Of a stretch of 36,440 bases of DNA, positions 1 to 36,440 are shown piece by piece. Position 1 is the stretch's first letter. Each line of letters starts with the position of its first letter. The notes beneath the pieces were generated by a model. The model saw only the letters and a list, made by a program, of their open reading frames with translations, made no database searches and was not told the DNA's origin. A program made the position numbers and the translations under genes. The stretch is from a virus. Where the stretch lies: IMG/VR virus record IMGVR_UViG_3300026522_000014, positions 1 to 36,440 of that record; one strand, given 5' to 3'.

Positions 1-127
1 CTTGACAATTTACAGGCACTTATGCAAGCAAAAGGGATATCCCGTCGAAAATTGGCGCAAGACTGCGGTATAAGCCCAAGCGCAGTGAATTCGTGGTTCA
101 ACCGCAGCGCCGAAAACATCAGCTTGC
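1..127. repeat. 127-bp exact terminal direct repeat, copy 1. It is the overlap of a circularly closed contig.
   Basis: Bases 1-127 (cttgacaatttacaggcac...aacatcagcttgc) are letter-for-letter identical to 36314-36440. Merging the copies restores a single repressor ORF. Confidence 0.95.
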
Positions 128-297
128 AGACGCTGAAGAAACTGTCCGAATATTTCGGAATCAGCATCGAAGAGCTTGTCTACGGTGCGAAGCCACGGCA
201 TGAGATTGTATTTACAAGCGACACATATACCAGCGAGGAATTGGCACAGATAGAACAATTTGCACGATTCCTGATAGGACAACGAGAAAGGACATGA
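1..297 (+). CDS. XRE/cI-type HTH repressor, 3' part of the junction-spanning gene
   Basis: Codons are in frame from base 1 (LDNLQALMQAKGISRRKLAQDCGISPSAVNSWF...). The HTH motif is present, the gene is divergent from a Cro-like gene, and it sits directly upstream of the integrase. Confidence 0.85.
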   Translation, partial: LDNLQALMQAKGISRRKLAQDCGISPSAVNSWFNRSAENISLQTLKKLSEYFGISIEELVYGAKPRHEIVFTSDTYTSEELAQIEQFARFLIGQRERT

Positions 298-302
298 TAT
301 GA

Positions 303-1817
303 ATGACATACGCGATTTACTTACGAAAATCAAGAAAAGACGATGAGACAGGATATGCGGATACGCTATCAAGGCACGAAAAAATGCTCATGGATTTAGC
401 CAACCGAATAGGTATCGAAATCCATGAGCAAGACATATATCGCGAGATTGTATCAGGTGAAAGCATTGAAGCGCGACCACAGATGCAACGCCTGCTGAAA
501 GCAGTGGAGATGCGCATGTACACGGCTGTGTTGTGCGTGGAATTGGAGCGATTGAGTCGCGGGAATGGAGAAGACCAAGCGCGAATATTAAAAGCATTTC
601 AATTCTCAAATACAAAAATAATTACTTTGAATAAAACGTATGATTTAGCTTCAGATGATGAGTTCGATGAGGAATTCTTCGAGTTCGGCTTATTCATGAG
701 CCGCAGGGAATACAAGATGATTAAACGCCGATTATTGCGCGGAAGATTACAGTCACAACAAGAAGGATATTTTACCGGTTCCACGCTACCATTCGGCTAC
801 GGCAAAATGAAGAATCCCGAAGGAAAGGGATATATCCTAGTGCCGAATGAACAAACGCCAATCTTGCAGATGATTTTCCGCCGCTACGCCGAAGGCGAAC
901 TGCTGGCGGAAATCGTGCATGACCTGAACGCTACAGGTGTCAAGACTGCAAGCTCAGTCAACGCCAGATGGTCAACCAACCGCGTTAGAGACATACTAAG
1001 GAATCGCGTTTATATCGGTGAAATCAACATCAATAAATACGCCAAGAATAGGCGAATGGAAGATGGTCGAATCATCGAAACCAAGAGACGCAACCCAGAC
1101 ATGCAGACAGTGCCGGGGAAACACGAGCCGATAATCGACATGGAAACGTGGAATAAAGTGCAGGCGAGATTCGCACGCTTCGAACCGAGAACCAACATCG
1201 ACCGCTCGCTGAAAAATCCTCTCGCATCCATCATGCGCTGCGCCGAATGCGGGAAAATGATGGCGCGCCGAACATACACTCACAAAGGCGTGTCAATCCC
1301 CATCATCGTATGCCAATCCAACCGCTGCATCACAAGACAGAGCAATCTTGAAATGGTTGAAAATATGGTCATAGAAACATTAAAAAAAGAGCTTGAAAGG
1401 CAACAGACAATCCTTGCAAGCTACGGTAATGAAAAGCAAGATAATAGCGACGATAAAACACTCGAATTCCTACAAGCTGAAATAGCGAAGAAAGACAAGA
1501 TGATGGAACGTGTAGACGAACTCTATGAATTAGGCGATTATACTCGCACGAAATATCTTGAGCGCTCGCAGAAACTACAAGCGCAAAAAGCCGAATTGAT
1601 GAAGCAATTAGAGGAAGTGGAAAAGCGTATCAGCGAGCGCGATAACAACCGCAAGAACGCAGTACCAATACTTACGAAAGTATTGGACGAATACCATACG
1701 CTTGACGTGAAGGGGAAAAATGATTTATTGAAGATGATTATCGAAACGATAACTTACCGTAAGCATGAATCGGGTAGTGATATAGAACCTGAATTAAACT
1801 TTAAACTCTTAATTTAA
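303..1817 (+). CDS. int: large serine recombinase (integrase)
   Basis: The N-terminal resolvase-type catalytic motif is AIYLRKSRKD, followed by a recombinase domain, a Cys cluster (CAECGKMM...CQSNRC) and a C-terminal coiled coil. Length is 504 aa and the gene is coupled to the repressor gene. Confidence 0.9.
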   Translation: MTYAIYLRKSRKDDETGYADTLSRHEKMLMDLANRIGIEIHEQDIYREIVSGESIEARPQMQRLLKAVEMRMYTAVLCVELERLSRGNGEDQARILKAFQFSNTKIITLNKTYDLASDDEFDEEFFEFGLFMSRREYKMIKRRLLRGRLQSQQEGYFTGSTLPFGYGKMKNPEGKGYILVPNEQTPILQMIFRRYAEGELLAEIVHDLNATGVKTASSVNARWSTNRVRDILRNRVYIGEININKYAKNRRMEDGRIIETKRRNPDMQTVPGKHEPIIDMETWNKVQARFARFEPRTNIDRSLKNPLASIMRCAECGKMMARRTYTHKGVSIPIIVCQSNRCITRQSNLEMVENMVIETLKKELERQQTILASYGNEKQDNSDDKTLEFLQAEIAKKDKMMERVDELYELGDYTRTKYLERSQKLQAQKAELMKQLEEVEKRISERDNNRKNAVPILTKVLDEYHTLDVKGKNDLLKMIIETITYRKHESGSDIEPELNFKLLI

Positions 1818-1820
1818 TCC

Positions 1821-1870
1821 GTCTGCAAGCATCGTGTATTCGATTTATCGGAAACTCAATGCTTACAGAC
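1821..1870. other. candidate attP core for the serine integrase (50-bp imperfect inverted repeat)
   Basis: gtctgcaagcat (1821-1832) and atgcttacagac (1859-1870) are 11/12 complementary and flank 26 bp. The site lies 4 bp after the integrase stop, in the convergent gap before the fibre gene. Confidence 0.4.
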
Positions 1871-1880
1871 GAAATAATAT

Positions 1881-1913
1881 GGCGGATAGTCGAATGGCTA
1901 CCCGCCTTTTATT
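1881..1913. terminator. hairpin plus T-tract terminator between the convergent int and fibre genes
   Basis: ggcggatag-tcgaatgg-ctacccgcc forms a 9-bp stem with one mismatch and is followed by ttttatt on the + strand. Confidence 0.55.
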
Positions 1914-1917
1914 GTGG

Positions 1918-3681
1918 TCAGCTTACCCGCTTCCACATGAAAACAGCCAAATATGGCGGCATATTATTGTGAGCCTTGCCGCCACCTGCATACATCGTCT
2001 GCACGTTGCCGCCATAACCGACTTTATTCTGCGCTTGCACAGTCATAAATGGCGTGGCATTACCGGCAGAATTGAGATTATCAATCTCATGGTTATGCTT
2101 CGGCATTTCGTCGATGGTCAGCGTGTGCTCCGCTTCGCCGCCAGTCGAGCCAGCCATATAAGTGTCGTCAGCGCCGAGCAGGAATCTGCCGCCGATTCGC
2201 TCCCAAGTGCCACCGAATAGAGTGGCTGGGTCGGTTCCATTGACCGATAGATAGATGGCTCCCACAGGGTATGCGCCCTGAGCAGTGAGAAACGCATTCT
2301 CGCCAAGCTGGAAAACGCCATTAGCAGCGGGGAAGCAATTCACACCGACGCTTGATTTTTTCGTGTCAATGAAGAAGGTAGGGATACCACGTCCAAGCGT
2401 CAGATTCTGTGTAGTGCTTCCGAGCTTATCAGCCGTAGTTATCTGCCAATCATACGCTGAATCCCTCTCGCACGTCACGGTGGATTCAACACCATTAGCA
2501 AGCGCAACGGTAGACCATGCGCCCGAGCTTCCCGCCTTGCGATATTTCGCCGTGATAGTCACATCATTCTTGCCGCCGAGCGACGCATACCAAGCATTGG
2601 CAGTCACGTGTGTTTCAGGCTCGAAATTATTCTTACGCTGTAGATTGACGGTTGCTGTTGGTTCCCACCACGATTCCACCTTGACATTGATGATGGTGGA
2701 CGTTTTAAGCCCGCGCGAATCGGTCACGCTGAAGACAAGCGGCATATCCGAAGAAACATCGACCTTGCCGAAGTCAAATGTTCCGACGCTAGATGCCGTC
2801 TTGGTCACGCCTGCGAAAGTCGCTTCATAGCTCGTAATCGTCGCGCCCTTCTGAGCTGTCGCCGCGCCGAAGCTCACTTGCAAGTCCGATTGCCGCTGTA
2901 CAATCACCTGATTGTCCTCGGTCATGGCAACCGTGGTAGCGTTAGCGTCCTTGTAGGTGACTGTGCCGAGGATAGGTGCAGCATCACTCATACTCATGGT
3001 GCGGTCGAGCGACGAATAATATTCCCGCCCGCAGATGATTGTGCGCAACACGTAGCGCACCGGCATTGATATCCCTGTACACGCCGCTCTCAGCGTCTCA
3101 CGCTCCGCATCAGTAAGGACAAAAGTGTACGTCCCGCTCTTGCCCGTGATGGCGTTTCGTCGCATTATTTGAGTACCCGAACCGACCGGGGCAAACTCCA
3201 AATAAGCATCAGCCGTGAATCCACCGGCATTGCTGAATGTCAGTGATGGCGTACCGCTATCCGTGAAATCGGCGGCGCTGGTGATTGTCGCCTGCCGTGG
3301 GATAGCGTCAAGTGTGATATTCCCGCTAGCAGTGATGCTAGCCACCTTGCTACCGTCAATCGTCGCATTGATGTTGAACACGTCATTGATGGTGCATGTC
3401 TTGCTGCCGTCTGCATTGTGATTGACGCGATGGGTGGTCGTGCCGAGAGTGACCGAGCCACCTTTCTGGTTGATAGCCGGTGACGAATACGATTGCGCTG
3501 CACCGTCAACCGTGCAAGTATTTGAACGGCTACCGATATTCAAGGAATATGCGGAGCCGATTAGCAAAACGTGCTTGATAGTGATATCCGAGTAATTCCC
3601 GGAAACGTTCTGTGATGCACTCCAATTAGCCTGAAGTGTATAGCCTCGATACACGCCTGTAATACTGCCTGATAAAGCCAT
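1918..3681 (-). CDS. tail fibre / receptor-binding protein with a C-terminal phage tail-collar domain
   Basis: The C-terminus reads GGRFLLGADDTYMAGSTGGEAEHTLTIDEMPKHNHEI...GGGKAHNNMPPYLAVFMWKR, the tail-collar signature. The RBS is aaggaggtaacatc and the gene is last in the tail block. Confidence 0.8.
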   Translation of the reverse strand: MALSGSITGVYRGYTLQANWSASQNVSGNYSDITIKHVLLIGSAYSLNIGSRSNTCTVDGAAQSYSSPAINQKGGSVTLGTTTHRVNHNADGSKTCTINDVFNINATIDGSKVASITASGNITLDAIPRQATITSAADFTDSGTPSLTFSNAGGFTADAYLEFAPVGSGTQIMRRNAITGKSGTYTFVLTDAERETLRAACTGISMPVRYVLRTIICGREYYSSLDRTMSMSDAAPILGTVTYKDANATTVAMTEDNQVIVQRQSDLQVSFGAATAQKGATITSYEATFAGVTKTASSVGTFDFGKVDVSSDMPLVFSVTDSRGLKTSTIINVKVESWWEPTATVNLQRKNNFEPETHVTANAWYASLGGKNDVTITAKYRKAGSSGAWSTVALANGVESTVTCERDSAYDWQITTADKLGSTTQNLTLGRGIPTFFIDTKKSSVGVNCFPAANGVFQLGENAFLTAQGAYPVGAIYLSVNGTDPATLFGGTWERIGGRFLLGADDTYMAGSTGGEAEHTLTIDEMPKHNHEIDNLNSAGNATPFMTVQAQNKVGYGGNVQTMYAGGGKAHNNMPPYLAVFMWKRVS

Positions 3682-3693
3682 GATGTTACCTCC

Positions 3694-5364
3694 TTAGCTC
3701 AGCGCAACGAATGCCACGCCAGTATTATCTCCCGAAGTCACTGGCACGATTTTCAACTTGCCACCAACAGCCAATCCCTCCTCAACGTAACCATTCCGCA
3801 TGTAGAACACGCCATTAGTAACCGTGTAAGTCACTTTATTCGCTGAATCGTAGCCGGTAAGACCATTAGCCGCGCTCACGACGATATGTGAGCCGTCCTG
3901 CGCCCACATGGTTAAACCGCCATTATCCAGCCGTCCCAACGTGGCTCCAGCCGCCGACTTGACAAGCATCACACCATTACCGTTATCCTGTCCGCCGAGA
4001 GTAAGCGTGCCTCCCTTGATTAAATCCGCAACAAGGTTGATTACGTTGATATTCTGCATGTTGAGTGTACCGTCGATAGTCCAAGCCGAGGTAAAGCTAC
4101 CGTTGATGCCTGAACTGCTGAAGCCGATTCCAGCGCTATTAATCCGCAGGACATTATGCGCCGATTCCTTCGGTAGGGAATCCACGACCAGAATCTGCTC
4201 GCCATCGTAAATAACATAGCTCCCGCCATAGAAATTGTTAATCTTCGATTCGCTCTCGTTTAGCCGGTCATTTACCGTGGTGACTATCGATGAATTAACA
4301 GCTTGCGCCGCGTCTGTCGCCGTCTGCTGTACCGTACCCATAAGCCCGGAAAGTGTCTGCTTGAAATTGCCGAACTCGATAGACGTGTAGCGCTGCTGGA
4401 TGCAGTCATACTCGAAGCTGATGACATGCGTGAGCATATCCAAGCCCATACGCTCGTCAATCACTTCGATAGTGTCACCGATATCGGTGATTTTCTCCAA
4501 ATTAGCCGACATCTTATAATTGACTTTAGGCACGCAATTCTCTTCGAGATATTTCTGCGCCTGCTGTCTTAAATCGGCAAGGCAAGCACGCTTGTACGCC
4601 GTCTCATCGTCCTTTCCGTCAGGTGTCTTATAGTTCTCCTGCTTGATATCAGACTGCGAAAATTGAACCGTTTTTGTAAATGGCACGTCGTATTGTTTTG
4701 GAGCGTCCATGTACAGTGTTTGCTTGCTGTCCAGCGCATTGAGCAACAACCCATTGTCACCTTCCGGCAATAGGCGAGTACACACGTCACTCCAGTCGTA
4801 TGACGCTGTGATGCTCTTGAGATTCTTGCCGTACCTTACCACAACGCCATTATCAGCGCCGATAGACTGCCGGATACCGATAGCCCAGCCGTCCCGCACC
4901 AAGTGACCGCCCCAGCGTTCCAGAACCGTTGTAATCGCCTCATAAAGTGACTTTCGTACACACCGAAACGAGTTAATGGTGTTAATGTCCGAAACCGTCC
5001 GGAATGGTGATTTTGGCTCTGTGGCGGTATTGAGATGGTCGAGCGCCTGATTGCAGGTGCTGTCAACCACGTATGAATCGGCAATAAGATAATTAGCCGA
5101 ATCATAGAAGACGTGATTGCACTTGCACGTGATTTTAGTGTGCGTAATCTCCGGATTAAGAATGCGGAAAGGTTGCGCACCTTGTGGAGTGTCCGCGACG
5201 ATGATATTACCGGATTTAATCCACGGCAGATACTCCGTGCCGCACGTTAAATCCAGATAATAAGCGTCGTTGTCCTCCTTATGTACTGTTGCTTTTAGCG
5301 GCTGGATTACCTTGTCGCCATTGCTTGTATAAGTCTTGTCTGTAGGGCTAAAGATTCTGAGCAT
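3694..5364 (-). CDS. Tal-like tail tip protein (phage minor structural protein, N-terminal region / prophage-tail family)
   Basis: The N-terminus MLRIFSPTDKTYTSNGDKVIQPLKATVHKEDNDAYYLDLTC... and the later ...RWGGHLVRDGWAIGI... segment are typical of siphovirus Tal proteins. The RBS is caaggagg. Confidence 0.75.
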   Translation of the reverse strand: MLRIFSPTDKTYTSNGDKVIQPLKATVHKEDNDAYYLDLTCGTEYLPWIKSGNIIVADTPQGAQPFRILNPEITHTKITCKCNHVFYDSANYLIADSYVVDSTCNQALDHLNTATEPKSPFRTVSDINTINSFRCVRKSLYEAITTVLERWGGHLVRDGWAIGIRQSIGADNGVVVRYGKNLKSITASYDWSDVCTRLLPEGDNGLLLNALDSKQTLYMDAPKQYDVPFTKTVQFSQSDIKQENYKTPDGKDDETAYKRACLADLRQQAQKYLEENCVPKVNYKMSANLEKITDIGDTIEVIDERMGLDMLTHVISFEYDCIQQRYTSIEFGNFKQTLSGLMGTVQQTATDAAQAVNSSIVTTVNDRLNESESKINNFYGGSYVIYDGEQILVVDSLPKESAHNVLRINSAGIGFSSSGINGSFTSAWTIDGTLNMQNINVINLVADLIKGGTLTLGGQDNGNGVMLVKSAAGATLGRLDNGGLTMWAQDGSHIVVSAANGLTGYDSANKVTYTVTNGVFYMRNGYVEEGLAVGGKLKIVPVTSGDNTGVAFVALS

Positions 5365-5399
5365 ATGTACCTCCTTGCATCAATGATATGTGTGAAAAA

Positions 5400-5440
5400 C
5401 GACACGCCGAAGTTGCGTACCGTAAGGATAGGTGTATAGT
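5400..5440. promoter_or_regulatory. divergent regulatory region: a TCGGCGTGTCG box (- strand) plus ATAGGTGTATAGT (+ strand) with a TTGCGT -35-like hexamer
   Basis: The plus strand reads cgacacgccgaag TTGCGT accgtaaggataggtg TATAGT, giving a 16-nt spacer. The 13-mer at 5428-5440 is identical to five - strand copies elsewhere. Confidence 0.5.
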
Positions 5441-5479
5441 TAAAGACATCAACCGGAAACCACGGAAAGGAAGCCCACA

Positions 5480-5881
5480 ATGAACACCATCACACTCCAG
5501 CAGCTCCAGCAAGAAAACCGCGCAGCAACCGCCTACATCATCCTCGACAACACAGTCCACTCCGAAGACGGCTTCGACTACGGATACTACCAAGGAAGCA
5601 AAATCCGCCTCACAGACGGCAAAACAACAGTCAACGCCGACCTCACCTACATTCCGGGCAAAGGCTACGAAATCGACACCCGCGACACAATGGTATGCCG
5701 GGAATACAGCGAGGAAGCCGTCAAGGAACGCATCGAATTCCGCAAGGCTCCAATCCTCAAGGAAGGCGACACGCTCACCATCTTGGAGCTAAGGTCAGGT
5801 GCTCAAGAACCCGCCACATTCGTTGACGGCACGGTTGGCAAGGTGGACGTGTTCAGTGAGGTTGGCGCTCGAATCTACTGA
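5480..5881 (+). CDS. hypothetical protein and first gene of the opposite-strand accessory (moron-like) cassette
   Basis: A 133-aa ORF with RBS ggaaaggaag 6 nt upstream of the ATG. It lies on the opposite strand to all neighbours. I recognise no family. Confidence 0.7.
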   Translation: MNTITLQQLQQENRAATAYIILDNTVHSEDGFDYGYYQGSKIRLTDGKTTVNADLTYIPGKGYEIDTRDTMVCREYSEEAVKERIEFRKAPILKEGDTLTILELRSGAQEPATFVDGTVGKVDVFSEVGARIY

Positions 5882-5940
5882 ACATCACACGCTCCGGGCG
5901 GGAGCCAATAACTCCCGCCCACCACACGGAAGGACACGCC

Positions 5941-6099
5941 ATGAAAGACAAGCTCGAAACCCTCAGCATCATACTCATACTAATCGGGATGCTTATGGCA
6001 ATGAATATCGACTTGACACGCATATACCGGAATATCATCGGCGCTGGAATCACTGTCATCGGAATGGTCATCATGCACGCCACCGGCAGGGACGCATGA
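5941..6099 (+). CDS. 52-aa predicted 2-TM membrane peptide, not in the ORF track
   Basis: The ATG at 5941 follows ggaaggacacgcc. Translation is MKDKLETLSIILILIGMLMAMNIDLTRIYRNIIGAGITVIGMVIMHATGRDA, with two hydrophobic segments. Confidence 0.6.
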   Translation: MKDKLETLSIILILIGMLMAMNIDLTRIYRNIIGAGITVIGMVIMHATGRDA

Positions 6100-6113
6100 G
6101 GTACAATAAGAAA

Positions 6114-6179
6114 GCCGGGAAAGTCCCGGTGTTCTCATTGCGCAAGTGGCGCGGGAAACCTAAGTCAATCACCCGCGCC
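6114..6179. terminator. two hairpins between the convergent cassette and the endolysin gene, a likely bidirectional terminator region
   Basis: The first hairpin is ccggga-aag-tcccgg (6115-6129), flanked by T/A-rich runs on both strands. The second is ggcgcggg...cccgcgcc (6148-6179), with 8-bp arms. Confidence 0.5.
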
Positions 6180-6193
6180 ACCATTACTCTTAA

Positions 6194-7126
6194 TCAGTCG
6201 ATTCTCAGCACTTGTCCCACACGAATCAGATTAGGATTCCTGATACCGTTAATCCGCTGGAGCTTCTGCCAAGTCGTGCCGTATCGAGCGGCAATGCCTG
6301 AGAGTGTATCCCCGGCGCGTACAGTGTAAGTACGCCCAGCGCTCTTATGCGTCAGCTTCTGGTTCACGATAGCTTGCACAGCGTCATAGCGATTGCCAAG
6401 CGCCTTGCGCCGAGCGTCACCATCACCGAATCTACCGGCAATCACTTCGTCGGCAAGCTGATTATCACTCTTGCCAGCAAGCGGGTCAACCGGAGCCGGA
6501 GCGGGTACCGGAGTGCCTGAAGCGCCAGCGTACTTCTGCCATGCCGCCGCATCGCCATAGAACTTGTCAAGGTCAAGATTACCGCCCCAGCCGTTGAGCC
6601 GTCCAACGCTGGAATATTGCCGGATAGCGCAAGTGTAGGCTCCCTCATTCCACGGCTTATCCTGATAGCCGGTCGCGCTCATATTAGCGTACTGGGCACA
6701 CCAGATAGCGCAATTGTACTTTTGAGCAATTGGAGCCACCTGAGCATACACACTCGCCTGAGCATAAATCATCGGGCGAACACCAGTCCGCTCGATAACG
6801 CGAGCCACCAGCGCGTCAAGATACCCATAGTTGCCCCACGCCTTATTAGAGCCGCTCTCCCAGTCGATGCACAGGATACCCTTGCCGACATAATTCTTGA
6901 CGTTGTTCACGTAGTAGTCGGCTTCAGCTTGGGCACCGGAGCCGTCCACATAATGATACGTGCCCCAACACTTGCCCAGCCTGATAGCCTGCTGCACAGC
7001 CCGGTCACAATCTGGATTGACATAATTCACGCCTTGCGTTGCCTTCGCGATGACGAAATCGCAAGGTACCTTGCCAAGGTCAATACCTGCTTGGTATGAC
7101 GCGATATCAATTCCCTGCATTACCAT
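6194..7126 (-). CDS. endolysin: GH25 muramidase domain plus a C-terminal LysM domain
   Basis: The N-terminus reads [37 protein letters not shown]...GTYHY (GH25-like). The C-terminus reads [43 protein letters not shown] (LysM). The RBS is aggaggtaattatt. Confidence 0.9.
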
Positions 7127-7141
7127 AATAATTACCTCCTA

Positions 7142-7696
7142 TTAAGCGTTCTTGATGTAGAACAAATTACCGAGAGAAGTGAACGAATTACTGCCGTCAG
7201 TGACCACCGTATTAATGGGGTGGATTACACGATTCAGTGAAACATAAAACGGTGAGAAAACATGAGTGAAAGTATCAATAAGAGGTGCAAGAAGAACATC
7301 ACTACTGTCTGTACTGCTCTTGATATTACCGCCGATGACGTTCGTCCACTTAGACAAATCGCTGGCATCAAAGTAAGTCGTGACACCATCGACTATTACA
7401 AGAGCGACAATATAATACGCAGGAACGGCAGTAATAGTATTGCCAGTGAATTCCGGTAGGACGATAAGCGCTTTACGTGAATCGTCTTTTATAGCGACGA
7501 ATTTACTTGCGACGGCGCTACTATAGTTGTAAATTGAGAAAGATTTACAGCCGTACACGCCTGAAGCTGAAGAAAAGTCAACATTAGTACCAGAAACGGT
7601 ATTAGTCACATCACTAAACCCAGCATCATGCAACAAATCTCGTACAGTATCAGCAATAGAACCTGTATAGGTCTTCTCGAAGATTTCAATACCCAT
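7142..7696 (-). CDS. hypothetical structural protein, possibly a baseplate or receptor-binding component
   Basis: A 184-aa ORF with RBS aaggagga. It has no TM segment and is placed only by its position after the BppU-like gene. Confidence 0.6.
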   Translation of the reverse strand: MGIEIFEKTYTGSIADTVRDLLHDAGFSDVTNTVSGTNVDFSSASGVYGCKSFSIYNYSSAVASKFVAIKDDSRKALIVLPEFTGNTITAVPAYYIVALVIVDGVTTYFDASDLSKWTNVIGGNIKSSTDSSDVLLAPLIDTFTHVFSPFYVSLNRVIHPINTVVTDGSNSFTSLGNLFYIKNA

Positions 7697-7710
7697 AATA
7701 AAATTCCTCC

Positions 7711-8835
7711 TTATGCTTTATGCGCCGTGTAATATTCTACCGTCGTCCCGTTGGCTTTCGGGGCACCAGCGGTAATGTACCCACTATTAGCGAAAGGGAG
7801 CACAAAATCCAATACCACGTCCTTGCTAGTCCCAGAATTGATGATTTGCGCTTTAGACACACTGTCCGTGAGAATCGTCTTGCCGACGGACACGGTACAG
7901 CCGCCAGTACCGATTTTGTTCACACCGATATACTTGCCGCCGCGAGCATACCAGTAAGCGTCAAGAGCAAAATTATAATACTTACCGGTAGCGATTTTCG
8001 ACCCGATAGCAAGCTCAAGATAGCAAGACTCCTCACCATCGTCTTTTTCCTGCAAAAGCCACTCAAAATAGTCAACTGTGTCCCCTGTAGTCACCTCTTT
8101 TTGGCTGTCACAACCAATCAGGTAGGCGGAATTCGATATGCCGCCGAAAGTGAAATTGAAATCTGACTTATCCGGGCAATACTCTACCGGGATTTCGCAC
8201 AGCCGCCAGTACTCTGCGGCATTGTTTATTTGCACCTGCGAGCCACCGACCTTGGCATGTACCATCGCTGTGACCGGGTCATATGTGATTTTCACCCGAA
8301 GCGGTGTGACATCATCAATCCTACCGTACCCGTCGAAAATCGTGATTGGCTTACTGCTCGCACCGATAAGAGCATTAATATCGGTCAGAGACGCGGAAAA
8401 ATCATCGAATTTCTTCTCGATTGACTGCGTGTATTGGTCGTACAGCGTCCTGTCATCAGCTGATACGGCTGAATCCCTACGCATGGTAGCCGCTTCGACC
8501 TCAATAAGGAAATTCTGCGTCCCAATCGGATTGCCTGCCGCGTCGAAAAGCACAAGCTCAGCCGCGTGTTTCCCGGCGCTCTTGGTCATCTCCTGAGTAA
8601 CCGTGAAGCTGACCTTGCTATCATCGGTCACAGTGCAAGACTGCGAAAACTCCACGCCATCACTGCGAGTACCGTCCACGCGAGCCAGACAGCCGCTAAT
8701 ATCCGCTAAATCCCAGCCGTCGAAAACCGTGAAGACAATCTTGCGCGAGCCAGTGTCGAATTGAGAGCATTTGACCACCGGGAAAGCCCCAGTGGATTTC
8801 AAATCAATATCATAATCTTGTTCAATTACCGCCAT
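7711..8835 (-). CDS. BppU-like baseplate upper protein
   Basis: I trimmed the start to the ATG at 8835 (MAVIEQDYDIDLK), which has RBS taggaggaataca. The N-terminal domain pattern is VVKCSQFDTGSRKIVFTVFDGWDLADISG...SFTVTQEMTKSAGKHAAELVLFDAAGNPIGTQNFLIEVE, as in BppU_N. Confidence 0.6.
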   Translation of the reverse strand: MAVIEQDYDIDLKSTGAFPVVKCSQFDTGSRKIVFTVFDGWDLADISGCLARVDGTRSDGVEFSQSCTVTDDSKVSFTVTQEMTKSAGKHAAELVLFDAAGNPIGTQNFLIEVEAATMRRDSAVSADDRTLYDQYTQSIEKKFDDFSASLTDINALIGASSKPITIFDGYGRIDDVTPLRVKITYDPVTAMVHAKVGGSQVQINNAAEYWRLCEIPVEYCPDKSDFNFTFGGISNSAYLIGCDSQKEVTTGDTVDYFEWLLQEKDDGEESCYLELAIGSKIATGKYYNFALDAYWYARGGKYIGVNKIGTGGCTVSVGKTILTDSVSKAQIINSGTSKDVVLDFVLPFANSGYITAGAPKANGTTVEYYTAHKA

Positions 8836-8845
8836 TGTATTCCTC

Positions 8846-9568
8846 CTAAATCCACCGTGAATAGTATTCAATGGTGAGGGATTCCACGTTCCCACTCCAT
8901 TCTATCGTGTGTCTGCCGGGCGTTAATACGAGCCGCGCATAATCACCAGTGACATACCTGTTCATCAACGCGCCTTCCGGCGTGTAGGCTTCCAGCTTCT
9001 CGACGCTGATAGCCATCTCCCAATCACCGGCATTGTTAATCTGCACCACCTGCGAGCCGTCAAGAGACAAGCTCACATTGCCAGACGCTTTGATAAGGTA
9101 CATCGGAGCCGACATCACGTTGCCCTCGTTTGTCACTACAGCCTGTTTCGCGCTACCGTCGAAAGTCTTAGGCAGATGCACTCGCGAGCGCTTATACGGT
9201 TGCACATGCAGTTTCACGTCTGCCGTCCTGTACCGTACAAGCCGCTCAAAATCGATACTTTCAAGCTGGATAAAATCATATTCTTTATCAGGTTCATTCG
9301 AGAACGTAATATAGCCTTCATCTGCAAAAAATTCGATGACTTTATCGATATCAAAATTCCCGTGCAAGCCGATACTTACAGTCTTATCGTAAGCCTGATA
9401 ACCGAGCGTGGTGATAATATCCCCGTCGCGCCCGTCGATTTCCTCCGAGCTAAAACGCATCTTCGGCTTCGTAATCGGCGGCAGTGACGTGATAATCAAG
9501 CCGTCAACGCCATAGCTGGGCATGTCGTTAATCAGCACCCAAGGACGCTGATACCCGAATCCTTTCAT
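8846..9568 (-). CDS. distal tail protein (Dit, siphovirus tail family)
   Basis: It lies immediately after the tape measure gene. The N-terminus reads MKGFGYQRPWVLINDMPSYGVDGLIITSLPPITKPKMRFSSEEIDGRDGD..., which is typical of Dit. Confidence 0.75.
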   Translation of the reverse strand: MKGFGYQRPWVLINDMPSYGVDGLIITSLPPITKPKMRFSSEEIDGRDGDIITTLGYQAYDKTVSIGLHGNFDIDKVIEFFADEGYITFSNEPDKEYDFIQLESIDFERLVRYRTADVKLHVQPYKRSRVHLPKTFDGSAKQAVVTNEGNVMSAPMYLIKASGNVSLSLDGSQVVQINNAGDWEMAISVEKLEAYTPEGALMNRYVTGDYARLVLTPGRHTIEWSGNVESLTIEYYSRWI

Positions 9569-9580
9569 ACTTCAATCCTC

Positions 9581-12250
9581 CTATCCTCTGTAAATCGCGG
9601 CAGTCACAGTCTTGGTCACGAAACGTCCAGCTACTTCATCGTCAAGTACCACGCGAACATTCTTGAGTGCTTCCACGATAGCGTCCACGATATTAGCTTG
9701 CGAGCCATACCCATAGCCATTTGAAGCCGATTGAGCCGCCGAGACAGTCCCAAGGTCATACGATTGTGCGAAAGCATCAGCGCTAGGCATCGCATCAATC
9801 ATCTGCTTCGACACCGCACCCATCTCGTCCTCAAAACCGACACCGATACCTTGAGCCAAATACTTACCGACTTCATCGCGCATCAGGCGGGAGGGCGAAT
9901 GAATCCCGAAGAAGCCCTTGATATCCTTCATAATGCCGGACACCCAGCCACTGAGCTTATCACGCAGCCAGCCAATGGAATTCTTGATACCCTGCCACAA
10001 GCCCTCAACGAGCTGCTTGCCGATATCGAGCACTCTTTCCGGAGCTTCCTTGAGAGCCTTGATAATCTCGCTCACAATCTTTTTCGCACCCTTAACGACA
10101 TTGCCGACACCATGCACAATACCGTCAGCGAGCTTAATCATCATCTTGTGACCAGTGCTCAGAATCTCCGGCAAGTGAGCCGAAAGAGTACCCGCAATCT
10201 TAATAACGATGCCGGGGAGCATCGCAATAAGCTGAGGGATAGCCTGTGTCAAACCCTCAATCAGAGCAATCAGAATCTGGACACCCGCTTCGATAATCAG
10301 CGGCAGGTTGTCAAGCAGCACATTGGTGATTTGCATGACGATACCGGGGAGCATCTGGATGAGCTGCGGCAAAGCCTCCATCAGCCCATTGGTCAAGGCG
10401 AGCAGCAACTGCACGCCAGCTTGGATAAGCTCAGGAAGATTCGTCAGGATAGTCTGCACAGTCTGTTGGATAATCGTCGGCAGCATGTCGATAAGCTGAG
10501 GCAAAGCCTCCGTAATCCCCTGCACAAGACTGATGAGAATCTGCATGCCAGCCTGCACAATCTGCGGCAGATTAGCGATAATCAGATTGCCGATAGTCGT
10601 CAAAATCTGATTGAAAGCATCCATCAGCTGCGGCATAGCTGTGACCAAAGACTGGACAAGACTCGTGATAGCTGTGGAAAGCGTCGGCAGCAGCTCACTC
10701 ACCTTATCCGGCAGCTTAGCCAGAATCTCCGGCAAAACATTCTGCACGAGATTGCTCACAAGATTCGCAATACCGGTAATCGAATTGCCGACCACAGGAA
10801 GCAGATTCTTCGCCGCGAAACCCACAGAAGCCACGAGATTGTTGATTGCATCCCCCATGCCGTCACCACTGCCAATGGCAGTCAGTACGTTCTGCCACGA
10901 CGCTTTGACCATGTTCATGGAGCCTTCAATGGTCGTCGCGCCTTCCTTTATCGTCGTGCCAGCAATGTTCATTTTCTTTTGCATGACGCTGATGGCGTTG
11001 ACTAGATTGCCGAAGCTCAGGTCATTGTCTTTGACCGTGACTCCAAGCTCCTTCTGCACATCAGTGAGCTTCGCGGATTCCGCTACGAGACGCTTGGCTT
11101 CCTCCTTCGTGCCACCGAAACCGAGCTTCAAGTTGTCCAACATCGCATAATTGCCGCGAGCCAATGACTGGTAGGTCTGGACAATCGAATTGATGTCAGT
11201 GCCCATCTTGTTGGCGTTGTCCGACATGTCGATTACCGCACGATTCGCGACTTTGGCAGCTTCAGCCGTATCCCCGCCAAGCGAACTGATAAGGGAAGCC
11301 GAGAAAGATGTCACGGTATTCATGTAGTCGTTGGCTGACATTCCTGCAGTCTTCCAAGCCTCATTCGCGTATGCGACGACCTGATTCTGCGTGTCTGTCA
11401 GCTTGTCGAATTCGCCGCGAGCAGCATCTACGGATTTGCCGACACGAGCAGCATACTCCTCCAGTGAGTCTCCGCCAGTGCCGAAGAGTGTCTGCACACC
11501 ACCGACAGCCTGCTCGTAGGTCGAGTACGCTTCGACAGACTGCTTCGTCAAATCAACAAAAGCACTGCCCAGTCTCTGCAAGCCGGAGACAGCCGCTTGG
11601 ACAGCAGAAGTCGCAAGATTCGCCAAAACGTTTTTGAAAACAGTGTACCCGCCGCCAGCTTCTGCTGCTTTCTTTCCGCTCTCCTGCGCTTCATTCCCAA
11701 GCTCATCAGCGGATTTGCCAGCCTTGTCCATGTCAGGCGATAAGCTCTTAATCTCCGCGTCAGTCTTGTTAATGTCGGCTTGCGCGTTATTCATCTGCGT
11801 GCGGAGCTTGGACATTGCGATTTCGTTGGCATTGATAGCCGATGATGACTTGTCAACGTCATGCGCAAGACTTGCAACGACCTTAGCCTGCGCCTGATAC
11901 TCCGGAGACGTTTTCCCTAGCGTCGCTTCAATCTGCGCCAGCTTCTGCTTCTCAGCATCATAGCTCGCGACAAGCTCCTTATGCTTGGTGTTGTTAGCAG
12001 TGTACTGCGCGCTCATAGCGCGATACTGCGAGGTAAGGACGCTAAGTTTTTCCTTCTGCGCAGCCATCTTGGAATTAAGCACCTGCGTCCGTGCCGTCAG
12101 CGCCGCTTGCGAATTGTCACTCTTCGCATACTGAGAGCTGACCACCTTCATCTCAGAGCCGACCTCTCGCAGATTCTGCGAGATACGATTCAACGCCGCT
12201 CTATATTCGCTCTCGCCTGTGAGCTTCACGGCACCGCCGAACCCAGCCAT
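9581..12250 (-). CDS. tail tape measure protein
   Basis: The protein is 889 aa with a coiled-coil N-terminus and internal about 40-aa repeats (ALPQLIxMLPxI...). It is positioned after the chaperone pair. Confidence 0.9.
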   Translation of the reverse strand: MAGFGGAVKLTGESEYRAALNRISQNLREVGSEMKVVSSQYAKSDNSQAALTARTQVLNSKMAAQKEKLSVLTSQYRAMSAQYTANNTKHKELVASYDAEKQKLAQIEATLGKTSPEYQAQAKVVASLAHDVDKSSSAINANEIAMSKLRTQMNNAQADINKTDAEIKSLSPDMDKAGKSADELGNEAQESGKKAAEAGGGYTVFKNVLANLATSAVQAAVSGLQRLGSAFVDLTKQSVEAYSTYEQAVGGVQTLFGTGGDSLEEYAARVGKSVDAARGEFDKLTDTQNQVVAYANEAWKTAGMSANDYMNTVTSFSASLISSLGGDTAEAAKVANRAVIDMSDNANKMGTDINSIVQTYQSLARGNYAMLDNLKLGFGGTKEEAKRLVAESAKLTDVQKELGVTVKDNDLSFGNLVNAISVMQKKMNIAGTTIKEGATTIEGSMNMVKASWQNVLTAIGSGDGMGDAINNLVASVGFAAKNLLPVVGNSITGIANLVSNLVQNVLPEILAKLPDKVSELLPTLSTAITSLVQSLVTAMPQLMDAFNQILTTIGNLIIANLPQIVQAGMQILISLVQGITEALPQLIDMLPTIIQQTVQTILTNLPELIQAGVQLLLALTNGLMEALPQLIQMLPGIVMQITNVLLDNLPLIIEAGVQILIALIEGLTQAIPQLIAMLPGIVIKIAGTLSAHLPEILSTGHKMMIKLADGIVHGVGNVVKGAKKIVSEIIKALKEAPERVLDIGKQLVEGLWQGIKNSIGWLRDKLSGWVSGIMKDIKGFFGIHSPSRLMRDEVGKYLAQGIGVGFEDEMGAVSKQMIDAMPSADAFAQSYDLGTVSAAQSASNGYGYGSQANIVDAIVEALKNVRVVLDDEVAGRFVTKTVTAAIYRG

Positions 12251-12263
12251 CTATATCACCCTC

Positions 12264-12494
12264 CTAGAACCATTCCTCTTCCTGCTCTTGCTTGCGTTTC
12301 GCGGCTTCATACGTCGTGTTATTCGCTCTCAGCATGGTCTCCGTGTCGAAGACTTGCTGATAAGCGTGGTATCGTCCCATGAAGTCCTTGAGCGTCATGC
12401 GCATCACCTCACGGTCAGACGATAGACCAAGCCTTGCCCGGCCAATGAAAAGAATCCACGCGAAATCAATGGCCGGGTCTTGGTCAAAGTACAC
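12264..12494 (-). CDS. tail assembly chaperone, T-like extension, probably expressed as a -1 frameshift fusion with 12509-12856
   Basis: This reading frame is entered by a -1 slip at AAAAAAC (12515-12521), which gives ...KKRVIHDDDVYFDQDPAIDF.... Confidence 0.7.
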   Translation of the reverse strand: MYFDQDPAIDFAWILFIGRARLGLSSDREVMRMTLKDFMGRYHAYQQVFDTETMLRANNTTYEAAKRKQEQEEEWF

Positions 12495-12508
12495 GTCATC
12501 GTCGTGGA

Positions 12509-12856
12509 TTACTCGTTTTTTGAGCCATCCTCAGTGGACGCAGTGACAATGTTTTGCATCTGCTTAGTGATAGCATCCATACCGACAGTGCCAATCAGTC
12601 GCCCGACCTGCTTCAATGTCAGCGGCTTAATGTCGGTGCCGTTGTCTTCGTTGTCGATGTCGATGCCTTCGTTGAGCATTGCAGCGAAGCCGAAGATGAC
12701 GGCCTTCGCGTTCGGCTCACCATTCTCACCTTCCGTCTGCTTGCCCCACTCGTCCAAAGAGCCATACTCCTCTTGGATGGTCTGCATCACATTGAGGTTA
12801 AATGCGAGATGATATTCAACGCCTTTGTAAGTAATTGCATCGTTTTTCTTTGTCAT
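12509..12856 (-). CDS. tail assembly chaperone (gpG-like)
   Basis: A 115-aa acidic protein between the major tail and tape measure genes, carrying the slippery site at its 3' end. Confidence 0.75.
   Translation of the reverse strand: MTKKNDAITYKGVEYHLAFNLNVMQTIQEEYGSLDEWGKQTEGENGEPNAKAVIFGFAAMLNEGIDIDNEDNGTDIKPLTLKQVGRLIGTVGMDAITKQMQNIVTASTEDGSKNE
12515..12521 (-). promoter_or_regulatory. programmed -1 ribosomal frameshift slippery heptamer A_AAA_AAC
   Basis: The zero frame reads ggc tcA AAA AAC gag taa. The heptamer sits 2 codons before the stop of the G-like chaperone, and the -1 frame is open through 12264. Confidence 0.7.
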
Positions 12857-12867
12857 AATTTCCTCCT

Positions 12868-12902
12868 AAAAGTAAGGGCATGACATTCACATGCCATGCC
12901 CT
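12868..12902 (-). terminator. hairpin plus short U-tract after the major tail gene, a likely partial terminator
   Basis: agggcatg (12875-12882) and catgccct (12895-12902) form perfect 8-bp arms. The - strand transcript continues with acuuuu. Confidence 0.45.
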
Positions 12903-12921
12903 AATTATCCCACAAAATAGG

Positions 12922-13521
12922 TCAGCTATGAGAGCCTGACGTGGTGGTGGACGCGCTGGACGCTTTAGTCGCCGTCAGCTTGCCCTTAACCCAAGTCACA
13001 GCCGCCGCCTTCGTGTCAAAGACCTGCGCGGCAGACCAATCACCATTGGCAAGCGTCGCGGCAGTGCCCTCGATTTCAGGCGTGGCGAAATCCACGGATT
13101 CTCCCTTAGTGCTGTCCTCTTGAGACGGCTCTGAGAATTTGACCTTGTAGAGGAATTCGCCCTTGTACACGTACTTGCCGTTGACCATCTTGGTCACGAC
13201 ACGCCCAAGACCAATCCAAGGCGCAGCATCCTCAGCGGAACGCACCATCTCGCCGCCACTATCAGCCACCTTGTGACCGAGGATTTCCGCGAAAATAGTC
13301 ATGTCATCATCAGCGACACCAAGCGTCACTTTGGCACTTTGGAAGCTGTTATCGGATTCAGCGAGTGCATCGTCAGCGTACAGCGTCGCATCATTCGTAG
13401 ACACGTCAACCTTAGCCGAGACCGCCTTACCAAAGGACTTTGCCCCACCATAAGACGGAGTGCCGTCAGCTCCCTCAGTAAGGATTCCATACCACAGATT
13501 TGTCAATCCGATTTGCGCCAT
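12922..13521 (-). CDS. major tail protein
   Basis: I trimmed the start to the ATG at 13521 (MAQIGLTNLWYGILTEG...), which has RBS aaggag 9 nt upstream. The sequence and position are typical of phi13-type major tail proteins. Confidence 0.8.
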   Translation of the reverse strand: MAQIGLTNLWYGILTEGADGTPSYGGAKSFGKAVSAKVDVSTNDATLYADDALAESDNSFQSAKVTLGVADDDMTIFAEILGHKVADSGGEMVRSAEDAAPWIGLGRVVTKMVNGKYVYKGEFLYKVKFSEPSQEDSTKGESVDFATPEIEGTAATLANGDWSAAQVFDTKAAAVTWVKGKLTATKASSASTTTSGSHS

Positions 13522-13523
13522 TT

Positions 13524-13871
13524 TCACCAGCTCCTTTCACGAGCAAAATTAAGCGTGACATGATAGTACCCAGTATCGGATTCGTACATGTCCCATTGTG
13601 AGCGTGTTGGCTGCCAAGTCCAACCCGCTTCTTCTAGTCTATCCCTCACAGCTCCAGCAATAGAGAGATAATTTGACTTGCTATAAATGTCAAAATCATA
13701 GTAGGTTATCCACGCTTGAATCTTATCGTCAGCGGCAAGCGTATTATCATCGCTCTCACGGTTGAAAACAACGTAAGGCTCACCATGCCCATCATAATGC
13801 TGGAAAGCCACAGGAATACTCTTACCGCCGACCTTGAAGCCCTTGAATAGATTTAGAATCTCTTCATTCAC
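13524..13871 (-). CDS. tail completion / tail terminator-like protein
   Basis: A 115-aa ORF with a GTG start and RBS ggaggtg. The call is made by position, between the gp10-like and major tail genes. Confidence 0.5.
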   Translation of the reverse strand: MNEEILNLFKGFKVGGKSIPVAFQHYDGHGEPYVVFNRESDDNTLAADDKIQAWITYYDFDIYSKSNYLSIAGAVRDRLEEAGWTWQPTRSQWDMYESDTGYYHVTLNFARERSW

Positions 13872-13876
13872 TTGGA

Positions 13877-14308
13877 TTAATCACCTCCATAAAGCATATC
13901 AAGATACTTATCCTGTGTCTTTTCGAGCGCACTCTTTATTTTCTTCTTATTGAAGCTCTTGCGGACGAATGGGTGTTTTTTCACCTTGCCATCACTACGA
14001 CCATATTCCATGACATTACACACCAATTCTGCAGGTGTTTTCACGCCACGTTTGTTGATGAAATAACCGTAAAAAGCAATCTTGGTATTTATTCCGCCAT
14101 CGCTCGGTGTCTTGTACACTTTGGTGATGTGCAGGCACTTCATAATGTCCGAATCGCGGAATGATGCCGGTACGTTAGCCTTGATTTCTTCAAGCACGAC
14201 TTGCGCGCCAGCTTGGGTCATCTCGCCAATCATCTTTTCCGTTTCTTCGTTGAGCCTGTCAAAAGTCTTTATCAAGTCGTTCGGCAGCTCCATCTCAAAT
14301 TTAGCCAT
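13877..14308 (-). CDS. HK97 gp10-family tail-component / neck protein
   Basis: A 143-aa protein with a ...KKHPFVRKSF... region typical of the gp10 family, placed in the connector gene block. Confidence 0.65.
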   Translation of the reverse strand: MAKFEMELPNDLIKTFDRLNEETEKMIGEMTQAGAQVVLEEIKANVPASFRDSDIMKCLHITKVYKTPSDGGINTKIAFYGYFINKRGVKTPAELVCNVMEYGRSDGKVKKHPFVRKSFNKKKIKSALEKTQDKYLDMLYGGD

Positions 14309-14640
14309 CAGTGCATCACCACCTTTGCTTGTATCTCCAATTCAATACCCGCTTCATTCACATTATTCAAATATTGGATTGTGTAAGTCTTGTCATTGTA
14401 TTCAATCAGCATATCCCGGTCGATAGCCACAGTTCCGGGATAGCGAATCGTGAAATTCGTCAGTGCTTTCTCAAAGTCAGAATCATTCTGAATCAGCGTA
14501 TATCCGCTTGTCGTCTTCACCCTCGCATAAGGTTCTAAGATTGTCTCGCGTGTAGACGTTGGGAAACCGTCTTTATCAGTTGTCTGCACGTCCTTGACAA
14601 TCCTGATACGCTTGTCATATCGTCCGGCATTGGTCATCAT
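14308..14640 (-). CDS. head-tail adaptor / head closure protein
   Basis: It reads YDKRIRIVKDVQTTDKDGFPTSTRETILEPYARVKTTSG...FTIRY, typical of head-tail joining proteins. Its stop and start overlap those of its neighbours. Confidence 0.7.
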   Translation of the reverse strand: MMTNAGRYDKRIRIVKDVQTTDKDGFPTSTRETILEPYARVKTTSGYTLIQNDSDFEKALTNFTIRYPGTVAIDRDMLIEYNDKTYTIQYLNNVNEAGIELEIQAKVVMH

Positions 14641-14957
14641 TGCTCACCGCCAGACGGCAAAAGATTAACACTGTGCATGTCAAGGATTGACTGCACGGTA
14701 AGATTCGGCGTATTCGTATCCGCGTAAATTGTGCGGTTGTCGTACATATCCTGCGCGAGCGCTAGCGCGGCGATGACAAAGTCCGGAGACTTGTCCAAGT
14801 CAGCCGCGCTAAGCCCAGTGTACTTGCACATGTAAGCCGGGACAGCCTTGATGATGGCGGCAAGCAGAGTATTGTCAGCGTCGGACGGGTCAGACACACG
14901 AAGATAATCCGCGAGCGCTTGAACCGTAATCTCCGATACCTTGCTAATCTCCATCAT
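14637..14957 (-). CDS. gp6-like head-tail connector protein
   Basis: I trimmed the start to the ATG at 14957. The sequence EITVQALADYLRVSDPSDADNTLLAAIIKAVPAYMCKYTG...AQDMYDNR matches the DNA-packaging / gp6-like connector pattern. Confidence 0.7.
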   Translation of the reverse strand: MMEISKVSEITVQALADYLRVSDPSDADNTLLAAIIKAVPAYMCKYTGLSAADLDKSPDFVIAALALAQDMYDNRTIYADTNTPNLTVQSILDMHSVNLLPSGGEQ

Positions 14958-14974
14958 TGCCACCACCACTCAGA

Positions 14975-15139
14975 CTATTCTTCGGTCGTTGCGTTCTTCC
15001 TAGTCCTGCCTTTCGGCTTGACTTCCTCAATGTAGCCAGCACGCAGCAGGTCGGCTACAAGGTCAGCGTCCTTAATCTCCCGCGTCTCACCCTCACACAT
15101 GGAGATTGCGCCGCTGAAAGACTTAAGAGCTTTATGCAC
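14975..15139 (-). CDS. small hypothetical ORF between the capsid and connector genes
   Basis: The frame is open from the GTG at 15139 (or the ATG at 15100) to the TAG at 14975, reading ...MCEGETREIKDADLVADLLRAGYIEEVKPKGRTRKNATTEE. The RBS is weak. Confidence 0.35.
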   Translation of the reverse strand: MHKALKSFSGAISMCEGETREIKDADLVADLLRAGYIEEVKPKGRTRKNATTEE

Positions 15140-16295
15140 CTGCCATCACCAGCTTAGCCAGCTTCTGAGCGTCCTGCACCTTCGCGTCGAATTCAAACCA
15201 CGCGACCACGCCCGTGGCGTGCTCGTCGGCGTACTTCTCGCGCAGAATCTGAGTGGAGATGTTCTCCGTGAACTTGGTCGCCAAGCCAGTCAAATCGCCA
15301 TAGTAGATAGGCGCAGTGCTTGCACCGATTTCCGGCATGTTGTCGGACACGTAAATCGGCTTGCCGAGCAGAGTGCTGCCGAACGGGCTAGTGATATCGT
15401 CCTGAAGCAGATAATGGCCATCGGTACCCCTCAGCAAGCGGAGAGCGGTACGTGTCTTGTTGGACATAATCCAGACAGCGTTACCCTGATACACGTCCTT
15501 GATGCTATCCTTCAAGGTCACGATTTCGTCGGCAGTGATGGCGTTAGCCGCCTTAGCGGTGGTCGTATTGGTGATACCGGACAGTCCGGCAACCTTCTCG
15601 GACGTGCCGATAAGCAGCTCGTGCTCAATCCAGCGTGCAATATCCTCGCCCATCTGGTTGACGACAAAGGACACGATATCAAACTGGGAATTGTTGATAA
15701 GGCTGTTGGAAATCTTGGACAATGCGCCAGCGAGATAGCCACTCAGCTCGATGCTCTTAAACGCGCCATTGGAGGAAGCCAGTGGCGTGAACTCCTGAGC
15801 GTAAGCGACGTTGATACCACCGTTAGTGGCATCATAGTAGGGGAGCTGGAGCTTGCCCTTGACGTTGTACTTCTGCGAGCGCTGGAGCACCGGCGCAACA
15901 TCGTACACCTTCTTGACAATCTGGTTGGCAATAGATGTAGGAATCACCGCACCATTATCGGTGAGGGTCAGCTCGCCACCACGCTCCTGCATCACCTTAT
16001 CGCCGCGCAAGTACGCCTCGAAAGCACGCAGTTCTCGCGCCTCAGTATCCTGCGGCTTGTTATCAGCATTATCACCCATCGGCTTCGCTTCCTCCTTAGG
16101 CTGCTTGTCATCAGCACTCAGCTCATCGTTAATCTTGAGTGCAGACTTAATCTTCTGCACATCGTCGCGGATTTCAGCCAGCTCAGCCGCCTCATCATCA
16201 GTCAGCTCACGCTTCTCGGTTTCCGCGCCCTTGAGGATTTCCTCGGCGCGGGTAATCCGCTCGTTTTTACGTTCAATCATGTTCTTGAGTTGCAT
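15132..16295 (-). CDS. major capsid protein, HK97 family
   Basis: A 387-aa protein with an N-terminal coiled-coil delta-domain-like region followed by a capsid fold region. It follows the prohead protease, and the RBS is caaggagg. Confidence 0.9.
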   Translation of the reverse strand: MQLKNMIERKNERITRAEEILKGAETEKRELTDDEAAELAEIRDDVQKIKSALKINDELSADDKQPKEEAKPMGDNADNKPQDTEARELRAFEAYLRGDKVMQERGGELTLTDNGAVIPTSIANQIVKKVYDVAPVLQRSQKYNVKGKLQLPYYDATNGGINVAYAQEFTPLASSNGAFKSIELSGYLAGALSKISNSLINNSQFDIVSFVVNQMGEDIARWIEHELLIGTSEKVAGLSGITNTTTAKAANAITADEIVTLKDSIKDVYQGNAVWIMSNKTRTALRLLRGTDGHYLLQDDITSPFGSTLLGKPIYVSDNMPEIGASTAPIYYGDLTGLATKFTENISTQILREKYADEHATGVVAWFEFDAKVQDAQKLAKLVMAGA

Positions 16296-16297
16296 GA

Positions 16298-16951
16298 TTA
16301 ATCCTCCTTGAGTTCAGCAATGAGATTCTCCCATTTGCTGTAATCGATTTTACTATCTTTTTCTTCCAGAATATCGCGCTTTTCAGTCGCTTCTTCCTCA
16401 GTCTTTTCAGCCGGTTTTTCTTCGGTGACTTCCGGCTTATCGTCGGTCATCACCTCACCGGTGTTCAGATGCACGGTATCCCCTTGAGCGTCCCGCGCCT
16501 GAATCAACGTGCCATCATAAGCGGGGACTTTCGAACGGTCAAGGATAGAGACTTCGTACAAGTCCAAGTCCTTAACGTCGCGGGTCATCATGCCGTCTAC
16601 GTCGCGCGTATCCACGTCGCGGTCGCTAAAACCGAAGCTCCAGCCCACTAGGTCGCCATGCTTGGCTTTCTCGATTACGTCAGCGTCGGTAATCGTCGCC
16701 TTGGCACGCAACCCGATATTATCTTCGTGAAGCTCCAGATTCCCTTGCTTGGTGGAGCCAAGGTCACGATTCACGTCATGATTCAACAAGACGTGAATAT
16801 CATCATTGCGTTCAATGGCACGATTGAATGCTCCAGCCTTGATTCGCTCCCGGAATTGGCCGATACGCGAATTAAGCGGCTTCGATAGACGCTCGACAGC
16901 GTTCACGTAGCCGTCGATTTCGACGCTATTCTCGCGGATATTAATTTTCAT
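16298..16951 (-). CDS. prohead maturation protease, HK97 family
   Basis: I trimmed the start to the ATG at 16951 (MKINIRENSVEIDGYVNAVERLSKPL...VLLNHD...GWSFGF), which has RBS gcaggaggtg. It overlaps the portal stop by 11 nt. Confidence 0.85.
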   Translation of the reverse strand: MKINIRENSVEIDGYVNAVERLSKPLNSRIGQFRERIKAGAFNRAIERNDDIHVLLNHDVNRDLGSTKQGNLELHEDNIGLRAKATITDADVIEKAKHGDLVGWSFGFSDRDVDTRDVDGMMTRDVKDLDLYEVSILDRSKVPAYDGTLIQARDAQGDTVHLNTGEVMTDDKPEVTEEKPAEKTEEEATEKRDILEEKDSKIDYSKWENLIAELKED

Positions 16952-18185
16952 TTTCTGCACCTCCTGCATCAATAGTACCGCTATCAGTAGCAGGGAATTC
17001 AAGGCTATTGCCCTGCTTAGTCGAATCAGTGTTAGGCGTGTAAATCTCGCCTGTCTGCGTATTGTAAAGCACGCTATCAAGACCAAGATTGATGTAGTCC
17101 ATGCCTTCGACAGCATTCATGTTCTCGGCTTGACGCATCTCGTTAATCGTCATGATTCCACACTGTTTCGCCAACTGATACACTTCGTAACGTTCCTTGA
17201 TATTCGCCTTGATAATCTCCTTCGTATCAAAGGCAAAATAATATTTCTTCTTCTCAGATTCCAAGAGTAAATCCCGGTTCAATGCCGTCTCGAAAGCGCG
17301 GATAATAGGATAAATCGCGAACTTGAACGTTTCCTCGAAATTATCCTTGATGTGGAAGATATTATTTATTTCATCTTCAAGTGTTTTCTTGCTCTCATTC
17401 AACTGCATTTCAACGGAAGAATTAGATGCTTCTTGGAATTCCAGCCCATTGTTCAGGACAACGACATTCTCGGAATTGTTGGCATAGAGGTTCCGCCAAG
17501 CGTTCTTTAAAATGTCGATTTCCTCCTGCCCCAGCTTGCGGGTAGCCTTGAGAAAACCTTTCTTGTTCCCGCCGCTCTTGACAAGGCAAAGCTGATAGAG
17601 CAACGTCTGATAAGCGGTTTCGAGCGCCTTGGATACTTCGGCGGTAAGCCCTACACCACTAGCGCCGTCCTTCGTATTCCTAAGCAATTTAATGAATTCA
17701 AAAGGCTTGTAAATATCACTGCCTACAAGAATGTCATAATCCTTGTGGATAGGGTCGGCGTTGATATTGATTGACACGTTGTTAGTCGCAACATAGTACA
17801 AGCCTGTCACGTCATTGCGGCTACGCTCGATGTAGCAGTACCCGCCCTTGTCGAGCAGGTAATCTTCGACCATTGCTTTCTTCAACTGGAAGCCGTCCAA
17901 CGTGTCGCCAGTGTCACCGTTAAGCATGGTGGAGCGCACATCGTCCACACGCTCAACATTCCCCTTCTTAATCCGATAGAGGTATACCGGCATTGACGCG
18001 ATAGCGCCGGAAATAAAATCGACGGCTCCGCTCACTGCGGGGAGTGTCATCGCCTTCTGCCGGTCAATCGGTTCGCCAGTCAGCAACGCCCGCAAGAGCA
18101 CATCATTAACCTGCGGCTCAACTGCTTGCAGCTCCACCGTCTGCGGTTCCGTATCCCGCTTATTCCGATTAAAAAAGCCCATCAT
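16941..18185 (-). CDS. portal protein, HK97 family
   Basis: A 414-aa protein between the large terminase and protease genes with typical portal sequence features. Confidence 0.85.
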   Translation of the reverse strand: MMGFFNRNKRDTEPQTVELQAVEPQVNDVLLRALLTGEPIDRQKAMTLPAVSGAVDFISGAIASMPVYLYRIKKGNVERVDDVRSTMLNGDTGDTLDGFQLKKAMVEDYLLDKGGYCYIERSRNDVTGLYYVATNNVSININADPIHKDYDILVGSDIYKPFEFIKLLRNTKDGASGVGLTAEVSKALETAYQTLLYQLCLVKSGGNKKGFLKATRKLGQEEIDILKNAWRNLYANNSENVVVLNNGLEFQEASNSSVEMQLNESKKTLEDEINNIFHIKDNFEETFKFAIYPIIRAFETALNRDLLLESEKKKYYFAFDTKEIIKANIKERYEVYQLAKQCGIMTINEMRQAENMNAVEGMDYINLGLDSVLYNTQTGEIYTPNTDSTKQGNSLEFPATDSGTIDAGGAENEN

Positions 18186-18214
18186 AACACCTGCCTTATA
18201 CTCTAGATTTTACC

Positions 18215-19903
18215 TTAGATTACTTGGACAACAACGCCGCCATCACCCAGCACATAATCCTGCTGGAGAAGGTACATCGCGTTTATCATTGACACGACCA
18301 TATCGACTTTCCCCTTGCTCTTCTTCTTGTGAACATACATATTCATGTTCGTATCGAATGAGCACCGGGCATTCTGAAAGTTAATCTCCAAGAGCTTATT
18401 AGGTTCATACGCAAACTCTTTCTTGAGAATCTTTTCTTTCAGCCACTTCGTCGGCGGGTGCAAGACACTCGAATGTTGGCGAATCTCAACCGTGTTATAT
18501 CCCGCTTCCTCCAGCTTCTGCGCGGTCGACATGGCATTCCACCTATCGTACCCGATGGCTTGAATCGTCACGCCATACTTGTCTTCGACACTCAGGATGA
18601 AGTCCTCGACCGCCTTATAATCAATGATTTTGTCGCCGCAGGCAATACACTTGCCATCGGCAATGTACTGCCTGTAATCGATTTTTTCATAGGCGTTCTT
18701 CTCGTCGATTCGGTCAGCCGGGATAAAGGCGATGGAATCGGCAAGCACTGTACCATCATCATCCACCGACACCATACTCACAGACGTGTTGTCGTTGGAC
18801 AATGAAAGGTCAAGCCCAAGATAAACCGTGCGACCTTCCCAGTCGATATGCGATACCTTGCACGCCTGCACATCAGACACGTCCACATAGGTTTCCGTGC
18901 CCTGCCCTTGGTAGATGATGTTGCAGTGCTTCGTCAGGAAATTCTCTCGCGCCGATTCGACTGCGATAGCATATGCGCGCTTCTTCTTCAGGTCTTCCCA
19001 GATTTCCGGGATTTCCAGAGATACCGGATTAGCTTGGCGCAACACCAAGTCATCTGTCATCCAGTCCTTTGTATCATCAGGCTCATAAAGCAGTGAGAAT
19101 CGCGTCTCGTCCTCTATCAAGCCATCAAGTACCTTCTTGCAATAGCCGACCTCATCTTCAAATGGATTGTCAATCGTCGGATATTTGGTGGAGATGATAA
19201 AGCCGAGTTTGTTGAGGATATTCAACTGCCCGGAACGCATGGCTTCGATAGCGTAGCTGGTAGGCAATGCTCCCACTTCGTCAGCGCAAAACGCATTAGG
19301 GAGCCTACCGTCCATGCGGCTAGTCGAATAACTCAGCGGGATATAAGTCGTGTTGAATGGCTTGAAGGTAATCGAATCACGAAGAATCTTCCATCGCGCC
19401 GAATCCTTGAACATGAAAACTTCAGGCGAACTCTTCAACGTCTCACTGATTGCTTCACGTACCTCACGGCTCAAAGTGCCATCAGGTGCCACCGAGTAAA
19501 ATTTACTAAACCGCGGCTCAGTCAGGAACAACAGAATGAAAATCGTGGCGATAGTATAAGTTTTGAAATTCTTACGCGCAATCTCCAACACGCACGTCTC
19601 ATACTTCCGCTTCTCCGGATTATCCCTACGAACCGTGCAAAGCGTCGCAATGTAAAAGAGCCACTGATAACCTGTAGTGCAATCGTACAATGATTGCCCG
19701 GCACGCAAACCCTTCGGCATACGCAACACTTTAAGAATCGCGTACAATTGCTTCAATTTACGATGGCTCACGAAATACGTCTCGTCCTTGCCGTCGCAAA
19801 TATCAACCCACGCTTGCATCTGCTTCTTCACATACTTCGGCGTTGTATGTTCGTCAATACACTTAATGCAGAACTCGTACCCCTTATTCCTCATCGTCAT
19901 CAT
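18215..19903 (-). CDS. terL: terminase large subunit
   Basis: A 562-aa protein with ATPase and nuclease regions typical of Terminase_1-type TerL. The start is ambiguous among the ATGs at 19903, 19900 and 19894. Confidence 0.9.
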   Translation of the reverse strand: MMTMRNKGYEFCIKCIDEHTTPKYVKKQMQAWVDICDGKDETYFVSHRKLKQLYAILKVLRMPKGLRAGQSLYDCTTGYQWLFYIATLCTVRRDNPEKRKYETCVLEIARKNFKTYTIATIFILLFLTEPRFSKFYSVAPDGTLSREVREAISETLKSSPEVFMFKDSARWKILRDSITFKPFNTTYIPLSYSTSRMDGRLPNAFCADEVGALPTSYAIEAMRSGQLNILNKLGFIISTKYPTIDNPFEDEVGYCKKVLDGLIEDETRFSLLYEPDDTKDWMTDDLVLRQANPVSLEIPEIWEDLKKKRAYAIAVESARENFLTKHCNIIYQGQGTETYVDVSDVQACKVSHIDWEGRTVYLGLDLSLSNDNTSVSMVSVDDDGTVLADSIAFIPADRIDEKNAYEKIDYRQYIADGKCIACGDKIIDYKAVEDFILSVEDKYGVTIQAIGYDRWNAMSTAQKLEEAGYNTVEIRQHSSVLHPPTKWLKEKILKKEFAYEPNKLLEINFQNARCSFDTNMNMYVHKKKSKGKVDMVVSMINAMYLLQQDYVLGDGGVVVQVI

Positions 19904-20270
19904 CCTCGGTTTCGCCGTTAATCAACGCAAGCAACGGGTCAACGTCCCCGCCATCACGCTCAGCGTCAGACTTGCCGAAACCTTGGATAATACGCATAAG
20001 CGTCGTTACAGTCCGATTGGCGGAATCCGTGGTCTTATTGTATTCAGTCACAGCAGGATTACTGTAGAGATTCTTACGCCCCTTGACATACTCCTTCTTC
20101 ACCAGCATGCCATTCTCATTCATACTCTGCTCAAGCTCTGCGAGAATCTTAATCTGCACCTGATAGCGTTTGAACGTGGTCACGAAGAAGAAGTTTGTCT
20201 GCACACCAGTTTCTTCAGCAATACGCAGAATCTCAATAGCCTGCTCTTGCAAGTTCAACTTAGTAGTCAT
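19884..20270 (-). CDS. terS: terminase small subunit (P27 family)
   Basis: I trimmed the start to the ATG at 20270 (MTTKLNLQEQAIEILRIAEETGV...YVKGRKNLYSNPAVTEYNK), which has RBS tgaggattgataat. Confidence 0.8.
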   Translation of the reverse strand: MTTKLNLQEQAIEILRIAEETGVQTNFFFVTTFKRYQVQIKILAELEQSMNENGMLVKKEYVKGRKNLYSNPAVTEYNKTTDSANRTVTTLMRIIQGFGKSDAERDGGDVDPLLALINGETEDDDDEE

Positions 20271-20274
20271 ATTA

Positions 20275-21471
20275 TCAATCCTCAACCTTCACAGCTTCCA
20301 TGCCAGTAAGCTTCTCCCACCTGTCGACAATCACGTCGGCATACTTCGGGTCATACTCCATAACTCTCGCCCTGCGCCCATTCTGCTCGCACGCGATAAT
20401 AGTCGTGCCGCTGCCGCCGAACAAGTCTAAGACAATATCGTTCTTCGCGCTGCTATTGCGAATCTGATAGTCGAACAATCCGACTGGCTTCATCGTCGGA
20501 TGCAGGTCGGCCTTTGTCGGCCTGTCCCAGTCAATGACAGTCGTCTGCTTCCTGTCACCATACCAGTTATGGGTTCCAGTCTCCTTCCAACCGTAAAGGC
20601 ACGGCTCATGCTTCCACTGGTAATCCTGCCGTCCCATGACGAGCGAGTTCTTATTCCAAATCAGCTCCTGCTTGACTGTAAGCCCAGCGTCCTCGATGGC
20701 GGTTGCGAAATTCACGACCTCCCAGCTCGCATACCAGACATAGAATGCCGCCCCGTCAGCCATCGCGTCGTAGGCATTGGCAAACGCTGCAAGGAGGAAA
20801 TCATGGAAGGCACTGGTGTCCATGCTGTCGTTCTCGATTTTCATCGCCTTGGCGCTCTTGCCAGTGTAATCGACGTTGTAAGGCGGGTCGGTGATAAGGA
20901 GCGCGGCTCTCTCGCCGCCTCCTGCCTGCATGAGCTTGCGAACATCATCTGGTTTCGTGCTGTCACCACACATCAAGATATGGTTGCCGAGCCTGTACAC
21001 ATCGCCAAGCTTCGTCACTGGTTCAACTGGCGGTTCTGGAACATCCTCGTCTTCGCCACTCCCAGCCAAGTCACTATCGGAATCAAGGTCTCCGAAATCA
21101 ACATCATCAAACCCGAACTCACCCATGTCGATTTCATCAATACCATCAAGCTCAATCTCCAGCTTGGCTAAGTCCCACTGTGCGAGTTCGCCAGTCTTGT
21201 TGTCCGCAAGCCGGAACGCCTTCACCTGTTCAGGTGTCAAATCGTCAGCAACAATTACGGGGACAGTATCGAGGCCGAGTTTCTTAGCCGCCTTCAATCT
21301 CGTGTGACCTGTGACTATCACGCCATCAGAATCCACGACAATAGGCACCTTGAAACCAAATTCCTTGATGCTTGCGGCTACAGCGTCCACCGCACCATCA
21401 TTAAGCCGCGGATTATTAGCATACGGGTTCAAATCCGCTACATTCCTGTATTCCACTTTCAGTTTGTGCAT
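20275..21471 (-). CDS. ParB-like N-terminal domain fused to an N6A/N4C DNA methyltransferase
   Basis: The N-terminus reads YANNPRLNDGAVDAVAASIKEFGFKVPIVVDSDGVIVTGHTRLKAAKKLG (ParB/Srx-like). The methyltransferase motifs LLITDPPYNVDY and VLDLFGGSGTTIIACEQ are present. I trimmed the start to the ATG at 21471. Confidence 0.85.
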   Translation of the reverse strand: MHKLKVEYRNVADLNPYANNPRLNDGAVDAVAASIKEFGFKVPIVVDSDGVIVTGHTRLKAAKKLGLDTVPVIVADDLTPEQVKAFRLADNKTGELAQWDLAKLEIELDGIDEIDMGEFGFDDVDFGDLDSDSDLAGSGEDEDVPEPPVEPVTKLGDVYRLGNHILMCGDSTKPDDVRKLMQAGGGERAALLITDPPYNVDYTGKSAKAMKIENDSMDTSAFHDFLLAAFANAYDAMADGAAFYVWYASWEVVNFATAIEDAGLTVKQELIWNKNSLVMGRQDYQWKHEPCLYGWKETGTHNWYGDRKQTTVIDWDRPTKADLHPTMKPVGLFDYQIRNSSAKNDIVLDLFGGSGTTIIACEQNGRRARVMEYDPKYADVIVDRWEKLTGMEAVKVED

Positions 21472-21520
21472 GAATATCAATCCTTTCTGCATCGATTATT
21501 GGGCGTCTGAACTTTTTACG

Positions 21521-21582
21521 AGCGTTATCGCGCTTTTCCCAAGCGTATCACCGGTTTTCAGCGCATTATCGGCGGTTTTTCC
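21521..21582. repeat. three phased about 20-bp imperfect direct repeats in the non-coding gap upstream of the packaging genes
   Basis: The three units are agcgttatcgcgcttttccc, aagcgtatcaccggttttca and gcgcattatcggcggtttttcc, arranged head to tail. Confidence 0.6.
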
Positions 21583-21682
21583 AAAAAAAGAACGTGTCCC
21601 ATCTATCTGGTGTGTTCTGAGGGGCGGTTGGTGTAGGTTGGGCTTGTTTTTCCGAGTGCCTTACCTCCGGGGGGATAGTTTG

Positions 21683-22051
21683 TCAATTTTCGGCGTGTCG
21701 TTTTTGCGCGAGTTGCTTCAAATAGATTGCGTCTATCTCTCCTGCGTCTGCTTGCTTGTGGTGTGGTACGCATAGGCAGATTAAGTTATCGTCATCGGTT
21801 AGTAGGTCTGGTGCTTGGTTGAGTTTGACAATGTGGTGTACTTCTAGTCCTTTGTTGGTTATGTGTCCTTGGTCTTTGCATACTTCGCATAGGTAGTGTG
21901 CGTCTTGTTTGATTTGTTCGCGTTTGTGTTGCCATCGGTATGTGTTGCGTAGTTTGTCTGTGTCGGTTTTTTTGTAGTGTTTGGGTGGTTTTTTGGGGCA
22001 TGTTTCGTCTATTTTGTGTATGTGTCCGCAGTAGCCGCATGCTTTGAGCAT
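21683..22051 (-). CDS. HNH endonuclease (terminase-associated type)
   Basis: Cys pairs are present (CGYCGH...C, CEVC). The HNH core reads LEVHHIVKLNQAPDLLTDDDNLICLCVPHH. It is located upstream of the terminase genes. Confidence 0.85.
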   Translation of the reverse strand: MLKACGYCGHIHKIDETCPKKPPKHYKKTDTDKLRNTYRWQHKREQIKQDAHYLCEVCKDQGHITNKGLEVHHIVKLNQAPDLLTDDDNLICLCVPHHKQADAGEIDAIYLKQLAQKRHAEN

Positions 22052-22118
22052 GGTGTTGTTCCTCCGTGGTTATGGTTGAGCCTATGTCCTGCGTGTTGCG
22101 GTGTCATAGGCTCGTTGC

Positions 22119-22346
22119 TTATTTGGTTGTGTTTTCGGGTTTTGCTGTGGCGTGGCTTACTCCGATGAGTGCGCCGATGAGTACGCCGATGGCATTGATG
22201 GTTGCCACGATTGCGTCGGTGTCTGCCCAGTGCCATACGCTGCCCAATACGCCGATAAACGTGGCGAGTGCTGGGAATGCGATTAAGCCTAGCCATTTGA
22301 GGATATCGTATGCTTTGCTTGACAGGATATAGGTTTTATCGTCCAT
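22119..22346 (-). CDS. holin, Dp-1 family-like
   Basis: A 75-aa protein reading YDILKWLGLIAFPALATFIGVLGSVWHW...IVATINAIGVLIGALIGVS, which matches the Dp-1 holin pattern with two hydrophobic helices. Confidence 0.7.
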   Translation of the reverse strand: MDDKTYILSSKAYDILKWLGLIAFPALATFIGVLGSVWHWADTDAIVATINAIGVLIGALIGVSHATAKPENTTK

Positions 22347-22360
22347 GTGTTTTCCCCCGG

Positions 22361-22432
22361 TTAGTATTTGCTGATTGCCGCGATGATAATTAGTGTCACG
22401 CAGATGATGATTGTAATGGTGATGCTTGTCAT
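22361..22432 (-). CDS. 23-aa hydrophobic micro-ORF, not in the ORF track
   Basis: It translates to MTSITITIIICVTLIIIAAISKY and has the genome-typical RBS gaaaggaaacgcc directly upstream. Confidence 0.5.
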   Translation of the reverse strand: MTSITITIIICVTLIIIAAISKY

Positions 22433-22453
22433 GGCGTTTCCTTTCTTTTGTTT

Positions 22454-22834
22454 CTAGTCTACTTCGGTCAGGTGTGTGATTGCTTTGCTTGTTGCCGCGT
22501 CGAGATTGGCTTGAGCTTTGTGTACTTTGTTCATGGCGGCTTCCACGTTTCCGTTAAGGTGTCCGTGGTTCAAGGCTATGAGGCTTATCTCGTTGGCGGC
22601 TAGGCTTGCGTCAAGTCCTCGGAGTAAAGCGTCGTAGAGGTATTGCCGTTCAACGTGTTGCTGGTCTCGTTTAGCGTCGATTATAGCCTGTTGTGCGCGG
22701 TATTGTGCGTCTTGCGTGTCGCGTTGTTTCGTGCGATTGTTGCCGATATAGGTGATGATTGCTACAAATATGCTAGACACTGCCGCGCACCCGCTGGTCA
22801 CGATTGCCACGATAACTTCCGTCGATAAACCCAT
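22454..22834 (-). CDS. membrane-anchored coiled-coil protein, first gene of the late transcription unit
   Basis: The N-terminal TM segment is VIVAIVTSGCAAVSSIFVAIITYIG, followed by a helical Q/A/D-rich region. I recognise no family. Confidence 0.65.
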   Translation of the reverse strand: MGLSTEVIVAIVTSGCAAVSSIFVAIITYIGNNRTKQRDTQDAQYRAQQAIIDAKRDQQHVERQYLYDALLRGLDASLAANEISLIALNHGHLNGNVEAAMNKVHKAQANLDAATSKAITHLTEVD

Positions 22835-22967
22835 TTTTCAGCCTCTAACCACTCGCAATTTCTCTATGGTGATTATATCGTGATTGACGCGGGATTTTCG
22901 GGACAATTCGTGTGGTACAATTAGCTTGTACTCATTTTGTGGGTATTCCTTTCGATTGGTTTGAGTG

Positions 22968-22995
22968 AAGGGCACGGCTTTTTGGTCGTGCCCTT
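22968..22995 (-). terminator. 9-bp-stem hairpin 3 nt after the stop at 22999, a possible terminator or RNA-stabilising hairpin
   Basis: The arms are aagggcacg (22968-22976) and cgtgccctt (22987-22995). There is no clear U-tract on the - strand transcript. Confidence 0.4.
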
Positions 22996-22998
22996 CCT

Positions 22999-23181
22999 TT
23001 ATTCTTGATGACCACGTTTGATATCGTAGCGGATTAGCGCTTTGATGTATCCTTGCTTGTTTTCCACGCTATCCAAGCGCTTGATGATGTCCGCGTCATT
23101 CTCGCGGTGAAGCCAAAGATGATACTGCTTGCCGTTTTTCTTGTGGTATCGTGCCGCGTTTTTCGTGTGATTCTTACCCAT
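22999..23181 (-). CDS. small basic protein, possibly of the ribbon-helix-helix type
   Basis: A 60-aa protein. KQYHLWLHRENDADIIKRLDSVENKQGYIKALIRYDI fits a strand-helix-helix pattern. The RBS is gggaga. Confidence 0.5.
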   Translation of the reverse strand: MGKNHTKNAARYHKKNGKQYHLWLHRENDADIIKRLDSVENKQGYIKALIRYDIKRGHQE

Positions 23182-23183
23182 GA

Positions 23184-23252
23184 TTATCTCCCTAGATATG
23201 CGATGATGATTGCTGCAGCGATTATGATGATTGCGAATATGGTGTCAAGCAT
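23184..23252 (-). CDS. 22-aa hydrophobic micro-ORF, not in the ORF track
   Basis: It translates to MLDTIFAIIIIAAAIIIAYLGR. Its start overlaps the stop of 23245-23394, and its end contains the RBS of the next gene. Confidence 0.4.
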   Translation of the reverse strand: MLDTIFAIIIIAAAIIIAYLGR

Positions 23253-23394
23253 CCGCCTTCTTCGCTTTCTCGTATTCGTTGATTATCAGCATGATTTCCT
23301 GCGGGTTGCATTGTGGTAAGAGTGGAGTTATTTCGGTGATGTTATAGCCTTTTTCATGCCAGCTGATTATCATGTCTTTCAACACTTTTTTCAT
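23245..23394 (-). CDS. 49-aa hypothetical protein, not in the ORF track
   Basis: The ATG at 23394 has RBS aagaggtaaaaaca. Translation is MKKVLKDMIISWHEKGYNITEITPLLPQCNPQEIMLIINEYEKAKKADA. Confidence 0.5.
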   Translation of the reverse strand: MKKVLKDMIISWHEKGYNITEITPLLPQCNPQEIMLIINEYEKAKKADA

Positions 23395-23406
23395 TGTTTT
23401 TACCTC

Positions 23407-24096
23407 TTAAAATAGCGGGATTTCGTCCGGGTCATAGCAGATATTATGCAGGCGTTCGAGGAAATCATCGGTAGGGTTGCGTCTCAGTGGTTGCTTGTCC
23501 TTCTGTACGCTATCCCAGAATTCATCGACTTCGCTCTCAATCAGGTTAATCAGGTATTCGTCGCGTTCTATGGTACGCTCGATGATATCGCTGTTGCCTA
23601 TCATGGCAATCAGTTGCGCTCGCCGGAAGCCTGACACCGCCATATAATGGAGCACTTGGCACGCATAGCTTTCGGGCACGCCGCCAAGATTCCACGGAGC
23701 CACATTGAAGCCGCCGACTGTCTTGATTTCCAGCACTTCCTTTATACCGTCCGCGCATGTGATAATGCCGTCGAGTGATGCTTGCCGCCACGGTTTCGCT
23801 TCGTCTTGGAGCATGTACAGTGGCTCCTCCACTTGCACGTCAGGGTGTCGATAGGCATATTCTTTGCGTAGTGCAGGTTCGAGCGCATTGCCGAGGATTA
23901 CGCAAGGCTTATGGCTGATATCTTCTGGCTTTACACGCCCTGTTTTTTCTGTCCATAGTTGGTCTATTGTTTTCCAGTGGTTTACGCCCATGATTACGCC
24001 CACGTCTGAGCCGCCTACGCCTTTATCGCGTTGCTCATGCCATGCTCTGTTTACCTCTTCAAGCGTCCCGGTAAACGTGATTTCCTTTGCTGTCAT
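23407..24096 (-). CDS. YqaJ-type viral recombinase exonuclease
   Basis: The sequence GVGGSDVGVIMGVNHWKTIDQLWTEKTGRVKPEDISHKPCVILGNALEPALRKEY matches the YqaJ/lambda-Exo-like family. Confidence 0.85.
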   Translation of the reverse strand: MTAKEITFTGTLEEVNRAWHEQRDKGVGGSDVGVIMGVNHWKTIDQLWTEKTGRVKPEDISHKPCVILGNALEPALRKEYAYRHPDVQVEEPLYMLQDEAKPWRQASLDGIITCADGIKEVLEIKTVGGFNVAPWNLGGVPESYACQVLHYMAVSGFRRAQLIAMIGNSDIIERTIERDEYLINLIESEVDEFWDSVQKDKQPLRRNPTDDFLERLHNICYDPDEIPLF

Positions 24097-24350
24097 TTCG
24101 CGTCCTTCGCTTCTTTCTCCAAATCGTCAGCAATCACTCTAAGATATTCGGCTATGACACTGTATGCGCTTGGTGGTTGCGGCTTGATATGCACGCTCAT
24201 CGCGCCTTTATTACCGATAATATGTTCGAATTTTGTGAGCGCCACCGGGTTGAATGTCTCAGGAATCACTTGGTTGCCTTCGCGTAACGCGACCCCTACG
24301 ACAATGCTGACTTTTGATTCATCGTTGATTACATCGTATTCTTGTTTCAT
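24093..24350 (-). CDS. hypothetical protein
   Basis: An 85-aa ORF with ATGA start/stop overlaps on both sides. Confidence 0.65.
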   Translation of the reverse strand: MKQEYDVINDESKVSIVVGVALREGNQVIPETFNPVALTKFEHIIGNKGAMSVHIKPQPPSAYSVIAEYLRVIADDLEKEAKDAK

Positions 24351-24583
24351 TTTGCGTCCTCCGCTTGATTAGGTACTTCCGTGGGCATGGAGCCGCCATA
24401 GCCGAGCATGGCTTTGCAGTGTGCGGCGACATCAAACAATGCGGCTGAATATCCGTCGTACCACGACAGAGGACGCTTGTACGTACCTGCCTTGACTGTC
24501 ACGTCCATCAATTGAATGTGGATTTTTGTCCAGCCGATGACCTGCTTGAGTGTCTTGTCCTTCTCAGTCACGTTGGTCGCCAT
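24347..24583 (-). CDS. hypothetical protein, a paralogue by N-terminus of 24564-24803
   Basis: I trimmed the start to the ATG at 24583, which has RBS gaaagaagg. The protein starts MATNVTEKDKTLKQ.... Confidence 0.65.
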   Translation of the reverse strand: MATNVTEKDKTLKQVIGWTKIHIQLMDVTVKAGTYKRPLSWYDGYSAALFDVAAHCKAMLGYGGSMPTEVPNQAEDAK

Positions 24584-24803
24584 TGGTATCGCCTTCTTTC
24601 GTGTGTCCGAACGTGTTGATGCATTTGAGCGCGACATCCTCGTATGCGTCCACCTGCCCCTGCAATTGGCAGTAAACAGTGTCGCTGACGTCTAAGTGCT
24701 CTGCGATGATGTCGAGGTCGTGACTGATGTCGTTCATCTTCTTTTCGCAGTATGAGATGATTTCGTTGAGTGTCTTGTCTTTTTCGGTTACGTTAGTTGC
24801 CAT
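24564..24803 (-). CDS. hypothetical protein (MATNVTEKDKTL N-terminus)
   Basis: A 79-aa ORF with RBS aggaaggcaagaata. Confidence 0.65.
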   Translation of the reverse strand: MATNVTEKDKTLNEIISYCEKKMNDISHDLDIIAEHLDVSDTVYCQLQGQVDAYEDVALKCINTFGHTKEGDTNGDQRD

Positions 24804-24827
24804 TATTCTTGCCTTCCTATGTGATGG

Positions 24828-25028
24828 TCACATGCGGCTGTCTGCCATGATGCACATCAGGTCGAGCCTGCTGAAGTCGTCGAAGCTGTCATAATCGATG
24901 GCGAGGGCGTTCTCTGTGAGGGAGATTGCCGCGACTTCGAGGTCGAATTGCTCCCAGATGCCGGGCACGTCCTTGTAGTGGGTCTCAAGCCATTCGGTGG
25001 CGGTCTGGTAGTTGATTTCGGTGGTCAT
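24828..25028 (-). CDS. small acidic hypothetical protein (MTTEI N-terminus)
   Basis: I trimmed the start to the ATG at 25028, which has RBS gagaaaggaac. The upstream part of the track ORF is the translated promoter and leader. Confidence 0.65.
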   Translation of the reverse strand: MTTEINYQTATEWLETHYKDVPGIWEQFDLEVAAISLTENALAIDYDSFDDFSRLDLMCIMADSRM

Positions 25029-25070
25029 TTCTAGGTTCCTTTCTCTGGGGTTTCCTTGTTTGTAATTCTT

Positions 25071-25104
25071 ACTATACACCTATCATGGGAGCGACACGCC
25101 GAAG
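25071..25104 (-). promoter_or_regulatory. bipartite promoter-like cassette, copy D
   Basis: The - strand reads TTCGGCGTGTCG-ctcccatg-ATAGGTGTATAGT. It lies 43 nt upstream of the ATG at 25028 and is preceded by the hairpin gaagaatcg...cgattcttc (25101-25133). Confidence 0.55.
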
Positions 25105-25109
25105 AATCG

Positions 25110-25289
25110 TCAATCACGATAACGCGATTCTTCTACGAACACGGCACACGCATATCCAATATCCACGCCCAGAACGTGCGCGACCTTCACAGGTGAAAGA
25201 TGCAAGTCGAAAAGATAATGCACGGCAATCATGTAAGTCTTCGATTTCCTATCTAGCGGGTATTTCATCGCCTTGTGCTTACTCTCCAT
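25110..25289 (-). CDS. small hypothetical protein, possibly HTH, with an uncertain start
   Basis: Candidate starts are the ATGs at 25289 and 25268. The track start at 25304 is a TTG. The sequence ...YMIAVHYLFDLHLSPVKVAHVLGVDIGYACAVF... is HTH-like. Confidence 0.4.
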   Translation of the reverse strand: MESKHKAMKYPLDRKSKTYMIAVHYLFDLHLSPVKVAHVLGVDIGYACAVFVEESRYRD

Positions 25290-25644
25290 CTTTAAGCATT
25301 TCAATCATGCGGTCAAGAGCTTCGATGACCATGTGCCAGTCCCTAGTGTAAAAGCCGTGCCACGCGACACACTCAAAACCGGTAGTAGATTCGTACAATG
25401 CGCGGAGTATGCGGTCGCATGAGCCTGCAGCGTGGAGCACGACTTCACCTAGCATTGATGCACGCCGGGCATACCATCGCGCCTTCCGCAAGTCCTCCAG
25501 CGGCTTATCTTTTGAGCGAAAACGCCAAAGATACTTTATCGCATTCCCAACGCAGAAGTTTTGAAATTGCGTCAGTTCGATACACTCGAAATTAACGCCA
25601 TCATGCCCGGCATAATGCGCCGGGTGGTCAACATTATCGCTCAC
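25279..25644 (-). CDS. DUF3310-family protein
   Basis: The sequence VDHPAHYAGHDGVNFECIELTQFQNFCVGNAIKYLWRFRSKDKPLEDLRKARWY matches the DUF3310 pattern. Confidence 0.75.
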   Translation of the reverse strand: MSDNVDHPAHYAGHDGVNFECIELTQFQNFCVGNAIKYLWRFRSKDKPLEDLRKARWYARRASMLGEVVLHAAGSCDRILRALYESTTGFECVAWHGFYTRDWHMVIEALDRMIEMLKDGE

Positions 25645-25657
25645 GATAATTCCCTCC

Positions 25658-25840
25658 TTAAAACACGGATAATATCAATGCAAATATGATGATAGTAAGC
25701 GCAACACTGACAATGGTCATGTAAACCGCTTTCCTGTACTCGGCTTTATTGATAAACGCGAGAATACCGACAATGGATATCATGAGCGGAACAAACATAA
25801 CCAAAATCGCGTATGCACAGATTATTTGCAGTACAGTCAT
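25658..25840 (-). CDS. 60-aa 2-TM membrane protein
   Basis: The two hydrophobic helices are ICAYAILVMFVPLMISIVGILAF and MTIVSVALTIIIFALILSVF. Confidence 0.65.
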   Translation of the reverse strand: MTVLQIICAYAILVMFVPLMISIVGILAFINKAEYRKAVYMTIVSVALTIIIFALILSVF

Positions 25841-26215
25841 TTATTCCTCCGTAAAATAGATTTCAGTCTCATACTCGGCTTCACCAGCCAGTCGTGCGGG
25901 GATATTGCCGATATACATTTCCTTCGCTTTGGTGAGCCAGCATCGCTCACGCTTCCTGCCGATTGTCGCCCATACCATGCCGCCCTTGCTTAGGATTAGC
26001 CATGCTTCCCACGGCTCAAGACCGACCATCATGGGTTTCCGTTTCCGCAGTTCTGCTATTTCGCTTGCCATTGCGCTTACGATTAGGTTTGCTGTGCGTT
26101 TGGTGTCTTCGGCGTGGGCGATTTCGCGTTTTCGTGCTTCGTCGCGCCGCTTCCATTCGCTCCGGTTTTCAGTTGGCATTCGCGCTGAGGTAACGCCGGT
26201 AAAATTCGCTTTCAC
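25841..26215 (-). CDS. hypothetical protein
   Basis: I trimmed the start to the GTG at 26215, which has RBS gaaggagaaaact. The longer track ORF overlaps 26268-26516. Confidence 0.55.
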   Translation of the reverse strand: MKANFTGVTSARMPTENRSEWKRRDEARKREIAHAEDTKRTANLIVSAMASEIAELRKRKPMMVGLEPWEAWLILSKGGMVWATIGRKRERCWLTKAKEMYIGNIPARLAGEAEYETEIYFTEE

Positions 26216-26267
26216 AGTTTTCTCCTTCAATGGTGGCGGTCGGCAGTGTTGGTGCCGCCCATTGTAT

Positions 26268-26516
26268 TCACCAATTCCTCGCGTATGCCTCCATGTCCTC
26301 CGCGCTGAATCTGATGGCGATAATGCGCGGGTCGAAATACTCGCCGCCGAGGTCGAGGGAGAGTGTGTAAGACTTGTAGATGGCTTTGCCGTCTTCGTCC
26401 ACCGCTTGGTCTCGGTCAATCGGTTCATCGAAGCCTTCTCCGTGCCCGACGAGCATGGCTTCCGTGGTGTTCCACAGTGCGTCGATGTTTTGCATGAGGT
26501 TGGTGTCGGTGTTCAT
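26268..26516 (-). CDS. small strongly acidic hypothetical protein
   Basis: An 82-aa protein with about 17 D/E against 6 K/R by hand count. The RBS is cgaaaggaaacacc. Confidence 0.7.
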   Translation of the reverse strand: MNTDTNLMQNIDALWNTTEAMLVGHGEGFDEPIDRDQAVDEDGKAIYKSYTLSLDLGGEYFDPRIIAIRFSAEDMEAYARNW

Positions 26517-26533
26517 GGTGTTTCCTTTCGGTT

Positions 26534-26560
26534 GGCGGGTTGTGCGGTTGCCGCCGCCGC
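26534..26560. repeat. 27-nt GC-rich intercistronic element, copy 1
   Basis: ggcgggttgtgcggttgccgccgccgc is identical to 29412-29438. It lies between a stop codon and the next RBS. Confidence 0.85.
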
Positions 26561-26569
26561 AGTATGTCG

Positions 26570-26839
26570 CTAAGCGTTGACGATGGCGTTGATTTCGTCT
26601 ACGAAGTCCGCGGCTTCGAGCATGCAGGACGCCATTTCGCGAATCTCGCCCGGGTTGTCGGTGTTGAGTGAAGCATCGATGCTGAAGCGCTTCTTACCGC
26701 CCGTCAGCGAATAAGTGTTCACTCGGACGCCGATGCGCTGGTAGGAGGTTTGCGTAACGAAGTAGCTGCTCTTGTCATCGATGTTTTCTACCATGAGCTT
26801 GAAGTTGCCGTTCTTGCTGGTCTTGATTTCGGTGGTCAT
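26570..26839 (-). CDS. hypothetical protein (MTTEI N-terminus)
   Basis: I trimmed the start to the ATG at 26839, which has RBS cgaaaggaaacatc. Its first 17 coding nt are identical to those of 24828-25028. Confidence 0.7.
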   Translation of the reverse strand: MTTEIKTSKNGNFKLMVENIDDKSSYFVTQTSYQRIGVRVNTYSLTGGKKRFSIDASLNTDNPGEIREMASCMLEAADFVDEINAIVNA

Positions 26840-26890
26840 GATGTTTCCTTTCGGTCGGTGGCTTGGGCTGTTCCCTTGCCGGTAACTATT

Positions 26891-26923
26891 ACTATACACC
26901 TATTAAAAAACGACACGCCGATA
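26891..26923 (-). promoter_or_regulatory. bipartite promoter-like cassette, copy C
   Basis: The - strand reads ATCGGCGTGTCG-tttttta-ATAGGTGTATAGT, 52 nt upstream of the ATG at 26839. Confidence 0.55.
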
Positions 26924-26955
26924 AAAGAAAAGTGCCGCAACCGAAGCCACGGCAC
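26923..26955 (-). terminator. rho-independent terminator specific to the - strand
   Basis: The - strand RNA gugccguggc-uucg-guugcggcac has a 10-bp stem with 3 G-U pairs and a UUCG loop, followed by uuuucuuuu. It lies 5 nt after the stop at 26960. Confidence 0.7.
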
Positions 26956-26959
26956 TCTC

Positions 26960-27316
26960 TCAGAATATCGCTCGCGCCAACTCATGCCCCGCTTGCGTCA
27001 ACCGATACACACGGCACCGCCTCCCGTAAGCCGTCCTGCCATAAACCGGCGTACCATCGTCATACGTCACAAGCCCCACAAGCCCCTCGCGCATAAGCTC
27101 GGCACGACGGCTCCGAAGCGACTGCGCCGTACCATGCGGCATATGCTCGTCATCGAAAGTCGGATGCTCAAGCTCCGCAAGAATCTCGTCATCAGTTGCT
27201 TCACCCTCCATATAAAGCGTGAAGAGTACGGCTCGCCGGTCTCGCGACACATTGACGGTTTCCGCAGCCTCTTGGCTCGTCTCCGGGTCATTCCTCCGTG
27301 CCTTCGCTTCACTCAT
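26960..27316 (-). CDS. winged-helix DNA-binding protein
   Basis: I trimmed the start to the ATG at 27316 (MSEAKARRNDPETSQEAAETVNVSRDRRAVLFTLYMEGEATDDEI...RSRRAELMREGLV...VYRLT), which fits a wHTH pattern. Confidence 0.6.
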   Translation of the reverse strand: MSEAKARRNDPETSQEAAETVNVSRDRRAVLFTLYMEGEATDDEILAELEHPTFDDEHMPHGTAQSLRSRRAELMREGLVGLVTYDDGTPVYGRTAYGRRCRVYRLTQAGHELARAIF

Positions 27317-27869
27317 TCTCAGCCGCCTTACTTTCCATCGCCTTCCGTCGCCTGCGTTCACGTTGCTTGCGGTTATGTTCCTCGCGCTGCTCCGGAGTCC
27401 ACGCCGCCATAACCTTGCGCTTGTACTCACGCGTCCGCTTGCGCTTGGCTTCAAGCTTTGCCTTCTTAGCCTTGCGCTTTTGATACCGTTCCCTCTGCTT
27501 CCGCCGATACTCCTCACGCTGCTCGTCGGTCATCGCGTGATAGCGTTCACGTTGCTTGGCAAGCGTCCTTTCCTTCCACTCCGGGTTGCTGTGGTATCGT
27601 GCTCGTGCAGCTTCATTTTTTCGTTCCCGCACTTCCGGCCGCTGGTAATACTCGTGTTGCCATGCCGCGAATTGCTCAGCGTGCTCTTCCCGCCAGCGCC
27701 GGTTGCGTTCGCTCCTCTCCTTGACATGTTGCCGTTGGTATTGGGACTCACGGATTTTGCGCTTGACTTCCGCGCTAGGCTCAGCATTCCGCATCTCCTC
27801 GATGAGCGCCATCGTCTCTGCATCGTCAAGGTCAATGCTCATGGATTCCACGTCATTGCTCTCACACAT
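27309..27869 (-). CDS. highly charged Arg/Glu/Lys repeat protein
   Basis: I trimmed the start to the ATG at 27869 (TGATG overlap). Repeated units are NRRWREEH, YYQRPEVRER, RYHSNPEWKER, and EQREEYRRKQRERY / EQREEHNRKQRER. Confidence 0.65.
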   Translation of the reverse strand: MCESNDVESMSIDLDDAETMALIEEMRNAEPSAEVKRKIRESQYQRQHVKERSERNRRWREEHAEQFAAWQHEYYQRPEVRERKNEAARARYHSNPEWKERTLAKQRERYHAMTDEQREEYRRKQRERYQKRKAKKAKLEAKRKRTREYKRKVMAAWTPEQREEHNRKQRERRRRKAMESKAAENE

Positions 27870-28051
27870 CAGGCTTTCTTCCTCTCCGCGCAACTGGGGC
27901 AAATTGTCTTAAGCAGTTTCCCGTCGTAAGCGACTTTCCACCCCGCCTGTTTGAGTGCGGCTAGTGCAAACTCGATGGATGCAGTATCGACTCGCTTCAT
28001 TCGGAGGCAGTCGTCGCATGATACTCGGTAGATGGCTTTAGCTTCAATCAT
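27869..28051 (-). CDS. Cys-rich small protein, distant member of the tandem family
   Basis: Translation is MIEAKAIYRVSCDDC...ALAALKQAGWKVAYDGKLLKTICPSC. It shares an ATGA overlap with the upstream gene. Confidence 0.65.
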   Translation of the reverse strand: MIEAKAIYRVSCDDCLRMKRVDTASIEFALAALKQAGWKVAYDGKLLKTICPSCAERKKA

Positions 28052-28263
28052 TTTACTTGCCCTCCCTGCTTGTGTTCTGGGCAATACATATGCTCGATTC
28101 CGTTTTCTTCGCGCCGCTCCCAACCGGCTTCCAGTGCCGCGTCGATTGCTAGTGTCGCCCTCGCCCAGCCTAAGCAGAGACTGCAATCCCAGCTTGCCAG
28201 CCGGTCGCAACCGTATCTGTCGCATTCCACGTCATACCAGCGGCTGATATTCGTCTCAATCAT
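28048..28263 (-). CDS. Cys-rich small protein, tandem paralogue 2
   Basis: Translation is MIETNISRWYDVECDRYGCDRLASWDCSLCLGWARATLAIDAALEAGWERREENGIEHMYCPEH. It has ATGA overlaps on both sides. Confidence 0.7.
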   Translation of the reverse strand: MIETNISRWYDVECDRYGCDRLASWDCSLCLGWARATLAIDAALEAGWERREENGIEHMYCPEHKQGGQVK

Positions 28264-28469
28264 TTCGTGTCCTTCCTGCACCAGTGGCAATACATGTGTT
28301 CGAGGCCGTCCTCTTCGCGTGGCTCCCAACCGGCTTCCAGTGCCGCATTGACCGCTTGTGTCGGCGTTGCCCAGCCTAGGCAATGCCCATAGTCCGTGCT
28401 TGCCAGCCGCTCGCATTCTCTGCCGTCGCACTCCACGTCATACCAGCGGCTAGTATTTACCTTAATCAT
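28260..28469 (-). CDS. Cys-rich small protein, tandem paralogue 3
   Basis: Translation is MIKVNTSRWYDVECDGRECERLASTDYGHCLGWATPTQAVNAALEAGWEPREEDGLEHMYCHWC. It is about 60 percent identical by eye to 28048-28263. Confidence 0.7.
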   Translation of the reverse strand: MIKVNTSRWYDVECDGRECERLASTDYGHCLGWATPTQAVNAALEAGWEPREEDGLEHMYCHWCRKDTK

Positions 28470-28707
28470 TGGTGTTTCCTTCCTCGTTTGCGGTGACTTC
28501 GACAATATAGACGCGATAATGCCCCACCGGGATATCCTCGTCCATGTCGATATATAGGCGTGGGGTTTTGCGTATCTCGTCTTTCTCGTCATCGTAGAAT
28601 GACGCTCCAACAATCTCGCCTGAATAAATGCGGCACACCTTCTTGCCGATGGATTGTATATATTCGCTGAGATTGCCCAGCCATTGCCACGCACTAGTCT
28701 TAATCAT
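28462..28707 (-). CDS. hypothetical protein
   Basis: An 81-aa ORF. Both its start and its end carry the repeated junction aaggaaacaccaATGATTAAg. Confidence 0.65.
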   Translation of the reverse strand: MIKTSAWQWLGNLSEYIQSIGKKVCRIYSGEIVGASFYDDEKDEIRKTPRLYIDMDEDIPVGHYRVYIVEVTANEEGNTND

Positions 28708-28873
28708 TGGTGTTTCCTTTCGCTACAACGATTGATTCGAGTACTTTTGTGAGTGTTTCGATGGTGTCGGCGCAAGCGTCCAGCAGGTCGTCCACTTCAT
28801 CGGTATCGTAGCCTTCGCGGAATCGGTGGACGGTGAGTTTTGCGGCTCTCACTTCTTTTGGTGTGAGCATCAT
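28700..28873 (-). CDS. 57-aa DivIVA-domain-like protein, not in the ORF track
   Basis: The ATG at 28873 has RBS agaggaaccacc. Translation is MMLTPKEVRAAKLTVHRFREGYDTDEVDDLLDACADTIETLTKVLESIVVAKGNTND. LTPxEV...F...GYDxxEVDxxLD is the DivIVA N-terminal signature. Confidence 0.6.
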   Translation of the reverse strand: MMLTPKEVRAAKLTVHRFREGYDTDEVDDLLDACADTIETLTKVLESIVVAKGNTND

Positions 28874-28886
28874 GGTGGTTCCTCTC

Positions 28887-29123
28887 TTAGAATTCCTGTT
28901 GGATTGGTGTCAGCTCGTATGCCCTATGCGTGGTGTCATCTTCGATGATTTCGCCAAGCTGTAGGTCATATGCGGCAAGTCGTGCGTTAGCGTCCTTTTC
29001 CCATTCCGCTTCATTGTTGCCGTCGATACGTGGGACGATATCCCATGCGCCATTCGGATAATAGAGGTCAAGCGAGCCGAGTGGCTTGTCGGTTACGCCT
29101 ATAACGGGATTGTTCGCAGTCAT
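28887..29123 (-). CDS. hypothetical protein
   Basis: A 78-aa ORF with RBS ccggaaaggaacacgca. Confidence 0.65.
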   Translation of the reverse strand: MTANNPVIGVTDKPLGSLDLYYPNGAWDIVPRIDGNNEAEWEKDANARLAAYDLQLGEIIEDDTTHRAYELTPIQQEF

Positions 29124-29151
29124 TGCGTGTTCCTTTCCGGTTGATACATGG

Positions 29152-29388
29152 CTAGTTTTCCCACATGGCGTGTTGTTTTTCGGTTAGAGGGATATGCATT
29201 ATTTCGCGGTATCCTATCTCTTGGTTCACTTCATCGTAAAGCTTCCAATGCTTATACGGCAATGAGTATTGATTATGTAACAAGTGTTTGCGAAAATACC
29301 CGAACGTCACACGGTTAGTGTGTGTTTCGTCCCAATATTCCATTTTGCTTAGTTTCCTAAGTTTTGCCGATAGAGTCTTGTTATCCAT
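29152..29388 (-). CDS. hypothetical protein
   Basis: I trimmed the start to the ATG at 29388 (MDNKTLSAKLRKLSKMEYWDETHTNRV...). The upstream part of the track ORF runs through the 27-nt repeat. Confidence 0.6.
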   Translation of the reverse strand: MDNKTLSAKLRKLSKMEYWDETHTNRVTFGYFRKHLLHNQYSLPYKHWKLYDEVNQEIGYREIMHIPLTEKQHAMWEN

Positions 29389-29411
29389 GCCCACGCCTTT
29401 CGAGTTGAATC

Positions 29412-29438
29412 GGCGGGTTGTGCGGTTGCCGCCGCCGC
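29412..29438. repeat. 27-nt GC-rich intercistronic element, copy 2
   Basis: Identical to 26534-26560. Confidence 0.85.
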
Positions 29439-29444
29439 TAAGAT

Positions 29445-29774
29445 TCAGAGGGATTCCAGCTCGTAGTAGCCGCTGTAATAGCCGTGGTCGTTTGGCTCGT
29501 CGTGGAATGCGCCGAGCTTCACGCCGAGGTATTCGAGTTGCTTGTTGGCTTCCGCTTCCCAAGTCTTCTCGTCCTCGCCGTAGATGTCATCGAAGCAGTC
29601 AATCCACTCGCCGCCTTCGATTTCCATTGCTTCAGCTTCAGTCATGAAGCCTTCTTCATAGCCGATGTCGAGGTAGCCGCACTTTTCTCCGTTCTTGTTT
29701 TGGAAGGTGATGCGGCTTGCGTCGCCGTATTCGTTGAACTTGACTTCGATGTCCTTGATGTCGATGGTCTTCAT
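29445..29774 (-). CDS. strongly acidic hypothetical protein
   Basis: A 109-aa protein with about 28 D/E against 9 K/R by hand count. The RBS is cgaaaggacaaacc. Confidence 0.7.
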   Translation of the reverse strand: MKTIDIKDIEVKFNEYGDASRITFQNKNGEKCGYLDIGYEEGFMTEAEAMEIEGGEWIDCFDDIYGEDEKTWEAEANKQLEYLGVKLGAFHDEPNDHGYYSGYYELESL

Positions 29775-29828
29775 TTTGGTTTGTCCTTTCGGTTGGTGCT
29801 TGGGCGTTTCCCTTGCTGCTGTCTTTTA

Positions 29829-29863
29829 ACTATACACCTATCTAGAAACGACACGCCGATAGG
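29829..29863 (-). promoter_or_regulatory. bipartite promoter-like cassette, copy B
   Basis: The - strand reads CCTATCGGCGTGTCG-tttctag-ATAGGTGTATAGT. All 35 nt are identical to copy A. Confidence 0.55.
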
Positions 29864-29871
29864 CGGGCGGC

Positions 29872-30153
29872 TCACAACTGGTCGAGTTCGTTAAAAAACT
29901 GGTCGATGGCATAATCCGCGGAATCCTCGTAACTATAAGGCTCATGCTCCGCGTTCTTATCCCGCTCCTCCTGCTCTACCAATCTGTCTATCCGGTCTTG
30001 TTCACTGCGGTGCTGCCAAGAGAGAGGCGCGTTGCCTCGCGCCCGATTCTCACACACTGTGTATTCGTGCCCGCGATACTCGTAGTCGAGATAGACCATG
30101 TGCGCGTCGTATCCGCTCCCGTAGTATTTCCTAACGAATGTTGCCTTCTTCAT
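29872..30153 (-). CDS. hypothetical protein
   Basis: A 93-aa ORF with RBS cgaaagggg. I recognise no family. Confidence 0.7.
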   Translation of the reverse strand: MKKATFVRKYYGSGYDAHMVYLDYEYRGHEYTVCENRARGNAPLSWQHRSEQDRIDRLVEQEERDKNAEHEPYSYEDSADYAIDQFFNELDQL

Positions 30154-30193
30154 GGCATGCCCCTTTCGGTTGGTTCCTTACTTGATATCTATT

Positions 30194-30228
30194 ACTATAC
30201 ACCTATCTAGAAACGACACGCCGATAGG
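30194..30228 (-). promoter_or_regulatory. bipartite promoter-like cassette, copy A
   Basis: The - strand reads CCTATCGGCGTGTCG-tttctag-ATAGGTGTATAGT, 41 nt upstream of the ATG at 30153. Confidence 0.55.
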
Positions 30229-30230
30229 CG

Positions 30231-30262
30231 GAAGAAAAGCGGCATAGCCGAAGCCATGCCGC
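30231..30262 (-). terminator. rho-independent terminator with a UUCG tetraloop
   Basis: The - strand RNA gcggcauggc-uucg-gcuaugccgc is followed by uuuucuuc. It starts 8 nt after the stop at 30271. Confidence 0.75.
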
Positions 30263-30270
30263 CTATACAC

Positions 30271-30600
30271 TCAGCGAGCGAACCTGTCAATCAGCACTCG
30301 CGCGATATCGAGCACATGCTCTGCGCACTCATCCGGCGTATCACACCCAGCGACGCGAAGCTGGTCAACAAGGTCTCCCTCGCCGAAATCGTCAGGCATG
30401 CGACGATAGCAAGCCTTGCACACATTGGCGAAAGTGTCCTTGCTGTCGCCTGTCAGCTTGCAAGCTGCGCCACAGCATGGCGTGAGCACATAGAGCATGC
30501 AGAATCCAAGGCTATCGGTGCTCAGTCCGACATCATGCCCACACTTGGTGCAGATGCGGTAGAAGCCGTCGCGGGTAATGGAAGAATCGGCAACGAACAT
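30271..30600 (-). CDS. Cys-rich (zinc-binding-like) hypothetical protein
   Basis: A 109-aa protein with the motifs CTKCGH, CCGAAC and CKAC. The RBS is ctaggaggtcact. Confidence 0.7.
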   Translation of the reverse strand: MFVADSSITRDGFYRICTKCGHDVGLSTDSLGFCMLYVLTPCCGAACKLTGDSKDTFANVCKACYRRMPDDFGEGDLVDQLRVAGCDTPDECAEHVLDIARVLIDRFAR

Positions 30601-30674
30601 AGTGACCTCCTAGCCACTCAGTGGCTCCCCCCTGTGGGGAACCGATGGACTGTGTTCGTTTGCTGATACCTATA

Positions 30675-30707
30675 ACTATACACCTATCTGAAAACGACAC
30701 GCCGAAG
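30675..30707 (-). promoter_or_regulatory. bipartite promoter-like cassette, copy E
   Basis: The - strand reads CTTCGGCGTGTCG-ttttcag-ATAGGTGTATAGT. It lies 75 nt upstream of the ATG at 30600, and the leader contains two small hairpins abutting the SD. Confidence 0.55.
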
Positions 30708-30743
30708 AAAAGAAAAGGCGGCACGCCTATAGGTCGTGTCGCC
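30704..30743 (-). terminator. rho-independent terminator directly upstream of cassette E
   Basis: The - strand hairpin ggcgacacg-accuauagg-cgugccgcc has one mismatch and is followed by uuuucuuuucuu. Confidence 0.6.
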
Positions 30744-30748
30744 AACAT

Positions 30749-30785
30749 GCCATCTCACATAGCTCAATGAGCCATCTCACATAGC
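30749..30785. repeat. 15-bp perfect direct repeat x2 (gccatctcacatagc) with 7-bp spacing
   Basis: 30749-30763 and 30771-30785 are identical. They lie in an apparently non-coding 170-nt segment. Confidence 0.85.
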
Positions 30786-30912
30786 ATCCGCCAAGAAACC
30801 GGTTCTCTCTCGACTTACACCACATCGCCAGTGCCCCAAGCACGGTTGGTGCCCTACCGCCAGCGTGACTGGTTCGCATATCGTAGAGGCGTTCACGCTG
30901 TGTCAACACTCA

Positions 30913-31215
30913 TTATACACGCTCCAGCCACCTGCGGAGAATCTTAGCCGGTGACGTGCGCTCATAATGGAGCCGCCGCGCTATCGTCTCCCAGCTCTTG
31001 CCCTCCAAGAAGCGCATGATGCAGATTAGCCGCACTTTATCGTCAGGGATTGAGATAATCCACGCCATCAAGTCGAACCGCTGCCGCTCCACACTCTCCA
31101 GATGCTCAATCAGTAATCGGCGGCATGATGGCTCAAGCTCCGCACTAATCAGCGAGCGCATACTCTCACTCTCTGCTTTCAAGTGTCGAGCCTGAGCCAA
31201 GTCACGCTCCGTCAT
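30913..31215 (-). CDS. sigma-70 region-4-like HTH protein, a putative phage transcription regulator
   Basis: The C-terminus IPDDKVRLICIMRFLEGKSWETIARRLHYERTSPAKILRRWLERV follows the sigma region-4 pattern. It shares an ATGA overlap with the DnaC-like gene. Confidence 0.6.
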   Translation of the reverse strand: MTERDLAQARHLKAESESMRSLISAELEPSCRRLLIEHLESVERQRFDLMAWIISIPDDKVRLICIMRFLEGKSWETIARRLHYERTSPAKILRRWLERV

Positions 31216-32054
31216 ATGCCAAGCAGCTCCCGCGCATTCCTGATATTATGTTCCAGCTTCTTCGTGCGCCGGTCACTGCCTGTCACTTCAAGTGGAACAC
31301 ACATCTCCTTCAGACGGCTATACACGCGCTTGCGTCGTATATCCGTTGGGTCTGCCAGCTCGTTGATAGTGAGATTCGTCGTGACAATCATCGGCAAACC
31401 ACTACGATAGCGGCTGTCAATGATGTTCATGATGTTCTCCCACACGTACTCGCTGTTACGCTCCACAGCCATGTCATCAATCACCAGCAGGTCGAATCGG
31501 CTGAGATTATCAATGTACTTCTGCCGTCCGTCGAAGCTCTCCTGTAGGCGGTTGATGATGCGGCTGAAATTGGTCATCATGCAAGGAATGCCACGGTCAA
31601 TCAGAGCGTTGGCGATGCACGCCGCAGCAAAGCTCTTGCCACAGCCGACATCACCATACAGCAGCAGACCGGCACCATTGCTCCGCATGGTCTCGAAATT
31701 ATCCACGTACTTCCGCGCGACTTCCATCATGCGCGCGCTACCACCATCATCGTTGGCGAAAGTCCACTTGCGCATTTCCGCATCGGGAAAGCCTGTGCGT
31801 CGCATACTGTCAAGATAAGCAATGCGGTCTCGTTTACGCTGCTCTTCGGCTTCGCGCTTGTTGCGCTCGACACTGCATTTGCAAGCGCAGCAGAGCGTCT
31901 TCATTTCGCCCATAAGCTCCTGCCTCACCTGCTTCGGCGTATGGCATTGGCCGCAGTAGAGCAGTCCATCGTCTCCGATGTAGTCTCCCTCATGCTTGCC
32001 GTACTGTGCTTCGGCGCGAGCCGAGATTCCGCTAATGATGTTTCCCAGTTCCAT
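31212..32054 (-). CDS. DnaC/IstB-like AAA+ helicase loader
   Basis: Walker A is LLLYGDVGCGKSF, Walker B is DLLVIDDM, and ...LPMIVTTN follows. An N-terminal Cys cluster is also present. Confidence 0.85.
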   Translation of the reverse strand: MELGNIISGISARAEAQYGKHEGDYIGDDGLLYCGQCHTPKQVRQELMGEMKTLCCACKCSVERNKREAEEQRKRDRIAYLDSMRRTGFPDAEMRKWTFANDDGGSARMMEVARKYVDNFETMRSNGAGLLLYGDVGCGKSFAAACIANALIDRGIPCMMTNFSRIINRLQESFDGRQKYIDNLSRFDLLVIDDMAVERNSEYVWENIMNIIDSRYRSGLPMIVTTNLTINELADPTDIRRKRVYSRLKEMCVPLEVTGSDRRTKKLEHNIRNARELLGI

Positions 32055-32069
32055 ATTTCCTCATTCCTT

Positions 32070-32843
32070 TCAGACTTTGAGTGTTGCCATAAGTGCTGCC
32101 ACGTTGTCGCGTTCTTCAGTCGTGTTCCTGCGTTCAGGTGGGAGCGTCTGCGCTTGCTGTTGCCGGTAGTTGTTAATCGGGAAGAAAGCAGTCCAGCCAC
32201 GACGAATTACTTCAATAAGGTAATCGTCAACGCTCATTCGGCTTTCTCTCGCGTATTCGTCCAGCTTGTCGATATTGCGCTTGATGGCGTTATCGGTCAT
32301 GGCTGAGCGCTTAGCCTTACGGTTTTGCAGCCACTCTCCCAGAAGCTCCCTAGTCGATGGATTATCCGTATAAGCATCGATAATCGCATCGAAGCTATTG
32401 CTCTTCCTTTCTTTCTTTTTGTTATTAGTATTTGATTCTTCAGTATTTGATTCTTCAGTATTTAATTGTGTAGCGTTTCGTACATCTACATTATGTAGAG
32501 GTACATTTTGTACCTCTTGACTATGTACCTCTTGATTATGTGCATCTTGTGGCTTCTCGAAAATGTCATACACGTATTCGATACGCTTGCGCTCGCCATT
32601 CGGATACAGCTTAGTGACCACAAGGTAGCCTTGCTCCTTAAGCTCAGCGAGCGCAGACTTGACTGCACGCACGTCTTCCTTGCAAATCGCCACAAGCCCA
32701 TTCACGGAATAATCCCAATCGTCGGGCAATGCAAGCATCATCGACAGCAAGCCCTTAGCCTTGAGAGACAGTGCGTTATCCCTCAAGTGATGATTACTCA
32801 TAACTGTGTAATCTTTTGTCTTGTTTACTCTGAAAACACTCAT
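32070..32843 (-). CDS. replisome organiser / replication initiation protein (N-terminal wHTH plus DnaD-like C-terminus)
   Basis: I trimmed the start to the ATG at 32843, which has RBS taggagaatacaa. The protein reads MSVFRVNKTKDYTVMSNHHLRDNALSLKAKGLLSMMLALPDDWDYSVNGL.... A repeat-rich linker separates the two domains. Confidence 0.8.
   Translation of the reverse strand: MSVFRVNKTKDYTVMSNHHLRDNALSLKAKGLLSMMLALPDDWDYSVNGLVAICKEDVRAVKSALAELKEQGYLVVTKLYPNGERKRIEYVYDIFEKPQDAHNQEVHSQEVQNVPLHNVDVRNATQLNTEESNTEESNTNNKKKERKSNSFDAIIDAYTDNPSTRELLGEWLQNRKAKRSAMTDNAIKRNIDKLDEYARESRMSVDDYLIEVIRRGWTAFFPINNYRQQQAQTLPPERRNTTEERDNVAALMATLKV
32431..32553. repeat. iteron-like repeat cluster inside the replisome-organiser gene, a candidate origin
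   Basis: tttgattcttcagta occurs twice in perfect tandem (32431-32460). tgtacctcttgaYta occurs twice, followed by one degenerate copy (32509-32553). Palindromes agaggtaca-tttt-gtacctct and ctaca-tta-tgtag are also present. Confidence 0.6.
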
Positions 32844-32916
32844 TTGTATTCTCCTAGGTAAAAAATTATCCCACTGACTATTACCGTTTGCCCCCGGTAA
32901 CAATCAATGGGATATG

Positions 32917-32961
32917 CATGTTGAGTTATCACTCCACGCAAGTGGGGCAACACTCAACATG
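32917..32961. repeat. 10-bp perfect inverted repeat with a nested hairpin upstream of the replication gene
   Basis: The arms are catgttgagt (32917-32926) and actcaacatg (32952-32961). The inner hairpin is ccac-gcaa-gtgg. Confidence 0.7.
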
Positions 32962-32972
32962 GCGTTATATCT

Positions 32973-33004
32973 ATATTATCACGTCTCAAGGATAGACACG
33001 CCGA
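32973..33004 (-). promoter_or_regulatory. box-only variant of the cassette, copy H: TCGGCGTGTC-N16-TAATAT
   Basis: The - strand reads attcggcgtgtc tatccttgagacgtga TAATAT. It overlaps the 3' end of 32979-33311, upstream of the replisome-organiser gene. Confidence 0.4.
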
Positions 33005-33311
33005 ATTTATAGGCGAAGAGCTTAGCCTTGAGCCGGTACTCCGGAGTACGATACCCCTTGCAATCCTCAACGACCTTGCTGTCGGTAGACGTGTCAATGT
33101 AGACGAAATCGGCGATGTAGCTCATCGGACGGTATCGCTTGCCTCCACACTCGAAAGCCGGAATCAACTCATACCGGACTTGCCTCTGCAAATCACGAAT
33201 CTCCCCATCACGCTCCAAGAGCTTCAACTCGCCATACCTTTTGGCTTCCCGCTTGCTGTCAAACGTAATGCCATCAACCACTGTTTTCCGCGCATGATAT
33301 TTGCTGGGCAT
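32979..33311 (-). CDS. DUF1064-like protein, a putative nuclease or resolvase
   Basis: I trimmed the start to the ATG at 33311, which has RBS gggaggtgactggt. The sequence KYHARKTVVDGITFDSKREAKRYGELKLLERDGEIRDLQRQVRYEL is typical of DUF1064. Confidence 0.7.
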   Translation of the reverse strand: MPSKYHARKTVVDGITFDSKREAKRYGELKLLERDGEIRDLQRQVRYELIPAFECGGKRYRPMSYIADFVYIDTSTDSKVVEDCKGYRTPEYRLKAKLFAYKFGVSILET

Positions 33312-33316
33312 ACCAG

Positions 33317-33730
33317 TCACCTCCCTGTGCTTCCGAAGCCGCCATCGCCACGCTCCGAATCGTCAAGCTCAGACACCTGCTCAAGCCCATCAATGTAGGC
33401 GAGCGGCAGGATTACAAGCTGCGTGACCTTATCCCCCACCTTGAAAACATACGGATATGGTGTGTGGTTGTAGAGTTTGACCTTGATAGAGCCAGTGTAC
33501 CCCACGTCAATCACACCTTCGCCGGTAATCCCATACTTGACATTCAATCCTGATTTGCTTTTGAGCATCCCCACGGTATTCGGCGGCAGCTGCACATGCA
33601 CTCCCGTGTCAATGACCACCGCATCATGCGGCATGAGTGCCACAGTGACCGGAGTGCGCAAATCAAAACCGGCATCAGTGGCGTGTGCCCGCTCCGGCAT
33701 GTATGCTCCGGCATCAAGTTTAATCTTCAT
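33317..33730 (-). CDS. dut: dUTPase
   Basis: I trimmed the start to the ATG at 33730 (MKIKLDAGAYMPERAHATDAGFDLRTP...GERGDGGFGSTGR), which has RBS ggagacaagg. Confidence 0.9.
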   Translation of the reverse strand: MKIKLDAGAYMPERAHATDAGFDLRTPVTVALMPHDAVVIDTGVHVQLPPNTVGMLKSKSGLNVKYGITGEGVIDVGYTGSIKVKLYNHTPYPYVFKVGDKVTQLVILPLAYIDGLEQVSELDDSERGDGGFGSTGR

Positions 33731-33950
33731 CCTTGTCTCCTTCGAATTCGTAACGTGCATAAGCGACCTTCCTCCCGTATCGGTTTGTGCAAGTCTCGCT
33801 CTTGGTCTGGATATTGTAGCCTTGCTCGCGGAGGCAGAAAATCTTCGCGCTCAATCGCGTGATTCCGTAAAGCTCGAAGGCTTCCATGCTCGTGATACTG
33901 CCGTGCTGCTTCAAATGTTTGAGCAGCATCGATGTTTGTGTTTCAGCCAT
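33720..33950 (-). CDS. small helix-turn-helix protein (HTH_39-like)
   Basis: The pattern is LLKHLKQHGSITSMEAFELYGITRLSAKIFCLREQGYNIQT...YARYEF. Confidence 0.65.
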   Translation of the reverse strand: MAETQTSMLLKHLKQHGSITSMEAFELYGITRLSAKIFCLREQGYNIQTKSETCTNRYGRKVAYARYEFEGDKDED

Positions 33951-34044
33951 TGTCCAATACCTCCATTACAGTCTTGTCTTCGGCAAATGGCGGAAGCGGC
34001 TTTGAGTATTCACCACTCCCGCCATTTAATGCCGACCAAAATCG

Positions 34045-34434
34045 TCAGAATTCAGGCTCGAAATCCCCATATGGGTCATTCGACGCATTGAAGTTCCCCT
34101 GCTGTTGTCCTTGCTGCTGGTGCTTACAGCTCCCGGCATTGAGCGGCAGACTATCCACCACGAATTTCACTCGCGAGTGCTTGACTCCGTCCTTCTCCCA
34201 CTGGTCAACAACGGCATGCGCCGTCAAGCCGACCTCATCTCCCTTGTGCCGGTATCTGGCGATGGCTTCGGCTGTCTTGCCCCAAGCCTCGAAATCCAGC
34301 CACGAAGTATCATCCTTTTTGAATCCGTTGACAGCGAGTCGGAATCGTGCGACTGACTTGCCGCTGTTCGTCTGCTTCAGCTCCACGTCACTGCCCAAGC
34401 GTCCAGTGAAGGTGCAATTATTGATGTCTGCCAT
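34045..34434 (-). CDS. ssb: single-stranded DNA-binding protein
   Basis: The OB-fold N-terminus reads NNCTFTGRLGSDVELKQTNSGKSVARFRLAV. A Q/G-rich linker and an acidic C-terminal tip (DFEPEF) follow. Confidence 0.85.
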   Translation of the reverse strand: MADINNCTFTGRLGSDVELKQTNSGKSVARFRLAVNGFKKDDTSWLDFEAWGKTAEAIARYRHKGDEVGLTAHAVVDQWEKDGVKHSRVKFVVDSLPLNAGSCKHQQQGQQQGNFNASNDPYGDFEPEF

Positions 34435-34436
34435 TG

Positions 34437-34673
34437 TTATTTCCTTTCTTCGCGCAACGCTTTTACAGTCGCTGCATAACCATCTTTGAGGATGTATTTT
34501 AAAATCGTGTCTGCTGTATCATGTCCGATGACCAGTCTGGTCGCGTCGAGGCTCAGCATTGCACTAGCCTTGAGCATGTCCTTAATCATCGCCAAATCAG
34601 CTTTAGCACTAAGCAAATCCGTATAATCTTGGATTGATATCGTGATAAATTGTGTGTCCTTGTAATCTTCCAT
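34437..34673 (-). CDS. hypothetical protein
   Basis: A 78-aa ORF tightly coupled between the ERF and SSB genes. Confidence 0.65.
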   Translation of the reverse strand: MEDYKDTQFITISIQDYTDLLSAKADLAMIKDMLKASAMLSLDATRLVIGHDTADTILKYILKDGYAATVKALREERK

Positions 34674-35248
34674 TATTGACCATTCCCCTCATTCATGTGT
34701 TTCTTGTAGCAGTCTCCGCATAGTGTGCGTCCTGTCTTGCCTCGAATCCATTTAGCCACCTGCTCAGGCGACATGCTGCCGCCACCAGCACGCTTCTGCG
34801 ACTTGACTGGATTCCCGCACTCCTCGCAGATAATCGGCTTGGATTGTGTCCTGCGCTGGTACTCATCCGTATCCGCATCCTTCGTATCGTCGATGGCAAA
34901 CAAGCCATTAAGCGCATATTTCCTAGCATATGAGCTTGCCGTGCCGGTGATTTGGCTTGCATCCATGCCGCGCTTCTCTTCAGGCTCACGAGCGAATGCA
35001 GTGTTCTCCACGAATTCCCCATCATCGTTCGTCACCTTCGCGGTAGCGCTGATGTAGATTCGCTCGCCGATTTGCATGATGCCATCGGTGATGACCAGCG
35101 TCAAGCCCTGCTCGCCCAAGAGCGGTTTCACGGCTTCAAGGATATCCTCGCACGACCTGTAGTTGTAATGCCCGAAGCTGTTGACCTGACCTTTTGGTGC
35201 TTTGAGCTTCTGCTGCACTTCACGTAGCTGCTGATTGATTTTACCCAT
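34673..35248 (-). CDS. erf: ERF-family single-strand annealing protein
   Basis: I trimmed the start to the ATG at 35248, which has RBS gtgaggtttgtg. The sequence FGHYNYRSCEDILEAVKPLLGEQGLTLVITD...TASSYARKYALNGLFAIDD is ERF-like. A C-terminal CxxC...CxxC is present. Confidence 0.8.
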   Translation of the reverse strand: MGKINQQLREVQQKLKAPKGQVNSFGHYNYRSCEDILEAVKPLLGEQGLTLVITDGIMQIGERIYISATAKVTNDDGEFVENTAFAREPEEKRGMDASQITGTASSYARKYALNGLFAIDDTKDADTDEYQRRTQSKPIICEECGNPVKSQKRAGGGSMSPEQVAKWIRGKTGRTLCGDCYKKHMNEGNGQ

Positions 35249-35256
35249 CACAAACC

Positions 35257-35742
35257 TCACTTAATGCTGATGTTTTCGTGCGTTTCGATTGTCGCCATAT
35301 CGGCGGGCACTCTGCCGTCCTTGATAGCCGCCTTGATAGCCGTCTTATTCGGTTTCGGCTCGCTGTAGGTCAGTAGGTCATCGGCGTGTTCCTCAGCCCA
35401 CTTCGCAAAGCCATCCTTAAGCTCCACAGTAGCCGATTTACGGTAACTGACCTTCAAGCGCGGGGAGCTGAATTTTCCGCCATTCAGCGCATACTCCAGC
35501 AAGTGCTTCAAGCGCTCCGCTTTATTCTCCACGCTCTTGCGTCGCGCCGCTAGGCTCGCTTCCTCTTCCTTGATAGCCTTAGCCTCAGCGACACAATCCT
35601 TATAAAACAGCCCGATATTCTCCACCTTCTTATCACGTTCCATTTGGAGTGCGTCGAAGGCTTCCTCGTCGGACACTTCACCAGTCTCATTGTCGATTAG
35701 CGCAGTAATGGCTGAATCGATGTCGTAAATACTCATACCCAT
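35257..35742 (-). CDS. Siphovirus Gp157-like protein
   Basis: It reads MSIYDIDSAITALIDNETGEVSDEEAFDALQMERDKKVENIGLFYKD...RLKHLLEYAL.... The family resemblance and adjacency to the ERF gene support the call. Confidence 0.7.
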   Translation of the reverse strand: MGMSIYDIDSAITALIDNETGEVSDEEAFDALQMERDKKVENIGLFYKDCVAEAKAIKEEEASLAARRKSVENKAERLKHLLEYALNGGKFSSPRLKVSYRKSATVELKDGFAKWAEEHADDLLTYSEPKPNKTAIKAAIKDGRVPADMATIETHENISIK

Positions 35743-35879
35743 GATATGTTTCCTTTCTTAGTGGTTTTGAGTTCTTCCAATTCCTCGGGCGTATAATATA
35801 CGTCCTTGTTCGGCATGATTTCGTTAATCAAATCGTACAGAGCTTTAAGATGCTCAGGCGATGGCTTCTGCCGTTCCAT
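35733..35879 (-). CDS. 48-aa hypothetical ORF, not in the ORF track
   Basis: The ATG at 35879 overlaps the Cro-like 3' end. Translation is MERQKPSPEHLKALYDLINEIMPNKDVYYTPEELEELKTTKKGNISWV. There is no clear RBS. Confidence 0.35.
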   Translation of the reverse strand: MERQKPSPEHLKALYDLINEIMPNKDVYYTPEELEELKTTKKGNISWV

Positions 35880-36078
35880 TGTTGAAAAGGTAGTCGAGGT
35901 TGCTGTGCCCGTGCCGTCTTGCGATTTCGGCGGAAATGTCCAGCATCTCCTTGAGCGTCCAATCCTGTGCGCCGTTGATGAGACGGTAGTAGGTTGGGAC
36001 GCTTTTGCCGATTGCTGCAGCGCAGTCTTCGCTTGTCATGCCGGTACGAGCGATTTCAGCCTTGAGATTCCTATACAT
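35854..36078 (-). CDS. Cro-like / XRE HTH early regulator
   Basis: I trimmed the start to the ATG at 36078 (MYRNLKAEIARTGMTSEDCAAAIGKSVPTYYRLINGAQDWTLKEM...), which has RBS taggaggtgaacac. It is divergent from the repressor gene. Confidence 0.8.
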   Translation of the reverse strand: MYRNLKAEIARTGMTSEDCAAAIGKSVPTYYRLINGAQDWTLKEMLDISAEIARRHGHSNLDYLFNNGTAEAIA

Positions 36079-36135
36079 GTGTTCACCTCCTAATGTGTTC
36101 ACGATGAGCACTTTTGTGCCCACCTGCTGTAAAAC

Positions 36136-36164
36136 AGTGTACACCCATATTTTTCAATTTGCAA
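36136..36164 (-). promoter_or_regulatory. candidate early lytic promoter (TTGCAA-17 nt-TACACT)
   Basis: The - strand reads TTGCAA attgaaaaatatgggtg TACACT. The -10 is overlapped by the GTGTACAC palindrome. Confidence 0.5.
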
Positions 36165-36243
36165 CCACTTTTTAGCATGTCGCGATAAATTTCCTTCATT
36201 TGCCGCACACTTTTGTGTTTACAGTGAAACTGATACATGGTAC

Positions 36244-36249
36244 TATAAT
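36244..36249 (+). promoter_or_regulatory. candidate -10 (TATAAT) of the repressor/integrase promoter
   Basis: A TATAAT lies 55 nt upstream of the ATG at 36305. There is no good -35, and the CACTTTTGTG site at 36208-36217 sits in the -35 area. Confidence 0.4.
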
Positions 36250-36304
36250 CTGCGTAAACCATTGGAACAACAAGGTTTCAAGGCGAAAGGTGGTGAAAAA
36301 TGAC

Positions 36305-36440
36305 ATGGCATTTCTTGACAATTTACAGGCACTTATGCAAGCAAAAGGGATATCCCGTCGAAAATTGGCGCAAGACTGCGGTATAAGCCCAAGCGCAGTG
36401 AATTCGTGGTTCAACCGCAGCGCCGAAAACATCAGCTTGC
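36305..36440 (+). CDS. XRE/cI-type HTH repressor, 5' part. The gene continues across the circular junction into 128-297.
   Basis: The ATG at 36305 is in frame with the ORF at 22-297 and is preceded by gaaaggtggtgaaaa (RBS). The N-terminus reads MAFLDNLQALMQAKGISRRKLAQDCGISPSAVNSWFNRS, a typical XRE HTH. Confidence 0.85.
   Translation, partial: MAFLDNLQALMQAKGISRRKLAQDCGISPSAVNSWFNRSAENISL
36314..36440. repeat. 127-bp exact terminal direct repeat, copy 2
   Basis: Identical to 1-127. Confidence 0.95.

Follow-up and report, generated by a model that had tools for sequence, protein, structure and literature searches.

The window, by which we mean the whole stretch of 36,440 nucleotides analysed, is the complete circular genome (36.3 kb) of a temperate tailed phage, a siphophage for which metagenomes are the sole source. 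All large ORFs were assigned (integrase, terminase, portal, protease, capsid, probable tape measure, tail and lysin), and the genes imply a host of the Gram-positive type. About 45 related metagenomic phage loci served for comparison. The features discussed below are listed in Table 1.

Table 1. Promoter cassettes, terminators and related features of the window.
Feature	Coordinates	Strand	Details
Divergent promoter region	5384..5440	.	box 5401-5410 (-); candidate -10 TATCAT 5384-5389; + strand promoter 5413-5440
Inverted box-only copy	21690..21699	+	in last codons of HNH gene (KRHAE*)
Probable late promoter	22872..22903	-	direct repeats TCCCG 22899-22903 and TCCCGC 22889-22894; 11 nt; TATAAT 22872-22877
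P5	25071..25102	-	8-nt spacer; TTGACG 5 nt upstream of box; no terminator in front; target 25028 onwards, including YqaJ gene
P4	26891..26921	-	target 6-gene unit 26839-25110
Terminator before P4	26928..26959	-	intrinsic; UUCG loop; G-U pairs
P3	29829..29859	-	abuts stop codon of preceding gene; no terminator in front; target 10-gene unit 29774-26960
P2	30194..30224	-	38 nt identical to P3; target 93-aa gene 30153-29872
Terminator before P2	30231..30262	-	intrinsic; UUCG loop
P1	30675..30705	-	box TCGGCGTGTCG 30695-30705; 7-nt spacer; 13-mer ATAGGTGTATAGT 30675-30687; -10 TATAGT 30675-30680; target 109-aa gene 30600-30271
Terminator before P1	30706..30743	-	intrinsic; 9-bp stem with one mismatch, then U-tract; closes early operon; stem kept in relatives
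100-aa protein gene	30913..31215	-	last gene of early operon; candidate regulator
Organiser-gene promoter	32973..33004	-	box 32995-33004; 16 nt; extended -10 TGaTAATAT (TAATAT 32973-32978)
Early lytic promoter	36136..36164	-	TTGCAA-N17-TACACT; ATGGGTG before -10; no box

Two motifs recur in the window. The box, TCGGCGTGTC, is present in eight exact copies (21690 on the + strand; 5401, 25093, 26912, 29850, 30215, 30696 and 32995 on the - strand), and with one mismatch allowed it gave 12 matches vs. a shuffle mean of 2.7, none of 100 shuffles reaching 12. The 13-mer, ATAGGTGTATAGT, has six exact matches (5428 on the + strand; 25071, 26891, 29829, 30194 and 30675 on the - strand) vs. 0.4 expected, a number again reached by none of 100 shuffles. 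This recount agrees exactly with the copies and positions given in a preliminary description of this DNA, practically none of which are expected by chance. The same description spoke of an eight-copy bipartite cassette; eight exact boxes are indeed there, but only five of them are joined to the 13-mer (box-N7/8-13-mer).

All five bipartite copies are intergenic and run in the same direction as the genes, with 40–74 nt between TATAGT and the start codon (about 40–75 nt had been estimated) and a Shine-Dalgarno sequence before the start. P2 and P3, thought to be identical over 35 nt, in fact share 38 nt (29829-29866 and 30194-30231). Downstream of the -10 lies a conserved initial transcribed region and leader, TAnCAnCAAGG, followed by the Shine-Dalgarno sequence GAAAGGA, and the cassettes are kept as units in the related loci, often with a terminator before them. 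The reading of these elements as promoter cassettes thus stands, and on this evidence five near-identical predicted promoters drive the block of small accessory genes; their transcription starts, timing and factor dependence we infer from sequence. Folding bore out the three hairpins with U-tracts in front of boxes 26912, 30215 and 30696 as specific for the - strand, including the UUCG loops in two of the three and the G-U pairs that form in the - strand transcript only. However, the proposed division into insulated units is true for only three of the five cassettes, because no terminator precedes those with boxes 25093 and 29850.

In the survey of 29 IMG/VR relatives, a variant of the 13-mer (two mismatches at most) was found in nearly all, and on the gene strand only; the unique cassettes collected from relatives comprise 66 of group D and 28 that carry the box. 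The early lytic promoter agrees with the 13-mer at 10 of 13 positions, and the early promoters of the family in general have ATGGGTG joined to TATAGT or TACACT after a normal TTGCAA-N17. The 13-mer is thus not specific for the small-gene cassettes, since the early promoter has a close variant of it as its -10 region. The comparison shows that ATAGGTG-TATAGT, a putative extended -10 module, is common to the whole phage family, early promoter included. The early promoter must be used by the host RNA polymerase without help. Promoters expected to depend on the host polymerase only (the early one and that of the + strand gene at 5480) have a canonical -35, and the accessory cassettes have none.

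These data leave a negligible chance that the cassettes are promoters of a single-subunit phage RNA polymerase, or a mobile miniature repeat that has nothing to do with transcription. The element is multi-copy, and the superficial resemblance of TAGGTGTATAG to SP6/K11-type promoters we take to count for a phage polymerase, but the -10 part is common to an early promoter of canonical -35/-10 type, no RNA polymerase gene was found among the ORFs and proteins scanned, and the gene content includes no transposase or homing-endonuclease partner, the one exception being an HNH of packaging type. Nor are there terminal inverted repeats or target-site duplications around the cassettes. Both ideas are effectively refuted by the gene content.

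The remaining copies of the box are more varied in their surroundings. The copy at 32995 had been noted 16 nt from a TAATAT ahead of the replisome-organiser gene; the spacing is correct and the geometry agrees with that of the cassettes, with the amendment that the box falls within the DUF1064 gene, in its last codons (FGVS). In two relatives (L005 and L006) the 3′ end of DUF1064 has been replaced, yet a box-like sequence, the spacer and the -10 are kept as non-coding DNA. The inverted copy at 21690, likewise present as described, proved to lie within coding sequence too; a 16-nt stretch there (TCGGCGTGTCGTTTTT) recurs unchanged in copies 5401 and 26912, and no convincing promoter was found beside it on either strand. 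The conservation of these two copies is partly explained by the protein, because both are within coding sequence. In the divergent region, box 5401-5410 faces the tail gene starting at 5364, with 12 nt to the nearest -10-like hexamer vs. the 15–16 nt of the cassettes. Relative to the adjoining + strand promoter, which is canonical (TTGCGT 5413-5418, N16, TATAGT 5435-5440, with the full 13-mer at 5428-5440) and precedes a 133-aa gene at 5480, the same box is inverted, its centre at about -41.5 from the predicted + strand start.

Across the box-carrying cassettes, the distance from box to -10 falls into two classes about one helical turn apart: 15–16 nt (20 unique cassettes, no -35) and 25–27 nt (8 unique cassettes, of which 7 have TTGACA/G). 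In the sister lineage L034–L036, the identical box lies 2–4 nt upstream of a canonical TTGACA-N16-TATAGT, so that its centre is at about -42 to -44, vs. about -32/-33 in the window lineage, where the -35 hexamer is missing. L034 has both geometries within one genome, and an inverted box at its position 10705. The box had been taken to occupy the place of a -35 hexamer; its location upstream of a canonical promoter in L034–L036, together with the inverted placements there and at 5401, contradicts such a substitution and indicates that it would act as a separate operator. In other words, TCGGCGTGTCG(C) appears to be an asymmetric operator for a trans-acting protein because it is placed independently, at two centres, in inverted form and, before the organiser gene, with another -10. 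Probably, this lineage-specific element is the target of a phage regulator.

The family-wide -10 module and the box as a separate element therefore suggest modular promoters of the host sigma-A type with an operator for a trans factor, and we consider it fairly probable that a phage activator bound to the box switches on the accessory genes. The early operon would be transcribed first, after which a phage-encoded activator would bind the box and recruit or stabilise RNA polymerase at promoters without a usable -35, acting in a class II- or MotA-like manner. The block of accessory (middle) genes would thereby be turned on and, via P5, genes towards the late region as well. In front of three cassettes out of five, an intrinsic terminator would end the upstream unit.

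An activator is more likely than a repressor, though the latter deserves attention. Acting as a repressor operator on constitutive extended -10 promoters, the box would serve for silencing in the lysogen, as stoperators do, or for shut-off late in the lytic cycle. The site recalls the stoperators of cluster A mycobacteriophages in being asymmetric, present in several copies and for the most part co-oriented, and its occurrence in both orientations and at several spacings is easier to reconcile with steric repression; near-consensus -35/-10 promoters in L034–L036 and group D should need no activator. We nevertheless regard repression as unlikely. No box is present in the cI/early-promoter switch region of the window, a centre at -43 lies beyond the core promoter and is a poor site for repression, spacing classes about one helical turn apart are what contacts of an activator with one face of the helix would give, and the window-type cassettes have no -35 hexamer at all. 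The cI repressor was rejected as the box reader, because cI sequences do not group by presence of the box: that of the window is 68–72% identical to cI of box-carrying relatives vs. 75–86% to cI of several box-less phages. As a separate observation, cassettes of L034–L036 and group D combine a good -35 with a good -10, and an activator is possibly unneeded there, so that a repressor or factor-independent model fits those lineages.

Quite improbable is the absence of any dedicated factor, the box being either a degenerate -35-like GTGTCG/A read by host sigma-A across a short spacer or a neutral hitch-hiker, and the identity among copies being due to recent duplication and gene conversion. It is true that P2 equals P3 over 38 nt, that the cassettes are homologous islands at mosaic joints, that GTGTCA agrees with TTGACA at 4 of 6 positions and that the most degenerate copies (L004, L005) retain the GTGTC core only. 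Yet the 14–15-nt spacer required is beyond the normal usable range of sigma-70-type factors. Moreover, the exact box is kept despite differing flanks and spacing (window vs. L034, 57% GC and 62% HTH identity) and is found in either orientation and beside three different -10 contexts, which points to selection on the box itself.

As for the protein that would bind the box, the 100-aa product of 30913-31215 is the sole lineage-tracking DNA-binding candidate. In 32 of 35 loci, its stop codon is followed by the first cassette within 500 nt (median 112 nt), and upstream of the gene these 35 loci have none. All sufficiently long IMG/VR contigs with the box and 13-mer encode the protein. The protein combines an N-terminal helical hairpin with a C-terminal three-helix HTH and is faintly similar to sigma-70 region 4, DUF1492 and DUF722: profile matches, all faint, were to Sigma70_r4_2, DUF1492 and HTH_23, and close homologues in nr are labelled DUF722. 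In the AlphaFold model (pLDDT 92.6), the C-terminal three helices superpose on region 4 of sigma-E (2h27_D; rmsd 1.9 Å, 43 residues, 32% identity).

The preliminary description named this product as a sigma-70 region-4-like reader, and the gene position does make it a candidate. That such a sigma-like factor reads the box as a replacement -35 is nevertheless rather doubtful, even with the confident model, the gene directly upstream of the first cassette and a window-lineage box in the -35 region. The similarity to region 4 stays below every significance threshold (every Foldseek match has E > 1), and the protein cannot be a sigma factor because it has no sigma region 2. In L034–L036 the box accompanies TTGACA and so does not replace a -35 there, and box 5401 is inverted relative to its neighbouring promoter. 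Furthermore, the HTH hardly varies even where the cassettes of relatives bear another upstream element: residues 56–100 of box-carrying and box-less lineages share about 75% identity, and in the recognition helix a single position separates the two (I/M vs. Q); the W/F and L/M differences do not track the box. We therefore put forward the 100-aa protein as the box reader only tentatively, as a possibility somewhat short of even.

A second predicted promoter without a -35 hexamer, the TCCCGC-repeat promoter, lies downstream of a hairpin (22967-22996) and before the lysis and packaging genes. It is family-wide, being kept in relatives whether or not they have the box, and sits where an Ltr-type late promoter classically would. 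Judging by this arrangement, it may be an equal or better target than the box for the 100-aa protein.

The cassettes also mark the joints of the genome. The points at which homology between the window and relatives breaks off coincide with cassettes, and from 30.9 to 28.9 kb the cassettes and leaders are nearly the sole matching islands. For instance, one relative (L002) lacks window positions 26846-26542, the gap falling exactly between two leader repeats. These results show that repeated cassettes and leaders are joints of homologous recombination, at which related phages exchange, acquire and lose accessory genes.

Several known systems bear comparison. Stoperators of cluster A mycobacteriophages (the L5 gp71 sites) are binding sites of the immunity repressor in transcribed regions, the operator of the early promoter being among them. 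Like the box, they are asymmetric sites of about 11–13 bp, many per genome and mostly in one orientation relative to transcription; in the window, however, the switch lacks a box, box carriage among relatives does not follow cI identity, and the copies precede -10 elements. T4 middle promoters combine a MotA box centred at -30 with a sigma-70 -10 and depend on sigma appropriation by MotA/AsiA. They share with the cassettes a host-type -10, the lack of a -35 hexamer, a phage-specific box at about -30 to -33 and several copies before post-early genes. Unlike in T4, the host is of the Gram-positive type and the sister lineage has the same box one helical turn further upstream, beside an intact -35; no MotA or AsiA homologue was found among the proteins scanned.

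The Ltr proteins (RinA, ArpU, LtrA/Sigma70_r4, LtrB/DUF1492, LtrC) act at late promoters in temperate phages of Gram-positive bacteria (Quiles-Puchalt et al. 2013, PMC3753634). The likeness is that of a phage protein of about 100 aa with a region-4-like C-terminal HTH, produced from a cI-controlled early operon and proposed to activate otherwise silent downstream promoters. However, ltr genes are directly upstream of terS, whereas the 100-aa gene is about 9 kb from it, and Ltr proteins serve one late promoter via direct repeats, whereas here 5–7 dispersed single-copy boxes are the candidate targets; the TCCCGC-repeat promoter is nearer to a classical Ltr target. The 100-aa protein is a candidate member of the family only.

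A parallel to the arrangement as a whole is offered by the PeSLs (promoter-early stem-loops) of T4-like myoviruses, small composite repeats of terminator and promoter (Arbiol et al. 2010, PMC2839356; Comeau et al. 2014, PMC4122927). They, too, flank small genes, mostly of unknown function, in a plastic region, and form homologous islands where related phages differ by gene insertion, deletion or replacement. PeSLs are, however, early promoters for host sigma-70 that have a normal -35 and belong to virulent phages whose hosts are Gram-negative, whereas the window is a temperate siphovirus with genes of the Gram-positive type, promoters of its lineage without a -35, a GC-rich operator-like box and a stem-loop at three of five cassettes only. 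Taken together, the box and cassette motif is new, while the kind of element, a phage regulatory repeat, is already known and its mechanism is not new; just like PeSLs, the cassettes are markers of recombination breakpoints.

The window carries an exact 127-nt terminal repeat and is thus a circularly assembled complete genome of 36,313 bp with a G+C content of 50.4%. The gene layout was obtained from Pfam and PHROG scans and from the genes called on a public contig identical to the window, and the predicted arrangement is that of a temperate siphophage with Gram-positive-type genes (see the table). TerL and the capsid protein show 61-72% identity to their counterparts in Lactobacillus delbrueckii group b phages, the endolysin is nearest to actinobacterial phage lysins (40-47%), and the lysin homologues occur on phage-sized contigs only. 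The ORFs of the whole 36.3-kb genome include no RNA polymerase, and neither an Rfam family at gathering thresholds nor, by ARAGORN, a tRNA was found in the window. The 133-aa gene, lying between the endolysin gene and the second tail-tip gene set, has a moron-like arrangement. The holin gene is about 15 kb away from the endolysin gene.

Predicted genes, promoters, cassettes and repeats of the phage genome, in window positions
Feature	Position	Strand	Remark
Terminal repeat	1-127 = 36314-36440		Exact
cI-like HTH gene	22-297	+	ORF starts before the junction and spans it
Serine integrase gene	303-1817	+	Pfam/PHROG
133-aa gene	5480-5881	+	Opposite to all neighbouring late genes; own canonical promoter
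Last - strand genes		-	GH25-CW_7-LysM endolysin and two tail-tip/receptor-binding genes
Endolysin gene	6194-7126	-
In-frame 132-nt repeats	10196-10564		Inside an 889-aa ORF, presumably the tape-measure gene
Late genes		-	HNH, ParB-methylase, terS, terL, portal, protease, capsid, tail genes
Probable terS	19884-20285
Dp-1-type holin gene	22119-22346		Upstream of HNH and terS
Two more small membrane-protein ORFs	22454-22834; about 22360-22430		Precede the holin gene
Probable late promoter	22872-22903	-	TCCCG-N5-TCCCGC-N11-TATAAT; downstream of a hairpin, ahead of membrane-protein, holin, HNH and terS genes
Strong 13-bp hairpin	22967-22996	+	U-tract on the + strand only
60-aa basic protein gene	22999-23181	-	No Pfam match
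Promoter of the 60-aa protein gene	23221-23248	-	TTGACA-16-CATAAT
Small-gene region	30.6-22.0 kb	-	~28 small genes in about 9 kb
Cassette P5	25071 (box 25093)	-
TTGACG element of P5	25103-25113	-	5 nt upstream of the box
Cassette P4	26891 (box 26912)	-
53-nt leader repeats	26500-26552; 26823-26875; 29378-29430
20-nt leader copies, six	22432; 22940; 26516; 26839; 28708; 29777
Tandem duplication, about 185 nt	28080-28264; 28286-28470		78% identity; covers adjacent small genes 28469-28260 and 28263-28048
57-aa DivIVA-N-terminal-like protein gene	28700-28873	-
Cassette P3	29829 (box 29850)	-
Cassette P2	30194 (box 30215)	-
Cassette P1	30675 (box 30696)	-
Slot after the 100-aa gene	30706-30917	-	GCGTGTATAAT overlaps the stop codon of the gene
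100-aa HTH protein gene	30913-31215	-	Follows replisome organiser and DnaC-like loader genes
Extended -10 of the organiser-gene promoter	32973-32981		TGaTAATAT
Early genes, in transcription order		-	Cro-like HTH, Gp157, ERF, SSB, HTH_39, dUTPase, DUF1064
Early promoter	36136-36164		-10 is TACACT

Relatives were collected from four sources: 29 IMG/VR loci found via the 100-aa protein, contigs with more distant homologues, an exact copy of the window, and a pattern scan. They comprise the window group (50-52% GC; 100-aa protein 70-92% identical), an intermediate sister lineage, L034-L036, which also carries the box (57% GC; 62% identical), and the box-less group D, L007-L030 (54-59% GC; about 55% identical). 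The 100-aa protein, our candidate regulator, has about 300 homologues in public metagenomes. No isolated-phage relative appeared when the 24-34 kb part of the window was compared by megablast with 50,697 phage records or when the protein was run by tblastn against phage records, and a scan of the GTDB species-representative genomes gave no relative with this protein and a single one (41% identity) with the DnaC-like protein, in a Succiniclasticum MAG without cassettes.

The preliminary description had reported a repeated two-part element in the small-gene region, and all its coordinates and counts proved correct. The 10-nt box TCGGCGTGTC has eight exact copies in the window and the 13-mer ATAGGTGTATAGT, an extended -10 element ending in TATAGT, has six; neither count was reached by any shuffle. 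Five copies, all on the - strand, are bipartite, with a spacer of 7 or 8 nt, and P2 and P3 are identical over 38 nt. Folding confirmed terminators directly ahead of P1, P2 and P4, two of them with UUCG loops and strand-specific owing to G-U pairs. The cassettes are thus real and non-random, and their reading as predicted promoters with terminators is well supported by comparison with related phages. The further claim that they delimit insulated units stands for the three cassettes with a stem-loop and falls for P3 and P5, which have none. With start codons chosen by SD guidance, the units behind the five cassettes contain 1, 1, 10, 6 and at least 6 genes. Of the three copies that consist of the box alone, two sit in the last codons of genes, that at 32995 encoding FGVS of DUF1064 and that at 21690 encoding KRHA of HNH.

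Cassettes also mark joints between genomes. When the window from 21.4 to 33.4 kb was compared by blastn with L002-L006 and L034-L038, homology segments started at cassette 5′ edges (29861, 26932, 25106 and 30264), and between 30.9 and 28.9 kb nearly all matching sequence consisted of cassettes and leaders. One window cassette matched up to four cassettes in a single relative (L038), and another relative, L002, lacks window positions 26846-26542, a gene-sized deletion exactly between two 53-nt leader repeats. Such leader/RBS/start-codon repeats (CCAACCGAAAGGAAACaccATG) precede genes without a promoter of their own.

Beyond the window, a variant of the 13-mer, ATAGGTGTATA[G/C]T with up to two mismatches, is found in relatives in 1-5 copies per locus, without exception on the gene strand and nearly always ahead of an SD sequence and a start codon. 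Group D has a normal -35 (TTGCaa) 16 nt ahead of it (66 unique cassettes), and the + strand copy at 5428 in the window likewise has a canonical -35, TTGCGT, at a 16-nt spacer. Conservation extends over roughly the first 20 nt of the transcript (TAnCAnCAAGG) and on into a GAAAGGA SD. In all groups, the early lytic promoter has the form TTGCAA-N17-(ATGGGTG)TATAGT. From these comparisons we read the 13-mer as an extended -10 module that the sigma-A-type promoters of the whole family share, the early promoter included, which must fire on host polymerase alone.

The nature of the box was decided by comparison with the sister lineage L034-L036, where an identical TCGGCGTGTCG is followed by 2-4 nt, TTGACA/G, 16 nt and TATAGT. 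Box-to--10 distances form two classes, about one helical turn apart. In the first (15-16 nt; 20 unique cassettes), there is no -35 and the box is centered at about -32/-33, assuming a transcription start 7 nt after the -10 hexamer; in the second (25-27 nt; 8 unique cassettes, seven of them with a TTGACA/G -35), the center lies, on the same assumption, at about -42 to -44. Both arrangements coexist in L034, whose organiser-gene promoter retains the short geometry. At 5401-5440 in the window, the box points the opposite way to the + strand promoter next to it, with its center at about -41.5 from the predicted start of that promoter, and L034 has an analogous divergent pair. The box is thus an independent asymmetric element and no variant -35 hexamer; what the sequences predict is a movable operator.

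The organiser-gene promoter in the window is box-N16-TGaTAATAT, with a canonical extended -10 that overlaps the DUF1064 stop codon in every relative (TGcTATAAT in group D). In L005 and L006 (around 8200-8260), the DUF1064 3′ end has been swapped, and the old 3′ end, a box-like sequence, the spacer and the -10 survive as non-coding DNA. This persistence argues that the stretch is kept for regulation and not for coding alone. Group D cassettes bear a different GC-rich element, TTTCnGATTCTCGC, which abuts the -35 and of which no copy turned up elsewhere than in cassettes; a register shift of 1-3 nt is needed before 8 of 11 positions agree with the box, and kinship between the two is a lead, not a result. 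In P5-type cassettes, a TTGACG is conserved upstream of the box (also in L002, L003, L006, L037, L038, L045 and L046), too far from the -10 to act as a -35. The order of elements is reversed between lineages, TTGACG lying upstream of the box in the P5 type and TTGACA downstream of it in L034-L036.

Among possible readers of the box, cI is excluded: the cI/early-promoter switch region contains no box, and the window cI is 75-86% identical to the cI of several box-less phages versus 68-72% for box-carrying ones. The HTH_39 protein and the replisome organiser neither co-occur nor covary with the box, the ParB-methylase does not correlate with it, and a 126-aa candidate encoded upstream of the holin is a membrane protein. 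The 57-aa DivIVA-like protein is the only small protein present in all box-carrying and no box-less loci (absent from 24 of 24), and it is an implausible DNA binder; its identity is 85-94% in the window group and about 40% in L034-L036.

The 100-aa protein remains the only candidate. The preliminary description had proposed that the box replaces a -35 and is read by this sigma-like protein; this reading finds partial support, in that the protein stays a candidate and the box is no -35 substitute. The protein is encoded in every box-carrying genome long enough to judge, and the first cassette lies no more than 500 nt downstream of its gene in 32 of 35 loci, with 1 to 5 downstream cassettes per locus and never one upstream. 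Its AlphaFold model, a confident one (pLDDT 92.6), consists of a helical hairpin and a three-helix HTH, which superposes on sigma-E region 4 with an rmsd of 1.9 A and 32% identity; Foldseek matches all had E > 1, none being significant, and a PDB sequence search with the protein gave no meaningful match. Pfam matches fell below curated cut-offs, both for the window protein (HTH_23, E=0.004; Sigma70_r4_2, E=0.06) and for 33 homologues (Sigma70_r4_2 in nine, DUF1492 in one), and close homologues are labeled DUF722 in nr. A single position of the recognition helix (92) tracks the box, being I/M in box-carrying phages and Q in group D. The HTH is almost invariant over all three groups, which counts against box reading, and L046 has W-to-F and I-to-M changes in it and keeps the box. 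We regard it as improbable that the protein, as a free-standing sigma-region-4 module equipped with a helical-hairpin adaptor, binds the box and replaces, or docks beside, region 4 of host sigma-A. If it did, a temperate phage with Gram-positive-type genes would have evolved, independently, a "sigma appropriation" switch of the MotA kind; the switch would control a middle regulon of several promoters, where known Ltr proteins serve one late promoter, and the same protein would work from -32 without a -35 and from -43 with one in sister lineages.

At the end of the 100-aa gene, GCGTGTATAAT overlaps the stop codon and is followed by about 200 nt annotated by no gene caller and then by a conserved terminator. 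Three relatives have a tRNA-Trp gene in this slot (L003 10637-10709, L004 10838-10909, L005 10457-10528). The window has no tRNA there and contains a 15-nt direct repeat, GCTATGTGAGATGGC, twice; the 200-nt non-coding stretch folds no better than shuffles (z = -1.2).

Whatever protein binds the box, we give it roughly an even chance of being an activator. Window-type cassettes have no -35, and promoters that need to work unaided have one. Activators are known to act from about -42, beside region 4, and from about -30, at the MotA box. The two box positions, one helical turn apart, match these positions and thus favor activation, and -43 is an unfavorable position for a repressor. Furthermore, P5 has no - strand terminator before the lysis and packaging genes, and must therefore be silent in a lysogen without help from cI. 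A repressor at the box is rather unlikely, and promoters working with no factor at all are somewhat less likely still; for both speak the L034-type and group D cassettes, which look self-sufficient, and the lax orientation and spacing of the box (5401, 21690).

The conserved HTH of the 100-aa protein may have another target. A promoter without a -35, (G/T)TCCCGCAA(T/A)TCCCGC-N11-TATAAT, is common to all groups, with and without the box (L002, L004, L006-L029, L037, L041 and L045), and its window copy is a probable late promoter. As a conserved direct-repeat promoter together with a conserved HTH forms the classical Ltr arrangement, the protein may act here instead of, or besides, at the box. 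Just upstream of this promoter lies the gene of a 60-aa basic protein, which occurs in all lineages with up to 93% identity, is preceded by the best canonical promoter of the region and may be another regulator. The adjacent hairpin would end antisense (+ strand) transcription arriving from the side of HNH and the holin; neither a + strand gene nor a + strand promoter was identified here, and on that strand the inverted box at 21690 precedes the hairpin by about 1.3 kb.

Neither the sequence motif nor the phage family has been described before: a full-text literature search with the motif strings returned only unrelated primer and eukaryotic matches, and there are no isolate relatives. The kind of element is familiar, namely phage-specific promoters that occur as repeats, carry an operator, are insulated by terminators and take part in module shuffling, and no new principle is revealed. 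What is gained is a regulatory map of a common uncultivated temperate phage family, covering early, cassette (middle), organiser and probable late promoters. The same operator placed one helical turn apart in sister lineages is a natural experiment that makes the activator-versus-repressor question directly testable, and the compact insulated cassettes could be reused as expression parts once host and factor are known.

Among known systems, the late transcriptional regulators (Ltr) include the ArpU, RinA, Sigma70_r4 (LtrA), DUF1492 (LtrB) and LtrC families, and the 100-aa protein resembles the Sigma70_r4 and DUF1492 members, which are of roughly 100 residues (PMC3753634). However, Ltr genes lie directly upstream of terS, whereas the 100-aa gene is far from the probable terS (see the table), and Ltr proteins, which bind their promoter and are needed for late transcription, have one target promoter with direct repeats, whereas the box occurs just once at each of 5-7 promoters; a direct-repeat promoter does exist in the window, at 22872-22903. 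The T4 middle promoters (MotA/AsiA) are matched in geometry only, by the box at -32/-33 with a host -10 and no -35; no MotA-like activator or AsiA-like anti-sigma domain was detected in the proteins scanned with Pfam or PHROGs. Unlike stoperators, which are bound by the immunity repressor and include an operator at the early promoter, the box is missing from that region and its presence is not followed by cI similarity. Promoters of single-subunit phage RNA polymerases differ in that this phage encodes no such enzyme. The behavior as joints is known from the PeSLs of T4-like phages, which are ordinary early promoters in virulent myoviruses (PMC2839356, PMC4122927). As with PeSLs, the repeats coincide with breakpoints of insertion, deletion or replacement between close genomes. 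The composite unit of PeSLs, a terminator-like stem-loop with a promoter directly behind it, is present at P1, P2 and P4 and absent at P3 and P5. PeSLs are promoters of the host sigma-70 early class and have a -35 hexamer; cassettes of the window type lack one, and the phage that harbors them is a temperate siphovirus encoding cI and a serine integrase. Regulatory repeats of a PeSL-like kind that serve as recombination joints are, in other words, not restricted to T4-like phages.
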